From Clostridia bacterium (GTDB lineage Bacteria > Bacillota > Clostridia > UMGS1840): a stretch of DNA of 64,000 nt. A model generated the notes under the pieces. That model was given only the letters and a program-made list of their open reading frames with translations, had not been told where the DNA came from and did no database searches. Below, in pieces: positions 1-64,000 of this stretch. A program made the translations under genes and the position numbers. Each line of letters starts with the position of its first letter. The stretch's first letter is position 1. The DNA lies in NCBI GenBank assembly GCA_045631485.1, contig JAZQUU010000028.1, positions 241-64,240 on the forward strand, written 5' to 3'.

Positions 1-2
1 AT

Positions 3-1490
3 TGTGCAACACTGACTCCTGTAAAGAAAACTGTAACCGTAAAGAGTGATGAAGCAACCACAATCGGCAATATGTCCTTTATCAGAAGTGCAGCGAATGA
101 TAAAAAAGACAATGCAAGTGCATACGATGGAACCTATTCCAGCAATAACTGGGGTAGTGATGTAAGAACCGCGACCATGATGATTGAAGTGGAAGAAACA
201 GGAACCTATGCACTTGATATCAATGCAGTTACCGATTTGACACTTGGTGGTGCATCTCCCGTTAACTTCAGTGTTGATGGTGGAGAAAAGATTACTCTTA
301 CCGCTTCTAATGCAACTGTAACCGCATTGGAAAATCCTTGGAAAACATCCGATAACTGGACTGTAAAAAATATTGCGTACAATCAGGATTTATTACTGGA
401 AGAAGGTAGCCACACAATCACATTTGAATTCCCGAAAAGAAGTGCAGGAGATGTAGTAATCTATGCATTTGATTGTGCAACTCTGACTCCTACCAACAAT
501 ATGTTTACCATCACAGGGGAAGATATCGAAACCCTCGGTAACTCATCCTTTACTTGGAGCTATGTATCTCATGGTAAAAGTGCAAACGCATTTGACGGAA
601 CATATACCAAAGTGGAAGGTGCGGGCTTAACCATTACTGCTACAAGCAAATTCTATGTAGCAAAAGCAGGTGAATATGACCTGGAAGTTTATGCTGCATC
701 CAGCATCACCAACATCAATTTATCAAATCTTGAATATCAAATTGATGAAGGTGAATCTACCACAATCAATACTGCTAATGCTACTGTTAGAGAATTGAGC
801 AATCCCTGCAGAACAGATGCTCCCTGGACAGTAAAAGGAATTAAATTGAATGACAAAATCTCTTTGGATGAAGGGCTTCATACAATTACATTTACAGTTC
901 CGAAGAATTCTAACGGAAGAACTGAAGCATATTTTGTATTTGATTGTGTAAACTTCATTCCTGAAATGGAAGACATTCAGGGAATCGAAGCAGAAGTTAG
1001 CGACTACACCTTAGCAGTAGGTGAAATTGTTGAGGTTGCTGTTACCGATACCGAAGGCAACTTAATGGAAGACGCAACCATTACTTCAGCAGACAGTAGC
1101 GTGGTATCTGTTGGTGCGGACAAAAAGTTAACAGCTGTAGGCGTTGGTAGAACTGAAATTACCGTTTCCGCAAGAAAGAACGAATATCTGCCTGAACATA
1201 CAACATCATTTGATATTTATGTAGGTAACAATGGTATTTATGTGACTTCTGTAGCGATTAACGCAGGTACAGTTGCAACAACCTTTGAACTGGACGGAGT
1301 TGATGCATCAGCTGTTGATGTATTCGTTGCAGTTTACGACAATACAGAAACAAAACTCCTTGCAGTAGATAGCAAAGCTATTGTAAATGGCACATGTTCA
1401 CTGGCTGTAGGTGAGTCTGAAGGAAAAACAGTATTATTCGTATGGGAAAAAGGAACCATTAGTCCTCTTTATATGGAAGAAATTAGATAG
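3..1490 (+). CDS. Secreted non-catalytic repeat protein (5'-partial): tandem CBM6/CBM35-like beta-sandwich modules, an Ig-like (Big_2-type) domain and a C-terminal FVW...PL domain
   Basis: The frame is open from position 3 (CATLTPVKK...) into the listed ORF at 72, so the gene starts left of the window. Modules end in 'L.EG.HTI.F...FDC..L.P'. Paralogous to 4354..6447. Confidence 0.8.
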   Translation, partial: CATLTPVKKTVTVKSDEATTIGNMSFIRSAANDKKDNASAYDGTYSSNNWGSDVRTATMMIEVEETGTYALDINAVTDLTLGGASPVNFSVDGGEKITLTASNATVTALENPWKTSDNWTVKNIAYNQDLLLEEGSHTITFEFPKRSAGDVVIYAFDCATLTPTNNMFTITGEDIETLGNSSFTWSYVSHGKSANAFDGTYTKVEGAGLTITATSKFYVAKAGEYDLEVYAASSITNINLSNLEYQIDEGESTTINTANATVRELSNPCRTDAPWTVKGIKLNDKISLDEGLHTITFTVPKNSNGRTEAYFVFDCVNFIPEMEDIQGIEAEVSDYTLAVGEIVEVAVTDTEGNLMEDATITSADSSVVSVGADKKLTAVGVGRTEITVSARKNEYLPEHTTSFDIYVGNNGIYVTSVAINAGTVATTFELDGVDASAVDVFVAVYDNTETKLLAVDSKAIVNGTCSLAVGESEGKTVLFVWEKGTISPLYMEEIR

Positions 1491-1503
1491 TAACTAAGGG
1501 AAA

Positions 1504-1559
1504 AAGCGTGTTTTGTCCTTTAAGTGTATTGATACTTTTATAAGGAGCAAAACACGCTT
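1504..1559. promoter_or_regulatory. Long intergenic stem-loop inside the surface operon
   Basis: AAGCGTGTTTTG (1504-1515) and CAAAACACGCTT (1548-1559) form a perfect 12-bp inverted repeat, extended by TCCTT/AAGGA. No clean U-tract follows. Confidence 0.6.
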
Positions 1560-1592
1560 GTTCCGTCGTTTAGAAATTGGGGAGGTGCAGTT

Positions 1593-4337
1593 ATGAGGAA
1601 AATTTTTATTTCTATGGCTGTTATCATTTTGGCAATAATTTCACTTTTTGCAGTCAGCGTAAATGCGGCAGTTACGGAAGTGAAAAATATAGAAAATGTG
1701 GGAATATATACAGCAACTGAAAATGTAGGCTTCGAAGTTACGAGAGATAATGCAGGTGAAGAATATATTGCTTTTAAGGTATATGATATTGATGGGAACC
1801 TGATAAAAGAAAGTAGATTCACTGCGAAGCAACAAAAACAAAAATTTTCCCTCGGATATTTTAAAAATGGTTGGTATCGTGTGAAAATATTCGTAAATGA
1901 TCAGGAAGAGAATATTTTTGCATCTTTTTCAGTTGTTGATGAAAGAGATGGATTTTACTATGATTCACCCTTTGCGATTATGCACCTTGGACGATTGGTA
2001 GGTAGCAGCAAGGATACAGCTTATGCTGAGGCTTTGGCAAAATTGTCGGTAGGGACTGTTCGTACCGATGAGATTGCAGATATTCATATGAGTGCTCGTC
2101 CTTACGAAAAATACAATACCAATCTCACTAATGTTGGAATCAGACCCATGGCAACGGTATCCACGAACTATACTTATCCCAACTCAACAACCACAGGAAA
2201 CGTGGGTGGATTTACCGAGCTTTTTGATGTTTATGATGTGCATAAAACCATGGTGAAAGCATATAACGGGAAAGTTCCATATTGGGAACTGATCAATGAG
2301 CCGGATATCAATAAATCTGTAAGTGCAGATGCTTTTGCATCTTGGTATAAAGCAGCCGCAATTGGTATCAGTGATGCTCAGCCGAGTGCGATGAAATCAT
2401 TTGGTGGTTTATGCGTCACAAATTCTCAGTATTTCGATATTATTATGCAAAATGGTATTATGGATTATTCCGATACCATCAATGTTCATAGTCATGCAAC
2501 AGACAGTGCTGACGGAATCAATTACAACGGAACCTTAGCAGAGATGGGCAAGGTGTATTCTGCATTGTACGCTGATAATGCTCCGTTGTGGAGTACTGAG
2601 TCAGGTGTTAGAATGACTGTTGTTGATGGAACGAACGAGCTTCCTTCAGAGGAATCATTAAGAAGACAGGCAAGATATATGATCACTTCATTTATGGAGA
2701 CTGTCGGTGAATATGGTATTAACAAGAATTTTTGGTTTTTAACCTCTCATTATGTATCTGAAGGCCCTGAGTACGGAACATTCAGTAAAAATGATATGCC
2801 GTATCCTGCAATCAACAGTTTGAATGTTTTGACTGATAACTTAAAAGATGGAAAATTATTAGGTCGTTTGAATGGCGTTGAAGATACCAAAGGATACTTT
2901 TTTGATTGTGGAGATTATGATGCAGCAGTTATCTGGAGAACCAAAGAAGGTAGAAAGAATATCCAGTTACATGCAAATGATAATGTTACAATCGTGGGAC
3001 TTGTAGGAAATGCGAATACCAAGGTGTATTCTCCTTCCACAGGCAGAGTAAGTTTTTATGTAACCGAAGATCCGATTCTGGTAAGATTTTCTCAAAAAGC
3101 AGATTGTGAAGATTATGTTAAAACTGCATTCGAGACCAGATTACCGGTTGCACACCCGTATACCGATACTGCAGAACGTGTAGTATTGCAACAGATATGG
3201 GATCCGAAACCGGATATTTACAATGGAGTGTATTCCTTAAAAAATAATACTGTGTATACAGTAAGATGCAGAATATATAACTTTAATGATAATACAGTAG
3301 ATGGAACTTTTGGATTCCGTAACAGTGATGGAATCATTGTTTCAGGGGAAACAACAGGTGCTTTTAGTGTAGCAGGTAATTCTTATGTTGAAGAAGAAAT
3401 TACAGTGGAAGTATCAAATAACGGAACCAATTTTTCCTTTGAAAACCTAGAATTTTACGCAGAGACTAGGGCAGGATGTGAAATTGCACCAAGTATAAGC
3501 CAAGTGCGTATACAAAATGAGCAAAATACCAGCGGAGCAGATATTACCGTTATTGAAGATGCGAACTATTATTCCAGTTCCAGACAAGGAGATTACTATA
3601 GTTCACAGGTTTCTCCCAGCACAAGCAACAGTTGGATAGGTAATAGCGTGAAATATTCGGTAAGAAATTTGAAAAATTCTGATGTTCCTGCGCAATTATA
3701 TATTTATCAGTCGAACTTGACTGTTAATTCTGATAGTGAAGGTATGTATTTCAAATTTAATTGTGATACGTTCCCTTCTTCTTTCGAAAAAGCATATTTC
3801 GATGTTATGGTTTTTGGTGATGAAGGTTCGTTCTATGCAAATAACCTGTTCGAATTTAATTCTTCTACCAAAAATAAAAATGTTTTTATCCCTTGGAGTG
3901 CATTTGTTCATTCCGGTGGAAATGTGGGTATTACAGATCCGTCTAAAATCAATAGGTTTGGTTTCGGCTTTGATTTAAGCAGCTCCACAGGATATAGTTT
4001 GGCTTTTACCATCAGCGATATGGGCACCTATAAGTCTCAGGTTGCAACAAACACCACAACACTTATTAATGTTTCGGGAATTGCAGATGGTGAGGAATAC
4101 AGATTAAAGGATGCAAAAGTAGAAATCGAATCTTATGATCCCGAGAATACTGAAATCTATGTGAATTATGAGAAAATAGAGTGTGATGCCGATGAAAGCG
4201 GCGTATACAAGTTGGATTTTTCAGAATACGAACCTGGAGATTACAGTTTGATTGTGGCTGTATCCGATGAATTTAACAAAAAGAATTATAAGAAGATAGA
4301 TTTTAGTCTTATGCAGGATCTGATATATTTCAGATAG
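1593..4337 (+). CDS. Secreted clan GH-A (GH39/GH5-like) glycoside hydrolase with accessory beta-sandwich and Ig-like domains
   Basis: Signal peptide; putative acid/base motif WELINEPD and nucleophile motif LWSTESG; RBS GGGAGG. Paralog of 6444..9677. Confidence 0.7.
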   Translation: MRKIFISMAVIILAIISLFAVSVNAAVTEVKNIENVGIYTATENVGFEVTRDNAGEEYIAFKVYDIDGNLIKESRFTAKQQKQKFSLGYFKNGWYRVKIFVNDQEENIFASFSVVDERDGFYYDSPFAIMHLGRLVGSSKDTAYAEALAKLSVGTVRTDEIADIHMSARPYEKYNTNLTNVGIRPMATVSTNYTYPNSTTTGNVGGFTELFDVYDVHKTMVKAYNGKVPYWELINEPDINKSVSADAFASWYKAAAIGISDAQPSAMKSFGGLCVTNSQYFDIIMQNGIMDYSDTINVHSHATDSADGINYNGTLAEMGKVYSALYADNAPLWSTESGVRMTVVDGTNELPSEESLRRQARYMITSFMETVGEYGINKNFWFLTSHYVSEGPEYGTFSKNDMPYPAINSLNVLTDNLKDGKLLGRLNGVEDTKGYFFDCGDYDAAVIWRTKEGRKNIQLHANDNVTIVGLVGNANTKVYSPSTGRVSFYVTEDPILVRFSQKADCEDYVKTAFETRLPVAHPYTDTAERVVLQQIWDPKPDIYNGVYSLKNNTVYTVRCRIYNFNDNTVDGTFGFRNSDGIIVSGETTGAFSVAGNSYVEEEITVEVSNNGTNFSFENLEFYAETRAGCEIAPSISQVRIQNEQNTSGADITVIEDANYYSSSRQGDYYSSQVSPSTSNSWIGNSVKYSVRNLKNSDVPAQLYIYQSNLTVNSDSEGMYFKFNCDTFPSSFEKAYFDVMVFGDEGSFYANNLFEFNSSTKNKNVFIPWSAFVHSGGNVGITDPSKINRFGFGFDLSSSTGYSLAFTISDMGTYKSQVATNTTTLINVSGIADGEEYRLKDAKVEIESYDPENTEIYVNYEKIECDADESGVYKLDFSEYEPGDYSLIVAVSDEFNKKNYKKIDFSLMQDLIYFR

Positions 4338-4353
4338 AATGTGAGAGGATTTT

Positions 4354-6447
4354 ATGATGAACATAGCCAAAAAACTGTTAAGTATTTTGATGGCGTTGAC
4401 GATGATGTCATCAATGCTTGTTGTTTCAATCTATGCTGATGATACTTATGATACTGTAAGTGGTAGTGCTACTACAGTTTTCGGCAATTTATCGTTCGTA
4501 AGAAGTGCGGGAAACGATAAAAAAGATGATGCAAACGCATATGATGGTACCTATTCCAGCTGTAACTGGGGTGGTTCCATCCGAACATTGAGCAAGACCT
4601 TCTATGTGGAAAGAGAAGGAACATATGCACTGTCCTTCAATGCAGTTACAGATTTGACGTTGGATGGTGCATCACCAATGAAATTCAGCATTGATGGTGA
4701 AGAATATGTTACAATGGACAGATCAAATTCAAACGTAACAGCGTTGAAAAATCCGTGGACATCAGTAGATGGATGGACTGTGAAGAATGTTGCATACAAT
4801 GGTGAGTTTGTATTTGAAGAAGGACTTCATACATTAGAAATTGAAATTCCGAAACGAAGCAGTGGCGACGTTGTAATCTATGTATTTGATTGTGCAACGA
4901 TTACGCCGACAAATAATATTCTGACAATTGCAGGCGATAGCCCTACAACAATTGGTAATTCAGCTTTTCAATGGAATGAAACGAACGATAAGAAGAACAA
5001 CGCAAGTGCATACGATGGAACTTATTCCAGCAGTAACTGGGGTAGTGCGGTAAGAACAGCAACAGTTTCTTTTTATGTTGAAACAGAGCAAAGATATTCA
5101 TTTGATATCAATGGGGTTTTTGATTTAACCCTTAGTGGTGCATCACCTGTGAAGTTCAGTATTGACGAAGGTCAAATGATTACTCTGACGAGCTCAAATG
5201 CTACCGTGTCGAACTTAACTACTCCGTGGCAGACAAACGTTGATGGTTGGACTGTAAAAAATATTGCTTATCACGGTGATTTTATGTTGGAGGAAGGTCT
5301 TCATACTCTAACATTTGAAATTCCGAAACGAAGCAGTAACGACGTTGTAATCTATGTATTTGATTGCGTAACGATTACGCCTCCTGCGCCCAATCAGATT
5401 ATTACAGACGAGAATAATGTGCTTGAATTCGAAAGATATTATCCGTCAAAAGCTGTTGTGAGTGATGGTGCAAGTGGTGGAGAAGTTGTAGATTTTCTGC
5501 AATACAGTGCAACAGAACGTTGTATTGAAATGATTTTTGATGTGGAAACAGCAGGCGAATATCTACTTGTAATGGATGCATCTTTAGAGCAGGGGGTTTC
5601 CAGTTTCCAGGATAATCTTAGTCCTGCATTTATTTCGGTAAATGGTGGCGAAGAAATCGAAATCAGCCATAATCAGCAGGGTAATTTTACCATTACTGCA
5701 GACGCTACCTATGAAAGTCCCAACGGCTGGAGTCCATCCAGAATTACTTTGGCAAGAAAGTTTGATTTGGTAGAGGGCGAAAATTCCATAACTGTTCGAG
5801 TTGCAGCAAGAAGAGGCGGAGATATGGTCGTTGGAACATTCGACTGTATCAAACTGGTAAGAAATAAAGTAATCGAAAGTATCACACAGGATATGGGAAA
5901 TGGGCTCATCACAAGAGGAGAAACTATCCCTGTCAGAATGAAAAATCAGAACAACGAGACAGTGAATCCCGAAGATTTTTCGCAAATCACATATACCTTT
6001 ACAGATGATAATATCGCTGAGGTTCAAAACGGGGTATTATTGGCTAAGAACTACGGAAAAACAACCCTGACCATCACTGCGGTATCCAACGGTATCGCTT
6101 TGGAAGCGGAGTATGATATTTGTGTTGTTTCTGAAAAAGGAATTTGGATTGATTCTGTAGAAAAGACGGAATCCGGCGTAAAAATCAATGTTTCTGCTAT
6201 GCAAAGTTATAGTGGTGGAGATCAGTTACTGGTTGGAGTTTATGGACAAAGAGAAGGTAGAGTTACGTCTTTGAAGACAATTGCTACCGCCGCAACGTTG
6301 GCGATGGAAGCTATGGACGATAGGGAAGTGGAAATTTCTGTATCCGATGTTGAAGAGAATGACGTAATCAGAGTATTTCTCATAGATGCCGACAATTCCA
6401 TGCGTGCTATTTATACAAAGTATACTTTAGGAGGTGTTGATGAATGA
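4354..6447 (+). CDS. Secreted non-catalytic repeat protein: two ~158-aa modules, a third beta-sandwich, an Ig-like domain and a C-terminal domain
   Basis: Signal peptide; internal repeat with 474-nt period; strong similarity to 3..1490. Confidence 0.8.
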   Translation: MMNIAKKLLSILMALTMMSSMLVVSIYADDTYDTVSGSATTVFGNLSFVRSAGNDKKDDANAYDGTYSSCNWGGSIRTLSKTFYVEREGTYALSFNAVTDLTLDGASPMKFSIDGEEYVTMDRSNSNVTALKNPWTSVDGWTVKNVAYNGEFVFEEGLHTLEIEIPKRSSGDVVIYVFDCATITPTNNILTIAGDSPTTIGNSAFQWNETNDKKNNASAYDGTYSSSNWGSAVRTATVSFYVETEQRYSFDINGVFDLTLSGASPVKFSIDEGQMITLTSSNATVSNLTTPWQTNVDGWTVKNIAYHGDFMLEEGLHTLTFEIPKRSSNDVVIYVFDCVTITPPAPNQIITDENNVLEFERYYPSKAVVSDGASGGEVVDFLQYSATERCIEMIFDVETAGEYLLVMDASLEQGVSSFQDNLSPAFISVNGGEEIEISHNQQGNFTITADATYESPNGWSPSRITLARKFDLVEGENSITVRVAARRGGDMVVGTFDCIKLVRNKVIESITQDMGNGLITRGETIPVRMKNQNNETVNPEDFSQITYTFTDDNIAEVQNGVLLAKNYGKTTLTITAVSNGIALEAEYDICVVSEKGIWIDSVEKTESGVKINVSAMQSYSGGDQLLVGVYGQREGRVTSLKTIATAATLAMEAMDDREVEISVSDVEENDVIRVFLIDADNSMRAIYTKYTLGGVDE

Positions 6448-9400
6448 AGAGAATAATCTGTTTGATTCTTGTGTTTTGCATGATGCTCGCAATGTGTATA
6501 ACATCACACGCAGAAGATGAGATTGTGATTAGAGTAGAAGCAGAGAAATATTCATCAGCAACCGTTAAGGGTGGTATCTACGAGGATTCCGGGCTCAGTG
6601 AAGGAAAAACAGTTGGTTTTAACTGGGCTGCTCCCAAGGACGAAGATTACGTGTATGAATATCTGATTGATGTTCCGAAAACAGGAGTGTATGCAATTAC
6701 TGCAGGTGGTACAGAGAGAGGCTTGTCTAACACAACAGACTGGTCTGTATATGTGAATACACCGGATAACGCTCCCAGCTCTTATGTGAAAGATGGAAAC
6801 ATCAGTACAGCAAAATTGCTTCCGAGCGTATTTAAAACTTATTCTCTTGGAGAAATGAAATTAAAAAAGGGAATCAATAAACTGTACATTTCAATCAATA
6901 AAAATGACGTACAGCAAGACGGCGTGCTCATTAGTATGGTTGACTATGTGCAGTTGAAAATGAACCCCAATGCTTCATTTAAAGTCCAAACAGTTCGGTT
7001 TAAGGATAATTTTTTGGGCGTTTATGAAAATGGAACTAATGTTGAACTCAAGTTTGAATTTAACACCATAGCAGACAAAGAGAAAAAATTTAGTTTCGAA
7101 ATTGTTGACTTATGGGGCAGAAATGTAGTAGATGGTGTGTTCAGCGTAAGAAAAGGTGTTGATGAAGCAGTTCTGAATCTGGGTAAATTTCAAAATGGAT
7201 GGTACAGAATATACTTGAAAGATGAAAATAACACCGAAGTAACAAAATACCTTGCGTTTTCTGTGGTGCATCCGTTAAGCGACAGAACAGTTTTTGAAGA
7301 TACCTCTTGGGCAAGTGATATTGCGATTGAATATTCAGGACAGGCTTCTGCTCATGTGGATGATTATGCAAGAGCATTAAAACTTGCAGGATTAAATTAT
7401 GCCAGAACCAGAGGTTCTGCAGACCTTTCAGACAGTTATCCTGTGAAGGAAGCTTTGCACCAGCACGGAATCAACGAAACAGTTATGCACGATGTATCTG
7501 CTTCTATGCATGGGGTGTCAGCAAATGTGCCTCAAAGCTATATGATGATAGATGACCTGAGTAAGATTGCATACACCAGATGGAAAAATATCGCTAATGT
7601 AACAGCAGATTATGTTGAGGCGATAGAAGTGCTTAACGAAGGTGATATCGGTTTTGACGGAATTGCCGGAACAGGAGATTTACAAGCGTCCTATTTCAAA
7701 GCGGCAATGATTGGTATTTCGGATGCGAAGGTGAATCCCATTAAATCATATGCCGGATTTGCTTCTTGGACAAACTTTACGTTGACAAACACCCTTGAGA
7801 ATGACATTTTAAGCTATTCTGATATCTATAACTATCATCAGCATGGTGAAGTTGAACAGCGTACAGCTTTTGCGAAACAGTATTCCATTGCATATCAGAA
7901 GCCGGGCGAAAAACTGCTTCCTTTATGGGCAACTGAAAATGGTTTTTCACAAAATGTAGATGATAAGTCCGTGGTAAAAGACTTAAAAGGCGGAGTTCGT
8001 CATTCTATCATTTCGGCTGTAACTGCAATGAAAACCGGCACAACCAAAAACTTTTATTTCCTCACAAGGCCATATATCGAAAACAACAATAATTTTAGTT
8101 GTTGGCATGTAGATCATCTTCCTTTCCCGATGTATTCTGCTATTTCCACTTATACTTATGAGTTAGGGCAGGGTACCTATAAAGGGATTTTAGACAATAT
8201 CCCAGAGGGCGTAGAAGCATACTTGTTTGATAACGGTGAAGGTGATGATGTAATCTGTGTTTGGTCAGACCATCAGAATTACATCACCATTGATGTAACG
8301 GAACTGAAGTATGTAGATATGGTAGGTTACGAGCAAGTGATGAAGGATACTGATGGAGACGGCAAAATCAAAGTTTCCGTGTCAGAGGATCCGATTATCT
8401 TACATCTTAACGGAAGATATAGCGAAGATAAGTATTATAAACAAGAGTATGGAATCGAAAAAATCGAACAAAAGGTTTACCAGCCATACGAACGAATTGT
8501 TCTTCAGCAGTTATGGGATGAAGAACGATACAAAAATCCTACAGAGCTGAAATTTGCAAGAGAAGAAGGCTATTTGATGGAAAAAGGTGAAAGCGAAACA
8601 GTTCGTCTGAACATTTATAATTTTAACGATCAGCGAATGAGCGGAACCATAAAAACTGTAACCAATGGGCCTATTGTGCTCGATAAAGATTCATCGGAAT
8701 TTAGCATTGAACCCTGGGGACACTCACAGATAGCTTTTACATTTACAGTTCCCGAGGATGCTACTGAAGGCGCTCTGTATAACTTGAAATTCTTCGGTGT
8801 TACATCGGAAGGAAACGACATTTCTCACACATCAGCCAGATATAAAATCAAAGTGCAAGACAGAGTGATTGATGAGAAAGATATGATTTTTATGACTGAT
8901 GCAGTGAGAGCAGAGAAGTGGGATCCGGCAAACAGAGCAGCGGGATCCACAGTGAAAATCGTTAACAATCAAGAAGATAAGGTAACTTTTTGGGTTCAGT
9001 ATAATGGTGACAACTGGGCATTCCCGTTCTATTATCTGAGCGAAGAAGATAAAAAAGTTATGATCACAAGTTCAGGGATTGTTTTCGATAGAGAGTGTAC
9101 AGAGGATGTAGGTTATAAAACTTCTGTGTTCTTGTATACAGCAGATGGTAGAAATTATTATAGCGGTACAGACTCGGCAGTTTCGTACACGATTGACAAA
9201 AAACAGTTGATCTTCCCGTGGTCTGATTTCGACTTGTATCATTCACCGCTTGGCGCCTTTGAAAACAGACCTTTCAGACTGGAAGACATTACCCATATTT
9301 CTATTGGGAATAGTGGTGGTCGATTAAGCGGGCCTATGCCGGAAGTTACACTTTCAAAAGTTGCATTCTTCAATTCAGACAATCCATCTGATAAAATTCA

Positions 9401-9677
9401 GGAAGAAAAGAGTGCAGAAGTGACAGGGATAGAGGATGGAAAGCATTATCCGAAAGATACACAATTTTCTATCAATGCAAAAATCCCTGAAAAAGAGGTA
9501 ATAGAAGGCATGAGATTGGTGATCAATGACACCGAATATTTCGACTTTGAGCAGGGTGATACTTCGGTAACTGCCAAAATCGGAACACTTGAACGTGGTA
9601 AATATAATCTCTACTTCAGTTTCAGGAATAATGTTGGTAGCGTTTTTGTGAGAACAATTACCTTTTATGTAGATTAA
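6444..9677 (+). CDS. Secreted clan GH-A (GH39/GH5-like) glycoside hydrolase with an extra N-terminal CBM6/35-like module
   Basis: Signal peptide; IEVLNEGD and LWATENG motifs; shares GWYR..., ERIVLQQ.WD and FIPWS/IFPWS blocks with 1593..4337; ATGA overlap with the upstream gene. Confidence 0.7.
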   Translation: MKRIICLILVFCMMLAMCITSHAEDEIVIRVEAEKYSSATVKGGIYEDSGLSEGKTVGFNWAAPKDEDYVYEYLIDVPKTGVYAITAGGTERGLSNTTDWSVYVNTPDNAPSSYVKDGNISTAKLLPSVFKTYSLGEMKLKKGINKLYISINKNDVQQDGVLISMVDYVQLKMNPNASFKVQTVRFKDNFLGVYENGTNVELKFEFNTIADKEKKFSFEIVDLWGRNVVDGVFSVRKGVDEAVLNLGKFQNGWYRIYLKDENNTEVTKYLAFSVVHPLSDRTVFEDTSWASDIAIEYSGQASAHVDDYARALKLAGLNYARTRGSADLSDSYPVKEALHQHGINETVMHDVSASMHGVSANVPQSYMMIDDLSKIAYTRWKNIANVTADYVEAIEVLNEGDIGFDGIAGTGDLQASYFKAAMIGISDAKVNPIKSYAGFASWTNFTLTNTLENDILSYSDIYNYHQHGEVEQRTAFAKQYSIAYQKPGEKLLPLWATENGFSQNVDDKSVVKDLKGGVRHSIISAVTAMKTGTTKNFYFLTRPYIENNNNFSCWHVDHLPFPMYSAISTYTYELGQGTYKGILDNIPEGVEAYLFDNGEGDDVICVWSDHQNYITIDVTELKYVDMVGYEQVMKDTDGDGKIKVSVSEDPIILHLNGRYSEDKYYKQEYGIEKIEQKVYQPYERIVLQQLWDEERYKNPTELKFAREEGYLMEKGESETVRLNIYNFNDQRMSGTIKTVTNGPIVLDKDSSEFSIEPWGHSQIAFTFTVPEDATEGALYNLKFFGVTSEGNDISHTSARYKIKVQDRVIDEKDMIFMTDAVRAEKWDPANRAAGSTVKIVNNQEDKVTFWVQYNGDNWAFPFYYLSEEDKKVMITSSGIVFDRECTEDVGYKTSVFLYTADGRNYYSGTDSAVSYTIDKKQLIFPWSDFDLYHSPLGAFENRPFRLEDITHISIGNSGGRLSGPMPEVTLSKVAFFNSDNPSDKIQEEKSAEVTGIEDGKHYPKDTQFSINAKIPEKEVIEGMRLVINDTEYFDFEQGDTSVTAKIGTLERGKYNLYFSFRNNVGSVFVRTITFYVD

Positions 9678-9693
9678 ATATAAGGAGGAAAGT

Positions 9694-11304
9694 ATGAGAA
9701 AGATAATATGTTTATGTCTGTCTTTGGTCTTAATGTCCTTGTCTACAACAGTTCATGCAAGCCTTGATATCATCAATACTCAAGGAAGCATAACGATAAA
9801 AGGCATGGTATCTTCAGGAGAGCTGGACTATGCAACAGAAGCAACTGTTACAGTGTTTGATGAAGATGGAAATCTTAATTACATAGATGTCATTCCTGTT
9901 TCAAAGGATGGAACCGCAGAATTTTTGTATGATAATCAGGGTAATAGCGGTGATTATGAATTTTATGTTGATATCAGCGCGTTTAATATTATCGAAAGAG
10001 CAACTCTCGAGGGCTTTGTTGGCAAAGATTATTGGGATTTGTTTATCAGCAGAATGTCAGGTTTTGCGCAAAATAGAGCTTATGACGATTTAAAAACAAA
10101 TCTGTTTGCTGAAAAAGAAAGAGGATTGCTGGAATTCGACGATTCTTTGTATAACTCATTGACAGATAAAGATACTGTTTGGGTAGTTATGTCGGAAGAC
10201 TGTGCGGCACCATATCAGAATGTAGATGAGATTCTGAAGGGATTTCAACAGGCGGTATATCTCTGCAAAATGAACGAAGCAAATGACGCTGCAGCTTGGT
10301 ATGAATTCATGAAAGAATCCCTTGGCTCTGTGATTCCTCTTGGGGAAAGCGGTATTGTAATTGATGAATATACCGTAGAAACCAAGACTGCTGTTTTGGC
10401 ATCAATTGCAAACACAGATTATTCCAAAACAACAGATGCTAGCGAGGCATTGCTGAAGGCAGGGCTTTTTAAGGCGATTGAAAATGCATATCATTATACT
10501 GATGTGAAATCGGCGGTGAAAGCTTATTACAATGCGGGATATATTACTGCAAACCCGCAAAACATCACTGAAAATCAGTATAAAAACGCAAAGGGATCCC
10601 GTGTGAACAGTTACAGCGATGTGAACAGTTTATTTGTAACTTCCGGCACTATTCCTAATGGTGGTTCCAATATTGAAACCTCATTTGGTGGCGGAGCTGT
10701 ATCCCATGCCCCTGCAGTTTTACAACCCATTTCAGAAACTGTTAGCGAGCAAAGCGGTAAGATGACTTTTTCCGATATGGAAGATGCAAAATGGGCTCTC
10801 AAACAAGTAGAGCTGCTCTATGAAAAAGGAATCATCAACGGAACCGGTGATGGCATGTACAGTCCTCATAAAAACGTTACTCGAGCTGAAATGGCAAAAA
10901 TGCTGGTGATTCTTGGTGGGTATGATATTGTTCCTTGTGATATTCCGTTTAACGATGTTGACCCCAATGCCTGGTATTATCCATATATCTGCACAGCATA
11001 TCAAAATGGAATATTTAATGGAATCAGTGGAAATGAATTTGGGGTTGACAGAAATATCACACGTCAGGAACAGGCTGTAGTACTATATCGATTGCTTGCA
11101 CAAAAGCAGGTCGAAATGTCGCAAGATTCAAAGGGTTTTGCAGATGAAGAAAATATCGGTTCATGGGCTCGTGATGCAGTATATTCTCTTCGTCAAAAAG
11201 GTATTGTATCCGGTAGAGGCGGAAATCTGTTTTGTCCGAATGAAGCGGTAACAAGAGCAGAAGCTGCTGTTTTTATAGCGAATGCTTATAGTCACATTTT
11301 ATAA
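9694..11304 (+). CDS. Cell-surface protein with three C-terminal SLH domains
   Basis: Signal peptide; three SLH repeats (e.g. FSDMEDAKWA...GIINGTGDGMYSPHKNVTRAEMAKML) after a Gly/Ser-rich linker. Confidence 0.85.
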   Translation: MRKIICLCLSLVLMSLSTTVHASLDIINTQGSITIKGMVSSGELDYATEATVTVFDEDGNLNYIDVIPVSKDGTAEFLYDNQGNSGDYEFYVDISAFNIIERATLEGFVGKDYWDLFISRMSGFAQNRAYDDLKTNLFAEKERGLLEFDDSLYNSLTDKDTVWVVMSEDCAAPYQNVDEILKGFQQAVYLCKMNEANDAAAWYEFMKESLGSVIPLGESGIVIDEYTVETKTAVLASIANTDYSKTTDASEALLKAGLFKAIENAYHYTDVKSAVKAYYNAGYITANPQNITENQYKNAKGSRVNSYSDVNSLFVTSGTIPNGGSNIETSFGGGAVSHAPAVLQPISETVSEQSGKMTFSDMEDAKWALKQVELLYEKGIINGTGDGMYSPHKNVTRAEMAKMLVILGGYDIVPCDIPFNDVDPNAWYYPYICTAYQNGIFNGISGNEFGVDRNITRQEQAVVLYRLLAQKQVEMSQDSKGFADEENIGSWARDAVYSLRQKGIVSGRGGNLFCPNEAVTRAEAAVFIANAYSHIL

Positions 11305-11315
11305 GGAGGGGTTGT

Positions 11316-13919
11316 ATGAAAAAGATAATATCAATTTTATGTCTGATGTCCATTCTTATGCAATGTGTGATTGTTGCCCAAGCGGAAGATTCCAATACGA
11401 TTACTGAACAAATGGAAACCATTTATCAGCTTGGAATTATGGCAGATGTCAACCAGTCAAATGAGGAAGTAACAAGATCTGATTTTGCTGAAATGGTATG
11501 TAATCTTTTATATGGAAAAGCAAATATAACGGTTGCAACAAAGTCATATTATCAAGACGTTGACGTATATCACTATGCTGCAGCACCTATCCAGATGCTT
11601 ACTGAACATGGAATTACACAGGGTTATGCTGATGGTAATTTTTATCCTGAGCGCAACATTGCAGTTCACGAGGCCGTAACAATGATTTTAAGAGCGGTTG
11701 GTTATGAATTTCTGTTAAGTTCGGGAGAAAGTGTTCAGTCGATTGCATCAAAAGCAGGGATTGGAAAAGGTTTGAACTTTGGTGCAAATCTGACAAAAGA
11801 AACTGCGGCAGAAATTATTTTTGATGCGTTATATGCTGACACAATGCAAACATCCTTGACTGAAAATGTAGTCAGCAGAGGCGATATCGTTATGTCGGAA
11901 TTCCTTGGCTTGCAGTACAAGGATGGAGTAGTAGATGGTGTTTGCGGAAAGTCCTTATATGATCACTTTGTTCACGAAGGTACCGTATCCATCGATGAAA
12001 CAAAATATACAATCACATGCAAAGTGGATGAATCGTTGCTGGGAAAATATGTCAGATTCTATTACAACGAAGAAGATGACGTAGTAAGAGCAATCGTCCC
12101 CAAAAAGAACACGATTCTTGTAATCGAGGCAGATTCCATTATAGATGCCGATAATTCTAAGATTACTTACAAAACTCAAAATGACAAGGAAAAAACTATA
12201 AGAATTAATGATGGGGCAGATTTGCTTTATAACGGACTCGTCATCAACGACCTTTCTCTCTATCTTCCTCAGAATGGAGAAATTAAGCTGATTGACAGAG
12301 GAGATGACGGGAGCTATGATGTGGTTTTTGTTTCGGAATACACAAGTTATCTGGTTTCAAGAACGAGTGTGTACGATGAAAAGATTACTTTATATAACAC
12401 GCCTGAAAGCATCAACTTAAAAACGTATGACAAATACGAAATTGTTGATCAGAACAATGTTCAGTTAAAGTTGGATGCAATCACTCCGAATGTTGTTATT
12501 AGTGTATACAAAGCAGGAACCAAGCACATCAAGATTGTAAAATCTGATGAAACTGTAACCGGAATGATCACAGAGGTTTGGCTGGATGATGACGGAAGAA
12601 CAGTAATAACGGTTGGAGAACGTCAGATTACTCTGTATAGTCATTGTTATTTTGGTGGTATTTCACTTTCAGCTGGTGCAAACGTTACTGTTCATCTGGA
12701 TGCATTTGGTATCGGAACAGCTATTCAAACTGAAAAAAAGGACGATTGGCAGTTTGGATACCTTATCGCGGCAAGATATATGCCCGGATTGGAAAGTTCT
12801 GTTCATTTAAAGGTACTGACTGCAAGTGGGGAACAGAAGGTATTCAACCTTGTTGATAAAACAAAGATTGATGATGATAAAAAGACTCCTGAAGTGGCTA
12901 TCACATACTTAAATAATGCTTTTCATAATTTTGACGATGAGATTGAAGGTGGAGAAGAGTACAAGAAGGAACTCGTTACCACAAGATTGATGCGGTATAA
13001 ATCGGATGGAGATATCATCACACAACTGGATACACCCATCAAATATGGTCTTTATGAAGAAAGCAATCAACCGGAAATGACACAAAGTGATAAACTGCTT
13101 TTGAGAGTCAAAGGGAATTTATATATCCCTGAAAACAAGAGAGGGTTTAAAGCGGTTTACACGGATTACACTGATTTGCAAGGGGAAGTGTTTTACACAG
13201 AAAGCACCCCAGTGTTTGTTATTCCGACGGTGGAAAATACCGAAGCAGATGAGGAAGATTACACCGTAATTACTGGTAAAGAACTGCTCTCAACCTATGG
13301 CGAGTTTGTTTATATGTCCAGTTATTATACGGATATCAACAGTTTTGTACCGGTAGCCATTGTGGTACGAAAAGATACCTTTAAAAGTAGCGATACAAGA
13401 CTGCTTGTAGTTAATGCGATAAAAAAAGTGTGGGACGAGGATGAAGATGCAGTTGTAACTCAGATAGAGGGATATATCAACGGTTCGCTGACTGCTATGA
13501 CAGTTGATGAAAATAATAGCAGTATGTCCGTTGTAACGCTCAAACAAGGCGATTGTATTGCATATGATATGTATAATCAGAAGTTGCGACTGACTCAAAT
13601 GATTTATAGAGCAGATGGGGGAGGCACCCTTAACGACAATTATTTTTGGTCAAAAAATAATGAATCTCTCTTTAACGTATCATTCCGTGCCATCATAGGA
13701 AGAGCAGGGGCTATCAATGGTAGTTATATGCATTTAAAAATTGATAGCGAAAGCAAGATTGATGAATTGATCGAGCTTCCGAGCAACATTGCATTTTTCG
13801 ATTCGTCTAAACCTACAAAATCCATTCATATGGGAGACTCTTCAGGAATATCGGCAAACGATATTGTAATTGTTTCCTCTAGACAAGGCGTACAACAAGA
13901 TGTTATTGTGATAAAGTAA
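11316..13919 (+). CDS. S-layer-type protein with N-terminal SLH domains
   Basis: Signal peptide; SLH motif YYQDVDVYHYAAAPIQMLTEHGITQGYADGNFYPERNI; large acidic beta-rich body. Confidence 0.8.
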   Translation: MKKIISILCLMSILMQCVIVAQAEDSNTITEQMETIYQLGIMADVNQSNEEVTRSDFAEMVCNLLYGKANITVATKSYYQDVDVYHYAAAPIQMLTEHGITQGYADGNFYPERNIAVHEAVTMILRAVGYEFLLSSGESVQSIASKAGIGKGLNFGANLTKETAAEIIFDALYADTMQTSLTENVVSRGDIVMSEFLGLQYKDGVVDGVCGKSLYDHFVHEGTVSIDETKYTITCKVDESLLGKYVRFYYNEEDDVVRAIVPKKNTILVIEADSIIDADNSKITYKTQNDKEKTIRINDGADLLYNGLVINDLSLYLPQNGEIKLIDRGDDGSYDVVFVSEYTSYLVSRTSVYDEKITLYNTPESINLKTYDKYEIVDQNNVQLKLDAITPNVVISVYKAGTKHIKIVKSDETVTGMITEVWLDDDGRTVITVGERQITLYSHCYFGGISLSAGANVTVHLDAFGIGTAIQTEKKDDWQFGYLIAARYMPGLESSVHLKVLTASGEQKVFNLVDKTKIDDDKKTPEVAITYLNNAFHNFDDEIEGGEEYKKELVTTRLMRYKSDGDIITQLDTPIKYGLYEESNQPEMTQSDKLLLRVKGNLYIPENKRGFKAVYTDYTDLQGEVFYTESTPVFVIPTVENTEADEEDYTVITGKELLSTYGEFVYMSSYYTDINSFVPVAIVVRKDTFKSSDTRLLVVNAIKKVWDEDEDAVVTQIEGYINGSLTAMTVDENNSSMSVVTLKQGDCIAYDMYNQKLRLTQMIYRADGGGTLNDNYFWSKNNESLFNVSFRAIIGRAGAINGSYMHLKIDSESKIDELIELPSNIAFFDSSKPTKSIHMGDSSGISANDIVIVSSRQGVQQDVIVIK

Positions 13920-14009
13920 GTCTGATTTCCAATAATCATTTAACGCCGTTTGGAACTTCGTGCAAATAAAATTTTAATAAACATTTTTTCAAAAGAAAGG
14001 ATGACAAAA

Positions 14010-15389
14010 ATGAAAACAAGAATTAAGGTAGCAAGCTTAATTATGTCCCTGGTACTTGCTGTAACCATGTTAGTTGGCTGTGGTGCAAAAGAAGTTGACA
14101 ACACATTAGCCATCGGTAACTGGCCGAATGCAGAGGCGAATCCAAAAGGATACGAACTGTATGAAACCAAAAAAGCAGATTTTGAAGCTGCAAATCCCGG
14201 CGTTACTATTCAGCCTGATGAGTGGAGATACGATGTGCAAACCTTCTTAGCAAAAGCAGAAGGCGAAACCTTACCTGATATCTATTACACTCATTTTACC
14301 GAAATCAATAAGATTATTGAAGGCGGTTACGCAAAAGATATCAAACCCGCATTGGTTGAACATGGTTATTACGACAAAATGCCTGAAAACCTGTTGAAAC
14401 TGGTGGAACAGGACGGCAAAGTATATTTCATTCCTGTAGAATGTTACACTGTCGGTATGGCTCTGAATCTGGACTTATTTGAACAGGCAGGTTTAATGGA
14501 GGAAGATGGAACTCCTAAGGCGCCTAAAGATTTAAACGAGCTGATTACCATTGCAACAACCATTACCGAAAAAACCGGTAAACCCGGCTTCATTTATCCT
14601 ACCACCAACAATCAGGGCGGTTGGTATTTCACCATGCTGGCTTGGAACTATGGTGTTGAATTTGTAACCAAAGAAGATGGTCAGTGGAAAGCAACCTTCA
14701 ATAACGAAGATTGTGTTGCAGCATTACAGTACTTAAAAGACTTAAAATGGAAATACAATGTAATGCCTGCCAACACCTTAGTAGATATGAACGAAGTGAA
14801 CAAACAGATTGGTAGCGGCACTGTCGGTATGGGCTTTATGGCTCCCAACCAGATTAACGCTATGGTTCAGAACTACGGTGCAAATAAAGATGCAATCGGT
14901 TTCACTTATCTGCCTGCAGGCCCGAAAGGTAATGTAACCTTAACCGGTGGTACTGTTTTAGCTTTTGCGAACACTGCTTCCGACGATGATGTTATCAATG
15001 GTTTCAAATGGATGGAAATTGAAAACTACACTCCCAACTTAAGTGAAGAGTACAAAATCAATTTCGAAAAGGACAGAGCATTGGCTCTGGAAAGAGGCCA
15101 GCTGGTAGGTGTTATTGATTCTCCCATCTGGAACGACAAATCCGATATCTTCAGCTATAAGAGCCAGCGTACTATGGAAGATTGCAACGTAAACTACAAT
15201 CATATCAAACTGTTCAACGAAAACAGACTGGATGTGCATCCTGAAGTTGAAGTTGGTGCGCAGGAACTCTATGCGTTACTGGATGCTTGTATCCAGGAAG
15301 TTCTGACCAATCCTGATGCAGATTGTGCTACTTTGATTGCACAGGCAGCAAGCGATTTCCAACATAACTGCTTAGACTACGAAAACTAA
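14010..15389 (+). CDS. Carbohydrate ABC transporter substrate-binding lipoprotein
   Basis: Start moved to ATG 14010 after RBS GAAAGGA; lipobox LVGC; extracellular solute-binding family 1 features; followed by two permeases. Confidence 0.9.
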   Translation: MKTRIKVASLIMSLVLAVTMLVGCGAKEVDNTLAIGNWPNAEANPKGYELYETKKADFEAANPGVTIQPDEWRYDVQTFLAKAEGETLPDIYYTHFTEINKIIEGGYAKDIKPALVEHGYYDKMPENLLKLVEQDGKVYFIPVECYTVGMALNLDLFEQAGLMEEDGTPKAPKDLNELITIATTITEKTGKPGFIYPTTNNQGGWYFTMLAWNYGVEFVTKEDGQWKATFNNEDCVAALQYLKDLKWKYNVMPANTLVDMNEVNKQIGSGTVGMGFMAPNQINAMVQNYGANKDAIGFTYLPAGPKGNVTLTGGTVLAFANTASDDDVINGFKWMEIENYTPNLSEEYKINFEKDRALALERGQLVGVIDSPIWNDKSDIFSYKSQRTMEDCNVNYNHIKLFNENRLDVHPEVEVGAQELYALLDACIQEVLTNPDADCATLIAQAASDFQHNCLDYEN

Positions 15390-15420
15390 TTTTTGATTTT
15401 ACTATTTAGGAGATTGTTTC

Positions 15421-16341
15421 ATGAAACAAGAAAAAAACATGAAGAAAAAGAAAGAAAAAAGCAAACTCTCCGAGATTAGAAAAAGTATTCCCGGATGGAT
15501 GCTGATATTTCCTGCATTGTTTCTTGTATATTTCCTGATTGTTAGACCCCAGGTGTTGGGGATTGCATATTCCTTTGCCGATATGAAGGGTTTTAAGATT
15601 GTAGGATTCGCCGGACTTGACAACTATGTCAGAGTGTTGAAAGATTCCATGTTCTTAAAATTGCTCGGAAACACACTTGCTTATACCTTCTGGTCTGTTA
15701 TTATCGGATATTTTATTCCGATTGTTCTTGCTCTTGCAGTCAATGAAATGGTTCATTTCAGAAATGGATTTCGAACCATGTTGTATTTCCCGTCTGCTCT
15801 TCCAGGAGTTGCAGTTATGATGCTCTGGTATTTTATGTATTATCCGGATGCTTCGGGGTTGTTCAACACCATTTTAAATGGATTGGGAATGGATTCCTAC
15901 GGTTGGCTGCAGGATGCAAAGAGAACGATTCCGTTCATTGTTCTATCAATGACATGGCACGGAGCCGGTACATCAATGTTGTATTATTTTGCGGCTTTAC
16001 AGGGTGTAAATCGTGAATTGTACGAGGCGGCTACCATTGATGGGGCAGGATTCTTTAAAAGAATCCGAACCGTTGCATTGCCACATATTGCTCCCATATC
16101 CTTGTTGTTTCTGGTAAAACAAATTATTGCGGTGTTCTCCGTTATGGAACAACCGATGCAGATGACAGACGGTGGTCCCAACAATGCGTCTATGTCGTTG
16201 GGACTGCAAGCATATCGGTATGCGTTTGTGCAAGGGAAGCCACAGCTTGGTATGGCATTGTCTATGATTATGTTTGTGATTCTTTTGATTGCAACCATTT
16301 TCTACTTTAAAATGGACAAGAAGTTATCTAACAATCTGTAA
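15421..16341 (+). CDS. Carbohydrate ABC transporter permease (MalF-like)
   Basis: Multiple TM segments; EAA motif ELYEAATIDGAG. Confidence 0.92.
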   Translation: MKQEKNMKKKKEKSKLSEIRKSIPGWMLIFPALFLVYFLIVRPQVLGIAYSFADMKGFKIVGFAGLDNYVRVLKDSMFLKLLGNTLAYTFWSVIIGYFIPIVLALAVNEMVHFRNGFRTMLYFPSALPGVAVMMLWYFMYYPDASGLFNTILNGLGMDSYGWLQDAKRTIPFIVLSMTWHGAGTSMLYYFAALQGVNRELYEAATIDGAGFFKRIRTVALPHIAPISLLFLVKQIIAVFSVMEQPMQMTDGGPNNASMSLGLQAYRYAFVQGKPQLGMALSMIMFVILLIATIFYFKMDKKLSNNL

Positions 16342-16355
16342 AGGAGGGGAGTAAG

Positions 16356-17243
16356 ATGCGTTATAAAATGGACAAAGGCGCACTGAGTGCGCTGGATATG
16401 AAACAGAAAAAATATAAAGTTTTTTACTGGTCAATCTTTACAACTCTCCTCTTGGGTGCCTTGCTTATTTGCATTTTCCCGGTGGTATGGGTTATTTCCA
16501 TGGGATTTAAGGATGCAAACGAAATATACAACCAGTCCTCCGGTTTCTTTCCCAAAGAATTTAATTTTGGGAAAATTGCTACCGTGTGGAACGAAATGAA
16601 GTTCTATAAGTATTATCTGAACACTTTTGTTATGGCAGCAGGGAATATTGCTTTTACAATTGTTATATGCGGACTTGCCGGATATGTGCTTTCTAAAGTA
16701 AAGCCGTTGGGACACAGAGTGCTTTTTACAATTCTGTTTACGTTGACCTTAATGCCCGGTACGGCAAGAACCGTTCCCTTGTATATGACCTTTAAAGATT
16801 TTCCATATTTACATATCAATATGTTAAACAGTTTCTGGCCTTTATGGCTGATGGCTGCAACCAACATTTTCAATATGATTTTGTTTAAGAATTTCTTTGA
16901 TGGAATCCCCACTGCACTGGTAGAAGCGGCAAGAATTGACGGAGCATCCAATCTGACGATTTTCTTCAGGATTATGATTCCTTTGGCGATGCCGATTTTC
17001 TGGGTAGTTGGTTTGTTTACCTTCAATGATTCTATGGGAAGCTTTTTCTGGCCCTATTTATTGATAACTGATGCAAATAAAACTGTGTTGGGTGTTCAGC
17101 TCTACAGATTGAGAACTTCAACATTCTCTATTGATTATCAGCTCCTCGGTTTATTATTTTCAATGTTACCGCAGATTGTGATTTTTGCCTTCTTCCAAAA
17201 GAGAATTATGGGCGGAATTAATATCGGTGGTGTAAAAGGATAA
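16356..17243 (+). CDS. Carbohydrate ABC transporter permease (MalG-like)
   Basis: Multiple TM segments; EAA motif ALVEAARIDGAS. Confidence 0.92.
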   Translation: MRYKMDKGALSALDMKQKKYKVFYWSIFTTLLLGALLICIFPVVWVISMGFKDANEIYNQSSGFFPKEFNFGKIATVWNEMKFYKYYLNTFVMAAGNIAFTIVICGLAGYVLSKVKPLGHRVLFTILFTLTLMPGTARTVPLYMTFKDFPYLHINMLNSFWPLWLMAATNIFNMILFKNFFDGIPTALVEAARIDGASNLTIFFRIMIPLAMPIFWVVGLFTFNDSMGSFFWPYLLITDANKTVLGVQLYRLRTSTFSIDYQLLGLLFSMLPQIVIFAFFQKRIMGGINIGGVKG

Positions 17244-17332
17244 AAACCGCGGAAGCAGATGGTTGCCGGATACGGAATATCCGGGTAACCGGGAGTTACA
17301 TCATACGAGCTGTGTATTGATTGTATAAAAAA

Positions 17333-17360
17333 GCACTCACCTGCATTTGCAGGTGAGTGC
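17333..17360. terminator. Perfect hairpin between convergent permease and araC genes (probable terminator)
   Basis: GCACTCACCTGCA-TT-TGCAGGTGAGTGC, preceded by an A-run (a U-tract on the minus strand). A second hairpin lies at 17261-17290. Confidence 0.7.
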
Positions 17361-17382
17361 AATCCCAAATAAAATCGATTTT

Positions 17383-18240
17383 TTACAGTAAAGAAAAGTT
17401 GTTATAATAGTTTTTCTTATAAGTCAGCGGAGACATATTAAAGTGCTTTTTAAATAATCTGGAAAAGTGATACACACTTTGAAATCCCGTGTATTCTGAA
17501 ATCTCTGTAATAGAGAGGTTGGACGATACAATTAAGTCCTTTGCGTGATTTAATTTTTTGTTAATGAGATACTGTTTCGGTGAAGTGTTAAACTTCTTAG
17601 CGAAAATTTTATTGTAGTAGGGCATGCTGATGCCCGCCATAACAGCCAAGTCGGAACAGTTAAAATCAGATTTCAAGTAATTGTTGTCCATATATTCAAT
17701 GGTTTTCTCAATTAACTGATACTGTTCTTTTGGCAAATAAGATTGATTATTCATTTTTTGCATCATTGCAAAAATCTGATAAATAAAAGAAACACAGGTT
17801 GATTTGTATCCGATACTCTGAGCAGACCAGGTGTTTCTCATTTTTTCAAACAACGGTTTAATTTCGTGGAAGTAATGAGAACAGGGGTAAACCTCAATTT
17901 CTTTTGCGATCAGCTTATCGCAGGAAAACTGAAACGCGATATGACCATTAAACTGATAATCTTCCACTCGGTATTCTTTTATCGGAGGATTCACGATTTC
18001 GGTTGCTGCGTGTGGCATCAATACAATACAGCAATCCTCAATATGTGCTTCCACACCGTTATAATAAAAAGTACGGTTGCAGGGTGGGAATAGTACCAAC
18101 TCATAAAAATCTACAGAATTGTAGTAACTTTCTAAAGTCGGATTGCTATTTAGAGTTTTTGTTTGCAAGGATGAATCTAAAATACGTCCGAAAACGCGAA
18201 TTACATCAATTTTAAGGTTATCGTGTTCGTAAAAAGCCAT
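17383..18240 (-). CDS. AraC-family transcriptional regulator
   Basis: C-terminal double HTH (SITEISEYTGFQSVYHFSRLFKKHFNMSP); start at ATG 18240 after GGGAGG. Confidence 0.93.
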   Translation of the reverse strand: MAFYEHDNLKIDVIRVFGRILDSSLQTKTLNSNPTLESYYNSVDFYELVLFPPCNRTFYYNGVEAHIEDCCIVLMPHAATEIVNPPIKEYRVEDYQFNGHIAFQFSCDKLIAKEIEVYPCSHYFHEIKPLFEKMRNTWSAQSIGYKSTCVSFIYQIFAMMQKMNNQSYLPKEQYQLIEKTIEYMDNNYLKSDFNCSDLAVMAGISMPYYNKIFAKKFNTSPKQYLINKKLNHAKDLIVSSNLSITEISEYTGFQSVYHFSRLFKKHFNMSPLTYKKNYYNNFSLL

Positions 18241-18478
18241 AAAAACCTCCCAAATCAGTATAGATTGTAGAGTTATCATAGCATATCAAAGTCGAAAAAT
18301 CAAGATTTTTGTATTGAAAACGTTAAAAATATTAATGGCGTAAAACTTTTTATACAAGTCTTTTATATATAAACAAACTGTTTCAACGAATGGAAATCAC
18401 TGTAAAAACAATGATTTTCATTGAAATAAAATCACTAAGTTATATTTGTTAATAAATACAGGAAAGCGAGCGAAGCCT

Positions 18479-20626
18479 ATGTTTAGTATCATTACCGACA
18501 AAAATACACGTTATAATGAAAATGCAGTATACTGCTTCTATAAGGAGGTTACTGTCACTGCGCTTTGTGAAAGTAGTGTCAGAATTTTTGCGGATGCACG
18601 ATACAAGATGTATGTTAACGGTGTGTTGGTTGCGGTAGGCCCCTGCAGACAGACCTCTGAAACCAAGTATTACGATACCGTGAATATCACCAGATACTTG
18701 CAAAAGGGAACGAATAAAATTGAAATTAAAGTATTGCAGCTTTCCAATGATTTATACCATAGAGGAGAGGGCTTGTTAGTGTCGGTTATCAGTAGCGGAC
18801 ACATGGGGCTTTGTTTGTGGGGAAATGCAGGAGACCAGGAACTTTCCACCGATGATACTTGGTTGGTAGCAAAAGAACAGGGAATTTCGTTTTTTCATGA
18901 AGCAGTATTTGGATTATACAATGTTGCGGCTCTTTATGAAAAAATTGACGGTGCTTGCTATCAGAAGTATGAATTTTCTAACGCAGCGGATATTCAGACC
19001 GTGTATGATTTAGAAGAAGAACAAACCTACAGTTCTTTGATTGAGTTTCCTGTGGCAGAACGAACAATACCGATGATGTATTTTTCAAAGCAAGCGTTCT
19101 TACATATCAAAAACAATGTTTATGATGCAGGGAAAGAAACCTGTGGTTATGTGAAATTACATTGCAAAGGAAAAGGTAGTGTAAAAGTTATTTATGCAGA
19201 GTGCAAATCCTTTGTAGAAGATGGAAAGCTCATTAAACGAAACCGTGACGACGAAAACGGTTTGGTTATCGGCAGTTACGATATCATCACCGTAGATGGT
19301 GAATGCGAGTTTGAACCCTTCTGGATGAGAACCTTCCGTTATATTGAAATCCAAACAGAAGGTGATGTGGAGATTTCTGACTTTTCCTATATCGAAACAG
19401 GATATCCTATTGAAGTTGCCAAGGATTACGATTTTGGCAACGAAACTGACAATAAACTGTTTGATATCAGCGTCAACACCTTAAAACGTTGTATGCACGA
19501 AACCTATATGGACTGTCCTTACTATGAACAGCTCCAGTATGCAATGGATACTTATTTGCAGATTATGTATACTTATCAGTTGACCGATGACAAAGCTTTG
19601 CCCGAAAAAGCAATCGACGATTTTGCGAAAAGTTATCGTGTGGGTGGATTAACACAAGGTCGTTATCCCTCCAACAAGATACAGTATATTCCCGGATTTT
19701 CCTTGTTCTTTGTTTTGATGTTGTATGAACATTCTGCTCGTTTTGGAGATAAAGCATTTTTAAGAGAATATATCCATATTGCAGACGGCGTGATTCAGTG
19801 GTTTACCAAACGGTTAGACGGTTACTTAGTAAAACGAAGCAATTTGTGGGATTTTATTGACTGGTCAGAAGGCTATGAGAAGGGGCAGATCCGTTCCAAA
19901 GAACCCATTACCGTGTATAGTTTAATGTTGGCATACACCTTGGACAGAATGTGCGAAATGCACGGGATGCTGGGCAATCAGATTCCTGAATATTCCATGC
20001 TTTCCGATAAAATTAAACGCGCAGTCCGTTCCAAATGTTTTGACGAAGGAATCGGGCTATATGCAGATTCCCCTGAAAAGGCACACTATTCCCAGCATCA
20101 GCAAATTTGGGCAGTGCTATGCGGAATGGAAACTGAAGACGGTGCTAAGAAACTGCTGGAAAAATCTATGAATCTTACCTGCAAGGTAACTTCTGCATAT
20201 ATGTATTTCTTATTCCGTGCCTTAGAAAAAGCGCAGATGTATGCATTTACCGAAGAATATATCGATTCTTTGAGAAGTTTGGTTGCACTTGGTTGTACGA
20301 CCACTCCTGAATGGGTAGGGGAAGATGTGAGAAGTGAATGTCACGCTTGGAGTGCAGTTGCAATTTATGAATTTACTGCAAAAGTGTTAGGCGTGACTTA
20401 TCAGAATGATGCGATTAAAATTGCTCCTTACATTGTGGGAAGAACTTCTGCGAAAGGTAGTGTTGCCACTCCTGTGGGAATGGTGTACTGTGAATGGTCA
20501 GTAACGGATGCTACCCTAAGTGTGAATGTAAGATTACCGCATAATCAAACCGCCATTCTGACTATGCCTGACGGCACCATTACAGAGGTTACTGACGGCG
20601 TTTATACCTGCGATATTCAGCAGTAA
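18479..20626 (+). CDS. GH78 alpha-L-rhamnosidase (cytoplasmic)
   Basis: Motifs ADARYKMYVNG, ETYMDCPYYEQLQY and SECHAWS; no signal peptide; ATG at 18479. Confidence 0.85.
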   Translation: MFSIITDKNTRYNENAVYCFYKEVTVTALCESSVRIFADARYKMYVNGVLVAVGPCRQTSETKYYDTVNITRYLQKGTNKIEIKVLQLSNDLYHRGEGLLVSVISSGHMGLCLWGNAGDQELSTDDTWLVAKEQGISFFHEAVFGLYNVAALYEKIDGACYQKYEFSNAADIQTVYDLEEEQTYSSLIEFPVAERTIPMMYFSKQAFLHIKNNVYDAGKETCGYVKLHCKGKGSVKVIYAECKSFVEDGKLIKRNRDDENGLVIGSYDIITVDGECEFEPFWMRTFRYIEIQTEGDVEISDFSYIETGYPIEVAKDYDFGNETDNKLFDISVNTLKRCMHETYMDCPYYEQLQYAMDTYLQIMYTYQLTDDKALPEKAIDDFAKSYRVGGLTQGRYPSNKIQYIPGFSLFFVLMLYEHSARFGDKAFLREYIHIADGVIQWFTKRLDGYLVKRSNLWDFIDWSEGYEKGQIRSKEPITVYSLMLAYTLDRMCEMHGMLGNQIPEYSMLSDKIKRAVRSKCFDEGIGLYADSPEKAHYSQHQQIWAVLCGMETEDGAKKLLEKSMNLTCKVTSAYMYFLFRALEKAQMYAFTEEYIDSLRSLVALGCTTTPEWVGEDVRSECHAWSAVAIYEFTAKVLGVTYQNDAIKIAPYIVGRTSAKGSVATPVGMVYCEWSVTDATLSVNVRLPHNQTAILTMPDGTITEVTDGVYTCDIQQ

Positions 20627-20654
20627 TTGATACCAAAGATAAGAGGGGATTTTT

Positions 20655-21695
20655 TTGGATATTTCAATAGTTGATAAAAATTTTACCATCCAGCATCACA
20701 TTGCCAAAGAGGATATCCGATTCTACTCGGCAGATGAAAAACCATTTCAGATTTACGGAGTATTTCGTGATGGTGAAAAATATCGTCGTATGCCGGAGGA
20801 AGTAGCAAAAAGTGTTAGCGTTGAGGTGCATTTTCTGCACGCCAACACGGCGGGGGGGAGAATCCGTTTTGTGACGGACAGCACCTATGTTGCTATCAAT
20901 GCAAAAATGGACAGGCTCGGAAAAATGCCTCATTTTGCATATACCGGTTCTATCGGCTTTGATTTGTATGCAGACAACCGATACTATAAAACTTTTGTGC
21001 CTCCTATGGATATTACCGACGGCTACGAAAGTGTGATGGAATTTCCCACGAAGGAAACCAGAGAAATTACAATTAATTTCCCCTTATACAGTAATGTAAA
21101 TGAACTTTATATCGGGTTGCAGGAAGATGCAATCTTAGAAAAGGCATCACCGTATCAAAATGAGAAACCCTTTGTATATTATGGTTCTTCTATCACCCAA
21201 GGTGGTTGCGCATCCCGTCCCGGTATGAGTTATCAAAGCATTATTTCCAGAAGATTTCATTGCGATTTTGTGAACCTTGGATTTTCAGGAAGTGCATTGG
21301 CAGAAGACGAAATGATTGATTATGTTAAGAATCTGGAAATGTCTTTATTTGTATATGCTTATGACCATAATGCTCCGAATGTTGAACATTTAAAAAATAC
21401 ACACGAAAAGATGTTTCAGGCGGTCCGCAAGACACATCCTGATATACCAATTATCATTTTGTCAAGACCCAAACACATTTTGTCACAAGAAGAAGAAATG
21501 CGACGGGATATGATTGAGAAAACCTATCAGAATGCGAAATTAAATGGTGATAAAAATGTTTATTTTATCAGCGGAAAAGAACTGACAGCATTTTGCCGTG
21601 ACGAGGGAACCGTCGATGGTGTTCATCCCACAGATTACGGATTCTCATCCATTGCCAAGGTGTTGGGAGATGTGATTGAGGGAATCGGTTGCTGA
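20655..21695 (+). CDS. SGNH/GDSL hydrolase (probable carbohydrate esterase) with N-terminal GxDLY-type domain
   Basis: YGSSITQG (catalytic Ser block), GFDLY, DGVHP; TTG start after AGAGGGG. Confidence 0.85.
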   Translation: MDISIVDKNFTIQHHIAKEDIRFYSADEKPFQIYGVFRDGEKYRRMPEEVAKSVSVEVHFLHANTAGGRIRFVTDSTYVAINAKMDRLGKMPHFAYTGSIGFDLYADNRYYKTFVPPMDITDGYESVMEFPTKETREITINFPLYSNVNELYIGLQEDAILEKASPYQNEKPFVYYGSSITQGGCASRPGMSYQSIISRRFHCDFVNLGFSGSALAEDEMIDYVKNLEMSLFVYAYDHNAPNVEHLKNTHEKMFQAVRKTHPDIPIIILSRPKHILSQEEEMRRDMIEKTYQNAKLNGDKNVYFISGKELTAFCRDEGTVDGVHPTDYGFSSIAKVLGDVIEGIGC

Positions 21696-21726
21696 TAAGA
21701 GCAACCAGATAAAAGGAGAATTTATT

Positions 21727-22626
21727 ATGAAATTGGCAACAACTACCAGTGATTTTTCTGCATATACCACCAATTCCATAAAAGCAATGGAGTATATAGC
21801 TCAAGCGGGATTTCGTTACATTGATTATAACTTTTGTGTGGATTACAATCACAAAACAGGATTTTTTGGAACCGATGATAGTCATCTCAACAAAGTAAAA
21901 GAAAAGGCAAGTGAATTGGGTGTGTCGTTTGTTCAGGCACACGCTCCTTTTTATAGTTTTATTTTTGACGGGGATATTGTGCCGCTAATTGAAGCAACTA
22001 TTCGATGTGTAAAGGCGTGTGCTGCATTGGAAATTCCTGTGTTAGTGGTTCACACAGGATATCAGAGAAATATCTCAAAAGAAGAGAATTTCCAAAAAAA
22101 CAAAGTGTTCTTTACACCTATTTTAGAAGCAGGAAAACAGTATGGCGTGAAAATTTTGGCAGAAAATTTCAATAAAATGGAATTTTCAGATATTTATTGG
22201 ATAGATAATGCCACCGATTTAAAAGAATTTATTGATTTTATGGATCACCCGAATCTGTTTGCTGTATGGGATGCGGGACATGCAAATCTGCAAGAGATGT
22301 CTCAAAAGGAAGAACTGGAAAAACTGGGAGATAAGGTGTTGGCACTTCATATCCACGATAATTTTGGCAATGATGATCAGCACGTTCCTCCGTTTTACGG
22401 AACCATGAGTCCCGACTCTTTAATGGAAGGGCTTCTTTCAATCGGTTACCGGGGATATTTTACATTTGAGGCAGAAAACGTATTTTTTCGGTGGAATCAT
22501 CGCCGGGTAGGAGAGGCAGAACCTAAACTGCAAATGCCGCCCCTTTCTTTAAGAATTCAAGCGGAAGCATTTTTATATCAGATTGGAAAAACCATTTTAG
22601 AAGCATATGATTGCTTTGAAGAATAG
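21727..22626 (+). CDS. Sugar phosphate isomerase/epimerase (xylose isomerase-like TIM barrel)
   Basis: Metal-binding motifs AENF, WDAGH, HIHDN and FEAE; ATG 21727 after AAGGAGA. Confidence 0.85.
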   Translation: MKLATTTSDFSAYTTNSIKAMEYIAQAGFRYIDYNFCVDYNHKTGFFGTDDSHLNKVKEKASELGVSFVQAHAPFYSFIFDGDIVPLIEATIRCVKACAALEIPVLVVHTGYQRNISKEENFQKNKVFFTPILEAGKQYGVKILAENFNKMEFSDIYWIDNATDLKEFIDFMDHPNLFAVWDAGHANLQEMSQKEELEKLGDKVLALHIHDNFGNDDQHVPPFYGTMSPDSLMEGLLSIGYRGYFTFEAENVFFRWNHRRVGEAEPKLQMPPLSLRIQAEAFLYQIGKTILEAYDCFEE

Positions 22627-22653
22627 ATTGTTCGTTGCAAAAAGGAGAAAACA

Positions 22654-24366
22654 ATGAAACTGATACCATATCCTAAAACAGTTGAAATCAAAGACGGATT
22701 TTTACAGTCTAAAACCATTTTTGTAAAAGATATGCCTAAGGATGAACGAATCGTTCACGCAATGAAACATTTTTCTTTAGCTGAAGATGGCATTACCCTT
22801 GAAATTTCAATGGGAGACAGTGTGAGCGAAGCGTACAGTATCACCGTTTTATCTGATAAGATTTCTGTGGTATCTCAAGGGGCTGCAGGTGCATTTTATG
22901 CATTACAGACCTTGCGTCAGTTGTTTACGGAAGAAATGGTTCCCTGTTGCTATATTGAGGATGAACCTGATTTTATGCATCGTGGTTTTTATCATGACGT
23001 AACAAGAGGAAAAGTGCCTACTGTAGCAACCATAAAACGCCTGATTGACGATATGGCATATTATAAACTGAATTCCTTGCAGTTATATGTGGAGCATACC
23101 TTTGAATTTCAAGAGTTTGCTGACAGCATCGAAAAAACAGGTTATCTTTCTGCGCAGGAAATTCAGGAGCTTGACCATTACTGCCGGCTGAATTTTATTG
23201 ATTTTATTCCTTCTATTGCTACCTTCGGACATTTATATGAACTATTGGAAAAAGACAAATACCGTCATCTGCAGGAAATTGATGATTTCAAAAGTAGTGA
23301 ATTTTTCTGGGAAAACAGAATGCTGCATCATACCATTGATCCTACCTGCGAAGAAAGCTTTGAAATTGTAAAAAGCTTGATTGACCAGTATATTGTTAAT
23401 TTCTCATCGGATACCTTTAACATCTGTTGTGATGAAACCTTCGATTTGAAGAAAGGAAAACATAAAGATGAAGATACCGGCAGACTGTATCTTGATTTTG
23501 TAACCAAAATTATCAAGTATCTGCAGGGCAAGGGAAAAACTGTAATGATGTGGGCAGACATTCTGCTCAACCATCCTGAACAGATTGAAAATATCCCGGA
23601 AGATGTGCAACTGTTAAACTGGGATTATTGGGGAAATCCCAACGAAGAAACTTTCCGCACCATTCAGAATTCCAACCGTACACAAATTGTATGTCCGGGG
23701 ACAAGCACCTGGAGCAGGCTGTGTGAAGATTATGAGTTGGAAATTATCAATATTACCAAAATGGTGGACTACGGTTACCAATACGGTGCAAAAGGTGTTT
23801 TAAACACCAACTGGGGCGATTGGGGGAATCCGTGTAGTTTAGAACTGGGGATGTTTGGTATGGTGTTTGGTGCAGCGAAATCCTGGAATGTGAAAACTGC
23901 GGTGGATGATGATTACCGTAAGAGCGTGGATTGGTTGCTGTATGAACAGGAAAATGGTTGTCAGTTTGTGAAGCGCTTATCTGATTTGGTATCCAAAATC
24001 AACTGGAATGAACTTGCAAAATGCTACGGCAATATTTTAAATAACAACACAGCATATGAAATCGCATATCCCAAGGAAGAAGATGTGGTATATACCATCG
24101 GGGAAAGTGCGAAATTGATTGAAGATATTTTATCTTGTAAATGGCAGAAACCAGAGTACCACGACGAATTGGTTTTGGCAACTGAAGGCGTTGCTTTGAT
24201 GGCAGAACTGTTTGGTTTGCTGGCGGGTTACAAACTTAAACGAAAGACTGACACCAAAGAATGGTTAAAGAAGTATCGTGAAAAATGGTTTCAAAAAAAT
24301 AAAGCGAGTGAATATCACGAAATTGAAAAGATGTTTATCACAATTGATAACGGATTGACTAATTAG
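22654..24366 (+). CDS. GH20 beta-N-acetylhexosaminidase-like protein
   Basis: HRGFYHDVTRGKVP and catalytic NICCDE motif; no signal peptide. Confidence 0.85.
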   Translation: MKLIPYPKTVEIKDGFLQSKTIFVKDMPKDERIVHAMKHFSLAEDGITLEISMGDSVSEAYSITVLSDKISVVSQGAAGAFYALQTLRQLFTEEMVPCCYIEDEPDFMHRGFYHDVTRGKVPTVATIKRLIDDMAYYKLNSLQLYVEHTFEFQEFADSIEKTGYLSAQEIQELDHYCRLNFIDFIPSIATFGHLYELLEKDKYRHLQEIDDFKSSEFFWENRMLHHTIDPTCEESFEIVKSLIDQYIVNFSSDTFNICCDETFDLKKGKHKDEDTGRLYLDFVTKIIKYLQGKGKTVMMWADILLNHPEQIENIPEDVQLLNWDYWGNPNEETFRTIQNSNRTQIVCPGTSTWSRLCEDYELEIINITKMVDYGYQYGAKGVLNTNWGDWGNPCSLELGMFGMVFGAAKSWNVKTAVDDDYRKSVDWLLYEQENGCQFVKRLSDLVSKINWNELAKCYGNILNNNTAYEIAYPKEEDVVYTIGESAKLIEDILSCKWQKPEYHDELVLATEGVALMAELFGLLAGYKLKRKTDTKEWLKKYREKWFQKNKASEYHEIEKMFITIDNGLTN

Positions 24367-24393
24367 TGATAAAATTGGCGATTCCAATGGGGA

Positions 24394-27123
24394 ATGATTA
24401 TGGATTTTAAGGTGATTGATAAAAAATACAGACCGATTCCATTCTGGAGTTGGAATGAAAAATTAGATGTGAAAGAAACTGCAGAACAAGTGCACAAAAT
24501 GAACGATGTGGGTATCGGTGGTTTCTTTATGCATGCCCGTGGTGGACTTCAGAGTGAATATATGGGAGAGGAATGGTTTGATAACGTTTCTTCTGCAGTA
24601 GAAGCTGCTGAAGAAAATGGTATGGGTGCCTGGGCATATGATGAAAATGGTTGGCCGAGTGGTTTTGGCAACGGTTATGTAAATCAAAAAGGGGTAGCAT
24701 ATCAGCAGAAATATTTAAGAATTTCAAAAATCAAACCTCAGAACAACTGCATTGCAAAATGCGGAGCACATTGGTTTTATTATGATGTGAATCCTTTTTA
24801 TGTGGACGTACTGGATAAAAAGGTGGTTGCTGAATTTATTGATTATGCATACCGTCCGTATTATGAAAAATACGGTAATCGTATTGAAGGATTCTTCACA
24901 GACGAACCTCAGATTTCCAGAAGCGGAATTCCCTGGAGTTTTGTATATGAAGAAGAATATCAGAAGCGGTATCAGGAAAATATCCACGAACATTTGGAAG
25001 AACTTTTTTTATCGGTTGGTGATTATAAAAACACCCGTGTAAAATTCTGGAAAATGGTGACAGACCTTTTTTCAGAAAACTTTGTAAAACAAGTATATGA
25101 CCAATGTAATGAATGGGGACTAAAAATTACAGGTCACTTGGTATTGGAAGAGAATCTTTTGATTCAGCTGACTGCCAATGGCGCTTGTATGCCTCATTAT
25201 GAATATATGCACATTCCCGGTATGGATTGGTTAGGCAGGGATATTTACGATTGTCTGACTCCTATGCAAGTTTCTTCAGTTTGCGACCAGTTGGGAATCA
25301 AACAGATTCTTTCTGAAACCTTTGCATTAAGTGGGCATAACATCAGCTTTCAGGAATTGAAAGGAATCTACGAATGGCAGATGGTGCATGGCATCAACCT
25401 TTTATGCCAGCATCTGCAGGGATATTCCATCCGTGGAATCAGAAAAAGAGACTATCCTCCAGCGATGTATTGTCAGCAACCTTGGTGGAGTGAATACAGA
25501 TCTTTTATGGATGCAATGTCCAGGATCGGAATGGTGTTGACGGAAAGTAAAAAAACAGCTGATATTCTTGTGATTCATCCGCAGACAACCGCGTGGTCAC
25601 TTTATGATGGAAAACCCACAGAAGATACTAAATATGAAGAAATTGAGCAGGTGAATCAAAAACTCTTAACCATCATGAAAGAGTTGGAGAAAAAACACGT
25701 TTTATATCATTTGGGTGATGAAACGATTATGGAGCGTCACGCAAAAGTGGAAAACGGAAAATTAGTTATCGGCGAACAGCAATATGCTTATGTGATTGAT
25801 TCCGCTTGTGACATTTTGTTGCCCGATACCCAAGAACTATTGAAACAGTTTGTTAAGCAGGGTGGCAAGATTGTTACTGTAGACCAATTGGACTGTAATC
25901 CTGTTTGCGACAATTCTGAAATTACTTATGTAAAACGAAACAATGAAAAATTCACGGTTCACTATTTTGTAAACACTTCCGGTGATAGAAAAACGGCAAA
26001 TATCAATGTGAGCGGGAAAAAACTGGATATTTATACCGGAGATCTTATCTTATTCTCCAAACACTATGAGTTTGAACCTTGGGGAAGCTTGTTGGTGATC
26101 GAAGATGAGGAACCTTATGAGAAAACAAAGCAGGAAACCGTTATTACCTTAGAGGGTGATTTTTCAATTGTTAAGCCCGTGCAAAATGCAATCACTCTGG
26201 ATTATTGTGATTACTATTTTGATGGTGTTTTGAAGGAGAAAAACGGCTATGTTTTAAACATTTGCGAGCGTGCCAACACTTTGGAAAGACCGGTGCAAAT
26301 TCATCAGGATTATTTTGTTGACATCCAATATATTCCTGAAGAATTGTTTTTAGTGTGTGAAACACCGGAGCAGTTTGATATTCGTGTGAACGGACAGTTG
26401 ATTCTCCCCGCAGTCAGCGGATATTATTTAGACAAAAGTTTCAAAAAAATAGAGATATCAAAACACCTTCAATTAGGTAAAAATACCATTTCCTTTGATT
26501 GCAATTTCCGTCAGAACGAGGAGTTTTATCAAAACAGACGACGAGCGTTTGAGTTTGAAACTGAAAAAAATAAGTTGGTTTATGATATGGAAATCGAATC
26601 CATCTATCTTTTTGGGAATTTCTCTGTCAGAACAGACGGAGAATGGGAAAATCTGGATAAAAATGCTGTACGATACAGAGGAGCGTTTTCCATTGATGCT
26701 CCCAAAGAACAGGTGAATATCAAAAACATCGAACAGCAAGGTTATCCCTTTTTCTCAGGAGAAATGTGCCTTTCGGGTGAAATTCTGATTGACGGAGAAA
26801 ATCCTGTTTTAGAGATTGACTGGAAAGGTATCAATGCCGTGAAGGTGAAAATCGGAGAGAAAGAAAAGGTTATGCTCACAGATAATCGGTTATCTCTTTT
26901 GGATTTTGGTGTATCGGGAAAAACAAAAATTGAGCTTACTCTTGTAAATAATTTAAGAAATATCTTGGGTCCTCATCACTTAGCGATTGGAGAAAGTTAT
27001 TTCGTGTGTCCGTCTTCGTTTTTTAAAGAAGAGTGTATCTGGGCACCGAATCCCGAAGAATGGGATGATGGTTATTGCTTTGTGGAAACTGGTATTTCAT
27101 CTTTTAAAAGGAGCAAACTATGA
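24394..27123 (+). CDS. GH106-like (alpha-L-rhamnosidase-related) glycoside hydrolase
   Basis: N-terminal YRPIPFWSWN, GGFFMHARGGL, YDENGWPSG and FFTDEP motifs typical of this group. Confidence 0.7.
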   Translation: MIMDFKVIDKKYRPIPFWSWNEKLDVKETAEQVHKMNDVGIGGFFMHARGGLQSEYMGEEWFDNVSSAVEAAEENGMGAWAYDENGWPSGFGNGYVNQKGVAYQQKYLRISKIKPQNNCIAKCGAHWFYYDVNPFYVDVLDKKVVAEFIDYAYRPYYEKYGNRIEGFFTDEPQISRSGIPWSFVYEEEYQKRYQENIHEHLEELFLSVGDYKNTRVKFWKMVTDLFSENFVKQVYDQCNEWGLKITGHLVLEENLLIQLTANGACMPHYEYMHIPGMDWLGRDIYDCLTPMQVSSVCDQLGIKQILSETFALSGHNISFQELKGIYEWQMVHGINLLCQHLQGYSIRGIRKRDYPPAMYCQQPWWSEYRSFMDAMSRIGMVLTESKKTADILVIHPQTTAWSLYDGKPTEDTKYEEIEQVNQKLLTIMKELEKKHVLYHLGDETIMERHAKVENGKLVIGEQQYAYVIDSACDILLPDTQELLKQFVKQGGKIVTVDQLDCNPVCDNSEITYVKRNNEKFTVHYFVNTSGDRKTANINVSGKKLDIYTGDLILFSKHYEFEPWGSLLVIEDEEPYEKTKQETVITLEGDFSIVKPVQNAITLDYCDYYFDGVLKEKNGYVLNICERANTLERPVQIHQDYFVDIQYIPEELFLVCETPEQFDIRVNGQLILPAVSGYYLDKSFKKIEISKHLQLGKNTISFDCNFRQNEEFYQNRRRAFEFETEKNKLVYDMEIESIYLFGNFSVRTDGEWENLDKNAVRYRGAFSIDAPKEQVNIKNIEQQGYPFFSGEMCLSGEILIDGENPVLEIDWKGINAVKVKIGEKEKVMLTDNRLSLLDFGVSGKTKIELTLVNNLRNILGPHHLAIGESYFVCPSSFFKEECIWAPNPEEWDDGYCFVETGISSFKRSKL

Positions 27124-28568
27124 AAATTTATAAATTCCCTAACGAATACGAAAAAAAATCAACTCAATATCAGGTTTGTTGCGACGACCAACCTATTGAT
27201 GTTTATTCTTGTGATGTTTCAGCTGTTCCTTTTAATCAGGTCTGGCCGGGATATCAGCGTCCGAAAAATCAAACAGAGGAATCCGCTTATGTGATGTTTT
27301 CTTCCAACGATTCTGTTTCTTTGGAGATAGAACCGAAGGGAAGTTTTAACAAGGTAACCGTTCGTCCGCTGTCAAAAAATATTCAGACGGATATCATCGG
27401 TGGGAAAGTGAAGGTCTCTTTTCCGGGATGCGGTCAGTATACTGTGGAATTTGATGACTCTCATCACACGCTTCATGTGTTTATCAACCTTGAAAAAGAA
27501 TTGTTGGCGAATGCACAGGATGAAGATGTTTTGTATTTTGCACCCGGTGTACACTATCTGAAAGAGAGACTCTCTTTGCAGGATGGTCAAACTGTTTTGA
27601 TAGACGAAGGTGCTGTGTTATATGGTGCGATCGAAGCAATTGATAAAAAGGATATTAAAATTATCGGATATGGTATCATCGATAACAGTTATATGGAACG
27701 AGGAGACGAAATCAACGGATGTGCTGCTTTGGCACCGGATACCGATATCGATTTAGGGAACCCCATATTTTTAAATCGCTGTCAGAATGTTCTGATTGAG
27801 GGTGTCACCATCGTTAATTCATCAGGTTGGAGCATTTTTCTTGATGGTTGTTCTAATGTGACGGTGGATAACATCAAACTGATTGGAATGTGGCGCTACA
27901 ATGCAGACGGATGCGATTTTTGTAATTGTACTAATTCACGGATCCAAAACAGTTTCTTGCGCAACTTCGACGATTGCATTGTGGTAAAGGGATTTAAGCT
28001 GAATAATCATTTGCCCGTAGAAAATATTCTGGCGCAAAATTGCGTGCTGTGGTGTGATTGGGGCAGAAATCTGGAAGTTGGAGCAGAAACCAGTGCACCG
28101 TATATGAAAAATATTGTGTTCAGAGATTGCGATATTATCCACGGATGCCATGTGATGATGGATATCCAGCATGGGGATAAGGCAGCAGTTAGCGATGTTC
28201 ATTTTGAAGATATTCGAATCGAATATCAGAGTGAAGCAGATTGTCCGATGCTTCAGGAAAATTGCGAGATGGTTTATCACAATGCAGACAGTTCTCATAT
28301 GCCCATTTTGTTTGAGGTTATTGCCGGTTCAACCATGTGGTCAATTGACGAACAGTCCGGAATGTTAAAGGACGTGTATTTTAAAAACATTACCGTAACA
28401 ACAGAAGACGGACGTCTTCCCATCAATCCTAAAGTTTTTATTCGCGATGGCGAAAATAAAATTGATGGTGTTTTTATCGAAAATATTATCGTGAACGGCG
28501 AGAAACAAGATGCAACAAGCTTGAAACTGACTGTTGATGCAGCAGTTAAAAATGTTGCTTGGAAATAA
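27120..28568 (+). CDS. GH28-like / pectin-lyase-fold beta-helix hydrolase
   Basis: Parallel beta-helix repeats; NADGCD and DDCIVVK motifs resemble GH28 catalytic Asp motifs; ATGA overlap. Confidence 0.7.
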   Translation: MKIYKFPNEYEKKSTQYQVCCDDQPIDVYSCDVSAVPFNQVWPGYQRPKNQTEESAYVMFSSNDSVSLEIEPKGSFNKVTVRPLSKNIQTDIIGGKVKVSFPGCGQYTVEFDDSHHTLHVFINLEKELLANAQDEDVLYFAPGVHYLKERLSLQDGQTVLIDEGAVLYGAIEAIDKKDIKIIGYGIIDNSYMERGDEINGCAALAPDTDIDLGNPIFLNRCQNVLIEGVTIVNSSGWSIFLDGCSNVTVDNIKLIGMWRYNADGCDFCNCTNSRIQNSFLRNFDDCIVVKGFKLNNHLPVENILAQNCVLWCDWGRNLEVGAETSAPYMKNIVFRDCDIIHGCHVMMDIQHGDKAAVSDVHFEDIRIEYQSEADCPMLQENCEMVYHNADSSHMPILFEVIAGSTMWSIDEQSGMLKDVYFKNITVTTEDGRLPINPKVFIRDGENKIDGVFIENIIVNGEKQDATSLKLTVDAAVKNVAWK

Positions 28569-28590
28569 GGAATATATCAGGGAGAAAATG

Positions 28591-29841
28591 ATGATGACAA
28601 GATATGAATCCGCAAAACAAATCTATGCAAAATTAGGCGTAGATACCGATTTAGCAATCAACAAATTAAAAGAAATTCCTGTGGCACTTCATTGTTGGCA
28701 GGGGGATGATGTAAACGGCTTTGATTCCGAAGGTCCCTTAACCGGCGGCATCCAGACCACCGGAAACTATCCCGGCAAAGCAAGAACTCCTGAAGAGTTA
28801 ATGCAGGATATGGACAAGGTAATGTCTTTATGTCCCGGGAAAAAGAAACTGAATATTCACGCATGCTATGCCATTTTTGAAGATGGCGAATATGCAGACA
28901 GAGATAAAATTGAACCCAAACATTTTGCCAAATGGGTGGAATTTGCCAAAGAAAGAAATATGGGAATCGATTTTAACCCCACTTTCTTCTCTCATCCCAA
29001 AGTAAAAGACGGTCTGACTTTGTCCAGTCCTGATGAAGCAACCAGAAAATTCTGGATTGACCACGGTAAAGCGTGCGTTCGTATTTCTCAGTATTTTGCA
29101 GAAGAAACCGGCGTTCCTTGTGTGATGAACATCTGGATTGGCGACGGTTTTAAGGATATCCCTGCGGACAGAATGGGGCCCAGAATCCGTTATAAAGAAT
29201 CTATTGAAGAAATTCTGTCCGAACCCTTTGATAAAAACCTGGTGAAACCTTGTGTGGAATCCAAAGTGTTTGGTATCGGGGTAGAAGCATACACGGCAGG
29301 TAGCGCAGAATTTGCATTGACTTATGCGGCAACCCACGAAGGTTGTCTGCCCTTAATGGATAACGGACATTATCATCCCACCGAAGTGGTATCCGATAAA
29401 ATTCCTGCCTTGCTGGCATTCTTCCCTGAAATTGCACTACATATCACCAGACCCATTCGTTGGGACAGTGACCACGTGGTGTTATTTGATGATGAAACCA
29501 GAGAAATGGCAAAGGAAATCGTAAGATGTGATGGCTTAGACAGAGTGTATATGGCACTTGACTATTTTGATGCATCCATCAACAGAATTTCCGCATGGAC
29601 AGTAGGGTTCAGAAACTGGCAGAAAGCATTGCTGAATGCTCTATGTACACCTAATGATCTGTTGAAAAAACTTCAGGATGAAAACAAGCTAACAGAACTT
29701 ATGGTTATGCAGGAAGAATTAAAAACATTTCCGTTTGGTGATGTTTGGGATGAATATTTAAAACAGTGTAATGTTCCTGATGGAGAAGAGTGCCTGAGTG
29801 TTATCAAGGCGTACGAAAACGATGTTTTATTGAAGAGATAG
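28591..29841 (+). CDS. rhaA: L-rhamnose isomerase
   Basis: LHCWQGDDV, DFNPTFFSHP, ESKVFGIG, DNGHYHPTE and RPIRWDSDHV motifs. Exact start uncertain among ATG 28588/28591/28594. Confidence 0.95.
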   Translation: MMTRYESAKQIYAKLGVDTDLAINKLKEIPVALHCWQGDDVNGFDSEGPLTGGIQTTGNYPGKARTPEELMQDMDKVMSLCPGKKKLNIHACYAIFEDGEYADRDKIEPKHFAKWVEFAKERNMGIDFNPTFFSHPKVKDGLTLSSPDEATRKFWIDHGKACVRISQYFAEETGVPCVMNIWIGDGFKDIPADRMGPRIRYKESIEEILSEPFDKNLVKPCVESKVFGIGVEAYTAGSAEFALTYAATHEGCLPLMDNGHYHPTEVVSDKIPALLAFFPEIALHITRPIRWDSDHVVLFDDETREMAKEIVRCDGLDRVYMALDYFDASINRISAWTVGFRNWQKALLNALCTPNDLLKKLQDENKLTELMVMQEELKTFPFGDVWDEYLKQCNVPDGEECLSVIKAYENDVLLKR

Positions 29842-29968
29842 AAGATATATACAGGTATAACGATAACTAAAATCAAACGATTATCGCAACACATCTGAGT
29901 TACTTTTGGATACATAATTTGAAATATGGATTATGTATAGGTTACAAATTGAAAAGAGGCTTTGAGAT

Positions 29969-31186
29969 ATGGAAAATATCAGTGGGATGTACAGTATTAG
30001 GGAAATATATCGGATGGGTAGAGGCCCGTCAAGTTCTCACACCATGGGACCAAGCGCCGCTTGTGAACTGATGCTTTCGGATTATCCCCAGGCAGATACC
30101 TTTCGTATAGTGTTATACGGTTCCCTGGCAAAAACAGGTATCGGACACAGAACGGATTATGCCATTAGAGAAACCTTGAAAAATAAGATATGTGAGATTG
30201 TGTTTGATGAAGAAACAACTGATCTTCTGCATCCGAACACCATGGATATTACGGCATTAAAAGATGGAAAAGTGCTTTACAAAAAAACGGCGTTGAGTGT
30301 GGGTGGCGGTGCGATTTTGTTTGTGGGCGAACCCATCAAGGAGTCGGAGCTTGTTTATGAACATACAGAGTTTTCAGAAATTGAGAACTATTGTATGAAG
30401 CACGGCATATCTCTTGCGGACTATGTTTTTTCCTTTGAAGATGAAACTATCAAAGAATATTTATCAAACGTCTGGGAACAGATGAAAGCAACAGTTAGGT
30501 CGGGACTTTCCAAAGAAGAAATTCTCCCCGGCGGACTTAATATCAAAAGAAAAGCAAAAATGCTGATTCAAAAAGGAAATTCCAAGCCATTCGGACACGA
30601 AAAAGAAATCTATTTACTATCTGCTTATGCCTACGCAGCCAGCGAGGAAAACGCATCCGGAGAAAAGATGGTAACAGCCCCAACTTGCGGAGCATCGGGA
30701 GTGCTTCCCGCAGTTTTAATCTGCAAACAACGGGAATTAGGTTTTTCCGATGATAAAATTATAGAAGCATTAGCTGTGGCAGGCTTGATTGGCAATCTTG
30801 TGAAGAAAAACGCATCCATCAGCGGTGCAGAGTGCGGTTGTCAGGCAGAGGTTGGTACCGCTTGTATGATGGCAGCGGCGGCATTGGCATACTTAAAAGG
30901 ATGCGGTATCAAACAAATCGAATGTGCAGCAGAAATTGCATTAGAACATCATTTGGGACTCACTTGTGACCCGATCAAAGGATTGGTGCAGATTCCCTGT
31001 ATTGAACGAAATGCCGTAGCGGCAATGCGGGCAGTGGATGCAGTATCTTTAGCACAGATGCTTTATGAAAACAGAAAAATATCCCTGGATATGGTAATCA
31101 AAACAATGTATGAAACCGGAAGAGATTTGTCTTGCCGTTATCGGGAAACCTCGGAAGGTGGACTTGCAAGAATATATCAACCCTGA
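29969..31186 (+). CDS. sdaA: L-serine ammonia-lyase, Fe-S dependent, single-chain
   Basis: GPSSSHTMGP, VTAPTCGASG, SGAECGCQAEVG, LGLTCDP and QIPCIERNA motifs. Confidence 0.93.
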   Translation: MENISGMYSIREIYRMGRGPSSSHTMGPSAACELMLSDYPQADTFRIVLYGSLAKTGIGHRTDYAIRETLKNKICEIVFDEETTDLLHPNTMDITALKDGKVLYKKTALSVGGGAILFVGEPIKESELVYEHTEFSEIENYCMKHGISLADYVFSFEDETIKEYLSNVWEQMKATVRSGLSKEEILPGGLNIKRKAKMLIQKGNSKPFGHEKEIYLLSAYAYAASEENASGEKMVTAPTCGASGVLPAVLICKQRELGFSDDKIIEALAVAGLIGNLVKKNASISGAECGCQAEVGTACMMAAAALAYLKGCGIKQIECAAEIALEHHLGLTCDPIKGLVQIPCIERNAVAAMRAVDAVSLAQMLYENRKISLDMVIKTMYETGRDLSCRYRETSEGGLARIYQP

Positions 31187-31229
31187 CACATATTGAGAAA
31201 TATGATACAATGCCATCGAGGTGATTAAG

Positions 31230-31493
31230 ATGCCAAGACATGCACGGCGAAAAAGCACAACAGGTTTTTATCATATTTTATTAAGAGGTGTTGGACGTCA
31301 GAATATTTTTGTGGACGAAGAGGATAAGCAAAGATTTTTTGAAACAATAGCAAGATATAAGCAGGAGATTCATTTTGAATTACATGCATATTGTTTTATG
31401 TGAAATCATGTTCATCTCTTAATGAAAGACACAACAGACCATCTTGATCAAATAATGAAGAAAATTGCCGGTAGTTATGCATATTATTTCAAT
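31230..31493 (+). pseudogene. HUH (Y1) transposase of RAYT/IS200-like type, with nonsense codon and 3' truncation
   Basis: MPRHARRKSTTGFYHILLRG...YCFM*NHVHLL...SYAYYFN. In-frame TGA at 31401-31403 lies just before the HUH motif; homology appears to end at ~31493. Confidence 0.85.
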
Positions 31494-31517
31494 ACATGGT
31501 CGAACACAAGGGGAACT

Positions 31518-31566
31518 TTGACTTTTAATCAAGTTGTTCGGCGTTCGAATCGCCGATGGCTCACCA
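31518..31566 (+). mobile_element. 3' half of tRNA-Lys(UUU): putative att site (right end) of an integrated element
   Basis: TTGACTTTTAATCAAG anticodon arm, CGGCG-TTCGAAT-CGCCG T arm and ATGGCTC-A-CCA end; no D arm or 5' acceptor strand upstream. Confidence 0.8.
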
Positions 31567-31597
31567 AAAATCCTCATTCGTAAGAATGGGGATTTTT
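31566..31597 (+). terminator. Intrinsic terminator directly after the tRNA-Lys fragment
   Basis: AAAAATCCTCATT-CGTAAG-AATGGGGATTTTT. Confidence 0.8.
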
Positions 31598-31763
31598 ACT
31601 TTTTCCCGAAATTCTTGACAAGTTTCAGTATGTTTGCTTTGCCTTTGGCAAAGCTTTTTTATTTTGGGAACCAAATATCAACCAAGTAAGATTTACTTTC
31701 CCTCTTGCCAAATTCGGCGAAATATGATATAGTATACTATGATTTTATTTTTACAGAAAAGAG

Positions 31764-32481
31764 ATGTATCAATTGGCTCAATCAAAAGGGTTATCCCAAT
31801 ATGAAAAAATGACCACCTGGCCGATTCCGAAATTAGTTATTTCCTTAGGGATTCCCCAGCTTTTGCAGACAGGGGTTAACCAGTATTGCCACTATGACCT
31901 TAAATAACCTTGCCGGAGAGGTGGGAGGAGACGCTGCTGTGGCGGCGATGTCTATCGTCAATAAAATCACCTTCTTTATCTTTGCAGTAGGGCTCGGCAT
32001 CGGTCAGGGGTTTCAACCGGTGGCATCCTTTAACTATGGTGCCAAAATCTATTCCCGTGTGAAAAAAGCCTTCTATTTTACCTTGTGGGCAGGGGAGATT
32101 TTCCTCGGCGTATGTGTGGTAATCGGCCTGATTTTTTCCAACAATCTGGTGGGAATGTTCCGTAATGACCCAACGGTAATTGCAATCGGCACTCTGAGCC
32201 TCAAAATGCAGCTTCTGGCGTTGTTTTTCCATCCTATGACCATCTGTGCCAATATGATGTTTCAAAGCATTGGAGAGAATAAAAAAGCCACATTCTTATC
32301 CATGCTTCGAAGCGGGATTTTGTTTATTCCCACCTTGGTGATTCTGACTCACTTTTTCGGACTGTTCGGCGTGCAGTCTTCTCAGGCGATTGCGGATGTG
32401 ATCACATTTTTTATCTGCACACCTGTTGCGCTCCGCTTTTTAAAACGACTTCCAAAGGACCAACCGGAGCAGCATGTATAA
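31764..32481 (+). pseudogene. MATE efflux transporter with a large internal deletion and +1 frameshift
   Basis: The N-terminus (QYEKMTTWPIPKLVISLGIP) joins at ATTCCCC (31851-31857) to the second-half sequence PSFCRQGLTSIATMTLNN in the +1 frame. The C-terminal half 31855..32481 is open. Promoter TTGCCA-17-TATAGT at 31705-31733. Confidence 0.8.
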
Positions 32482-32486
32482 ACGAT

Positions 32487-32527
32487 AAAATGGCGACATT
32501 CAAAAAATGAATGTCGCCATTTTTTTG
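32487..32527. terminator. Bidirectional intrinsic terminator
   Basis: AAAATGGCGACATTCA...TGAATGTCGCCATTTTTTT. Confidence 0.85.
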
Positions 32528-32631
32528 ATGTGATTAATGACTGAAAATGTAAAAATCATAAAGACTTCTCCTCAAGGAGAAGCCTTGCATAGAAGGAATC
32601 TTTCATGGTTGATAGAGATGTTCTGGCAAGG

Positions 32632-32838
32632 TTACTGATTCATTTTTGGGTTGTTGGTTCTGCCAAGTAAATAATCCACGGAGATATTAAAGTAATCTGC
32701 GATTTTGATGAGCTCATTGATGCCGGGTTCTCTTTCACCTGTTTCGTATCTGCTGATGGTGTTTTGGTTCATATTTAAATCCATGGCTAATTTGAGCTGT
32801 GAAATTTTTTTCGCTTTTCTGATTTCTTTTAATTTCAT
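32632..32838 (-). CDS. XRE-family HTH regulator
   Basis: LKEIRKAKKISQLKLAMDLNMNQNTISRYETGEREP; ATG 32838 after GAGGTG. Confidence 0.9.
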   Translation of the reverse strand: MKLKEIRKAKKISQLKLAMDLNMNQNTISRYETGEREPGINELIKIADYFNISVDYLLGRTNNPKMNQ

Positions 32839-32849
32839 AAAAACACCTC

Positions 32850-32900
32850 TTGACAATATTATCCCACAATGGTATAATAAAAATATCCCAATATGGTATA
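32850..32900 (+). promoter_or_regulatory. Sigma-A promoter overlapped by two near-palindromic operators
   Basis: TTGACA (32850-55)-17-TATAAT (32873-78) with TG extension; TATCCCA-N3-TGGTATA at 32860-32876 and 32884-32900. Confidence 0.75.
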
Positions 32901-32917
32901 TTTAAGGAGGAAAGATT

Positions 32918-33457
32918 ATGAATTGTAAAAAATGCGGAAACGAAGTTGACAAAAAGGCAGTTGTTTGCCCCGGGTGCGGATGTAAGATTAAGAAACCGTT
33001 TTATAAAAAATGGTGGTTTTTCGGAATCCTGATTATTTTTGTGATTGCAGTAGCAGGTAACGGAAATGAAGGAAATACCGATACAAGTTCGCCCAAAGAA
33101 GCAGAAAAAAGCGTTGAAGCCACTGCGGAACCCATTACTTACGAAACTGTTGATTTAGCAGTCATGTTTGAAGAGTTAAAAACCAATGCGATGAAAGCAG
33201 AAAATAACTATCAGAAAAAGAATATCGAATTTACAGCAAAAATTAAAAATTTTGACAGTGATGGAAAATATGTTGGTGTTGAACCGACCACGGCGAACGA
33301 ATGGAACTTTGAAACGGCTCTGTGCTATATAAAAAATGACGAGCAGAAGAACTTTTTAATTGAGAAAAATGTGGGTGATATCATCACGATCAAAGGAAAA
33401 GTGAAATCCATCGGAGAAGTGTTGGGATATACCATTGATATTGCAGAAGTTCAATAA
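32918..33457 (+). CDS. Zinc-ribbon membrane-anchored protein with an extracellular OB-fold-like domain
   Basis: N-terminal CxxC...CxxC, a KKWW + TM helix and a polar C-terminal domain. Confidence 0.7.
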   Translation: MNCKKCGNEVDKKAVVCPGCGCKIKKPFYKKWWFFGILIIFVIAVAGNGNEGNTDTSSPKEAEKSVEATAEPITYETVDLAVMFEELKTNAMKAENNYQKKNIEFTAKIKNFDSDGKYVGVEPTTANEWNFETALCYIKNDEQKNFLIEKNVGDIITIKGKVKSIGEVLGYTIDIAEVQ

Positions 33458-33470
33458 TTTTATAAACATA

Positions 33471-33505
33471 AAAAAATCCGGAAACATTTTGTTTCCGGAT
33501 TTTTT
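33471..33505. terminator. Bidirectional intrinsic terminator
   Basis: AAAAAATCCGGAAAC-ATTTT-GTTTCCGGATTTTTT between convergent genes. Confidence 0.88.
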
Positions 33506-33532
33506 GTTTTTTTAATTGTTTTATGAATAAAA

Positions 33533-34162
33533 TTATTTCGTGCCGAAGATTCTGTCTCCCGCGTCGCCTAAACCGGGCATAATATATCCCACTTCGTTTA
33601 AGCATTCGTCCACATTGGCACAGAAGATTTCCACATCGGGATGCGCTTTAGTTAAAGCGTCAACCCCTTCGGGAGCCGCAATTAAGCATAAGAATTTAAT
33701 CTGTTTTCCGCCGTAGGACTTAATCTGAGAGATGGCATCAATAGCAGAACCGCCGGTTGCCAGCATGGGGTCAACCACCACGATTAAGCGTTCCTCAATA
33801 TCTTTGGGGAGCTTGCAGTAGTATTCGTGGGGGATTAAGGTTTCCTCGTCACGATACATACCGATGTGACCAACCTTTGCGGAGGGAATTAAAGAGAGCA
33901 TCCCTTCCACCATACCAAGACCTGCGCGCAAAATGGGAACAATCGCCATTTTTTTGCCTTTTAACATTTTCTGCTTGGTTTTGGTTAAGGGGGTTTCGAT
34001 TTCCACTTCTTCTAAGGGTAAATCACGGAGTGATTCATAGCACATCAGCATGGTGATTTCTTCCACCAGTTCACGAAATTCCTTGTTGGTGGTGGTAGTC
34101 TGACGAAGAATGGTGGTTTTATGCTGAATTAAGGGATGATCAAAAACTGTCACTTTACTCAT
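33533..34162 (-). CDS. upp: Uracil phosphoribosyltransferase
   Basis: [20 protein letters not shown] and [17 protein letters not shown] motifs. Confidence 0.97.
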
Positions 34163-34176
34163 AGGGGAAACGCTCC

Positions 34177-35517
34177 TTACTGTGCTTTTTTGCCGGATAC
34201 CATTAAGTTAACCAAAATACCTAAAATTAATGCGCAAGCAATTGCGGTGATTTTGATTTGTCCGATCTGCAGAGCCATACCGCCGATACCGGTGATTAAG
34301 ATAACTGCCACAACGAACAGGTTTTTGTTTTCGTTTAAGTCAACCTGCTGGAGCATTTTTAAGCCGGATACTGCGATAAAGCCGTATAAGGTGATACAAA
34401 CGCCGCCCATTACACAAGCGGGAATGGATGCTAAGAATGCAACAAAGGGAGTGAAGAATGCAGCCACTAACGCCATAATTGCGGTGGTTAAAATGGTTAC
34501 CACGGAAGCGTTACCGCTAATTGCCACACAACCAACAGATTCACCGTAGGTGGTGTTGGGGCATCCGCCGAAGATTGCACCTGCGATGGAACCGATACCG
34601 TCCCCCAGTAAGGTTCTGTGTAAGCCGGGTTCTTCCAGTAATTCGGTGCCGATAATGGTGGATAAGTTTTTGTGGTCTGCAATATGTTCTGCAAATACAA
34701 CAAACGCAACGGGAATATATGCCACAGCGATGGTTGCGATATATGCAGGAGTAATATCTGCGATGCCGCTAAAAGCTTTTAAGAAGGTGAAATCAGGCAT
34801 AGAGAAGATGCTGTTGATGGTGGGGAAGGTGATTACCTGCAGAGCAGCATTGCCGGTTGCCATACCGATTACGGTGAAGATGGAAGCCAATGCATAACCT
34901 GCTAAGATACCCATAATGAAGGGAATTAATTTGATGGTTTTTTTGCCGTAGGTGGAGCAGAGGATAACCACTGCGATGGTTACGATTGCGCAGATAAAAC
35001 CAATCCAACCCTGGGTGCCCATTGCATAAACACTGTTTGCAGCGTCATACTGAGCAAATTTTAACACGTCGCCAACTGCGTTGCCTGCCAAAGATAAGCC
35101 GATAATTGCAACGGTGGGACCGATTACAACGGGAGGCATCAGTTTGGCAATCCATTTAACGCCTGCGATTTTAACGATGATTGCTAAGATAACATACACC
35201 AGACCTGCGAAAGCAGCACCGATGATGATACCTGCGTGCCCTGCAGCCGCAGAAGCAGCGCCGCCGAATGCAGCAAACATAGAGCCGATAAATGCAAAGG
35301 AAGAACCTAAGAATACAGGGCTCTTAAATTTGGTGAACAGAAGATACACTAAGGTACCGATCCCTGCACCAAACAGTGCCGCAGATTGGCTCATTCCGTT
35401 GCCGATGATAGACGGAACCGCGATGGTTGCCGCTAAAATTGCCAACACCTGTTGGAATGCGAATACTAAGGTTTTGCCGAATGTGGGTTTGTCTTTTACG
35501 CCATAAATTAAATTCAT
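34177..35517 (-). CDS. uraA: Uracil/xanthine permease (NCS2 family)
   Basis: [21 protein letters not shown] signature; start at ATG 35517 after GGAGG; adjacent to upp. Confidence 0.9.
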
Positions 35518-35612
35518 GAGAGACGCCTCCGTTTTTTTCGGATGACTTTTGCATCCTTTATTTATTTTTTTATTGCTAATATTATACCAAATTGCACGAA
35601 ATTTGTCAATAA

Positions 35613-35643
35613 AAAAAGAGAATCTGCGTGAGATTCTCTTTTT
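35613..35643 (-). terminator. Intrinsic terminator after the HpcH-family gene
   Basis: AAAAAGAGAATCT-GCGTG-AGATTCTCTTTTT. Confidence 0.8.
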
Positions 35644-35652
35644 AAAAAACAA

Positions 35653-36432
35653 TTATTTCTTTAAAGCTTCCATGGTTGCTTCAAAAGCCTGTTTGTAACC
35701 CTGACCTAAGATAATAACGTCGGCACAAACATTTACGAAATCGTAACCCATGTCGCGAAGTTCTGCAATATTGCCGGGGCCGCCAACGGTGCCTGCAAAT
35801 TTGCCGTATTTTTTTGCGGTTTTTGCAATCAGTTCACGGGTTTCTGCCACTTTGGGATTTGCAAAATCCAGAGGACATCCCAAGCCCTGAGTGAAGTCTG
35901 CGGGACCAAAGAAAATCATATCAATACCGGGCAAAGCACAGATTTCTTCTAATTCTGCCAGCGGTTCGGGGTCTTCAATCTGAACCACCACGAATCTCTG
36001 ATCATTTGCCTGCTGCATATAATCTTTACCATCTACCAGACACCATTTACCGTCGGCATTACCACCGTCTAAGGGACGACGGCCGATGGGATGGAATTTG
36101 GTGTAGTAAACAATTTGTTTTGCATCTTCTAAGCTCATTAAGTGAGGAACCATAATTCCTGCGGAATCTGCTTCTAAGGGACGGATTAAATCATTGTAGC
36201 TGCCTCTTGCCACACGGGTCAAAACGTCAACATCATAGATTTTTGCCGCACGGATAATGTTTTCCACTTCCAGATAGGTAGCGGGAACATGTTCCATATC
36301 AATCCAGATACAGTCAAAACCGTTCATTGCCGCAATTTCTGCACCTCTGGGGTCGGAAATATTCAATTTGCAGGAAACAGCCATTTCGCCGTTTCTCATT
36401 TTTGCCAACACTCTGCTTTTTCTCATATTCAT
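35653..36432 (-). CDS. HpcH/HpaI class II aldolase family protein
   Basis: GFDCIWIDMEH, VVQIED and FFGPAD motifs; ATG 36432 after AGGAGGA. Confidence 0.88.
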   Translation of the reverse strand: MNMRKSRVLAKMRNGEMAVSCKLNISDPRGAEIAAMNGFDCIWIDMEHVPATYLEVENIIRAAKIYDVDVLTRVARGSYNDLIRPLEADSAGIMVPHLMSLEDAKQIVYYTKFHPIGRRPLDGGNADGKWCLVDGKDYMQQANDQRFVVVQIEDPEPLAELEEICALPGIDMIFFGPADFTQGLGCPLDFANPKVAETRELIAKTAKKYGKFAGTVGGPGNIAELRDMGYDFVNVCADVIILGQGYKQAFEATMEALKK

Positions 36433-36583
36433 GGTGAGCATCCTCCTATATGTTGCAATACATTTATACTCTATTTTCGTATTATACACCTGTTATTTTG
36501 ATTCGTCAAGGGAAAATCAGGAAAAAATTGATGTTTTTAACTATTTTGCGGCATTTATCAATATTTTTCACCAATTTTATTGA

Positions 36584-37378
36584 TTATTCGTCATCGGTGT
36601 AGGTATAAACCTCGCCGCAGGGGAAATATTTTACGGTAAGAGAGGGCATCATTTCGGCAATCAAATCGGAAATATAAACCATTCCCGCTTCTTCGCTTCC
36701 TGCGTGACCCAAAATGAGCAAGGTTTTGTTGTGCCCCATTAAACCTGCATCACGGGCATATTCTGCCATCATCCATTCGCAGGTTTCGCCCACCAGGATA
36801 ATCTGGGTATCTTCTGCCTGCAGTAAATCCAACACCCCGTCGGGAGCGCCGAACATTCCGGTGATGGTAGTTGCGGGAATATCTCTTGCTCCGCAGATAC
36901 GGATATGGCGAAGATTCAATGTTTTTTCCAGATGCTTTGCCACTTCCAGAGCGGTCATGGGAGTTTTTAAAGTGATTTTGGTGTTGTTACCGGGAGTGAT
37001 ATACTCCACGTCGGCATCAAATGCCATCTGACGAACCATACCAACCGCAATCAAATCTTCGGGACAAAAATGAGCGTGGTCGTGGAAACGGCAGATGGTC
37101 ATACCGCTTTTCTCAATCAATTCCCGTTTTTCACTCTGCAGTTTTTTGGTGCTGTATGCATCCAGATGGTCGTAGTATAAAGGTTCGTGCACCAAAAGCA
37201 TATCCGCACCCCATTCTGCCGCCGCCTTAATGGTATCGGTGGAGGGAAAGGTGGTTACCGCAAGTTTTTGGATTTCTTTTTCGGGATTTCCCTCTTTGCA
37301 ACAGTCACCGTTGGGATTAAATTCTCTGTCCTTTAGTGCCAGGGTAAAGAGCTTTTCTAAAATTTCATTGGCTTTCAT
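36584..37378 (-). CDS. Nif3-like dinuclear metal centre protein
   Basis: LLVHEP, RFHDHAH, GETCEW and LGHAGSE motifs. Confidence 0.8.
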   Translation of the reverse strand: MKANEILEKLFTLALKDREFNPNGDCCKEGNPEKEIQKLAVTTFPSTDTIKAAAEWGADMLLVHEPLYYDHLDAYSTKKLQSEKRELIEKSGMTICRFHDHAHFCPEDLIAVGMVRQMAFDADVEYITPGNNTKITLKTPMTALEVAKHLEKTLNLRHIRICGARDIPATTITGMFGAPDGVLDLLQAEDTQIILVGETCEWMMAEYARDAGLMGHNKTLLILGHAGSEEAGMVYISDLIAEMMPSLTVKYFPCGEVYTYTDDE

Positions 37379-37391
37379 AGCGGAACCCTCC

Positions 37392-38651
37392 TTAGCCTAA
37401 TACTTTTAAAATATAAGCTGCCACGGATTTGGTTAAATTGAGCAGTTTTTCGCATTCGATAAATTCGTTGGGCTGATGGGCACCGCCAACCTCGTGGAAT
37501 AATCTGGATGCACCGATGGTAAAGGTGGCATTTTCGCTACCGTATTTTAACAACACAGACATATCGGATAATGCACCTGCACAAATTTGCATATCCATTC
37601 CCACATCTTTTGCAGCTTCCACCATCAGTTTCACATCTTCGGAATCGGGCGGACAAACGCCGTAGTGGAAGAATCTGGAATCGGGAGTAAAGCCGTCGCC
37701 AATCAGACCTAAGGGCGCTAATTTTTCGGAGATGGATTTTTCAAGTTCTGCAAATTCTTTATAAATTTCGTCTTTGGTTTTATCGGTGTAGAAAGTGAAT
37801 TGCAACACGCCGATATCCTTGTCCATATCGTTGTTTCCGGCACGGATTTCGTTGTATCGCAGGGAGGTTTCGGGAACAAAGGTGTCTTTATAGTAGGGGT
37901 TGTTTTGCAACTCGTCTCTGCGGGCGTGGAAGAATTTTTCCATTTCTGCCATTACGATGGGGAAGCCCTGCGCGGTGAGTGCGGCACTGTCCACAGTATC
38001 TTTGGTGTGGAAACGGTAGGTCACAACACCGCCGCCGGTTGCACTGGGAACAAGCATTTCGTAGCCGCCGTCAATATTCACGATGCGGTTGGTGGGATAT
38101 TTCATCACTGCCGCCATAGCACCGTGGGAACCGCCCAGTTCTTCATCCACATAAGCGGAGAGAAGCAGGTTCTTCTTGGGTTTAAATCCGGCATCTTTTA
38201 ACAGTTTCATTAAGAAAACGGACAAGGCAATGCCGTATTTGTCATCGGTGGCACCTCTGCCGTAAATGTTGCCGTTTTCGATGTCACCGGAGAGGGGGTG
38301 GCGTTCCCAATTTGCCAAATCACCGAACATGACGGTGTCGGTGTGTGCCATCAGCATCACTTCGTTGACGTCTTCTTCGCCTTTCATCACGGCGGTCACA
38401 TTGTAACGGTTTTCTAAGTTTTTGCCGGGCAGATAGTCGGGATGATTTTCAAAGCCGTCTAAAGAGAGGGGAGAGTACAAATCACTTTCAAAGCCTGCAT
38501 CCAGACAAAGCTTATGAATCAGACGGGCGCATTCTTCCTCGTTGCCCCCGTTTCCGTAGTTTTCGGAATTGATTTTAATCATGTCCGAAAGCATTTTGTA
38601 TAATTCGTCCTGATGCTTGTCAATCAGGTCGCAGATTGTTTTTAAATCCAT
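37392..38651 (-). CDS. M20 family metallopeptidase (ArgE/DapE-like)
   Basis: MAHTDTV, GRGATDDK, VDEE and AHQPNE motifs. Confidence 0.88.
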   Translation of the reverse strand: MDLKTICDLIDKHQDELYKMLSDMIKINSENYGNGGNEEECARLIHKLCLDAGFESDLYSPLSLDGFENHPDYLPGKNLENRYNVTAVMKGEEDVNEVMLMAHTDTVMFGDLANWERHPLSGDIENGNIYGRGATDDKYGIALSVFLMKLLKDAGFKPKKNLLLSAYVDEELGGSHGAMAAVMKYPTNRIVNIDGGYEMLVPSATGGGVVTYRFHTKDTVDSAALTAQGFPIVMAEMEKFFHARRDELQNNPYYKDTFVPETSLRYNEIRAGNNDMDKDIGVLQFTFYTDKTKDEIYKEFAELEKSISEKLAPLGLIGDGFTPDSRFFHYGVCPPDSEDVKLMVEAAKDVGMDMQICAGALSDMSVLLKYGSENATFTIGASRLFHEVGGAHQPNEFIECEKLLNLTKSVAAYILKVLG

Positions 38652-38663
38652 GTTCTATTCCTC

Positions 38664-39464
38664 CTATAAATAATCTTTTTGGAATTCGTTATGATATAAG
38701 GTGTAAAGATATTGGAATCCGATATCTTTTAAGTATGCTCTTGCTTCGGTAAACCAACAGTCAATGGTATCATGATGGTGACTGTCGGAATTTAAGATGA
38801 TTTTTGCATCCGCTTTTCTTAAAATATGTAAGAGATTTTCGTAGGGGTAGGGAGTGGTGCGGATGCCTCTTGCGATGCCGCCGGTGTTTAATTCAAAAAT
38901 CACGTCGTTTTCGGCGGCGATTGCCATATATTTTTCTGCGATTTTATTGTAATCGGGATACTGTAAAAACAAATCGGTAGCCGATTCCTCATATTTGGTA
39001 ATTAAGTCAAAATGGCCTGCAATATCGGGCTTTCTTTCTTGGATATAGGAGCAAAATTGCTTGTAATACGCTTCTGCCAATTTCAGCGGGTCGTTTCCGA
39101 AAGCTTCCACGCATTTTTTCAGTTTTTCCACACCGCAATCCAACTGGTGATATACTCCGTCCGCTTTTAAATAATGGGAAGAACCAAGCAGATAGTCGAA
39201 TTTGGTGCGGTCTGTCCATTGATAGGCATCTTCTTCAATGCCCACATAAATTTCAATGTCTTTTTTGTATTGTTCCCTAAGCGCCGTGATGACGGCGATA
39301 TATTCGTCCACATTTTTTAAACAGTAGCTGCTGTCAAAATCGGTGGGAGCGTGCCCCGAAAAGCCGATGGAGGAAAACCCTTTTTCCAAAGCGGACAGCA
39401 CCACTTCTTCGGGGGCGCTTTTTCCGTCACAAAGCAGCGTGTGGGTATGAAAATTACTGAGCAT
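38664..39464 (-). CDS. PHP-family histidinol-phosphatase-like protein
   Basis: NFHTHT, GFSGHAP, GHFD and NSDSH motifs. Confidence 0.85.
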   Translation of the reverse strand: MLSNFHTHTLLCDGKSAPEEVVLSALEKGFSSIGFSGHAPTDFDSSYCLKNVDEYIAVITALREQYKKDIEIYVGIEEDAYQWTDRTKFDYLLGSSHYLKADGVYHQLDCGVEKLKKCVEAFGNDPLKLAEAYYKQFCSYIQERKPDIAGHFDLITKYEESATDLFLQYPDYNKIAEKYMAIAAENDVIFELNTGGIARGIRTTPYPYENLLHILRKADAKIILNSDSHHHDTIDCWFTEARAYLKDIGFQYLYTLYHNEFQKDYL

Positions 39465-39583
39465 CGGATGAAATCTCCTTTTTTCACATTTTCTTTTCTT
39501 ATTATAACAAAGGGGGTAAACTTTGTCAATAAAAAGGTAATATAAAAAACACTTCCGAGGAAGTGCTTTTTGTCATTAGAAAA

Positions 39584-39829
39584 TTATTTCCTCCGGAAGG
39601 GGAAAAATAATGTTTTGAATAACAAACATATCAATCGAAAAATCATTCTGATACCTAAAATAAAATATATCAGTATCTTAAGAAAAATGTTTTGGCGTTT
39701 CATAATTACTGTGTGTTTTAGTTCTCCGCATCCTTCGCACAATTCCAAATGTTTGGATATGATATATTTTTTCTCACTGTCATTGGTGTGATTCATTCGA
39801 TTTAAGCAGTCTAAGCAAAATTCAGCCAT
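39584..39829 (-). CDS. Small hypothetical protein with two CxxC motifs and a C-terminal hydrophobic helix
   Basis: MAEFCLDC...LCEGC; start ATG 39829 or 39847. Confidence 0.6.
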   Translation of the reverse strand: MAEFCLDCLNRMNHTNDSEKKYIISKHLELCEGCGELKHTVIMKRQNIFLKILIYFILGIRMIFRLICLLFKTLFFPFRRK

Positions 39830-39936
39830 GGCACAAATCCTTTTCATGTTTAAATATTTCTATATAAGTATATATCTATATATGGGAATTGTCAATAGGG
39901 TATATATTTATTAGAATATACCTAAGAGGTGAGACG

Positions 39937-40140
39937 ATGATTAAGCTTACGCTGGAATCCGTGCTGAATAGCCGTAATATTTCCAGATATGAACTGTCAA
40001 AACGGACAGGAATCAGGTACCATATTATTGATAATTATTATAAAAACAGAGTGACCCGATATGATAGCTTTGTTTTGGACAAAATCTGTACTGCATTGGA
40101 TTGTGAAATTTGTGATATCATTACATTTGAAAAAGAATAG
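39937..40140 (+). CDS. Cro/C1-type HTH regulator
   Basis: ATG 39937 after GAGGTGA; ISRYELSKRTGI...LDKICTALDC pattern; followed by a terminator at 40139-40176. Confidence 0.82.
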   Translation: MIKLTLESVLNSRNISRYELSKRTGIRYHIIDNYYKNRVTRYDSFVLDKICTALDCEICDIITFEKE

Positions 40141-40260
40141 CACTTGCTTATGTTACATAGGCAAGTGCTTTTTTTTCGTTTACGTTCATAATAGATGCAT
40201 CAACTTTAAATGAAATCGCCTCCTTTTATCAAACTATATCATAAAATTTAATACTTTTCA

Positions 40261-40459
40261 ATGAAGTATCGCCTTTGGCGATATGATGCATTTGCTTTGT
40301 AAATATGATGTTGCTCCCTTTGGTCACAATGATGCAATGTTTGCCAAATGTGCCGTAAGGCACACATCATTAGCGAAAGCGTCATCATTGGCAACGCCAA
40401 CATCATTTGCCGAAGGCAAACATCATTGAAAAAAGCACTTCCGAAGAAGTGCTTTTTTC
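40261..40459. repeat. Hairpin-array element A (ATGATG / CATCAT motif)
   Basis: ATGATG at 40283, 40305 and 40329 (ATGAAG at 40261); CATCAT at 40365, 40383, 40401 and 40421; most inter-motif segments are short hairpins; ends in a terminator-like palindrome. Confidence 0.8.
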
Positions 40460-40495
40460 TGGCTTTCGTGTACATAATAGATGCAAGATATTTTA

Positions 40496-40662
40496 GCTAA
40501 ATTTTGCACTATCGTGCAAAGCGAAATTATTGCTTTGCAATAGCTAAATTAAATTCGCCAAAGCTGACCGAAGGTCAATTTAGCGTGCGTAGCACATTTA
40601 GCTCGTGCAAGCGAATTTAGCTAAAAAAAGACAGATTTCTTTGAGGTAATCTGTCTTTTTTT
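40496..40662. repeat. Hairpin-array element B (GCTAAAT / ATTTAGC motif)
   Basis: GCTAAAT at 40496 and 40543 (GCGAAAT at 40521); ATTTAGC at 40578, 40596 and 40615; short hairpins between motifs; ends in a terminator-like palindrome. Confidence 0.8.
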
Positions 40663-40663
40663 C

Positions 40664-40737
40664 TGGAGGCGCCACCCAGATTCGAACTGAGGATCAAGGT
40701 GTTGCAGACCGATGCCTTACCACTTGGCTATGGCGCA
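40664..40737 (-). tRNA. tRNA-Cys(GCA), atypical
   Basis: Cloverleaf with CTGCAAC loop, U73 and encoded CCA; U1.C72 and C28.U42 mismatches. Confidence 0.85.
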
Positions 40738-40761
40738 ATATGAAATTGTTTTTTAGTTGAC

Positions 40762-40789
40762 AAAAGGCACAATATTCATTGTGCCTTTT
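40762..40789. terminator. Terminator-like hairpin between tRNA-Gly and tRNA-Cys
   Basis: AAAAGGCACAAT-ATTC-ATTGTGCCTTTT. Confidence 0.65.
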
Positions 40790-40795
40790 ATCAAA

Positions 40796-40870
40796 TGGAG
40801 CGGAAGACGAGATTCGAACTCGCGACGTTCACCTTGGCAAGGTGACGCTCTACCACTGAGCCACTCCCGC
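40796..40870 (-). tRNA. tRNA-Gly(GCC)
   Basis: Canonical cloverleaf, TTGCCAA loop, encoded CCA. Confidence 0.97.
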
Positions 40871-40892
40871 ATATTATGTTTGAAAAAGCTAA

Positions 40893-40968
40893 TGGTGCCT
40901 CCGGGTGGAATCGAACCGCCGACACAGGGATTTTCAGTCCCTTGCTCTACCGACTGAGCTACAGAGGC
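40893..40968 (-). tRNA. tRNA-Phe(GAA)
   Basis: Cloverleaf, CTGAAAA loop, CCA; one C.A mismatch in the T stem. Confidence 0.95.
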
Positions 40969-41010
40969 AAATGTTTGTCACGGCTCAATCTCCAAGGGAA
41001 AAAAGAAAAG

Positions 41011-41087
41011 TGGCGACCTGGAAGGGGATCGAACCCTCGACCTCTAGCGTGACAGGCTAGCGTTCTAACCAGCTGAACTACCAGGCC
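41011..41087 (-). tRNA. tRNA-Asp(GTC)
   Basis: Canonical cloverleaf, CTGTCAC loop, CCA. Confidence 0.97.
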
Positions 41088-41131
41088 ATAATTTCTTTCT
41101 GATAAACCGCTTCGCTTATCAAGCGAAATTG

Positions 41132-41160
41132 ATTATACACTACTTCTTTCCAAAAGTCAA
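41132..41160 (-). promoter_or_regulatory. Sigma-A promoter of the tRNA cluster
   Basis: TTGACT-17-TATAAT on the minus strand, with TG extension. Confidence 0.85.
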
Positions 41161-41346
41161 TACTTTTTTTCAAATTTTTTTAATTTTTTTTATTTTTCTT
41201 GGCAACATCCTTTGAAAACCATTGAAACCAGCGGATTTTCGGAGAAAAAATATTTTTAAAATTTGCTTTATTGTTTTTAAACATCCGATATTTTTCGTCA
41301 AAAACAAGGAAGAATCTACAAATTTGTAAAATTTTGTAAAATTTTA

Positions 41347-41375
41347 TTGACTTTTATATTATCATAAGATATAAT
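41347..41375 (+). promoter_or_regulatory. Sigma-A promoter of the AbrB-family gene
   Basis: TTGACT-17-TATAAT. Confidence 0.8.
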
Positions 41376-41442
41376 ATAGAAAAAGAGAAAAGAAATTCGA
41401 TTTCACCCGATGAATCCAAAATAATATCCAAGGAGAAAAACG

Positions 41443-41850
41443 ATGATTGCAACAGGCTTAACCAGAAGAATTGATAAACTGGGCAGAATCATGGTGCCCA
41501 AAGCCATCCGTAACGAATATGCGATTGCAGAACATACGCCGGTGGAAATTTATACCCGCGGTGAATTTATTGTGATTAAAAAATACACGGTTTCCGACGG
41601 AGACATTCAGTCCCGTTATCATACCGATAATGTGGGACGAATTGTGCTTCCCAAAGCCATCCGCAAACAGTTCGGTCTGGCAGAATGCGATGATTATGTG
41701 GAAATTTTTACCGAGGATAAAAGCATTCTTTTAAAGAAATATGAAAGAAGCTGCGTCATTTGCGGAAATGCGGAGGGGCTGATTCAGATTCGGGATAAAA
41801 AAATCTGCAAGGCGTGTGCGGAAGAAATTGTGAGAAAAGCAGGGAACTGA
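41443..41850 (+). CDS. AbrB/MazE/SpoVT-family regulator with two tandem AbrB domains and a C-terminal CxxC-CxxC
   Basis: RRIDKLGRIMVPKAIR and TDNVGRIVLPKAIR; CVIC...CKAC tail. Confidence 0.85.
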   Translation: MIATGLTRRIDKLGRIMVPKAIRNEYAIAEHTPVEIYTRGEFIVIKKYTVSDGDIQSRYHTDNVGRIVLPKAIRKQFGLAECDDYVEIFTEDKSILLKKYERSCVICGNAEGLIQIRDKKICKACAEEIVRKAGN

Positions 41851-42111
41851 CGAAAAAGATGCAAAGCCGTGACCTATGGTGGGTTGCGGCTTTTTATTGT
41901 TGTAACCTGCCGATTTTGAATTTTTGGTACAAAAAGTCCGCTTTCTACTTAAAAAACGACTTAAAATGCAAATAATCCGACCAAACGTATAAATAAATTG
42001 CAGAAAGAATATGCTAATATAAACGTAACGGAAGTTCCTTTCTTGCTATTTTATATAAATAGAAAAGGGAATTTCAAAAAATCAAAACTATTGAAAGCAG
42101 GGCTGTATGTT

Positions 42112-43191
42112 ATGGCAGATTACAATTTAAAGGAAATCATCGGTAAATTTGATGTTACCGACGGTGCCACTCCTTACGGGAAAGGGCATATCAACGATAC
42201 TTATTTGTCAAATGCGAATGACCCCCGATTCATTTTACAGAGAATTAACAACAATGTGTTCAAACGTCCTCAGGATGTTATGGAAAACATTGTTCGTGTT
42301 ACCGCTCATCTGAAAAAGAAAATCGAAGAAGAAGGCGGCGACCCGAAAAGAGAAACCTTAAACGTTATCAGAACCTACGACGGGGAACCTTTCTATGTAA
42401 CTCCCAAGGGCGATTATTTCAGAATGTATGAGTTTATCGAAGGTGCTCAGACTTATGAAATCGTGGAAGAACCCGTTCATTTTTACAATGCGGCAAAAGC
42501 ATTTGCAAAATTCCAGCAGCGTCTGGCAGATTTTCCTGCAGAACTGCTGCATGAAACTATCCCCTCTTTCCATGATACCACCGTTCGTTTCCAGCAGCTT
42601 AAGGATGCGATTGCGCATGACAGAGCAGGCAGATTAAAAGACGTGCAGGCGGAAGTGGAATTTGCTTTGGCAAGAGAACAGGATACCAAAGTGATTGTGG
42701 ATGCAATCGCAGAAGGAACCGTGCCGCTTCGTGTTACTCATAATGATACCAAATACAACAACATTATGATTGATGATGAAACCGGTCTCGGCATTTGCGT
42801 TATTGACTTGGATACCGTTATGCCCGGCTCCTTACTGTATGACTACGGTGATTCTTTAAGATTCGGTACCAATCCTGCGGATGAAGATGAAAAAGATTTA
42901 TCTAAAGTATATTGTGACTTAAATCTGTTTGAGCAGTTCACCAAAGGTTATATGGAAGAGTTAAAAGACGTAATGACTCCCCGTGAAAAAGAACTGATGC
43001 CTTTCGCAGCAAAACTGATGACCTACGAATGCGGTATCCGTTTCTTAGCCGACTACTTAAACGGCGATACTTACTTTAAAGTAAAACGTCCCGAACATAA
43101 TCTGGACCGTTGCCGTACTCAGTTTAAATTAGTAAAAGATATGGAAGAAAAAGAAGAATTAATGAAGGAGATTGTGAAGAAATATGATTAA
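42112..43191 (+). CDS. nahK: N-acetylhexosamine 1-kinase-like (APH/phosphotransferase family)
   Basis: GHINDTY, HNDTKYNN and VIDLDT motifs; likely start ATG 42112. Confidence 0.72.
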   Translation: MADYNLKEIIGKFDVTDGATPYGKGHINDTYLSNANDPRFILQRINNNVFKRPQDVMENIVRVTAHLKKKIEEEGGDPKRETLNVIRTYDGEPFYVTPKGDYFRMYEFIEGAQTYEIVEEPVHFYNAAKAFAKFQQRLADFPAELLHETIPSFHDTTVRFQQLKDAIAHDRAGRLKDVQAEVEFALAREQDTKVIVDAIAEGTVPLRVTHNDTKYNNIMIDDETGLGICVIDLDTVMPGSLLYDYGDSLRFGTNPADEDEKDLSKVYCDLNLFEQFTKGYMEELKDVMTPREKELMPFAAKLMTYECGIRFLADYLNGDTYFKVKRPEHNLDRCRTQFKLVKDMEEKEELMKEIVKKYD

Positions 43192-44515
43192 ACCTATTTT
43201 AGATCAGGAATTTATCCCTGCAATTGTTTACAACAGAAAATTTTTAGAAACCGCAACCAAACCTCTGCAGATTGCAGTGGAAAGAGAAAACGGCTTAATT
43301 TACCGTTACGACACCAAAATCGGTGACGATAAAGATGCCAACAACTTCTATGTGGAACGTTTAATCAAAATGCTTCTGTGGGCAGTTGGCGGTTTCAAAA
43401 TTTACTTAAACGGCGATAAAGATGTATATGAATACATCAAAGAAGCGTATACTATGGAAGGCTTACGTAAATTTGACGTGGAATTTATGAGCGGCGTTTA
43501 CGAAAATCCCTTCCAGGTGATTTACACCGAAAATATGCCCGAAGAAAAAGGCAATCCCGTTTCCATCGGCCGTCATTTAGACGGATGCCGTATCGGTTTT
43601 GATGCAGGCGGAAGTGATATGAAAGTTTCTGCTGTGGTAGATGGCGAAGTTATTTTCTCCGAAGAAATCGTTTGGTTGCCCAAATTAAACGATGATCCGG
43701 AATATCACTATGAAAACATTCAGAAAGCAATCGACTTAGCAGCTTCCAAAATGCCCAGAGTGGATGCAATCGGTGTTTCCTCCGCAGGTGTTTACATTGC
43801 AAACCGTGCAATGGTTGCTTCCTTATTTATCAAAGTGCCGAAAGATAAATTCAATGCAAGAATCAAAGATATTTATAAAAACATCGCAGGCGATATCCCG
43901 GTTGCAGTTGCAAACGACGGTGACGTTGCTGCATTGGCAGGTGCAATGCACTTAAATAAAAACTCCATCTTAGGTGTTGCAATGGGTACCTCCGAAGCAG
44001 TTGGTTATGTTGACCCCAACGGTAACATCACCGGTTGGTTAAACGAACTTGCTTTCGCTCCCGTTGACTACAATACCGACGCTATGGTGGACGAATGGTC
44101 CGGTGACTTTGGTTGCGGATGCAAATACTTCTCTCAGGATGCAGTTATTAAACTGGCTCCCAAAGCAGGCATCGAACTGCCCGAAGATTTATCTTTGGCA
44201 GAAAAATTAAAAGTGGTTCAGAAATACTTAGCAGAAGGCCACGAAGGCGCTGTTCAGATTTTTGAAACCATCGGTACTTACTTTGGTTATGCAATCGCTT
44301 ACTACAGCGAATTCTATGATATCAACTACCTGCAGATTTTAGGTCGTGTTACCTCCGGTAAAGGCGGCGACATTATCATTGAAAAAGCAAAAGAAGTATT
44401 AAGTCAGGAATTCCCCGAATTGGTAAACAAAGTAAACTTGTATATTCCCGACGAATATGAAAGAAGAGTTGGTCAGTCCATTGCGGCTGCAAGCTTACCC
44501 GAACTGTCCAAATAA
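43184..44515 (+). CDS. ROK-family protein (sugar kinase-like) with a ~135-aa N-terminal extension
   Basis: GFDAGGSD, ANDGDVAALAG and GxGT-like MGTS motifs; no obvious HTH. Confidence 0.8.
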   Translation: MIKPILDQEFIPAIVYNRKFLETATKPLQIAVERENGLIYRYDTKIGDDKDANNFYVERLIKMLLWAVGGFKIYLNGDKDVYEYIKEAYTMEGLRKFDVEFMSGVYENPFQVIYTENMPEEKGNPVSIGRHLDGCRIGFDAGGSDMKVSAVVDGEVIFSEEIVWLPKLNDDPEYHYENIQKAIDLAASKMPRVDAIGVSSAGVYIANRAMVASLFIKVPKDKFNARIKDIYKNIAGDIPVAVANDGDVAALAGAMHLNKNSILGVAMGTSEAVGYVDPNGNITGWLNELAFAPVDYNTDAMVDEWSGDFGCGCKYFSQDAVIKLAPKAGIELPEDLSLAEKLKVVQKYLAEGHEGAVQIFETIGTYFGYAIAYYSEFYDINYLQILGRVTSGKGGDIIIEKAKEVLSQEFPELVNKVNLYIPDEYERRVGQSIAAASLPELSK

Positions 44516-44533
44516 GAAAAGGAGTCTATCACT

Positions 44534-45256
44534 ATGAGAGTTATTGTTTGTGACAACTATGAACAGTTATCCAAAGAAGGTGCAAAACTGTTTGCAAGCC
44601 AGATGATTTTAAAACCCAATTCCGTTTTAGGCTTGGCAACCGGTTCCACCCCCATTGGTCTTTACAAAAACTTAATCGAAATGAACAAAGCAGGCGAAAT
44701 CGACTTTTCCGATATCACCTCCTTTAACTTAGACGAATACTATCCCTTATCTCCCGAAAACGACCAGAGCTACCGTTATTTTATGAACGAAAATCTGTTC
44801 AATTTCGTAAACATTGATAAGGCAAGAACCTTCGTTCCCAACGGTTTATCCGAAAACCCCGAAGAAGAAGGTGCAAACTACGACGCTATGATTGAAAAAG
44901 CAGGCGGCGTGGATATTCAGTTATTAGGGATCGGTCAGAACGGTCACATCGGCTTCAATGAACCTGATGAAAACTTAATTTCCGGTACTCACTTAACCGA
45001 CTTAACCGAAAACACCATCCAGGCAAATTCCCGTTTCTTTAACTCTATCGACGAAGTGCCCACCAAAGCAATTACTATGGGGATGGCAAGCATTATGAGA
45101 GCGAAAAAAATCGTGTTACTCGCAAGTGGTGCAAACAAAAATACCGTGGTTCGTGCATTATTAGACGATAAAATCACCACCAATGTGCCTGCAACCTTAT
45201 TAAAACTCCATCCGGATGTAGTTCTTATCTGTGACAAGGAGGCGTACGGCGAATGA
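44534..45256 (+). CDS. nagB: Glucosamine-6-phosphate deaminase
   Basis: LGLATGSTP, NLDEY and GIGQNGHIGFNEP motifs. Confidence 0.96.
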   Translation: MRVIVCDNYEQLSKEGAKLFASQMILKPNSVLGLATGSTPIGLYKNLIEMNKAGEIDFSDITSFNLDEYYPLSPENDQSYRYFMNENLFNFVNIDKARTFVPNGLSENPEEEGANYDAMIEKAGGVDIQLLGIGQNGHIGFNEPDENLISGTHLTDLTENTIQANSRFFNSIDEVPTKAITMGMASIMRAKKIVLLASGANKNTVVRALLDDKITTNVPATLLKLHPDVVLICDKEAYGE

Positions 45257-46311
45257 TTTTTAAAAATGCGAAAATCAACGGTCAGCTCTGCGACTTCGAA
45301 GTAGTTGACGGAAAATTTGTGAAATTCGGGAAACTGGACGGGGAAGGCACCGACTTAGGCGGTAAAACCGTCATCCCCGGTCTGGTTGACGTACATACTC
45401 ACGGCTGTGTAGGCGGTGACACCATGGATGCTGAATTTGCCGAAATGTGCGATTATTTAGCGAAAAACGGTATCACCTCCTGGTTGCCCACCACCATGAC
45501 CGTTGCCATGGAAGACATTGCAAAAACCATGAATTCTGCAACCGACTGCAAAGGTGCGCAGATTCTTGGTTTCCACATGGAAGGTCCCTACATCAACGTA
45601 AAATACAAAGGCGCTCAGAACGAAAAGTTCATCAAAGCTCCCGATATTGAAGAATTCAAAAAACTGCCCAACGTGAAGATGGTAACCATCGCTCCCGAAG
45701 TGGAAGGCAGTATGGAATTTATCAAAGAAGCAAAAGACCTGTGTGTGGTATCCTTGGGTCACACCGACACTACTTACGACATTGCAATGGAAGCAATCAA
45801 AAACGGTGCAAACTGTTTGACTCACTCCTTTAATGCAATGCCCCCCTTGCATCACAGAAACCCCGGTTTATTGGGTGCAGGGATGGAAACCGGTATCTAT
45901 GCGCAGATTATCTGTGACGGATTACATATCCATAAAGCAGTGATTTTAGCAATGTATAAAATCTTCGGTACCGACAGACTGGTGTTAATCAGTGACTCCA
46001 TGCGTGCAACCGGTATGAGTGACGGTGAATATGAATTCGGCGGACAACCCATCGAAGTGAAAAACGGCGTTGCAAGAACCATGGAAGGCGCTATCGCAGG
46101 AAGCACCACCAACCTGTGGGCTTGCGTAAACAAAGCAGTGGAATTCGGTATTCCCTTTGAGGATGCAGTAAAAATGGCAACCGAAACTCCCGCTACTATG
46201 ATTGGCGTGAACAAAGGTCAGTTAAAAGAAGGATTCGATGCTGACTTTGTGGTGTTAAATGATGATAGAACCATTAGCGGTACCTATATCGCAGGAAATC
46301 TGTATCAGTAA
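45253..46311 (+). CDS. nagA: N-acetylglucosamine-6-phosphate deacetylase
   Basis: PGLVDVHTHG, HMEGPY, SLGHT, THSFNAM and IAGS motifs; ATGA overlap with nagB. Confidence 0.96.
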   Translation: MIFKNAKINGQLCDFEVVDGKFVKFGKLDGEGTDLGGKTVIPGLVDVHTHGCVGGDTMDAEFAEMCDYLAKNGITSWLPTTMTVAMEDIAKTMNSATDCKGAQILGFHMEGPYINVKYKGAQNEKFIKAPDIEEFKKLPNVKMVTIAPEVEGSMEFIKEAKDLCVVSLGHTDTTYDIAMEAIKNGANCLTHSFNAMPPLHHRNPGLLGAGMETGIYAQIICDGLHIHKAVILAMYKIFGTDRLVLISDSMRATGMSDGEYEFGGQPIEVKNGVARTMEGAIAGSTTNLWACVNKAVEFGIPFEDAVKMATETPATMIGVNKGQLKEGFDADFVVLNDDRTISGTYIAGNLYQ

Positions 46312-46335
46312 TATTTTTTGATATTTTTAGTATTC

Positions 46336-46370
46336 AAAAAACACTCCGTGAATTCTCACGGAGTGTTTTT
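46336..46370 (+). terminator. Intrinsic terminator of the nag operon
   Basis: AAAAAACACTCCGTG-AATTCT-CACGGAGTGTTTTT. Confidence 0.88.
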
Positions 46371-46408
46371 GTGTGTGAAGAAAAAATTGTGTCAACCGAC
46401 GGATGTAT

Positions 46409-46601
46409 TGTAGGGGCGTTCACAAACCGCCCGCGGGTCTGGAAAGAATAATGAATAGTGAATAATGAATAATTGCGGTGGCAGGCAAAGCCTGCATTAT
46501 AAAGCCTTCTCCTTGGAGGATGAGGTGGAATTGTAGGGAATAGCCTTCAGGATGTTCCGCCAGAATCATTGGCGGTTCGTCGGAAACCGCCGAACCCTAC
46601 A
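46409..46601. repeat. Composite REP-like cluster
   Basis: TGTAGGG-headed palindromes at 46409-46432 (+), 46532-46559 (+, degenerate) and 46571-46601 (-); also four 7-mers AAT(A)(A/G)T(G/T) at 46447-46474 and further hairpins. Confidence 0.7.
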
Positions 46602-46710
46602 ACACCTCAGAGCCTCTCGTTTTGCGATGAAACCTTTTTACAGGAATTTATCATATTGACTTTATCGGAGCATACTTTTTTATCTTTCGCTAAAAAAATT
46701 CCAAAAAAAT

Positions 46711-46739
46711 TTGACAAATCGGAAATTATGTATTATACT
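46711..46739 (+). promoter_or_regulatory. Sigma-A promoter of the ileS leader
   Basis: TTGACA-17-TATACT. Confidence 0.8.
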
Positions 46740-46781
46740 ATATTTGTAAAACTATGAAAACATAAAACAAAATAGAAAAAA

Positions 46782-47021
46782 ACGATGATAAAGACAGTAC
46801 TGCCTATACAAAAGCTTGGAGCGAGTCGGGTACGGTGTGAGCCGACAGTGAGTAGTTTGGCAGGAAAATCCCTTTGGAGTTGCATTGCCTAACGGTTTTT
46901 AAAAACTCAGTAAGTAATGACGGTATTCCCCGTAACAGGAAGCGTGTATGATGGTGCACGGATAATAGGTGGTTGCAGAAATTGATGAAATTCTGTCCTG
47001 TTATCAGGGCAGAATTTTTTT
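46782..47021 (+). ncRNA. T-box riboswitch, Ile specifier
   Basis: Stem I with AGCGAG...GGTGTGA apical motifs and CTGCC/GGCAG pairing; specifier ATC at 46868-46870; AGGTGGTTGC T-box-like motif ending ~46976; terminator 46988-47021; upstream of ileS. Confidence 0.85.
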
Positions 47022-47064
47022 GTTTCTTTGTTGAAAATAGAGTGATATATAGGAGGAGTACGAA

Positions 47065-50000
47065 ATGTACGAAAAAGTGTCTGCAAATTTAAACTTTGTG
47101 GAAAGAGAAAAGAAGACAGAAGCTTTTTGGAAAGAGAATAAAATCTTTGAAAAAAGTATCGACACCCGTAAAGAAGGGGAAACCTTCACTTTTTATGACG
47201 GTCCCCCCACAGCAAACGGCAAACCTCATATCGGGCACGTGTTAACCCGTGTTATCAAAGATATGATTCCCCGTTATAAAACCATGAAAGGTTACCACGT
47301 GCTTCGTAAAGCAGGTTGGGATACCCATGGGTTACCCGTTGAGCTGGAAGTGGAAAAGAAACTGGGCTTAGACGGCAAAGAACAGATTGAAGAATATGGC
47401 TTGGAACCCTTTATTAAAGAATGTAAAGAAAGCGTTTGGAAATATAAAGGAATGTGGGAAGACTTTTCCGGAACCGTTGGTTTCTGGGCAGATATGGACG
47501 ACCCCTACGTTACCTACACCAACGTTTTTATTGAATCCGAATGGTGGGCATTAAAACAAATCTGGGACAAAGGCTTGTTATACAAAGGCTTTAAAATTGT
47601 ACCCTATTGCCCCCGTTGCGGAACTCCTTTATCCAGCCACGAAGTTGCTCAGGGCTATAAAGATGTAAAAGAAAAATCTGCGATCGCAAAATTCAGGGTA
47701 AAAGGTGCAGATGATGAATAAATTTTAGCTTGGACCACCACCCCCTGGACTTTACCCTCCAACGTGGCACTTTGCGTAAACCCCGATGAAACTTATGTGA
47801 AAATTGAAACCGAAGGTGTGAAATACATCTTAGCGGAAGCTTTGGTTGCAAGCGTGATTGAAACCGAATACACCGTGCTGGAATCCTATATCGGGAAAGA
47901 TTTGGAATACAAAGAATACGAACCCCTCTTTGATTTTGCAAAACCCGACAAAAAAGCATACTATGTGGTTTGTGATCACTATGTTACCTTAACCGACGGT
48001 ACCGGTATCGTTCATATTGCACCTGCATTCGGGGAAGACGATGCTCAGGTGGGCAGAAAATATGACCTGCCTTTCGTTCAGTTGGTAAACTCCCGTGGGG
48101 AAATGACCGAAGAAACTCCCTGGGCAGGTATGTTCTGTAAAGATGCAGACAAAGAAGTGTTTATTGACTTAGATAAAAGAGGTCTGCTCTTTAAGGCTCT
48201 GCCTTTTGAACATTCCTATCCCTTCTGTTGGAGATGTGATACTCCCTTAATCTACTATGCAAGAGACTCCTGGTTCATCAAAATGACCGCGGTGAAAGAT
48301 AATCTCATTAAAAACAACAACACCGTAAACTGGATTCCCGAATCCATCGGGAAAGGTCGTTTTGGCGACTGGCTCAACAACGTGCAGGATTGGGGCGTAA
48401 GCCGTGACCGTTACTGGGGTACTCCCCTAAATATCTGGCAGTGTGAGTGCGGACACCGTCACGCAATCGGAAGCATCGAAGAATTAAAGAGCATGTCTGA
48501 TAACTGTCCCGACGAAATTGAATTGCATCGTCCCTTCATTGATGCGGTAACCATCAAATGTCCCGAATGTGGAAAACAGATGACCCGTGTGAAAGAAGTT
48601 ATCGACTGTTGGTTTGACTCCGGTGCAATGCCTTTCGCACAGTGGCACTATCCCTTTGAAAACAAAGAAATTTTCGAAGAAAACTTCCCTGCAGACTTTA
48701 TCAGTGAAGCGGTGGACCAGACCCGTGGTTGGTTCTATTCTCTGCTTGCGATTTCTACCTTGATTTTTGATAAAGCACCTTATAAAAATGTTATCGTGTT
48801 AGGTCACGTGCAGGATGAAAACGGTCAGAAAATGTCTAAATCCAAAGGCAATGCCGTTGACCCCTTTGATGCATTGGCAGAACACGGTGCGGATGCAATC
48901 CGTTGGTATTTCTATTCCAACTCTGCTCCCTGGTTACCTAACAAATTCCATAAAGGTGCGGTAACCGAAGGTCAGAGAAAGTTTATGGGTACTCTCTGGA
49001 ATACCTATGCATTCTTTGTGCTCTATGCAAACATTGATGGCTTTGATGCCACCAAATACAGTCTGGAATATGACAAACTGCCCGTGATGGACAAGTGGTT
49101 ATTATCCAAATTGAATTCCTTAACCGAAACTGTGGACACTTATTTAGGTGACTACAAAATCACCGAAACCTCCCGTGTGCTGGACGATTTTGTGGATGAA
49201 CTGAGTAACTGGTATGTTCGCCGTAGCAGAGAGCGTTTCTGGGGCAAAGATATGACTCAGGATAAAATCAATGCCTATATGACTTTATACACCGCATTGG
49301 TAACCTTATCCAAATTATCTGCTCCCATGATTCCCTTTATGGCAGAAGATATTTACAGAAACTTAGTTTGCTCCATTGATAAAACTGCTCCCGAAAGCGT
49401 GCATCTTTGTGATTTCCCCGTGGCAAACACCGCTTGGATTGATAAAGATTTAGAAGAAAAAATGGAGCAGGTGGTTGACATTGTTGTGTTGGGCCGTGCT
49501 GCAAGAAACTCTGCCAACATCAAAAACCGTCAGCCTATCGGAAAAATGTTTGTGAAAGCAGAAAATGCTCTGCCCGAATACTTCCGTGATATTATTGCAG
49601 AAGAATTGAATGTAAAAGAAGTGGTATTTACCGACAGCGTAAAAGATTTCACTTCTTATTCCTTCAAGCCGCAACTTAAAACTTTAGGTCCCCGTTTTGG
49701 TAAACAGCTTGGCGAATTGCGCACCATTTTATCCGGGTTAGACGGCATTGCCGCTATGGACGAATTGGAAACCAAAGGTACTTTGACCATCACCTTAGGC
49801 GGTAACGAAGAAGCATTAACCAAAGAGGATTTACTCATTGAATCCGCTCAGGTTCCCGGTTACGAATCCAACTCCGATTACGGCATCACCGTGGTGTTGG
49901 ATACCAACTTAACCGAAGAGCTTTTGGAAGAAGGCTTTGTAAGAGAAGTGGTTTCCAAAATTCAGACTATGAGAAAAGATTCCGGCTTCGAAGTGACTGA

Positions 50001-50178
50001 CCATATTATCGTTAGCGTTTCGGGTAACGACAAAGTGGCAGACATTATGAAGAGAAACGAAGCAACCATCAAAGAAGATGTGTTGGCGGAAGAAATCACC
50101 TACGGAACTTTGGTGGGTGAAGGCAAGCATTGGAGCGTAAACGGCGAAGAAGTTGATTTTGCCGTGAAACAGTGCTAG
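47065..50178 (+). CDS. ileS: Isoleucyl-tRNA synthetase (long, type 2-like), interrupted by one in-frame TAA at 47719-47721
   Basis: PHIGH and GWDTHGLP upstream of the stop; [16 protein letters not shown] across it; DCWFDSG and KMSKS downstream; both listed ORFs share one frame. Confidence 0.9.
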
Positions 50179-50300
50179 GCATTTTTTAGGGATTACAATC
50201 GTATATTGTGAATAAGCGAAGACAGAGCCTTTTTTGAAAAAAGGGCTCTGTCTTTTCCCCCAAAAAAAGCGGGGATATTATGAGAGGAGGCTTTTTTAAA

Positions 50301-51131
50301 ATGCCTGATATGTTAGAACTCTTAAAAGTGATTTTCATCGGGATTGTGCAGGGGATTACCGAATGGCTCCCCGTTTCTTCCACAGGTCATATGATTTTAG
50401 CAGACGAATTTGTGAAATTAAATGTGCGTCCCGAATTTATGGAAATGTTTCGTGTGATCATCCAGTTTGGTTCCATTTTAGCCGTGGTTGTGTTGTATTT
50501 TCATAAATTAAACCCCTTTAGTCCCAAAAAGAGCAAGGAAGAAAGACAAGGTACCTTAAATCTTTGGGGCAAGGTGATTGTTGGGGTGTTGCCTGCGGCG
50601 GTGATTGGTCTTTTGTTGGACGATTGGTTGGATGCCATGTTCTATAATCCCGTAACGGTTGCCACCACCTTGATTTTGTACGGTGTCCTCTTTATCTGGA
50701 TGGAAAACCGCAATAAAAACAAAGCATTTCAATTGCAGAACTTAGAAGACTTAACCTACAAAACTGCATTTTTGATTGGTTGTTTTCAGCTTCTGTCTTT
50801 AATCCCCGGAACTTCCCGCTCCGGCTCCACCATTTTGGGAGCCATTCTTTTGGGCTCTTCCCGTTATGTGGCGGCGGAATATTCTTTCTTTCTGGCGATT
50901 CCCGTAATGTGCGGCGCAAGCTTGTTAAAAGGGTTGAAATTCTTTCTGGAATTTTCCATTACCATGCCTGAATTGGTTCTTTTGATTACAGGTGTGTTGG
51001 TTGCCTTTGTGGTGTCTGTTCTTGCTATCAAGTTCTTAATGGGATATATTAAAAAACACGATTTCAAAGCATTCGGCTACTATCGAATCGTGTTGGGCCT
51101 TTTGGTTGCCTTGTATTTTATCATATTCTAA
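50301..51131 (+). CDS. uppP: Undecaprenyl-diphosphate phosphatase
   Basis: [13 protein letters not shown] and [11 protein letters not shown] motifs; ATG 50301 after GAGGAGG. Confidence 0.95.
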
Positions 51132-51174
51132 ACGAAAAATCGGCTTTCAAACGGCATTATAACAAACCAAATAT

Positions 51175-51207
51175 AAAAGCGGTGTAACCTTTGGTTACAC
51201 CGCTTTT
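51175..51207. terminator. Bidirectional intrinsic terminator
   Basis: AAAAGCGGTGTAACC-TTT-GGTTACACCGCTTTT. Confidence 0.9.
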
Positions 51208-51236
51208 AGCGTATTTACGCATATTTTAGTGCGTTT

Positions 51237-53312
51237 TTATTTGGTTGCAAAATCGTATTCGCATAAGGGAATCAGTTTTGTGAAATCAGACCACACAAAC
51301 GCTTTGACGCTTACTGTTTCATCGGGGATTTCGGTGGTGTGATTATCTTTGGTTACGGTATTTTCCACATCTTTTTCTTCACTAATGGAAAAACCGATGC
51401 AGTTGTTACCTTCATCAAAGAACAACAATCCCAAACGATAGGTCAGATCATTCACACCTGCATAGTTATTGAGCTTCACTTCGCAGGAAATATTTTCTTC
51501 ATCATTCTGATAAATATTTACCGCAGTGTCAACCCAGGAATAATCCGCTTTTGCATAAGTAACGGTATCGGTAACCACCTTGCCGTCTGTCATCAGTCGC
51601 AATTCATAGTCATTCATATTGCCCTGGAAGGAGAACACAAAGGAATAGTTTCCGTTATCATCCAAGGTGGTCTGTGCCACGTGACCGATTTCTTCTTTTG
51701 CGATTTTAACAGAATTCTTTTTCACCAAAAGCAAGGTAACAATGTTGGTTGTGGTGGCATCTTTTACCTGACCTTTCACCAACACCTTGCCGGTAAGCTC
51801 GTCGGTGATTTTGGTTTCTTGGTTATTGATTTCCGGCTGAGTTCTTAAATCCAGAACACGCTTGGGCACATAGAATCTGCCTTCGGAATAAATTGCCACT
51901 TCACCATTTAAATCAACGGTTTTGCCATTTAAGGTTGCAACAGACTGATTTGCTTTGATGCTTAATTCGGTATCGTCAAATGTGAATTTATCAAAGGTGA
52001 AGGTACTCTCTTCTTCATCATATTCTCCAAGATCGGTAACATCCACAAATAAGGTTTCAGTAGCCGCTTCCAGATCCAGATTCAGTAACTGACAAAGGTA
52101 GGGAGCAATCTGATAGTTTTCAATCACATAAGCATCTGCTCTTTTATCTGCGGTGTCGCCGGGGATGGCTGACAATCCTTCTAAAATATCAACACCTTCG
52201 GGGCCGTAAAACCAAACGCCGCAGTTTCTTCCGGTATGTCCACTACTTGACCAGCTAATACCTTTTGTACTGTTTTTCCCTGCCTGTGTTTCTGCAATTG
52301 CATCAGCGTATCCTTTCCAGTTTACGCTACCGTAAACAGCATCCGCATTGGGAAGATTCAATCCGCCGGTATCGTGGTCGGGTGCTACAATAACAACGGT
52401 GTCGTTTCTGCCTTTTGCATATTCCACTGCTACCTCAAATGCTGCATCAAAGGAGAGATATTCGCTGACTGCCTGAACAACATCGTTGTTGTGTCCGCCG
52501 CCATCTACCGCGCTTCCTTCCACCATCAGGAAGAAGCCGTCTTTATCGCCTTCCAAAGCACGGATTGCAGCATCGGTCATTTCTGCTAAAGTGGGTTGAG
52601 TGCTGGATAAATTGATATCAGAGGGGAATGCAACAGAGGATAAGTTCCCCCACACTCTGGTGCCGGGCTGAACATTTTCCAGCTGTTTTTTGGTGTTTAC
52701 CACGGTGTAACCTCTGTTCACAGCTTCATCAATGGTACCCCATTTTGCAGCGCCAAAGCCTACGCCTAACACAACATCAATGCCCTGATTTACAATCTGT
52801 TCGGACATAATTTTATAATTGGTTCTGGAGATGTTATGTGCTGAAAAGGCTGCCGGAGTTGCGTTGGTCCATTCGTAGGTGGTACACATACCAACTCTTT
52901 TGCCTGCCAACTGAGCAGCTTCTAAAATGTTTGCGTGGGGAACGCCATTTACGTCAACACCAACATATGTGTTGGTGGTTCTGTATCCTGAGGATAACGC
53001 AGTTCCTGATGCAGCAGAGTCTGTAATAGAGGAACTGGCAGAACGGGTTCTTTCGGTTCCCACCAGATAATCCTTCATCGCCATGGGACCTTTGGTCACT
53101 TTGGTGGAATTGGGATATAAGCCTTCGTTGAAGCCGCCGTTTTCTTTCACGCCGTTGGCAAAATCAAACAGAGCAAAACCACCGCCGTCGGGAATCATAT
53201 AGATAACATTTTTGATAACGGGCTTTTCCTCAGCAGAAACCATCAAAGGGAAGGTTGCAACTGACGAAATAATTACCATAACAGTAATCAATAAGCTTAT
53301 TATTTTCTTCAT
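51237..53312 (-). CDS. phoA: Secreted alkaline phosphatase (PhoA family) with C-terminal accessory domains
   Basis: NVIYMIPDG, ITDSAASGTA (catalytic Ser), ATPAAF, FFLMVEG, DGGGH, DHDTGG and GHTG motifs; signal peptide; extra C-terminal ~240 aa. Confidence 0.85.
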   Translation of the reverse strand: MKKIISLLITVMVIISSVATFPLMVSAEEKPVIKNVIYMIPDGGGFALFDFANGVKENGGFNEGLYPNSTKVTKGPMAMKDYLVGTERTRSASSSITDSAASGTALSSGYRTTNTYVGVDVNGVPHANILEAAQLAGKRVGMCTTYEWTNATPAAFSAHNISRTNYKIMSEQIVNQGIDVVLGVGFGAAKWGTIDEAVNRGYTVVNTKKQLENVQPGTRVWGNLSSVAFPSDINLSSTQPTLAEMTDAAIRALEGDKDGFFLMVEGSAVDGGGHNNDVVQAVSEYLSFDAAFEVAVEYAKGRNDTVVIVAPDHDTGGLNLPNADAVYGSVNWKGYADAIAETQAGKNSTKGISWSSSGHTGRNCGVWFYGPEGVDILEGLSAIPGDTADKRADAYVIENYQIAPYLCQLLNLDLEAATETLFVDVTDLGEYDEEESTFTFDKFTFDDTELSIKANQSVATLNGKTVDLNGEVAIYSEGRFYVPKRVLDLRTQPEINNQETKITDELTGKVLVKGQVKDATTTNIVTLLLVKKNSVKIAKEEIGHVAQTTLDDNGNYSFVFSFQGNMNDYELRLMTDGKVVTDTVTYAKADYSWVDTAVNIYQNDEENISCEVKLNNYAGVNDLTYRLGLLFFDEGNNCIGFSISEEKDVENTVTKDNHTTEIPDETVSVKAFVWSDFTKLIPLCEYDFATK

Positions 53313-53342
53313 ATTAAAACCTACTTTCGTATCCCTTTCTTA

Positions 53343-56300
53343 TTAAAATTCGCAAATGAATGTATCGCATAAAGCAAACATATCAAAAATGTTGTTCCAT
53401 ACATAAACATACATTCCGGACCAATCGGTAATGGTGGAAAATTCAGGGATTTCATCCAGTGAAATCATCTGGTTGTTTGCAGTTGAGGTAACATCGGCGA
53501 TATATACCTCTTCCATATCTTTTGATTCGGAGTATCTTGCAACTAGAACAACAAAGCTTTGCGGTTTTGCAACCGTAATGTTCGGAATCTGTTCTGTTAC
53601 ACTAAAGTTGATAGCACTTACTTCTGCAACAGTCACCGGGAATTCAGGCATAATGAAGGTATATTCATCACCGCTTATGGACATTTCAGTATCAGCTTTC
53701 AAACCATTGTCGCCGGAATAAGTAAAGTTAACTTCTGCACCTACTTCCGCAAAGTATCTGTCAACCATTTGTGTTGCAGTGAAAGAAGAGGGTAACGTTC
53801 TGACATTTTTGCTTGTTGTAATTGTTGCCTGTGCCGGTACAAAAATCTCATGTGTATATGTGAAATCATAAATAACCACATCATCCAGTTCGTAAATAAC
53901 ATCTGCTACATTTTCGTTGCTGTCTTCCTGGCTGCTTGTGATTTTGAAGTTATAAGAAGTATCTTTCGCGGTGAATACGCCTGAACGGGTGGTCCATTCC
54001 GTTGTCAGTTCAGGTCTTGCCACATCGTTGTGTGCGGTGTGGTTCTTATTGTAGGAATATACTGCACCGTCGTAGGTTTTGCTTTCCACCAGTCTGATTT
54101 TGTAGGAATAGTAATAGCTTTTTCCTTCTGTTAACACATTGCTGTAAGTAACATAGGAAATTTTTCCGGCACTGATATTGGTTCCGTCATATCGTAATAC
54201 CTGGTTTGTGGGATCATGGGAGTCTTCTACCAAGGATACCACAGCACCTGTAACGGTGCTGGAAGCTTTCCATTTGTTTGCATCGCCTTCCATATCGCCG
54301 TTTGCAATCAGGTTGGTGAATGCCGGTTCGGTTGCGGTAATGGTAACAGCTGCATCAGGCATAACGAAGGTATATACATCGCCATTTTTTGCCAGAGCCA
54401 CATCGAGACTGCTTAAGCTCTGCTCACTATTAGACCTGATTTTAATTTCCTGATCCTGGGTAGCATAGCATTTATAGACGGTGGTTAAGTCGCCTTGGGT
54501 AACGGGTAACATATGTCCGCCCGCAACAAGCTGGGCGCCTTCCGGCAGCACGATTTCATTCATATATTCCACTTCGTAGAGTACCACATCGTCGATTTCG
54601 TAAATAACATCAATCACATTGGAGTTACTGTCTTTGATATCTTTTGTTACTTTAAAGTCATAGGTGGTCTGTTTTGCTTCCGTAATAAAGCCGGAACGGG
54701 TTGACCACTCGGTTGTCAGTTTGGGTCTTGCCAGTTCGGTTGTGGCGGTGTGGTTTCGGTTGTATGCATACACATCGCCTTCGTAGGTTTTGCTTTCCAC
54801 CAGTCTGATTTTATAAGAATAGTAGTAGGATTTTCCTTTTGTTAACACATCGGAATAAGACATAAACGAAGTTGAGGCTTTTGTAACGTTGGTTCCGTCA
54901 TATCTCATTACATGGTTGCCCGGATTCTGAGAATCTTCCACCAATGATGTCACAGCTCCTGTGGTGGAGCTGGAAGGATTCCAGTATTTCTCAGCACCTT
55001 CCATATCACCGTTTAAAATGAGGTTGGTGAAAGGCGGTTTTGCTAATGTTACGGTGGTAGCTGCGCCGAGCATGGTGAAGGAATAAATGTCGCCTACCTT
55101 GGTTACCTTGGTGCCTAAAACGCTTAAACGTTTTTCAGCTTTGTATTCGATTTTGATGGTTTCGCCTGCTTGCGCATAATATTTGGTTTTGGTGCTAAAA
55201 TCGCTATTGGTGCAGTCTAACGCTTTTGCGCCTTCTGTCAGACGAACTTCGTTGGGTAATGTCAGTTCATAGGTATCGGTTAAGTTATAAATCACCACAT
55301 CGTCGATTTCGTAAATAACATCGGTTACATTGGTGCCACTGTCTTTGATATCTTTTGTTACTTTAAAGTCATAGGTGGTTTGTTTTGCTTTGGAAATAAT
55401 GCCGGAACGGGTTGTCCATTCGGTTGTCAGTTTCGGTCTGTCAAGTTCAGTTTTTTCGGTGTGGTTTCTGTTGTATGCATACATATCGCCTGTATATGTT
55501 TTGCTTTCCACCAATCTGATTTTGTAAGAGAAGTAGTAGGGGGTATCCACAGAGGTTGTCAATACATCAGCATAAGACATAAACGAAGTTGTGCCTTTTG
55601 TGATATTGGTTCCGTCATATCGTAACACATGGTTTGTGGGATCCTGAGAATCCTGTACCAATGATACAACAGCACCTTCGGTTGAGCTGGATGCCTTCCA
55701 GGCGAGTCCTTCCCCTTCCATATCACCGTTTAAAATGAGGTTTTCAAAGGTTTTGAATCCAGCCACTTCAACAGTTACATCAGCGTCAGGCATAGTAAAT
55801 CTGTAGGAAGCGCTGTCTTTTGCGATGGTAGCCTGATCGGATACCAGTTTCACACCTGTGGTAGAACAGTTTAATACAACGGTATCACCGGATTTTGCAT
55901 AGATAACACCGTTGATTGTGGAAACTCCGCTTGCAGCAGATACACCGCTGGGAAGGGTCACTTTATGATAACCTTCCATATCGTATAAAGCGAAATCATC
56001 AATTTCATACACCGCTGTGGGATAGTTGATGTTTTCACCTGATGAAGCAGTTGCTTTGGTGGTTGCTTTAAATCCGATGTTGGCAGTATCGCCGGAAGTG
56101 GTTACAACGCCGGAAATAATGCTCCAGCCGTCTTTTGTAACCTGCGGTCTTGTGGAAGAGTAATAATTCTTTCCGATTTTTCCCAAGGAAGCTGCATAAA
56201 TGAACATATCCCCGGTGTTGGATTCCACATCAGCCATTCTGACTTTCAGGGTCATATAGTATGTTTTGTTCGGTTCCGCACAGGTATAATTGATGTAGGA

Positions 56301-56564
56301 AATGTCTTTTGTGTTGCTTGTGCCGTCATATCGGAGCACCTTGTTAGATGAGTCTTTGGAGTCATCCACAATGGACAAAGCCCCCTCTGCTGAGGAAGAA
56401 AGTGCCCAGGTATCTGCAAGTGCAGCATCAAAATTACCGTTGATAGCCACATCGGTAAGGCCTGCATCGGTAATTCCTACGGCATTTGCTACATGTAATC
56501 CTGCGAAAATGCTCATCAGCATACTTAAGCACAGAATCAATGAAAGTGTTTTTGCCAGTTTCAT
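53343..56564 (-). CDS. Secreted non-catalytic protein with four [CBM4/9-like + small beta-domain] repeats and a C-terminal YVW...AL domain
   Basis: ATG 56564 after AGGAGGA; signal peptide; repeats NLI.NGDMEG...LRYDGT...YEIDDVV.Y with periods of 696, 711 and 708 nt. Confidence 0.8.
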   Translation of the reverse strand: MKLAKTLSLILCLSMLMSIFAGLHVANAVGITDAGLTDVAINGNFDAALADTWALSSSAEGALSIVDDSKDSSNKVLRYDGTSNTKDISYINYTCAEPNKTYYMTLKVRMADVESNTGDMFIYAASLGKIGKNYYSSTRPQVTKDGWSIISGVVTTSGDTANIGFKATTKATASSGENINYPTAVYEIDDFALYDMEGYHKVTLPSGVSAASGVSTINGVIYAKSGDTVVLNCSTTGVKLVSDQATIAKDSASYRFTMPDADVTVEVAGFKTFENLILNGDMEGEGLAWKASSSTEGAVVSLVQDSQDPTNHVLRYDGTNITKGTTSFMSYADVLTTSVDTPYYFSYKIRLVESKTYTGDMYAYNRNHTEKTELDRPKLTTEWTTRSGIISKAKQTTYDFKVTKDIKDSGTNVTDVIYEIDDVVIYNLTDTYELTLPNEVRLTEGAKALDCTNSDFSTKTKYYAQAGETIKIEYKAEKRLSVLGTKVTKVGDIYSFTMLGAATTVTLAKPPFTNLILNGDMEGAEKYWNPSSSTTGAVTSLVEDSQNPGNHVMRYDGTNVTKASTSFMSYSDVLTKGKSYYYSYKIRLVESKTYEGDVYAYNRNHTATTELARPKLTTEWSTRSGFITEAKQTTYDFKVTKDIKDSNSNVIDVIYEIDDVVLYEVEYMNEIVLPEGAQLVAGGHMLPVTQGDLTTVYKCYATQDQEIKIRSNSEQSLSSLDVALAKNGDVYTFVMPDAAVTITATEPAFTNLIANGDMEGDANKWKASSTVTGAVVSLVEDSHDPTNQVLRYDGTNISAGKISYVTYSNVLTEGKSYYYSYKIRLVESKTYDGAVYSYNKNHTAHNDVARPELTTEWTTRSGVFTAKDTSYNFKITSSQEDSNENVADVIYELDDVVIYDFTYTHEIFVPAQATITTSKNVRTLPSSFTATQMVDRYFAEVGAEVNFTYSGDNGLKADTEMSISGDEYTFIMPEFPVTVAEVSAINFSVTEQIPNITVAKPQSFVVLVARYSESKDMEEVYIADVTSTANNQMISLDEIPEFSTITDWSGMYVYVWNNIFDMFALCDTFICEF

Positions 56565-56698
56565 AATAAGTAAATCCTCCTTATTTGTTTTTATATGAAT
56601 TTGATTTTTCGGTTTCAACACCGGTATCACAGATGAATGCCGGGAAGCTTAAAGCTCTGTAATGGATCACACTTACAGTCAATAATGCTTATACTATT

Positions 56699-56727
56699 AT
56701 TTTAACTGAAGTGCATTGTTATTGCAA
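56699..56727 (-). promoter_or_regulatory. Probable promoter of the CBM-repeat/phoA operon
   Basis: TTGCAA-17-TAAAAT on the minus strand. Confidence 0.55.
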
Positions 56728-56855
56728 GTTGATTTTTTATAGACATTTGCATCGGACGTTTTGTGCAGAAGTTATTGCTTTCAAAAATGCCAAAATCAAC
56801 GATTTTCAAAGTTTTCCACACAAATTCCACGAAAAAAATTTGCGAAAATAAAAAC

Positions 56856-56900
56856 TGTAAATGTTTTGTAATTGCATTGTAACAAAGTTTGTGTTATAAT
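56856..56900 (+). promoter_or_regulatory. Triple OmpR-family (WalR-type) direct repeat overlapping a sigma-A promoter
   Basis: TGTAAA-N5-TGTAAT-N5-TGTAAC (56856-56883); TTGCAT (56872-77)-17-TATAAT (56895-56900). Confidence 0.7.
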
Positions 56901-56966
56901 ACCGGTACGATGATAGATTAGTGTCGGCATTTTTGGATTGCCGTATCAAAGAAAGGAGGGCGCAAA

Positions 56967-57416
56967 ATGAAATTAAAAGTGTTTGGTTTAGTGTTGGTGC
57001 TTTTATGTGTGTTTAGTATGAGTTCTTTTGCTGCGCCTTCTTCTATCACCACCGGTGATTACGGCACCACCGGTTATATCACCGTGACCAATCCCAATAA
57101 AAATTATTCCACCACCTATAATAAATCCATCACTATTTCGGGATATGCGAAAGCAGGTTCCGCCGTGTATGTGTATGAGATGGTGGGTGGCGAATATAAA
57201 CCCTATTATCAGAATGGTGTTGCCTTGTCCGTTTCGGTGGGGGCATCCGGTTTGTTTGCCATTCCCGTGAATTTATCAAGCGGACGCAATCAGTTCCTGC
57301 TTCGTTCGGAAGCAAACGGTCAGTATCAGAATACCACCTTTGAGGTGAACCTGCTCAGTACCTCTATGTTTAACCTGATCGGGCGACTTCAATCTCTCAC
57401 CTTCGGCTGGAAATAA
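56967..57416 (+). CDS. Small secreted protein with an Ig-like beta-sandwich, unknown function
   Basis: Signal peptide ending SFA-A; RBS AAGGAGG; beta-strand-rich body. Confidence 0.75.
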   Translation: MKLKVFGLVLVLLCVFSMSSFAAPSSITTGDYGTTGYITVTNPNKNYSTTYNKSITISGYAKAGSAVYVYEMVGGEYKPYYQNGVALSVSVGASGLFAIPVNLSSGRNQFLLRSEANGQYQNTTFEVNLLSTSMFNLIGRLQSLTFGWK

Positions 57417-57441
57417 CTAAGCCGGGAGGAGTGGAGTCTTT

Positions 57442-58797
57442 ATGAAAAGAGAGTTAATTAAAACAGTAGTCTTAACTTGCCTGGTGTTATCATCCCTGGT
57501 TTTGTCTGCTCATATTTGGTATGAAAAAGAATTATGGTCTGCGGACTATAGTTCTTTTGTGCATTCATTGGAGAATTTTTTCTCGGGAGGAGAAAACAAA
57601 AATTCTGCAAATTCCGATGAAGTTTTATATTGGAGCGAGTTCACTCCCGAATTTATTTCCGTGACCTACGGTTCTCAGAAAAATATTGTATATCAGGCGT
57701 CTCCTGACTTTCCCAAGATTAACGGTATGGTGGAGGGGATTGTGTCTTCCTTGGAAAAAGACGGCACTCTTTCTACCGTAACGGCGGAGGAATATTTAAA
57801 CGCATACAAAACCAACAGTATGATGCTAAAATTCCAAAACCGTGTGAATCTTGCGGGATTTTTAAAGCAGGAGGACGCTTTTTTTGATGCTGATGTGACT
57901 CCCGTTTCCGACACGTTGGTGATCGGCATCGGCTCTTCTCAGACCAATTATCTGACCTTTATGGATTTGTCCTCGGGCCGTGCTTATCAGTTGCCCGTGA
58001 AATTGTCGGTGGATACCAAAGCGGTGGAAGAATATGTGCTTTCTTCGGGGCAGACGGATTCTTATGCCTTTGAGCTGAATTTTGATACCAAAACAGAGGA
58101 TACCCAGCGTATTTTATTTGAACGCTTTGTTCCCATTGTGTTGGAGCCTGTTTTTATGCAGGGATTGCAGGTGGAATATGTGCCTTATTCCTCTTCTTAT
58201 GACGGGGTGTTCAAGGCATTTCGTATTGTGAAAAATTCTGCCCGTACCTATCGGGATAAAACGGGAGATATCAACTTTATCGAAAACCGTTCCACCTTAA
58301 AAATCAACGAGCAGGGAACCTTCCATTTTGAGGTGACCGACCGTGAGGCGGGAATTGCCTTGAGTGATCGTTCCGAAAAGATTGCAGTTGCCGAATTTGT
58401 GAATCTTTTGTATGGCAGTATGGTGCCTGAAAGTGACGGCTATCTCGGCTTGTCCAATACATATTCCGAGAGCGGAAAAACCGTGTATGAATTTTGGTAT
58501 CAGACCAAAAACGGTTCCTTGTATCAGAAAGAGCCTGCGGTACGGGTGGTTTGCGAAAACGGAACTATCGTAAAGTATGACCAAACGGTTCTCTCCCTAA
58601 AGGTTACCAATGCTTCCGAAACGGTGTCCGGCGTGATTGAAGCGTATGATTATTTGTATAAACAACCTGATTTTTCGCAAAAGAGCAAACTGAAGATTCA
58701 AAGTATGTTCCCCTGCCATATTTTAGAGGATGGGCAGATTGGAGCAGGTTGGTTCTGCCGTTTTTCGGATGAATCTGTCACATTTTATAAACCGTAG
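57442..58797 (+). CDS. yycH: YycH-like two-component system regulatory protein
   Basis: N-terminal anchor KTVVLTCLVLSSLVLSAHIWY followed by a large extracellular domain; paired with a yycI-like gene. Confidence 0.7.
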   Translation: MKRELIKTVVLTCLVLSSLVLSAHIWYEKELWSADYSSFVHSLENFFSGGENKNSANSDEVLYWSEFTPEFISVTYGSQKNIVYQASPDFPKINGMVEGIVSSLEKDGTLSTVTAEEYLNAYKTNSMMLKFQNRVNLAGFLKQEDAFFDADVTPVSDTLVIGIGSSQTNYLTFMDLSSGRAYQLPVKLSVDTKAVEEYVLSSGQTDSYAFELNFDTKTEDTQRILFERFVPIVLEPVFMQGLQVEYVPYSSSYDGVFKAFRIVKNSARTYRDKTGDINFIENRSTLKINEQGTFHFEVTDREAGIALSDRSEKIAVAEFVNLLYGSMVPESDGYLGLSNTYSESGKTVYEFWYQTKNGSLYQKEPAVRVVCENGTIVKYDQTVLSLKVTNASETVSGVIEAYDYLYKQPDFSQKSKLKIQSMFPCHILEDGQIGAGWFCRFSDESVTFYKP

Positions 58798-58834
58798 CAA
58801 GAGATTGTAAATTTTTTTGAAAGGAGGAGAGGAA

Positions 58835-59698
58835 ATGCTTTGGAGCCGTGCAAAAACCATATTGATTGTGGTGTTTTTACTCATCAATCTGTTTCTTTTA
58901 AACTACCTGTTTGCAGGCAATTTTTCCGATAACAGCCGTGCACTCACAGACTTAACGGCAACCCTTTCTCAAAACGGCATCAATCTGCGGGCGGAAAATA
59001 TGCCCCAGAATATGAAAAAGCTTCATGTGCCGGAGCTCTCTCCCCTGGTGATAGACGAATCCCTGGCAAAGAAGCTGATGGAACATCCCGTGGCAACGGA
59101 AACGGGATTTACCAACAAAGAGGAGACCTGCCGTTTGCAACAGCGTGACGGGTTGTTCTTTTATCGGAATGATTCTCCCTCGGAAAAAGGATTTTACAAT
59201 GTGAAGCAGAGTAATGCGGATGTGAAAATCCGTCCTTATTTAGAGAAGCTTGGTGTTGGAAATCTGACTTATGCAGTCAGCGTTTCTCAGATTGGCGAAG
59301 ACATTGTGGTGGAATACGCCTATCGGATTGGGAACTACAAACTGTTTGGCTCTCACTTTTCTGTGACGGTGACGAAAAACGGCATCAAGCAAATAAAAGG
59401 ATTTTTGGGAACAGTGGACGGAGACAACGGATTTTCCTATCAGCTTTCTCAGTTAAGAACGGTGCTTTTGAGTTTGGTGCAAAATCATTTGAGCGATGTG
59501 GAAATTACCCATATTGAATTGGGATATCATTTGATGAACTATCGGGATGTGTTGGTTTCTCAGGCAATTCCCGTGTATCGCTTGCGGACTTCCCGGGGAG
59601 AATATATCTTGGATGCCAGAGATGGCGTGGAATACACCGAGCGTGTGATTTCAGGGGATTTAGGAGAGAATTATGATGAAGAAGTTTTTACTGATTGA
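58835..59698 (+). CDS. yycI: YycI-like two-component system regulatory protein
   Basis: W.RAKTILIVVFLLINLFL N-terminus; IELGY and IPVYRL C-terminal motifs; ATG 58835. Confidence 0.78.
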   Translation: MLWSRAKTILIVVFLLINLFLLNYLFAGNFSDNSRALTDLTATLSQNGINLRAENMPQNMKKLHVPELSPLVIDESLAKKLMEHPVATETGFTNKEETCRLQQRDGLFFYRNDSPSEKGFYNVKQSNADVKIRPYLEKLGVGNLTYAVSVSQIGEDIVVEYAYRIGNYKLFGSHFSVTVTKNGIKQIKGFLGTVDGDNGFSYQLSQLRTVLLSLVQNHLSDVEITHIELGYHLMNYRDVLVSQAIPVYRLRTSRGEYILDARDGVEYTERVISGDLGENYDEEVFTD

Positions 59699-62159
59699 TG
59701 CCAACAGTATTTTAAACCGTGCATATTACGCCATCCGTCCGTTGACCAACAAAGACGGCTTAAATACCAACGGGATTTTTGGATTTTTAAATATTTTATT
59801 AAAGGAACTGGAAGAGGAAAAACCGGACCTCATCGCCTGTTGTTTTGACGTGTCTCGCGTGACCTTCAGAACCTCTATGTACGGAGATTATAAAGGCACC
59901 CGAAAAGAAACTCCACCCGAGTTAAAGGAACAGTTTGCACCTTTAAAAGAACTGCTTTCGGCAATGAATATTCCCGTTTTGGAAAAAGAAAATTACGAAG
60001 CGGACGATATTATCGGAACCTTATCCCGTGTTTGCTCGGAGCAACAAGTGGAGTGCCTCATTTTAACGGGGGATAAAGACGATTTGCAGTTGGTGGATGA
60101 GTATGTAAATGTGAAGCTCATCATCACCCGTATGGGCAAAACCGAGACCGCAAGGATGGATATTGCCGCCGTGGCAGAAAAATATGATGGCTTGGAACCT
60201 AAAGATTTAATCGAATTAAAAGCGATTATGGGGGACAAATCCGATAATATTCCCGGGGTTGCCGGCATTGGAGAAGTGGGCGGCTTAAAGCTCATTTCGG
60301 AATACAAAACCTTAGAGAATATCTATGAAAATATTGATTCTGTAAAAGAAAGCTTAAAAAAGAAACTCTTAGCCGATAAAGAAAATGCCTTTTTATCCCG
60401 TGATTTGGGCAGAATTTTCAGAGAAGTGCCTGTTGATACCGAGCTGGAGCATTACGAGGTGAAATCCTATAACTTCCCCGAATTGCAAAAAGTTTTGGAA
60501 AACTTAAACTTTTTGAGCTTTGTAAACCGTTTAATCGGGAACGAAAAAACCGAACCCGAGGAAGATATTTTGGTACTGGATGCGGATGAATTTTTCAAAA
60601 AAACAGTATCAGATACCGTATATTATCTGGCGGAGGAAGAGCATTTCTTCGTAAGTGATGGGGAAAATGTGTATCAAATTCCCCGTGATGATGAAAGATT
60701 CTCAGCGATTTTAAAGAGTGAAGCAATCAAAAAAGTTACCGCAGGGGTAAAAGCACAGCTTCATAGCGGTCTTTTGATTTCAGAGCCTTATTTTGATGTG
60801 CTTTTAACGGCTTATGTTTGCGACCCCCGTTTTAATGACGGAGATTTCTCCAAAATTTATCGCAACTTTACCGAGGTCCATTCGGATTCTTTGGTTTCCT
60901 TTGCTAAACATCTGCCCACCCTCTATGAAAAATTATCGGAAGAGGTAATGACAAAGGAATTGTTCTATGTGGATGATATGGAGCATCATTTGGTGGATGT
61001 TTTGTTTGGGATGGAACAAGAAGGCGTGAAGATTGACAAAGCGCATTTAAATGAGCTTTCTGCCTTTTTATCTCAAAAAACCGAAGAACTGGCACAGAAA
61101 ATTTACGAGCAGGCAGGAGAGACCTTTAATATTTTATCTCCCAAGCAACTTGGAACCATACTGTTTGAAAAGCTGGAGCTTCCTGCGGTGAAGAAAACCA
61201 AATCAGGCTATTCCACCAACGCAGAAGTGTTGGATAAATTAAGCGGTATGCATCCCATTATTGATTTGGTGAAAGAATACCGACAGGTGACCAAACTAAA
61301 TTCCACCTATGTGGAAGGATTCCGCTCTGCTATGGATGAGGCGGGAATTCTTCGCACCACCTATCAGCAGACCTTAACCCAGACGGGAAGACTTTCTTCC
61401 ACCGAGCCAAACTTACAGAATATTCCCATCCGTACCGAAGAAGGCAGGAAAATCCGTCAGGTGATTTTGCCGAAAAATGATTTGTTTATTTCTGCCGACT
61501 ATTCTCAGATTGAGCTTCGTGTGTTGGCACATATTTCGGGCGATGAGAACTTAATTGCCGCATTTATGGAGGGGGAAGATGTTCATACCTCCACCGCAAA
61601 ACGGCTCTTTGCCACCGAGGAAGTGACTGCCGAGCATCGCCGTGCCGCAAAAGCGGTAAATTTCGGCTTGATTTACGGAAAAGGTGCTTTTTCTCTGGCG
61701 AAAGATCTGGGTATCAGCCGTTATGAGGCTCAGGAATATATCAAGCGTTATCTGGGGCAGTATCCCAAAGTGGAAGCCTATATGGCAAAGGTGATTGAGG
61801 ATGCTACCCGAGACGGCTATACCAAAACCTTGTATCACAGAAGACGTTATTTTCCAGAGCTTTCGGGCAGTAATCACATGATGAGAGAAGCAGGCAAGCG
61901 TGCGGCGTTAAACAGTCCCATTCAGGGAACGGCAGCCGATATTATTAAGTTGGCGATGCTTCGGGTTTCGGAAGCGTTAAAGCCGTATAAAAGCAAATTG
62001 GCTCTTCAGATTCACGACGAATTGGTGATTGACTGCGTGAAAGAGGAAGAGGAAACTATCAAACAATTGCTCCGTGATTGTATGGAAAATGCGGTGAACT
62101 TAGCGGTTCCCTTAACCGTTTCCATTTCCTCGGGCAAAAATTTAGACGATTGTAAATAA
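59673..62159 (+). CDS. polA: DNA polymerase I
   Basis: 5'-3' exonuclease LLIDANS...EADDIIGT; polymerase motifs SADYSQIELR, AKAVNFGLIYG and QIHDEL. Confidence 0.97.
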   Translation: MMKKFLLIDANSILNRAYYAIRPLTNKDGLNTNGIFGFLNILLKELEEEKPDLIACCFDVSRVTFRTSMYGDYKGTRKETPPELKEQFAPLKELLSAMNIPVLEKENYEADDIIGTLSRVCSEQQVECLILTGDKDDLQLVDEYVNVKLIITRMGKTETARMDIAAVAEKYDGLEPKDLIELKAIMGDKSDNIPGVAGIGEVGGLKLISEYKTLENIYENIDSVKESLKKKLLADKENAFLSRDLGRIFREVPVDTELEHYEVKSYNFPELQKVLENLNFLSFVNRLIGNEKTEPEEDILVLDADEFFKKTVSDTVYYLAEEEHFFVSDGENVYQIPRDDERFSAILKSEAIKKVTAGVKAQLHSGLLISEPYFDVLLTAYVCDPRFNDGDFSKIYRNFTEVHSDSLVSFAKHLPTLYEKLSEEVMTKELFYVDDMEHHLVDVLFGMEQEGVKIDKAHLNELSAFLSQKTEELAQKIYEQAGETFNILSPKQLGTILFEKLELPAVKKTKSGYSTNAEVLDKLSGMHPIIDLVKEYRQVTKLNSTYVEGFRSAMDEAGILRTTYQQTLTQTGRLSSTEPNLQNIPIRTEEGRKIRQVILPKNDLFISADYSQIELRVLAHISGDENLIAAFMEGEDVHTSTAKRLFATEEVTAEHRRAAKAVNFGLIYGKGAFSLAKDLGISRYEAQEYIKRYLGQYPKVEAYMAKVIEDATRDGYTKTLYHRRRYFPELSGSNHMMREAGKRAALNSPIQGTAADIIKLAMLRVSEALKPYKSKLALQIHDELVIDCVKEEEETIKQLLRDCMENAVNLAVPLTVSISSGKNLDDCK

Positions 62160-62160
62160 T

Positions 62161-62191
62161 AAAAAACGGTATCATTAAGATACCGTTTTTT
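62161..62191. terminator. Bidirectional intrinsic terminator
   Basis: AAAAAACGGTATC-ATTAA-GATACCGTTTTTT. Confidence 0.88.
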
Positions 62192-62201
62192 TATGTAAAT
62201 T

Positions 62202-63497
62202 TTATCGTTTCTTTTTCGTCCAGAGGGCGTCTATTTTTTTGGCGTAATTTTGAATTTCGTTTTCAAATTTATTATCGCAAGGGAAATAATAACTTTTCTC
62301 CTTGATTTCGTCGGGCAAATACTGCTGGGGCACATAATGATTGGGGAAATTGTGGGGATACTGATATCCTTGGGCGTGTCCCAATTTTTGTGCGCCGGCA
62401 TAATGTCCGTCTTTTAAATGGGAGGGAATATCTCCCGTGTGGGAATGTTCCACATCGGATAACGCCGCATCAATACTTGTGATTGCGGAATTGGATTTGG
62501 GTGCCGTTGCCAGTAAAATCACCGCTTGGGCAAGCGGAATTCTTGCTTCGGGGAATCCCAACTGAAATGCCGCATCTACGCAGGATTTCACAATGGAAAC
62601 CGCCTGGGGATAGGCAAGACCGATATCTTCTGACGCCATCACCTGAATTCTTCTGCAAATGGAGATTAAGTCACCGCCTGCAATGAGCCTTGCCAGATAG
62701 TGCAACGCCGCGTCGGGGTCACTGCCGCGGATGGATTTTTGCAAAGCGGAAAGCACATCGTAGTGACTGTCACCGTCTCTGTCGTAACGGAAGGCCTTTT
62801 TGGAGGTGGCACGCTCCACATCTTCTATACTGACCGTGATGGTGCCGTCCTTATCCATTTTAGCAATCATGGAGCACATTTCCACGGTGTTTAACGCTTT
62901 TCTGCAATCACCGCCGGAGGTGGTGGCAATATGAGAGATGGCATCCTCCGAAAAAGTGATTGCCATATCTTCCTGAAGCATAGCTACCGCCCGTGTTACC
63001 GCATCTTTGATATCATCTTCCGAGAGTTCATGAAATTCAAACACGGTGCAACGGGATAAGAGAGCGTTATAAATATAAAAATAGGGATTTTCGGTGGTGG
63101 AGGCAATCAAGGTGATGTCGCCTTTTTCCACATATTCCAATAAGGACTGTTGCTGCTTCTTATTGAAATTTTGAATTTCGTCTAAGTAGAGCACCACGCC
63201 GTTTTGTGCTTCAAAACCGTCTAAGTCCGCAATAATGGCTTTGATATCGGCAACCGAGGCGTTGGTGGCGTTTAGCTTATACAACTTTTTATTGATGTTT
63301 TTGGCAATCAGATTGGCAACCGTGGTTTTTCCCGTGCCGGAGGGGCCGTAAAAAATCATATTGGGAAGATTCATTCCCCCTTGTTTGGAACGCTCCAACA
63401 CGGCAAAAACAGGCATCCCCTCGGAGAGGAGATGCCTTTGACCGACAACATCGGTGAGTGTTTGGGGTCGTAATCTGTCTGCTAACGGTTTATTCAT
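62202..63497 (-). CDS. rarA: Replication-associated recombination protein A (MgsA/RarA AAA+ ATPase)
   Basis: PLADRLRP start (ATG 63497), [14 protein letters not shown] and [13 protein letters not shown] motifs. Confidence 0.95.
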
Positions 63498-63999
63498 ACA
63501 ATTTGTATTTCGCAACCAACTGTGCAACGCCTTTTTGAACTGCCATTTTGTTGCCTTCAAAATCTTTTAAGGTTAAAGCAATCAAATGTGCGATTTCTTT
63601 CATATCTTCTACTCCCATACCTCTGGTGGTCACCGCTGCGGTGCCAACACGGATACCGCTGGTGATGAAGGGAGACTGGGGGTCGTTGGGGATTGCGTTT
63701 TTGTTTACGGTGATGCCCACTTCGTCTAAGTTGTGTTCTGCATCTTTACCGGTCACGTTTAAGCTTCTTAAGTCCAGTAACATTAAGTGGTTATCGGTAC
63801 CACCGGACACTAAGTTGATGCCTTCTTCTAAGAATGCTTCTGCCATCGCTTTTGCATTTTCGACGATTTTTTTCTGATATTCTTTGAATTCGTGAGTCAA
63901 AGCTTCGCCGAATGCAACCGCTTTGCCTGCGATAACGTGCATCAAAGGACCGCCCTGCAAGCCGGGGAATACTGCTTTATCAATTGCTTTTGCGTATTC
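63490..63999 (-). CDS. glyA: Serine hydroxymethyltransferase (3' part; 5' end outside the window)
   Basis: [32 protein letters not shown] and SGIRVGT motifs. Confidence 0.95.
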
Positions 64000-64000
64000 T

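Follow-up and report, generated by a model that had tools for sequence, protein, structure and literature searches.

SLH domains, sortase signals, CBM37 modules and WxL domains each serve particular lineages. The SLH domain is a helical triplet and the dockerin is a calcium-binding F-hand pair. How enzymes and cohesin scaffolds are retained at the surface of non-cellulolytic gut and rumen Clostridia is only partly understood. CBM37 of Ruminococcus albus is a module of about 100 residues that attaches enzymes to the bacterial surface; it is usually C-terminal, sometimes tandem or internal, and has been reported to be restricted to R. albus (PMC4081043). By analogy, CBM37 would be the closest functional analogue of the domain described here, which falls in the same size class, is likewise mostly C-terminal and sometimes tandem or internal, and occurs on many secreted enzymes of Oscillospiraceae. 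CBM37 replaces dockerins in orthologous proteins, and the present domain similarly alternates with dockerin in homologues of the alkaline phosphatase PhoA. The two differ in range, since CBM37 is reportedly confined to R. albus whereas the present family is widespread.

We analyzed a 64,000-nucleotide stretch of DNA from a Clostridia bacterium (GCA_045631485.1, JAZQUU010000028.1:241-64240), hereafter the window, in which an initial annotation had proposed that four secreted proteins, here called A to D, end in an unnamed domain of about 90 residues. The four reading frames and the C-terminal sequences given for them were confirmed. Our results suggest that three, and probably all four, of these tails belong to one unnamed Ig-like family, which may act as a non-covalent binding module for surface retention and not as a secretion signal. 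We assign this reading a probability of roughly 45%.

Protein A (3..1490, + strand) has lost its start to the window edge, and the remaining 495-aa frame contains CBM-like beta-sandwich repeats, a Big_2-like domain (both from weak Pfam/NCBIfam matches) and the tail (NGIYVTSV...VLFVWEKGTISPLYMEEIR; 1230..1487, +; translation checked). Its orthologue P0124 (1148 aa) carries the same type of tail. Protein B (4354..6447, +; 697 aa) consists of a signal peptide, CBM-like repeats, an HL_N-beta/Big_2-like domain and a tail (KGIWIDSV...IRVFLIDADNSMRAIYTKYTLGGVDE; 6136..6444, +) that is a probable divergent member. The four hosts had been described as otherwise unrelated, but A and B proved to be collinear paralogues with 40-51% identity across ~436 aa, and their alignment continues into the first tail strand (GIYVTSV versus GIWIDSV).

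Protein C is PhoA (51237..53312, - strand; 691 aa; Pfam PF00245, E 8e-56), in which a signal peptide, the Alk_phosphatase domain, a Cu_amine_oxidN1-like domain and an Ig-like domain precede the tail (WVDTAVNIY...VKAFVWSDFTKLIPLCEYDFATK; 51240..51536, -). This tail is a canonical member and is kept in at least 30 PhoA orthologues; an exact look-up of protein C returned no identical record. Protein D (53343..56630, -; at most 1095 aa, the likely start being the Met of MKLAKTLSL...) is encoded by the gene immediately 5' of phoA, in the same orientation, and the D-then-PhoA order recurs in the related loci L001 and L004. It comprises a signal peptide, four repeats of a CBM-like module of ~230 aa and the tail (VTVAEVSAINF...YVYVWNNIFDMFALCDTFICEF; 53346..53636, -). 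The signal peptides of B, C and D are typical, and the N-terminal parts that Pfam and NCBIfam could name are the Alk_phosphatase domain of C and, through weak matches, the CBM-like and Big_2-like regions of A and B.

The first part of the window (1-17 kb) resembles a polysaccharide-utilisation locus in that it encodes CBM-like repeats together with a sugar ABC transporter. The genes of two large secreted proteins (1593..4337 and 6444..9677, both +; 914 and 1077 aa) alternate with those of A and B and precede the genes for two SLH proteins and the sugar ABC transporter. Neither of the two large proteins matches a Pfam family above threshold, and residues 52-104 of the former contain a sub-threshold Por_Secre_tail-like Ig stretch. 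SLH domains (PF00395) are confined in the window to the proteins at 9694..11304 and 11316..13919 and are absent from the tails. The SLH protein at 9694..11304 has an N-terminal Ig-like domain (residues ~30-86) with a VTVFDEDGNL hairpin; this domain is similar to the Ig domain located before the PhoA tail and has a weak match to the N-terminal half of the tail profile (E 0.08-0.1). Elsewhere in the window, ileS (47053..50178, +) contains an in-frame TAA at 47719-47721, just before a conserved motif; the gene may have become a pseudogene, or the stop may stem from an assembly error or be read through. A cluster of four tRNA genes (40667-41087, -) accounts for the only Rfam matches above the gathering score in the window.

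Aligning the four tails directly, the check proposed with the initial annotation, was uninformative: they are pairwise 15-21% identical, and MAFFT places them out of register. Queried with only the C tail, a word-indexed search found no homologues, and an HMM built from 25 PhoA-orthologue tails finds only C and misses A, B and D. Comparisons among shallow orthologue-group profiles with hhalign gave P values of 0.02-0.56, none of them significant, and thus the relationship between the tails is visible only with broad profiles. The tails of PhoA homologues (61 of the same layout among the 120 best homologues) form at least five divergent subfamilies, and a joint MAFFT alignment brings these and the tails of A, B and D into a single, consistent register. 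In leave-one-family-out comparisons with hhalign, the E-values were 2.4e-7 for A, 3e-7 for C, 5.6e-4 for D and 1e-6 to 2e-9 for other PhoA subfamilies, while 13 controls, made up of reversed families and of Ig or CBM-like domains next to the tails, ranged from 0.019 to 0.3.

Leave-one-family-out hmmsearch was too weak (E 0.3 for A and 0.05 for D), so we adopted profile-profile comparison together with an independent profile. The latter was built from 118 domain copies taken from the top matches, after removal of copies with a BLASTP E<1e-6 to the window tails, and was run on 637 ORFs from the window and from related loci. It recovered C (E 1.3e-10), A (8e-7; residues 411-492 of the 495-aa frame) and D (6e-5), as well as the D orthologues in L001 and L004 (2e-5 and 1.7e-4) and two tails from locus L002 that were never in training (6e-14 and 5e-8). 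A second hhalign comparison gave 1.3e-10 for A against the rest of the family and 1.1e-9 for D, the latter with a target set that contains the D orthologue P0250. Judged by the broad-profile hhalign results and the independent-profile E-values, the tails of A, C and D are copies of one domain family. The pattern that all four tails had been proposed to share thus holds for A, C and D by broad profiles, with B as a borderline case.

The tail of B had been noted as more divergent than the other three, and it indeed has Ile in place of the conserved Trp and Ala in place of the conserved Pro. It is probably a strongly diverged member of the family that lost both residues. We consider it unlikely that the B tail is an unrelated Ig-like domain whose likeness to the others reflects only a common beta-strand pattern. 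Such an origin would agree with the missing near-invariant Trp and Pro, with the failure of leave-one-out hmmsearch to detect B, and with its hhalign value of 0.034 against the first broad profile, which is at the level of the controls. However, the independent profile aligns B end to end and in register (E 0.013) and ranks it first after the accepted members, the next unrelated ORF following at 0.084. When the B family was compared with a profile of 159 copies, hhalign returned a P value of 2.4e-4, again in register, against 0.07-0.3 for reversed controls. The strand order predicted for the B tail is identical to that of C, and the collinear alignment with A reaches the first tail strand; the position of the tail in a paralogue of A and its predicted fold thus also support membership.

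The domain spans about 95 residues and is predicted to be a seven-stranded Ig-like (E-set) beta-sandwich. With the C-tail alignment, AlphaFold2 produced a model with a pLDDT of 83 and six confident strands, the last ~17 residues being of low confidence with a weak seventh strand. The B-tail alignment gave a model with a pLDDT of 86, whose seven strands follow the order and spacing seen in C. Foldseek searches of the PDB with both models retrieved only generic Ig-like or FnIII-like domains (TM ~0.5-0.64), among them accessory domains of GH2/GH3 enzymes, ApaG, BsuPI and the carbohydrate-binding domain of Wzt; the best E-values were 1e-3 to 4e-3. Since the E-values reached only 1e-3 to 1e-2 and the identities 6-18%, the resemblance to the E-set Ig-like domains of GH2/GH3 enzymes, ApaG and BsuPI is at the level of fold only.

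At the sequence level, the core motif reads A-x-Y-D-x-x-G-x-L ... K-x-x-x-W-x(5-8)-P-[LMV]-C, and the longer consensus ...v.l.N...(h)(h)(h)A-x-Y-D-x-x-G-x-L-(h)...K-x-(h)-x-W-x(5-8)-P-[LMV]-C-x(7-10)-end; the residue-level form is ...v.l.N...vi.A.YD.nGkLi.vk...vK.m.Wds...m.Plc...ti. Trp and Pro are near-invariant and are separated by 5-8 residues, and the protein ends a median of 10 residues past the Pro. In the motif test, A has AVYD/FVW/SPL, C has LFFD/FVW/IPL, D has ARYS/YVW/FAL (the last within FALC, where Ala replaces Pro) and B has GVYG/FLI/RAI. We also considered the ~10 residues past the Pro as a separate linear motif and rejected this, because the segment forms the seventh strand in the B model and is also present in internal copies.

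The tail domain had been described as belonging to no named family, and this still holds for Pfam, NCBIfam and PDB sequences. Neither Pfam nor NCBIfam matched the last ~100 residues of A, B, C or D, and a profile search of PDB sequences gave no match to the tail family. For 43 tails collected in an alignment without B (A4), Pfam at E<=5 returned no consistent family, and the only NCBIfam match was a sub-threshold one to FxLYD_dom (E 0.05) in 2 of the 43. Dockerin (PF00404) and SLH (PF00395) profiles did not match the tails either, and the all-beta structure predicted for the tail differs from the dockerin. To compare CBM37, we used one example, the R. albus 7 xylanase WP_013483737.1, listed as GH11-CBM22-GH10-CBM37 in Table 5 of PMC4081043; it was located with a GH11 query, and a GH10-like bait did not recover it. 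Three tail-family HMMs gave no match to its C-terminal module, which has a different, fn3-like motif pattern and thus, for this one example, does not group with the tail family.

A search with A4 against 1.84 billion representative proteins yielded 1,232 clusters at E<=1e-3, of which 38 reached E<=1e-10. One match, P0141 (1119 aa, built of ~57-residue repeats, YITVMYWHGTRTCPLHTN), accumulated 72.8 bits from 16 short stretches; it is a repeat artefact and not a family member, and the 1,232 clusters therefore include some false positives. The profile searches indicate that the tail domain is a previously unnamed and widespread family, common on large secreted multidomain proteins and frequent in gut-type Clostridia. 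A scan of genome contigs yielded only three loci, and the contigs related to the window are labelled Clostridia or Eubacteriales. The hosts are uncultured Clostridia, labelled Eubacteriales, Oscillospiraceae or Ruminococcaceae, together with the cultured Monoglobus pectinilyticus. The latter encodes a clear member (E 1e-17) annotated as a 'hypothetical protein' and a second copy within a protein whose name reflects only its GH3 domain; we found nothing relevant in the literature on Monoglobus surface proteins.

The domain had been called strictly C-terminal. It lies within 20 residues of the C-terminus in 114 of 142 top-match proteins (80%) and is N-proximal or internal in the other 28 (20%). 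It is a recurrent unnamed module on diverse signal-peptide proteins, as the initial annotation had it, and usually their last domain. The non-terminal class mostly has the order signal peptide, Ig domain, tail domain and then a DUF4886, GDSL or metallophosphatase catalytic domain. Eighteen of the 142 proteins carry two or three copies (domain E<1e-4), mostly as a terminal tandem.

These arrangements bear on the earlier suggestion that the tail is a secretion tag like the C-terminal domain (CTD) of T9SS substrates. A sorting signal for a dedicated machinery, whether of the T9SS CTD type or of the sortase-substrate type, would fit the mostly extreme C-terminal position and the short distance between the Pro and the protein end. 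T9SS CTD, FlgD_ig and FxLYD_dom are also, like the tail, Ig-like sandwiches of 80-100 aa that are often terminal and contain an h-h-Y-D-x-x-G-x-h hairpin, while the K-x-x-x-W...P-[LMV]-C half is specific to the tail family. Because the h-Y-D-x-x-G hairpin is common to the first half of the tail, a remote kinship with Ig domains of the FlgD_ig/FxLYD type is possible. FlgD_ig and Por_Secre_tail overlap one partial profile match, in P0182 only.

However, the tandem, internal and N-proximal copies argue against a secretion signal, unlike the T9SS CTD, which is a single copy at the extreme C-terminus. Por_Secre_tail (PF18962) matched neither the tails of the four proteins at E<=1 nor the 43 tails at E<=5, and the tails contain no LPXTG motif or hydrophobic anchor. 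In the B model, the residues past the Pro are the last beta-strand of the domain itself. The hosts are Clostridia, a class not known to have a T9SS. A dedicated sorting signal is thus highly improbable, and a binding or surface-retention module is the more likely of the two.

The nature of the proteins that carry the domain was examined in a census of the 112 best matches of at least 200 aa, a set biased to the subfamilies behind the query profile, which derive mostly from PhoA homologues. In none of these full-length matches did a Pfam family cover the tail. The cargo is diverse and includes DUF4886, Metallophos, GDSL lipases, alkaline and purple acid phosphatases and BspA-type LRR_5 proteins, together with cohesin, Laminin_G_3, Flg_new, GH10, GH141 and C-type lectin domains. 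It is mostly not carbohydrate-active. Cohesin is the commonest Pfam family (17 of 112), whereas SLH and dockerin each co-occur with the tail domain once.

This composition also bears on whether the tail could be a carbohydrate-binding module that aims enzymes at dietary or host polysaccharide and not at the surface of the producing cell. The tail is found on proteins of the polysaccharide-utilisation-like locus of the window and, in some matches, together with GH10, GH3, GH141_M or CBM96. Its conserved Trp and Tyr/Phe residues and its tandem copies are typical of CBMs, and cohesin plus CBM is the layout of a primary scaffoldin. However, most of the cargo (phosphatases, metallophosphoesterases, LRR adhesins and M23-linked cohesins) lacks a polysaccharide substrate, and this speaks for retention at the surface rather than targeting to a substrate. 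In addition, the tail is matched by no Pfam CBM family, and the R. albus CBM37 example remained unmatched. We therefore regard polysaccharide targeting as quite unlikely.

The PhoA homologues provide a further comparison. The tail ends 61 of the 120 best homologues, and the same terminal position is taken by Cu_amine_oxidN1 'stalk' domains in 23, by SLH domains in 6-7 (from the motif and precomputed Pfam) and by a type I dockerin in one; co-occurrence of these domains with the tail is very rare. Another unnamed C-terminal end, ...S.LLCDWE...G.VL..., is found in 11 of the 120 (P0066, P0080, P0081, P0083, P0089, P0100, P0102, P0106, P0111, P0115 and P0117) and is neither the tail nor an SLH, dockerin or stalk domain.

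Some proteins of ~250 aa consist of nothing but a signal peptide, a cohesin and the tail. One of their genes lies directly 3' of a gene for an M23 peptidase with a cohesin and a dockerin. In architecture, these proteins correspond to an anchoring scaffoldin whose anchor is replaced by the tail. Locus L010 (5433-17281) carries a gene cluster with RepA_N, ParA and recombinase genes on its flanks. The products of this cluster are, in order, a cohesin protein, a Cu_amine_oxidN1 protein, a Peptidase_M23+fn3+Big_2+cohesin+dockerin protein, a signal peptide-cohesin-tail protein, a 291-aa protein and a 1759-aa RHS/YD-shell toxin-like protein. The cluster has the appearance of a cassette for cohesin-dockerin display with a link to interbacterial antagonism.

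Binding or retention is the reading with the most support, and a surface attachment or docking role is plausible by analogy with these known modules. The alternation with SLH, dockerin and Cu_amine_oxidN1 ends in PhoA homologues speaks for retention, as do the minimal cohesin-tail proteins, one of them beside a dockerin protein, and the near absence of SLH and dockerin from tail-bearing matches. Tandem copies are typical of avidity-based wall-binding modules, and the terminal duplication of the tail points in the same direction. P0265, with two internal copies and C-terminal SLH domains, nevertheless implies that the domain cannot be solely an anchor, and together with the N-proximal class it argues against an exclusively terminal one.

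The same N-proximal and internal positions, and the co-occurrence with SLH, would be expected if the tail were a structural Ig-like spacer or cap that serves folding, stability or protease resistance and has no specific ligand, its C-terminal bias merely reflecting the mode of domain addition. The generic E-set fold, the non-binding Ig domains of GH2/GH3 enzymes among the top PDB matches and the low conservation outside the possible core residues are also in line with this. However, 80% of the copies are terminal and duplication occurs specifically at the C-terminus; in PhoA homologues, the tail and known anchoring modules can take each other's place, and a mere spacer would leave the minimal signal peptide-cohesin-tail proteins with no second function. 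On balance, we hold a purely structural role to be somewhat improbable.

We then propose a model for the surface-retention reading. The tail would be a non-catalytic binding module that holds exported enzymes, LRR adhesin-like proteins and cohesin scaffolds at the cell surface, through non-covalent attachment to a wall polymer or a surface protein. It would thereby be the functional counterpart of the SLH, dockerin or stalk domains of homologous proteins, and would not serve as a secretion signal. In the window, this domain ends A, PhoA and D, and probably, as a strongly diverged copy, B.

It is tempting to speculate further that the tail represents a new class of non-covalent anchoring in gut Clostridia and forms a cohesin-tail display system, although we consider this extension doubtful. 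If true, cohesin-tail scaffoldins would keep phosphatases, esterases and LRR adhesins, as well as enzymes with a dockerin, attached to the wall, and such a display would serve lineages without sortase- or SLH-anchored scaffoldins.

Together, we rate the tail domain as belonging among the Ig-like accessory or binding modules of secreted Gram-positive proteins. Ending half of a large phosphatase family, paired with cohesins and spread over more than 1,000 clusters without a name, it is a concrete candidate for another retention system. As the family is present in the cultured M. pectinilyticus, the question of retention can be addressed by experiment. At minimum, the family merits an entry in the domain databases, so that its hosts would lose their 'hypothetical' annotation.

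Follow-up and report, generated by a model that had tools for sequence, protein, structure and literature searches.

A displaced tRNA-Lys 3' end as the probable right boundary of acquired DNA beside a glycan locus in an uncultured gut Clostridium

The anticodon stem-loop of tRNA genes is the classical crossover site of integrases, and in gut Bacteroides mobile polysaccharide utilisation loci (PULs) travel on ICEs. Of the 3919 islands in the Islander collection, 3760 carry 3' fragments and 2083 use anticodon-centred sites (PMC4383910). An island brings in a tDNA fragment that makes the gene whole again, and the fragment it displaces comes to lie at the far end; the Islander filters ask for a full-length cognate tRNA upstream, in the same orientation and on the same replicon, at 2-200 kb, with an integrase inside the interval (PMC4383910). 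The locus described here lies in the middle of a stretch of 64,000 nucleotides from a Clostridia bacterium, hereafter the window, and is best compared with the anticodon-centred ('A') class of Islander (Hudson, Lau & Williams 2015, PMC4383910). As in that class, a 3' end-fragment of a tRNA gene, running from the anticodon stem-loop to CCA, lies downstream of apparently foreign DNA in the orientation of the gene, with an empty site in relatives and a step in composition. It differs from that class in two respects: the full-length tRNA partner and the integrase would lie outside the visible interval, where the contig ends, and the visible end of the insert is a degraded RAYT gene instead of phage or ICE genes. 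We consider it likely that the fragment is the chromosomal 3' half of tRNA-Lys, displaced to the right (attR-type) junction when DNA integrated at this tRNA gene. As such, it is a textbook genomic-island scar and no new kind of element.

The fragment of tRNA-Lys(UUU) occupies positions 31518-31566 on the plus strand and corresponds to tRNA positions 28-76, an end fragment with CCA and not an internal piece. It was recognised by reading the sequence and by its match to the intact genes of two related genomes, L002 and L003, with whose 3' part 48 of its 49 positions agree; the lone difference from all relatives is C48 to T, at 31538. The fragment comprises the anticodon stem 5' strand tTTGA (31517-31521, first pair U.G), the anticodon loop CTTTTAA with anticodon TTT (31522-31528), the stem 3' strand TCAAG (31529-31533), the variable loop TTGTT (31534-31538), the T arm CGGCG-TTCGAAT-CGCCG (31539-31555), the acceptor 3' strand ATGGCTC (31556-31562), the discriminator A31563 and CCA (31564-31566). 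Neither a D arm nor an acceptor 5' strand can be read in it. Its left boundary, at 31518 or 31522, falls within the anticodon stem-loop; the crossover sublocations known for such islands are the anticodon loop, the T loop and the T/acceptor junction. With up to three mismatches allowed, the 45-nt core is present as a single copy in the window (0 in 100 shuffles), and the 16-nt anticodon arm also occurs once.

At the fragment, ARAGORN reports no tRNA and Rfam none at the gathering threshold, the tRNA model reaching 15.4 bits at relaxed thresholds against a cut-off of 29. The only tRNAs that the two programs retrieve in the window form a Cys-Gly-Phe-Asp cluster at 40.6-41.1 kb, and ARAGORN finds no full-length tRNA-Lys gene in the window, which stops before the left junction; the source contig, of 64,349 bp, extends past the window by 349 bp at most. 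A functional half-tRNA RNA was considered and rejected, as it has no Rfam support and the acceptor and D arms cannot form. Immediately 3' lies the native intrinsic terminator of the tRNA array (31566-31606, plus strand), for which the terminator scan gives a 14-pair hairpin and T run at 31566-31597. The same hairpin stands 3' of the intact tRNA-Lys in L002 and 3' of fragments in two further relatives, L001 and L005, and comparison of the four sequences reveals a compensatory A-T to G-C change in its stem. The earlier note on this DNA had described an anticodon arm (UUU), T arm, acceptor 3' strand and CCA lacking a 5' half and followed at once by a terminator, a description with which the sequence agrees throughout.

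The first gene of the conserved chromosomal right flank is a MATE efflux pseudogene (31767-32481, plus strand), identified from three-frame translations and a Pfam MatE match on its C-terminal half. Alignment to L002, L003 and L005 revealed in it a 655-bp frameshifting deletion between two GG(G/A)ATTCCC repeats, with its junction at about 31849-31856. Approximately 218 codons were thereby lost, the relatives being intact at 454-463 aa. The repeats correspond to the 'GIP' and 'GFP' motifs, which are homologous between the two MATE lobes. Beyond this pseudogene the order is a small zinc-ribbon/OB-fold membrane protein gene, upp, uracil permease and housekeeping genes, including nagA, nagB, ileS, uppP and polA.

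Relatives were retrieved by scanning the C-terminal half of MATE against species-representative genomes, which gave 72 loci; the closest are uncultured Clostridia MAGs from the guts of ruminants and other animals, with 80-91% amino acid identity. In L003, the tRNA array Gly(UCC)-Arg(UCU)-His-Gln-Lys(UUU) lies directly upstream of MATE, with hisF and a NUDIX gene before the array and, further right, the same Cys-Gly-Phe-Asp tRNA cluster as in the window. In L002, His-Gln-Lys is followed by the terminator of the window and then by MATE. Fragment and terminator together (31518-31607) are 98.9% identical to L002, and homology to both genomes begins at 31518, inside the tRNA, with nothing leftward matching at the DNA or protein level. 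The intact array beside MATE in these relatives indicates the ancestral state, so that L002, with the same terminator and MATE, and L003, with the intact array, represent empty sites. Such relatives, with an intact tRNA-Lys followed by MATE, were what the earlier note had suggested looking for, and together with the geometry of the fragment they agree with its reading of an integrase-type displaced 3' tRNA end at the right junction. The fragment differs from L002 by one change in 49 nt and the adjacent coding flank by about 17%; a fairly recent displacement would fit these sequences. In L003 (8844-9060), another terminator stands after the intact tRNA-Lys, and next to it are about 230 bp with many TCGATAT repeats. 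This stretch is missing from the other four genomes and may be a left-end remnant (arm-type sites?) of an element that has been mostly deleted.

It is hardly credible that the junction is a chimera produced when the contig was assembled from metagenomic reads. The relatives are all MAGs, and odd in-frame stops occur in the IleRS gene (47719-47721) and in the RAYT remnant (31401-31403). However, a join via the tRNA repeat would have retained a tRNA 5' half, and none is present; the common repeat is merely 45-49 nt long, and independent assemblies of two other species carry the same kind of fragment. The IleRS gene (47065-50178) is split by a TAA, and both this stop and that of RAYT could reflect an error in sequencing or in the consensus, real loss of a gene that has a second copy elsewhere, or another cause.

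The two other species are L001 and L005. Neither has a tRNA at the site, and both keep positions 32-76 of tRNA-Lys with the terminator. They have the junction TAAAT|CTTTTAATC in common, whereas the junction of the window is TTGA|CTTTTAA. In a neighbour-joining tree of the 5 kb of right flank common to the window, L001, L002, L003 and L005, the window groups with L002 (299 of 300 replicates) and L001 with L003 (300 of 300), with L005 in between. Fragment and intact states therefore alternate on the tree, which calls either for precise reversions or for at least two independent events whose positions differ by 4 nt. Two or more such events point to site-specific recombination and are hard to reconcile with random deletion.

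In the course of events that we propose, the ancestral order in the clade would have been the Gly-Arg-His-Gln-Lys tRNA array, the terminator and the MATE gene. Foreign DNA would have integrated site-specifically at the anticodon stem-loop of the last gene of the array, tRNA-Lys(UUU), through recombination, by a tyrosine integrase, between the chromosomal gene and an attP endowed with a copy of the 3' half of the tRNA. The tRNA gene would thereby be rebuilt at the left junction, beside the integrase, and the original chromosomal 3' half would be displaced with its native terminator to the right junction, where it now forms 31518-31566. The end of the insert beside the fragment would later have decayed, with a nonsense codon in RAYT and a deletion that left 21 nt to the tRNA core. 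For the window, we infer that an integrase made the junction and that the tRNA was restored at the left end, beyond the window. The fragment would then show, to the base, where horizontally acquired DNA ends on the right in this uncultured gut Clostridium.

Mobile elements that use this tRNA gene were sought in several collections. Metagenomes scanned with the 45-nt half yielded six contigs with an identical 76-nt tRNA-Lys gene, whole or cut at the contig end, and an exact search of metagenomes for fragment plus terminator gave no match. At three loci (L086, L087 and L088), a phage-type tyrosine integrase gene comes directly after the intact tRNA-Lys, in convergent orientation, and ends 38-99 nt from CCA; these integrases are only 23-27% identical in pairwise comparisons, and in L086 a Peptidase_S24 repressor-like gene stands beside the integrase. 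Clostridium phage phiCs5676-1 (OR574845.1) carries a tRNA-Lys 3' half from position 27, about 150 nt from its integrase. Dulem virus 51 (L100, PP511381.1; 2886-4312) contains tRNA-Lys positions 32-76 and a look-alike of the host terminator, with a 307-aa tyrosine recombinase adjoining. Its 8.1-kb circular genome is classified as that of an inovirus, and it probably represents a filamentous phage that integrates, or else a small integrative element, from this clade of bacteria. In viral contigs the 45-nt half of the window has no exact match; a search tolerating one T-stem pair retrieved four IMG/VR contigs (L101-L104) with the 3' half alone, starting at positions 27-32. In L101 the integrase is 84 nt from the half, and in L102 an endolysin lies on the other side. 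Wherever the neighbourhood of these phage and viral halves is visible, an integrase adjoins.

The phage attP sites thus involve the same tRNA-Lys, and their copy starts either at 27-29, as in the window, or at 32, as in L001 and L005; both chromosomal boundary types, at positions 28 and 32, have attP-like counterparts in mobile elements. L101-L104 and Dulem virus 51 also have the acceptor end of the clade of the window, ATGGCTCACCA, whereas that of phiCs5676-1, CACGCTCA, is that of its own host. The integrase of these sites is convergent and close to the tRNA half. The window differs in that it has no phage genes, its insert consisting of carbohydrate catabolism genes. In the attL and attP examples the integrase adjoins the restored tRNA or the tRNA half, and the equivalent place for the window would be the left end, beyond the contig. 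The last gene of the Gly-Arg-His-Gln-Lys array is an integration hot spot, used by at least three unrelated integrases and several phages.

These configurations also bear on the possibility that the insertion brought no replacement 3' half, in which case tRNA-Lys would be split, its 5' half would lie far to the left, and another tRNA-Lys gene would serve the cell. The left junction is outside the visible sequence in all three fragment-bearing genomes, and the certain tRNA sequence of the window starts at or next to TTGAC|TTTTAATC, a short defined motif; single-strand Y1 transposases (IS200/IS605) use defined short motifs as target. Nevertheless, we regard a split gene as very improbable. Every mobile DNA found with this half has a tyrosine integrase adjoining it, which is the restoring configuration, IS200/IS605-type elements measure 1-2 kb against more than 31 kb here, and a 3' fragment together with a restored gene is the rule (PMC4383910).

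To the left of the fragment, a RAYT/IS200-like Y1 transposase pseudogene (31230-31496, plus strand) was identified by translation and by Pfam (Y1_Tnp, 44.7 bits). It consists of codons 1-89 of a 246-aa family, the 3' two thirds being deleted, and has an in-frame TGA at 31401-31403 where L005 has GGA. The intact L005 relative is assigned by NCBIfam to the REP-associated tyrosine transposases, and the remnant is 94% identical to it in nucleotides, compared with about 83% for core genes. Beyond 31496 the sequence no longer matches RAYT of L005, leaving 21 nt of junction filler (31497-31517, plus strand) before the tRNA fragment; the truncated transposase remnant of the earlier note is thus confirmed as truncated, at a distance of 21 nt instead of about 25. 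A promoter scan and the comparison of eight RAYT upstream regions point to a promoter-like site, CTGACA-17-TACAAT, at 31183-31211 on the plus strand.

In this family, proteins encoded by intact genes measure 246 aa, and the genes have inverted REP hairpins, GTGTCAAGGGGACGGTTCTCTTGACAC, on both sides, as seen in a REP consensus derived from eight RAYT loci. At intact loci, the 3' arm of the upstream hairpin is the -35 hexamer of the RAYT promoter; in the window this hexamer is the last remnant (TGACAC) of that hairpin and shares bases with the serine dehydratase stop codon. The homology of the window to all RAYT loci begins at 31184-31198, and the module is truncated at both boundaries, 31184 and 31496. 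Thus, 31230-31496 belongs to the same family as RAYT/REP systems, but differs from them in that the gene is dead, with a stop and two thirds lost after codon 89, and in that both REPs are vestigial, a REP-like 10-mer being all that is left downstream. No signs were found that RAYT created the junction of the window. At the RAYT loci of L005 (700-1600) and L077-L083, the upstream REP hairpins are sometimes tandem, and identical RAYT proteins sit beside differing neighbour genes. RAYT was tried as a stable marker of the island and proved uninformative, as its neighbours vary (RHS toxins, GH95, GH78, aminotransferase).

The 21-nt filler holds CAAGGGGAAC (31507-31516), followed by TTTGAC, and resembles the REP hairpin core CAAGGGGAC beside intact RAYT genes; CAAGGGGA has only two occurrences in the window when both strands are searched. 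The motif looks like a REP vestige, so that TTGA at 31518-31521 could be part of this vestige and not tRNA-derived, and tRNA origin is certain only from 31522 on. If TTGA is a vestige, the true junction could equal that of L001 and L005. As the RAYT remnant lies 21 nt from the core, there is no room for a normal attP arm, and the reading of the fragment as an integration scar must assume a secondary deletion. The filler would then be the outermost surviving DNA of the inserted element, and we take the RAYT remnant for passenger DNA that has decayed at the right end of the island. Since this end is degraded, any island is probably no longer mobile, and the element is probably fixed in place.

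At the junction itself, two observations speak against integration, namely that the junction differs from that of L001 and L005 and that a REP-like motif lies exactly at it. The latter permits, as a minor rival, an origin through RAYT/REP activity or microhomology. No site-specific integration would then have taken place; an illegitimate deletion or rearrangement, perhaps by one of these two routes, would have removed the tRNA-Lys 5' half and the four upstream tRNA genes and joined RAYT and the glycan region to MATE. The REP 3' arm and the anticodon stem of the tRNA both contain CTTGAC, a truncated RAYT and the REP-like CAAGGGGAAC..TTTGAC stand at the junction, the visible 31.5 kb contain no integrase, and the nearby deletion in MATE via short repeats indicates that such events occur here. 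We hold this origin to be improbable, however, because the breakpoints of three genomes fall within 4 nt at the anticodon stem-loop and because deletions are irreversible, whereas the fragment and intact states alternate on the tree. Moreover, the composition step marks the DNA on the left as foreign instead of rearranged core, and the his-operon genes that flank the array in L003 are missing from the window.

The composition of the two sides is clearly different. Mean GC3 is 0.370 in the 18 genes on the left and 0.467 in the 23 on the right (Mann-Whitney p = 2e-6), with no significant difference in GC1 or GC2. The mean absolute RSCU difference is 0.366, compared with 0.121 +/- 0.031 in 2000 gene-label permutations (0 of 2000 as large; about 8 SD). 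A difference in codon style that had earlier been noticed only by eye is therefore strong by both measures. The step is located at the fragment, between serine dehydratase (GC3 0.39) and MATE (0.54). The same step stands at the fragment in L005 (0.24-0.33 on the left, 0.39-0.53 on the right) and in L001 (0.25 on the left). No GC3 step is present in L003, with its intact array, where the flanking his-operon genes have values of 0.39-0.49. On these figures, all three occupied genomes have foreign-looking DNA to the left of the fragment. Low GC3 could partly come from low expression of inducible catabolic genes and not from foreign origin.

The low-GC3 block, which is the putative cargo, extends from 72 to 31186 and was annotated from ORFs and Pfam as 18 genes, all on the plus strand except an AraC regulator on the minus strand. 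It encodes two SLH-domain surface proteins and several large proteins with no family assignment, an ABC sugar-binding protein and two permeases, the enzymes GH78, GH20, GH106-like, GH28 and an SGNH esterase, and a sugar-phosphate isomerase/epimerase-like TIM-barrel protein, L-rhamnose isomerase and L-serine dehydratase. All 18 genes are glycan-catabolic, transport-related, regulatory or of no known function. Across the visible 31.5 kb, Pfam detected no gene for an integrase or excisionase and none of phage or conjugation type, and tblastn with five recombinases likewise found no integrase. Neither at the DNA nor at the protein level does the block resemble what lies left of the array in the relatives that have it intact. 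The nearest homologue of its first protein in the protein collection is only 48% identical; no close relative of the glycan locus was found in that collection, nor any match among plasmids.

Horizontal acquisition is the best explanation for the DNA left of the fragment, RAYT remnant included, and the acquired DNA most probably includes the glycan and rhamnose locus in its entirety, as far as the end of the contig. Whether the entire 31.5 kb is cargo of one element is less certain. Composition, lost synteny and the lack of internal att copies would be consistent with it, and we give this reading at best an even chance. That this complete Gram-positive glycan/rhamnose locus of more than 31 kb is cargo of a single tRNA-Lys-targeting integrative element is a tentative proposal, which we hold to be somewhat more doubtful than its contrary. 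No second tRNA-Lys fragment or other att-like copy was found within 1-31.5 kb, and thus the block is not a tandem array of islands.

The scar might instead be the genuine trace of a different or older element, with the glycan locus placed by separate events such as cargo replacement, accretion or a fusing deletion, which we judge unlikely and yet worth serious weight. L005 has the same RAYT (94% nucleotide identity) 7.7 kb left of its tRNA-Lys fragment, with unrelated, defence-like cargo in between, namely HD-domain, AAA/deaminase and MBL-fold proteins, and the inserts of the two genomes have the RAYT module in common and nothing else. RAYT is also truncated on both sides in the window (31184 and 31496), its neighbours vary among genomes, glycoside hydrolases included, and GC3 is uneven inside the block, from 0.29 to 0.44 per gene. 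Against this, no internal tRNA-Lys fragment or att-like copy splits 1-31.5 kb, the low-GC3 style is found in 18 of the 18 genes on the left, and the step coincides with the fragment. Derivation of the junction of the window from an L005-like island by one deletion was rejected, as the sequences just left of the core differ. In more detail, the L005 insert (1597-8669) encodes HD/dGTPase-like, 813-aa AAA plus cytidine-deaminase-like and MBL-fold proteins and unknowns, with GC3 of 0.25-0.33, and its content looks like anti-phage defence.

By analogy, the locus resembles the mobile PULs of Bacteroides in being a large glycan-degradation set that is accessory, compositionally foreign and placed at an integration hot spot. 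It differs from them in being of Gram-positive type, with SLH-anchored proteins and an ABC transporter and no SusC/D, and in having no visible conjugation or integration genes, so that its mobility is putative. The cargo at the tRNA-Lys site differs across three sister species, with the glycan locus in the window and defence-like genes in L005. Should the whole glycan locus be cargo, dietary-glycan catabolism would be spreading as a mobile unit among Gram-positive gut bacteria; should the single-element reading hold, tRNA-targeted integration would spread whole polysaccharide-utilisation loci among uncultured gut Clostridia, in the manner of the mobile PULs of Bacteroides. The integration mechanism is the textbook one and leaves current understanding unchanged; the value of the locus lies mainly in annotation, of an island boundary and a hot spot, and in a possible mobile Gram-positive glycan locus.

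In L001, only a recombinase and a glycosyltransferase-like reading frame are visible at the site. The recombinase, which among the fragment-bearing genomes is the only one beside a fragment, lies 384 bp from it and is Xer-like, scoring 253 bits with the XerC model (cut-off 335) and also falling below the XerD cut-off. We did not accept it as the integrase of an island, as it belongs to a large conserved family found in unrelated contexts with no tRNA-Lys fragment elsewhere; in L090 and L093-L098, for instance, the gene stands beside pentapeptide and radical-SAM genes with no such fragment. No close relative of this recombinase was found in viral contigs.

Two further variable regions were observed. 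Between MATE and upp, positions 32482-33530 of the window hold the gene for the membrane protein with a zinc ribbon and a tRNA_anti-like OB-fold (GC3 0.36). This gap measures about 60 bp in L003 and L005 and contains other low-GC3 ORFs in L001 and L002, which makes it a second small variable spot. The Xer-like recombinase of these Clostridia is a conserved protein of 307 aa whose gene has a variable 5' side (L090 965-9852; L093-L098). Genes for a large serine recombinase and DUF6076 are found in this region, together with a MobL relaxase in the case of L090, and it is apparently another insertion hot spot.

Follow-up and report, generated by a model that had tools for sequence, protein, structure and literature searches.

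Elements A and B, the subject of this analysis, lie between an XRE-family gene and a convergent tRNA operon in the window, by which we mean the whole 64-kb stretch of DNA that was analysed. Read along the plus strand, the order of features is the XRE gene and its terminator, a junction box, element A and a terminator, a second junction box, element B and a terminator, and finally the encoded CCA end of tRNA-Cys, which adjoins the terminator of element B. The genes within approximately 10 kb on either side are housekeeping genes; they include those for UPRTase, a permease, NIF3, an M20 peptidase and a PHP-domain protein, together with an APH kinase, nagB/nagA-like genes and IleRS. Within approximately 10 kb on either side (a Pfam-scanned stretch of roughly 28.5-51 kb) no transposase, HUH/RAYT (Y1) or integrase gene was found, which counts against an earlier suggestion that the elements may be an ssDNA substrate for an HUH enzyme, and around the A/B site itself neither coding potential nor mobile-element genes were found. 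The individual features are as follows.

Left of the XRE gene, minus strand: small Zn-ribbon/TM gene
39937..40140, plus strand: XRE-family HTH_26 gene, 67 aa (Pfam HTH_26, E = 3.8e-16)
40139..40177, strand unassigned: terminator hairpin and T-run of the XRE gene
40187..40199, plus strand: junction box copy 1, CATAATAGATGCA, exact repeat
40200..40254: leader of element A; the leader in the orthologue (L005) is unrelated
40255..40336, plus strand: tRNA-distal arm of element A
40337..40345: centre strand of helix Pc in element A, ATGTTTGCC, 9/9 complementary to 40415-40423 (GGCAAACAT)
40349..40434, minus strand: tRNA-proximal arm of element A, a Gut-1-like unit on the minus strand
40428..40459: two-way intrinsic terminator of element A, GAAAAAAGCACTTC / CGAA / GAAGTGCTTTTTTC, 14/14 inverted repeat
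40453..40462, plus strand: direct repeat TTTTTTCTGG, 10 nt, with a second copy at 40657-40666
40473..40485, plus strand: junction box copy 2, CATAATAGATGCA, exact repeat
40491..40549, plus strand: tRNA-distal arm of element B
40550..40558: centre strand of Pc in element B, TAAATTCGC, 9/9 complementary to 40611-40619 (GCGAATTTA)
40565..40629, minus strand: tRNA-proximal arm of element B
40623..40662: two-way intrinsic terminator common to element B and the tRNA operon, with a 15-bp perfect stem and A7/T7 flanks
40664..41087, minus strand: operon of tRNA-Cys, Gly, Phe and Asp genes, in the order Asp-Phe-Gly-Cys with tRNA-Cys last

Each element measures 170-200 nt (A approximately 40255-40459, B approximately 40491-40662) and consists of three to four copies of a 6-7-nt word followed by three to four reverse-complement copies, the copies being spaced by short, mutually different hairpins, with a two-way intrinsic terminator at the end. 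The motif copies, hairpins, inverted arms and A-run/T-run palindromes reported in the preliminary description are confirmed by the word positions and by terminator scoring, in which both A-run/hairpin/T-run palindromes qualify as intrinsic terminators. In the distal arm of A, the ATGATG copies (40283, 40305 and 40329; spacing 22 and 24) are joined by a fourth, degenerate word that had been overlooked, ATGAAG (40261-40266), making A a 4+4 array. The first two hairpins of this arm are good (40267-40283, TATCGCC/TTT/GGCGATA; 40290-40304, ATTTGC/TTT/GTAAAT, with one G.T pair), and the third (40311-40329), reported along with them, is weak. The proximal arm of A has CATCAT at 40365, 40383, 40401 and 40421 (spacing 18, 18 and 20), followed by TGAAAAAA, and hairpins at 40349-40364, 40372-40382, 40388-40400 and 40406-40420.

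In element B, the motif GCTAAAT/ATTTAGC was correctly recognized for the outer words of the distal arm (40496 and 40543), between which the middle word is GCGAAAT (40521-40527), as it is in every homologue; the distal hairpins lie at 40503-40520 and 40528-40542. The proximal arm has ATTTAGC at 40578, 40596 and 40615, then an A-run, with hairpins at 40565-40577, 40585-40595 and 40603-40614. The central segments noted previously, TTTGCCAAA in A and TTCGCCAAA in B, are present, and each is one strand of a conserved long-range helix, Pc. In the sense of the tRNA genes (window minus strand), the order becomes terminator hairpin, T-run, CA, proximal arm, centre, distal arm and TGAAAA. The proximal arm is then a series of units, each a 7-nt word plus a 4-7-bp hairpin, repeated four times (three in B of the window), and the distal arm, across arrays, is a series of three to four units of anti-word plus hairpin.

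The 13-mer CATAATAGATGCA does precede both elements, as first reported; exact copies stand at 40187 and 40473, and the rest of the window has none. Together with its left flank, GGCTTTCRYGTW, the junction box is also found in L007 (twice), in L026, in L028 and at the end of contig L001; the extended box had no match among viral contigs. By inspection it is a poor fit to a sporulation-sigma or sigma-54 promoter, and the idea that it is a remnant of a tRNA 3' end was rejected, given that it has no T-arm. The XRE terminator shares homology with that of element A in its 3' half and T-run (AAGTGCTTTTTT...). Promoter-like sites were recognized for the tRNA operon (41160->41132) and, on the minus strand, in the leader region of A (40261->40233). 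A 75-aa minus-strand ORF across A (40475-40248) was rejected as a gene because the word spacing is out of frame and it has no homologues.

The A/B observation is real and non-random. Both elements, on either strand, have folds much more stable than those of shuffled sequences (z = -5.9 to -7.4). A generic scan for at least three copies of a 6-mer followed by at least three reverse-complement copies within 200 nt picked out element A alone in the 64-kb window, and returned nothing from 30 Markov-1 random sequences of 64 kb or from 105 kb of unrelated XRE-homologue loci.

Relatives were reached through the XRE protein. An exact-protein look-up with the protein of the window matched no record, and 45 loci with XRE homologues were fetched, one genome per species, all from gut, mostly ruminant-gut, MAGs of Clostridia/Oscillospiraceae. 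Arrays of the same architecture are present in about a dozen of the 45, with different words, given here for the two arms.

L007: ATGAAAT / ATTTCAT
L026: ATGAAG / CTTCAT
L003, L004: CGATAT / ATATCG
L018: GTGATAT / ATATAAC
L034: GATGAAATC / GATTTCATC
L005: ATGATG / CATCAT, orthologue of A
L003, L015, L017, L020, L029, L031: GCTAAAT / ATTTAGC, B type

Most full arrays adjoin the 3' end of a convergent tRNA gene (Cys, Leu, Arg-CCG or Thr) by way of a terminator; the arrays of L017 and L029 are near tRNA-Gln, and no tRNA gene was called in the fetched stretches of L007, L015 and L034. The element in L007 stands downstream of the XRE homologue gene and shares the junction box, in an 8.2-kb locus with no tRNA gene. 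Seven XRE homologue look-ups produced one contig that breaks inside element A (L099), one resampling of the L003 array (L100) and, for the remainder, loci without arrays; XRE homologue loci without a tRNA gene had no arrays. Since XRE homologues exist elsewhere without arrays, the XRE gene is a neighbour and not an obligate partner.

The elements belong in all probability to a family that the preliminary description was unable to name. The Gut-1 RNA motif (Rfam RF01706) was described from gut bacteria in 2010 (Weinberg et al. 2010, Genome Biol 11:R31, PMC2864571), and the defining paper reports that it comes from human-gut sequences and is probably a non-coding RNA, and nothing further (PMC2864571). 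At gathering thresholds, a search of the 64-kb window against Rfam returned nothing beyond the four tRNA genes. The gathering score of RF01706 is 50 bits, which the element of L007 exceeds with 53.3 bits; the weaker matches come from a permissive-threshold search, and comprise L018 (42 and 36.8 bits for two arms on opposite strands), L034 (39.3 bits), L003 (33.6 bits), L201 (31.3 bits; a locus described below) and the proximal arm of A in the window (18.3 bits, E = 0.67, 40342-40428, minus strand), which lies below the gathering score. Element B had no match at E <= 10. The low score of A and the absence of one for B would follow from their variant words, AUGAUG and GCUAAAU. The comparison with Rfam had been set beforehand as a refuting test, and the match to a described family that it found removes much of the novelty of the arrays.

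The Gut-1 consensus comprises four (G)UGAAAU words with three hairpins between them and YYYYYCA in front, and in the Rfam model only the middle three word bases (GAA/GAU) are unpaired between hairpins. On the minus strand of the window, the proximal arm of A follows this pattern with a variant word (AATGATG four times, with four hairpins), and that of B has GCTAAAT three times with three hairpins, a variant word lacking the GA core. A pyrimidine run plus CA precedes the first word in both (TTTTTTCA-ATGATG in A, TTTTTTTA-GCTAAAT in B), and compensatory hairpin changes, as in Gut-1, are seen among eight B-type sequences.

The alignment published in 2010 contains much of the remaining architecture (PMC2864571). 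Its seed words are GUGAAAU and GUGAUAU, the YYYYYCA ahead of the first word is conserved, and in the unmodelled flank there is an inverted arm of four copies of AUAUCAC or AUUUCAC (PMC2864571). Up to four tandem copies occur at 240-nt spacing in one contig (PMC2864571), and the twin arrangement of A and B is for that reason not special. One member directly follows a tRNA-CCA end and terminator on the same strand as the tRNA (PMC2864571), from which the published orientation corresponds to the minus strand of the window. Single-arm members are also present (PMC2864571). In the literature searched we found no later work on Gut-1 and no paper that describes the second arm, helix Pc or the variety of words, all three of which lie outside the Rfam model. 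On this sequence comparison, we consider that A and B are probably two tandem Gut-1-class elements with variant words, with a probability of about 0.85.

The preliminary description had proposed a variable word within a constant architecture. The variability is borne out by seven word types in 19 arrays (GUGAAAU, GUGAUAU, AUGAAAU, AUGAUGU, AUGAAG, GCGAUAU and GCUAAAU); judged from these sequences, the words are not arbitrary, being one-step neighbours that conform approximately to RYGAWRU. They match none of the neighbouring tRNA sequences. Each arm repeats a single word, whereas no two hairpins of an array have the same sequence. Selection on structure, also proposed at the outset, is upheld by covariation. 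In the eight B-type arrays compared, pairing holds in 92% of hairpin cells and both bases have changed in 15 of the 35 pairs; 0 of 500 shuffles reach this, and slid controls pair at 26-44%. Approximately 50 nt of the B-type distal arm are near-invariant in seven of eight homologues, the arm being truncated in L201. RNAalifold applied to a MAFFT alignment recovered the first hairpin alone, the variable hairpins not being alignable by MAFFT. The stems are almost purely Watson-Crick, with approximately 1% G.U, and consequently both strands can fold equally well; so few G.U pairs would be uncommon if the constraint acted on an RNA alone.

Helix Pc joins the last five bases of the first word and the 5' half of the first hairpin to the centre of the element. 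In all four-unit arrays, whatever their word, 72-79 nt separate the partners, as against 54 nt in the three-unit element B of the window. All 11 pairs covary over 18 arrays, and in L201 there is a compensatory variant, TAAATTCAC/GTGAATTTA. The partner was picked as the best match in an 80-nt region, which inflates any percentage paired and leaves the constant distance and the covariation unaffected. Minimum-free-energy folding recovers Pc in 11 of 12 proximal domains. The helix closes the proximal arm into a multi-branch domain of constant length, 92-99 nt; it is an alternative to the first hairpin, with which it competes.

Pairing between words and anti-words, in the manner of a ladder, appears in whole-element folds and is not clearly selected, to judge from the sequences: there is no covariation within types, the GCGAAAT word imposes a G.A mismatch that is conserved at one rung of B-type arrays, the arms of L018 are non-complementary (GTGATAT versus ATATAAC) and single-arm members exist. 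The earlier suggestion that all motif copies changed together stands insofar as the word differs between elements; the last three of these observations also indicate that pairing of the left and right arms is not required.

Evidence as to which strand is used is conflicting. The plus strand has room for a promoter, the conserved junction box with a lone -10-like CATAAT inside it, a terminator after each array and two internal G.T pairs; against a plus-strand promoter, there is no -35 and the orthologue L005 is missing the junction box. The tRNA-sense strand is the published orientation, and some published members have a U-run at the hairpin in the tRNA sense but not in the other (PMC2864571). 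On that strand Pc has 11 G.U cells versus 3 A.C cells, and a curated set of B-type hairpins favours the same strand by 8 versus 3; a count over all hairpins is confounded, as word ends create U.G on each arm's own sense strand. The G.U excess in Pc may be a weak sign of strand-specific folding. In the tRNA sense a strong terminator ends 0-2 nt ahead of the array, and transcription in this direction would therefore be by read-through only. On balance, the sequences suggest a slight lean toward the tRNA-sense strand.

The identical linkers, unconstrained clamp hairpins, closed domain of fixed size and attached terminator suggest a structured RNA on which a short single-stranded word is presented in several copies, a tentative reading that we would place well below even odds. 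The element would act as a folded single strand, most likely RNA, transcribed by read-through of the tRNA-operon terminator or, in the opposite direction, from a weak promoter belonging to the element itself. Purine-rich linker copies (core GAA, GAU or UAA) would be held by the clamp hairpins in a fixed single-stranded geometry and could then serve as a multivalent platform or sponge for a putative word-specific partner, for example an oligomeric RNA-binding protein. Masked and exposed states would come from the complementary distal arm and from the alternative of Pc and the first hairpin. Gut-1 identity and this mechanism taken together, a compromise value, we regard as slightly short of an even chance. 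It is decidedly unlikely that recognition is programmable, each 7-nt word co-evolving with a dedicated partner, and that the switch between Pc and the first hairpin exposes or hides the words. Such a partner may be a protein that binds one particular word in RNA or ssDNA, or an enzyme by which the cassette is copied or moved beside tRNA genes; A and B, as tandem elements that differ in word, would in that case act as orthogonal channels. In a related reading, the identical complementary rungs could drive higher-order RNA assembly between molecules.

The main rival to RNA display is that the arrays are non-autonomous mobile elements, selfish or domesticated, that act as folded ssDNA in the manner of REPINs/BIMEs or MITEs. 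An enzyme acting in trans (HUH/RAYT-type or other) would recognize a word together with its hairpin as one unit, and copies would gather behind terminators and tRNA genes. We consider this unlikely, while recognizing several points in its support. The 2010 metagenome alignment has near-identical arrays, alike even in their hairpins and in a GC-rich hairpin ahead of the array, on four or more contigs whose flanks differ (PMC2864571), and one contig carries the four tandem copies. Related MAGs have from none to three arrays between the XRE gene and tRNA-Cys: none in L016, one in L004 and in L005, two in the window, and two plus a remnant in L003. Compared with the orthologous locus of L005, the window is longer by 204 nt, which comprise box 2, element B and its terminator and are bracketed by TTTTTTCTGG, so that element B is an insertion or a deletion; the hairpins of element A also differ between these orthologues. 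B-type arrays stand beside tRNA-Cys, tRNA-Arg, tRNA-Gln and tRNA-Thr/Tyr in different genomes, contigs L001 and L099 break in or just after the junction box, and the near-pure Watson-Crick stems would allow folding on both strands. Finally, arrays are found at the borders of variable or defence islands, with a Schlafen/AlbA_2 gene in L007, and Mrr and GmrSD genes in L201.

Against mobility, no transposase, HUH enzyme or integrase was found within 10 kb, in the window or in the flanks examined. Hairpins within one array all differ, unlike REP copies, and the arrays have neither the usual terminal inverted repeats nor clear target duplications. When the whole region was compared with plasmid and phage collections by BLAST, the only match was one terminator-like 40-mer. 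The B-type 18-mer GCAAAGCGAAATTATTGC gave chance matches only in a metagenome scan and a first viral scan, and viral scans in which ATTTAGC or CATCATT had to recur three times at intervals mostly found ordinary tandem repeats; the one true array among the viral matches listed for two word-pattern scans is L201, a B-type array on an IMG/VR contig, in a host-like region beside tRNA-Thr/Tyr, Mrr and GmrSD genes. The near-invariance of the B distal arm across species is that of a conserved gene rather than a parasite.

Two other readings explain less of the evidence. In the first, the arrays are passive accessories of terminators, stable hairpins that insulate convergent units or shield 3' ends from exonucleases with no sequence-specific partner; the elements do lie exactly between convergent units, each has a two-way terminator and adjoins a tRNA CCA end, and their hairpin sequences are free to vary. 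This reading, which we think very unlikely, leaves unexplained the identity of words within an array and their conformity to approximately RYGAWRU over seven types, the covarying Pc at fixed distance with its constant 92-99-nt domain and the approximately 50 invariant bases of B-type arrays, and approximately half of comparable XRE-tRNA junctions have a plain terminator without an array. It is highly improbable that the words are double-stranded protein sites (iteron-, operator- or recombinase arm-site-like), approximately two helical turns apart in two inverted blocks and read by the XRE protein or an integrase, because, for all that the spacing is 18-24 bp, the arms inverted, an HTH gene adjacent and the word homogeneous within an arm even where the arms are non-complementary (L018), double-stranded binding does not need palindromic spacers that covary for pairing, XRE proteins 73-82% identical adjoin arrays with different words, XRE homologues in other contexts have no arrays, and no integrase was found within approximately 10 kb on either side.

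What this locus and its relatives add is a fuller picture of a family that has so far consisted of a one-line description and a 77-nt model. The real Gut-1-type unit would be approximately 170-200 nt long, with two inverted arms and its own terminator; its word varies within a constrained family, and a covarying long-range helix competes with its first hairpin. The class would also be present in Clostridia of the ruminant gut, where the number of arrays varies and most of them directly follow tRNA genes. These features account for the many members that the current Rfam model misses. Two testable hypotheses emerge, a display platform with a switch and a mobile single-stranded element.

Several known systems share parts of this organization. 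REP, BIME and REPIN elements, which are mobilised by RAYT (HUH Y1) transposases, are short extragenic hairpins with a conserved flanking oligonucleotide, arranged as inverted pairs behind genes in many copies. By description, the arrays resemble them in being extragenic, in folding as single strands and in the conserved oligonucleotide beside each hairpin. REP hairpins, however, are conserved in sequence within a genome, whereas the A/B arrays conserve the linker word only, have no GTAG-type signature and are unaccompanied by a RAYT gene in the scanned 28.5-51 kb stretch; with all hairpins in an array different and no Y1/HUH gene in that stretch, membership was rejected. A CRISPR array has direct repeats of 24-48 nt and unique, non-palindromic spacers of similar length, and the preliminary description was right to set it aside: here the repeated units measure 6-7 nt, what lies between them folds into self-complementary hairpins, and the two arms have inverted orientation.

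Type III antitoxin RNA (ToxI and relatives) likewise has a terminator behind repeated short units with an A-rich site, to which the AAAU in three of the words corresponds; its repeats are identical direct repeats of approximately 36 nt directly upstream of a toxin gene, whereas the hairpins of A and B differ and their arms are inverted, and a ToxIN-like system was rejected, there being no endoribonuclease toxin ORF and the neighbours being tRNA and XRE genes. CsrB/RsmZ sponge RNAs, with GGA motifs on and between hairpins, share with the arrays the many copies of a short single-stranded motif, the variable hairpins and the terminator, and they furnish, by analogy only, the template for the display mechanism; the motif of A and B is different, varies between members and is joined by a complementary second arm, and its partner is putative.

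With Gut-1 the arrays have in common the units of a 7-nt purine-rich word plus short hairpin, repeated three to four times behind a pyrimidine run and CA, the covariation-backed hairpins, an origin in gut Clostridia-type sequences and, in the published flanks, tandem copies, an inverted second arm and tRNA adjacency. The differences lie in the words, which in the window are AUGAUG(U) and GCUAAAU as against GUGAAAU and GUGAUAU, and in the source, the relatives assembled here being ruminant-gut-type MAGs and Gut-1 having come from the human gut. A and B are divergent relatives of the known orphan family Gut-1, and not a new category of system.

The XRE HTH_26 regulator that precedes elements A and B, the two hairpin arrays of the window, lies on the plus strand (39937-40140) and forms a divergent pair with a small zinc-ribbon gene:

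Window 39584-39847, minus strand: gene for a protein of 87 aa, with a zinc ribbon (CxxC...CxxC) and, at the C-terminus, a hydrophobic helix

This pair was found again at more than 45 gut Clostridia loci, where its neighbourhoods are varied and it frequently adjoins tRNA genes whose identity differs between loci, which suggests that the pair is a small module that is mobile or often relocated. At L102, the locus of an XRE homologue, phage lysis genes (Amidase_2 and holin; 1262-2740) are situated immediately 3' of that homologue, showing that the junction next to the XRE gene is able to host a prophage also.

A junction of about 25 nt, comprising a T-run, GGCTTTCRYGTW and CATAATAGATGCA, is conserved across species, in the window and at loci from related gut Clostridia (L001, L007, L026 and L028):

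Window 40163-40199 and 40447-40485
L007 4395-4432 and 4640-4676
L026 4232-4269
L028 4390-4427
L001, at its end

At L007 and L028 the conserved junction is followed by unrelated island DNA and not by an array. Contig L001 terminates within the junction box, the 13-mer that precedes both A and B, and contig L099 terminates inside element A, about 90 nt further on. The conserved junction could represent a promoter, a recombination site or an RNA 3' end. The leader specific to A (window 40200-40261) carries a strong promoter-like site on the minus strand, TTGAAA-17-TGaTATAGT (40261->40233), after which comes AAAAGGAGG; there is no ORF downstream. The site is missing from the orthologous locus L005 and present in contig L099, which is 99% identical.

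Tandem heptad repeats (GTGAATA / GGGAATA / GTGAAGA) occur just 5' of the tRNA-facing terminator at some loci, or positions within loci, that have no hairpin array:

L007 4322-4360
L016 about 2495-2530
L024 about 4255-4290

Degenerate arrays are present at L030 (4300-4480) and L031 (4275-4370), broken up by REP-like GTAGGG...CCCTAC palindromes and CCTCCCACCGCTAAAGCGGTCCCCCCTCC repeats. In the IMG/VR contig L201, a repeat of about 230 nt follows the B-type array directly in two copies (10320-10713); it had no match in Rfam at E < 0.01, and its neighbours include the restriction genes Mrr and GmrSD.

Beyond the tRNA operon of the window, a gene at 41443-41850 encodes a fusion of an AbrB/MazE-like SpoVT domain with a C-terminal zinc ribbon, and its synteny is conserved in L100. 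An isoleucyl/class-I tRNA synthetase apparently occupies two adjacent ORFs (47065-47721 and 47764-50178), and the cause could be a frameshift, a genuine split or a mistake in the assembly.

The arrays carry terminator hairpins at the following positions:

Window 40428-40459 and 40623-40662
L003, L004, L007, L015, L017, L018, L020, L026 and L031

These hairpins belong to a small number of conserved sequence types, among them GCACTTC..GAAGTGC, GACAGATTTC..GAAATCTGTC, CGACTTGT..ACAAGTCG and GCGTACTGA..TCAGTACGC, which are common to different loci and to different types of repeated word. The array terminators look like exchangeable modules.
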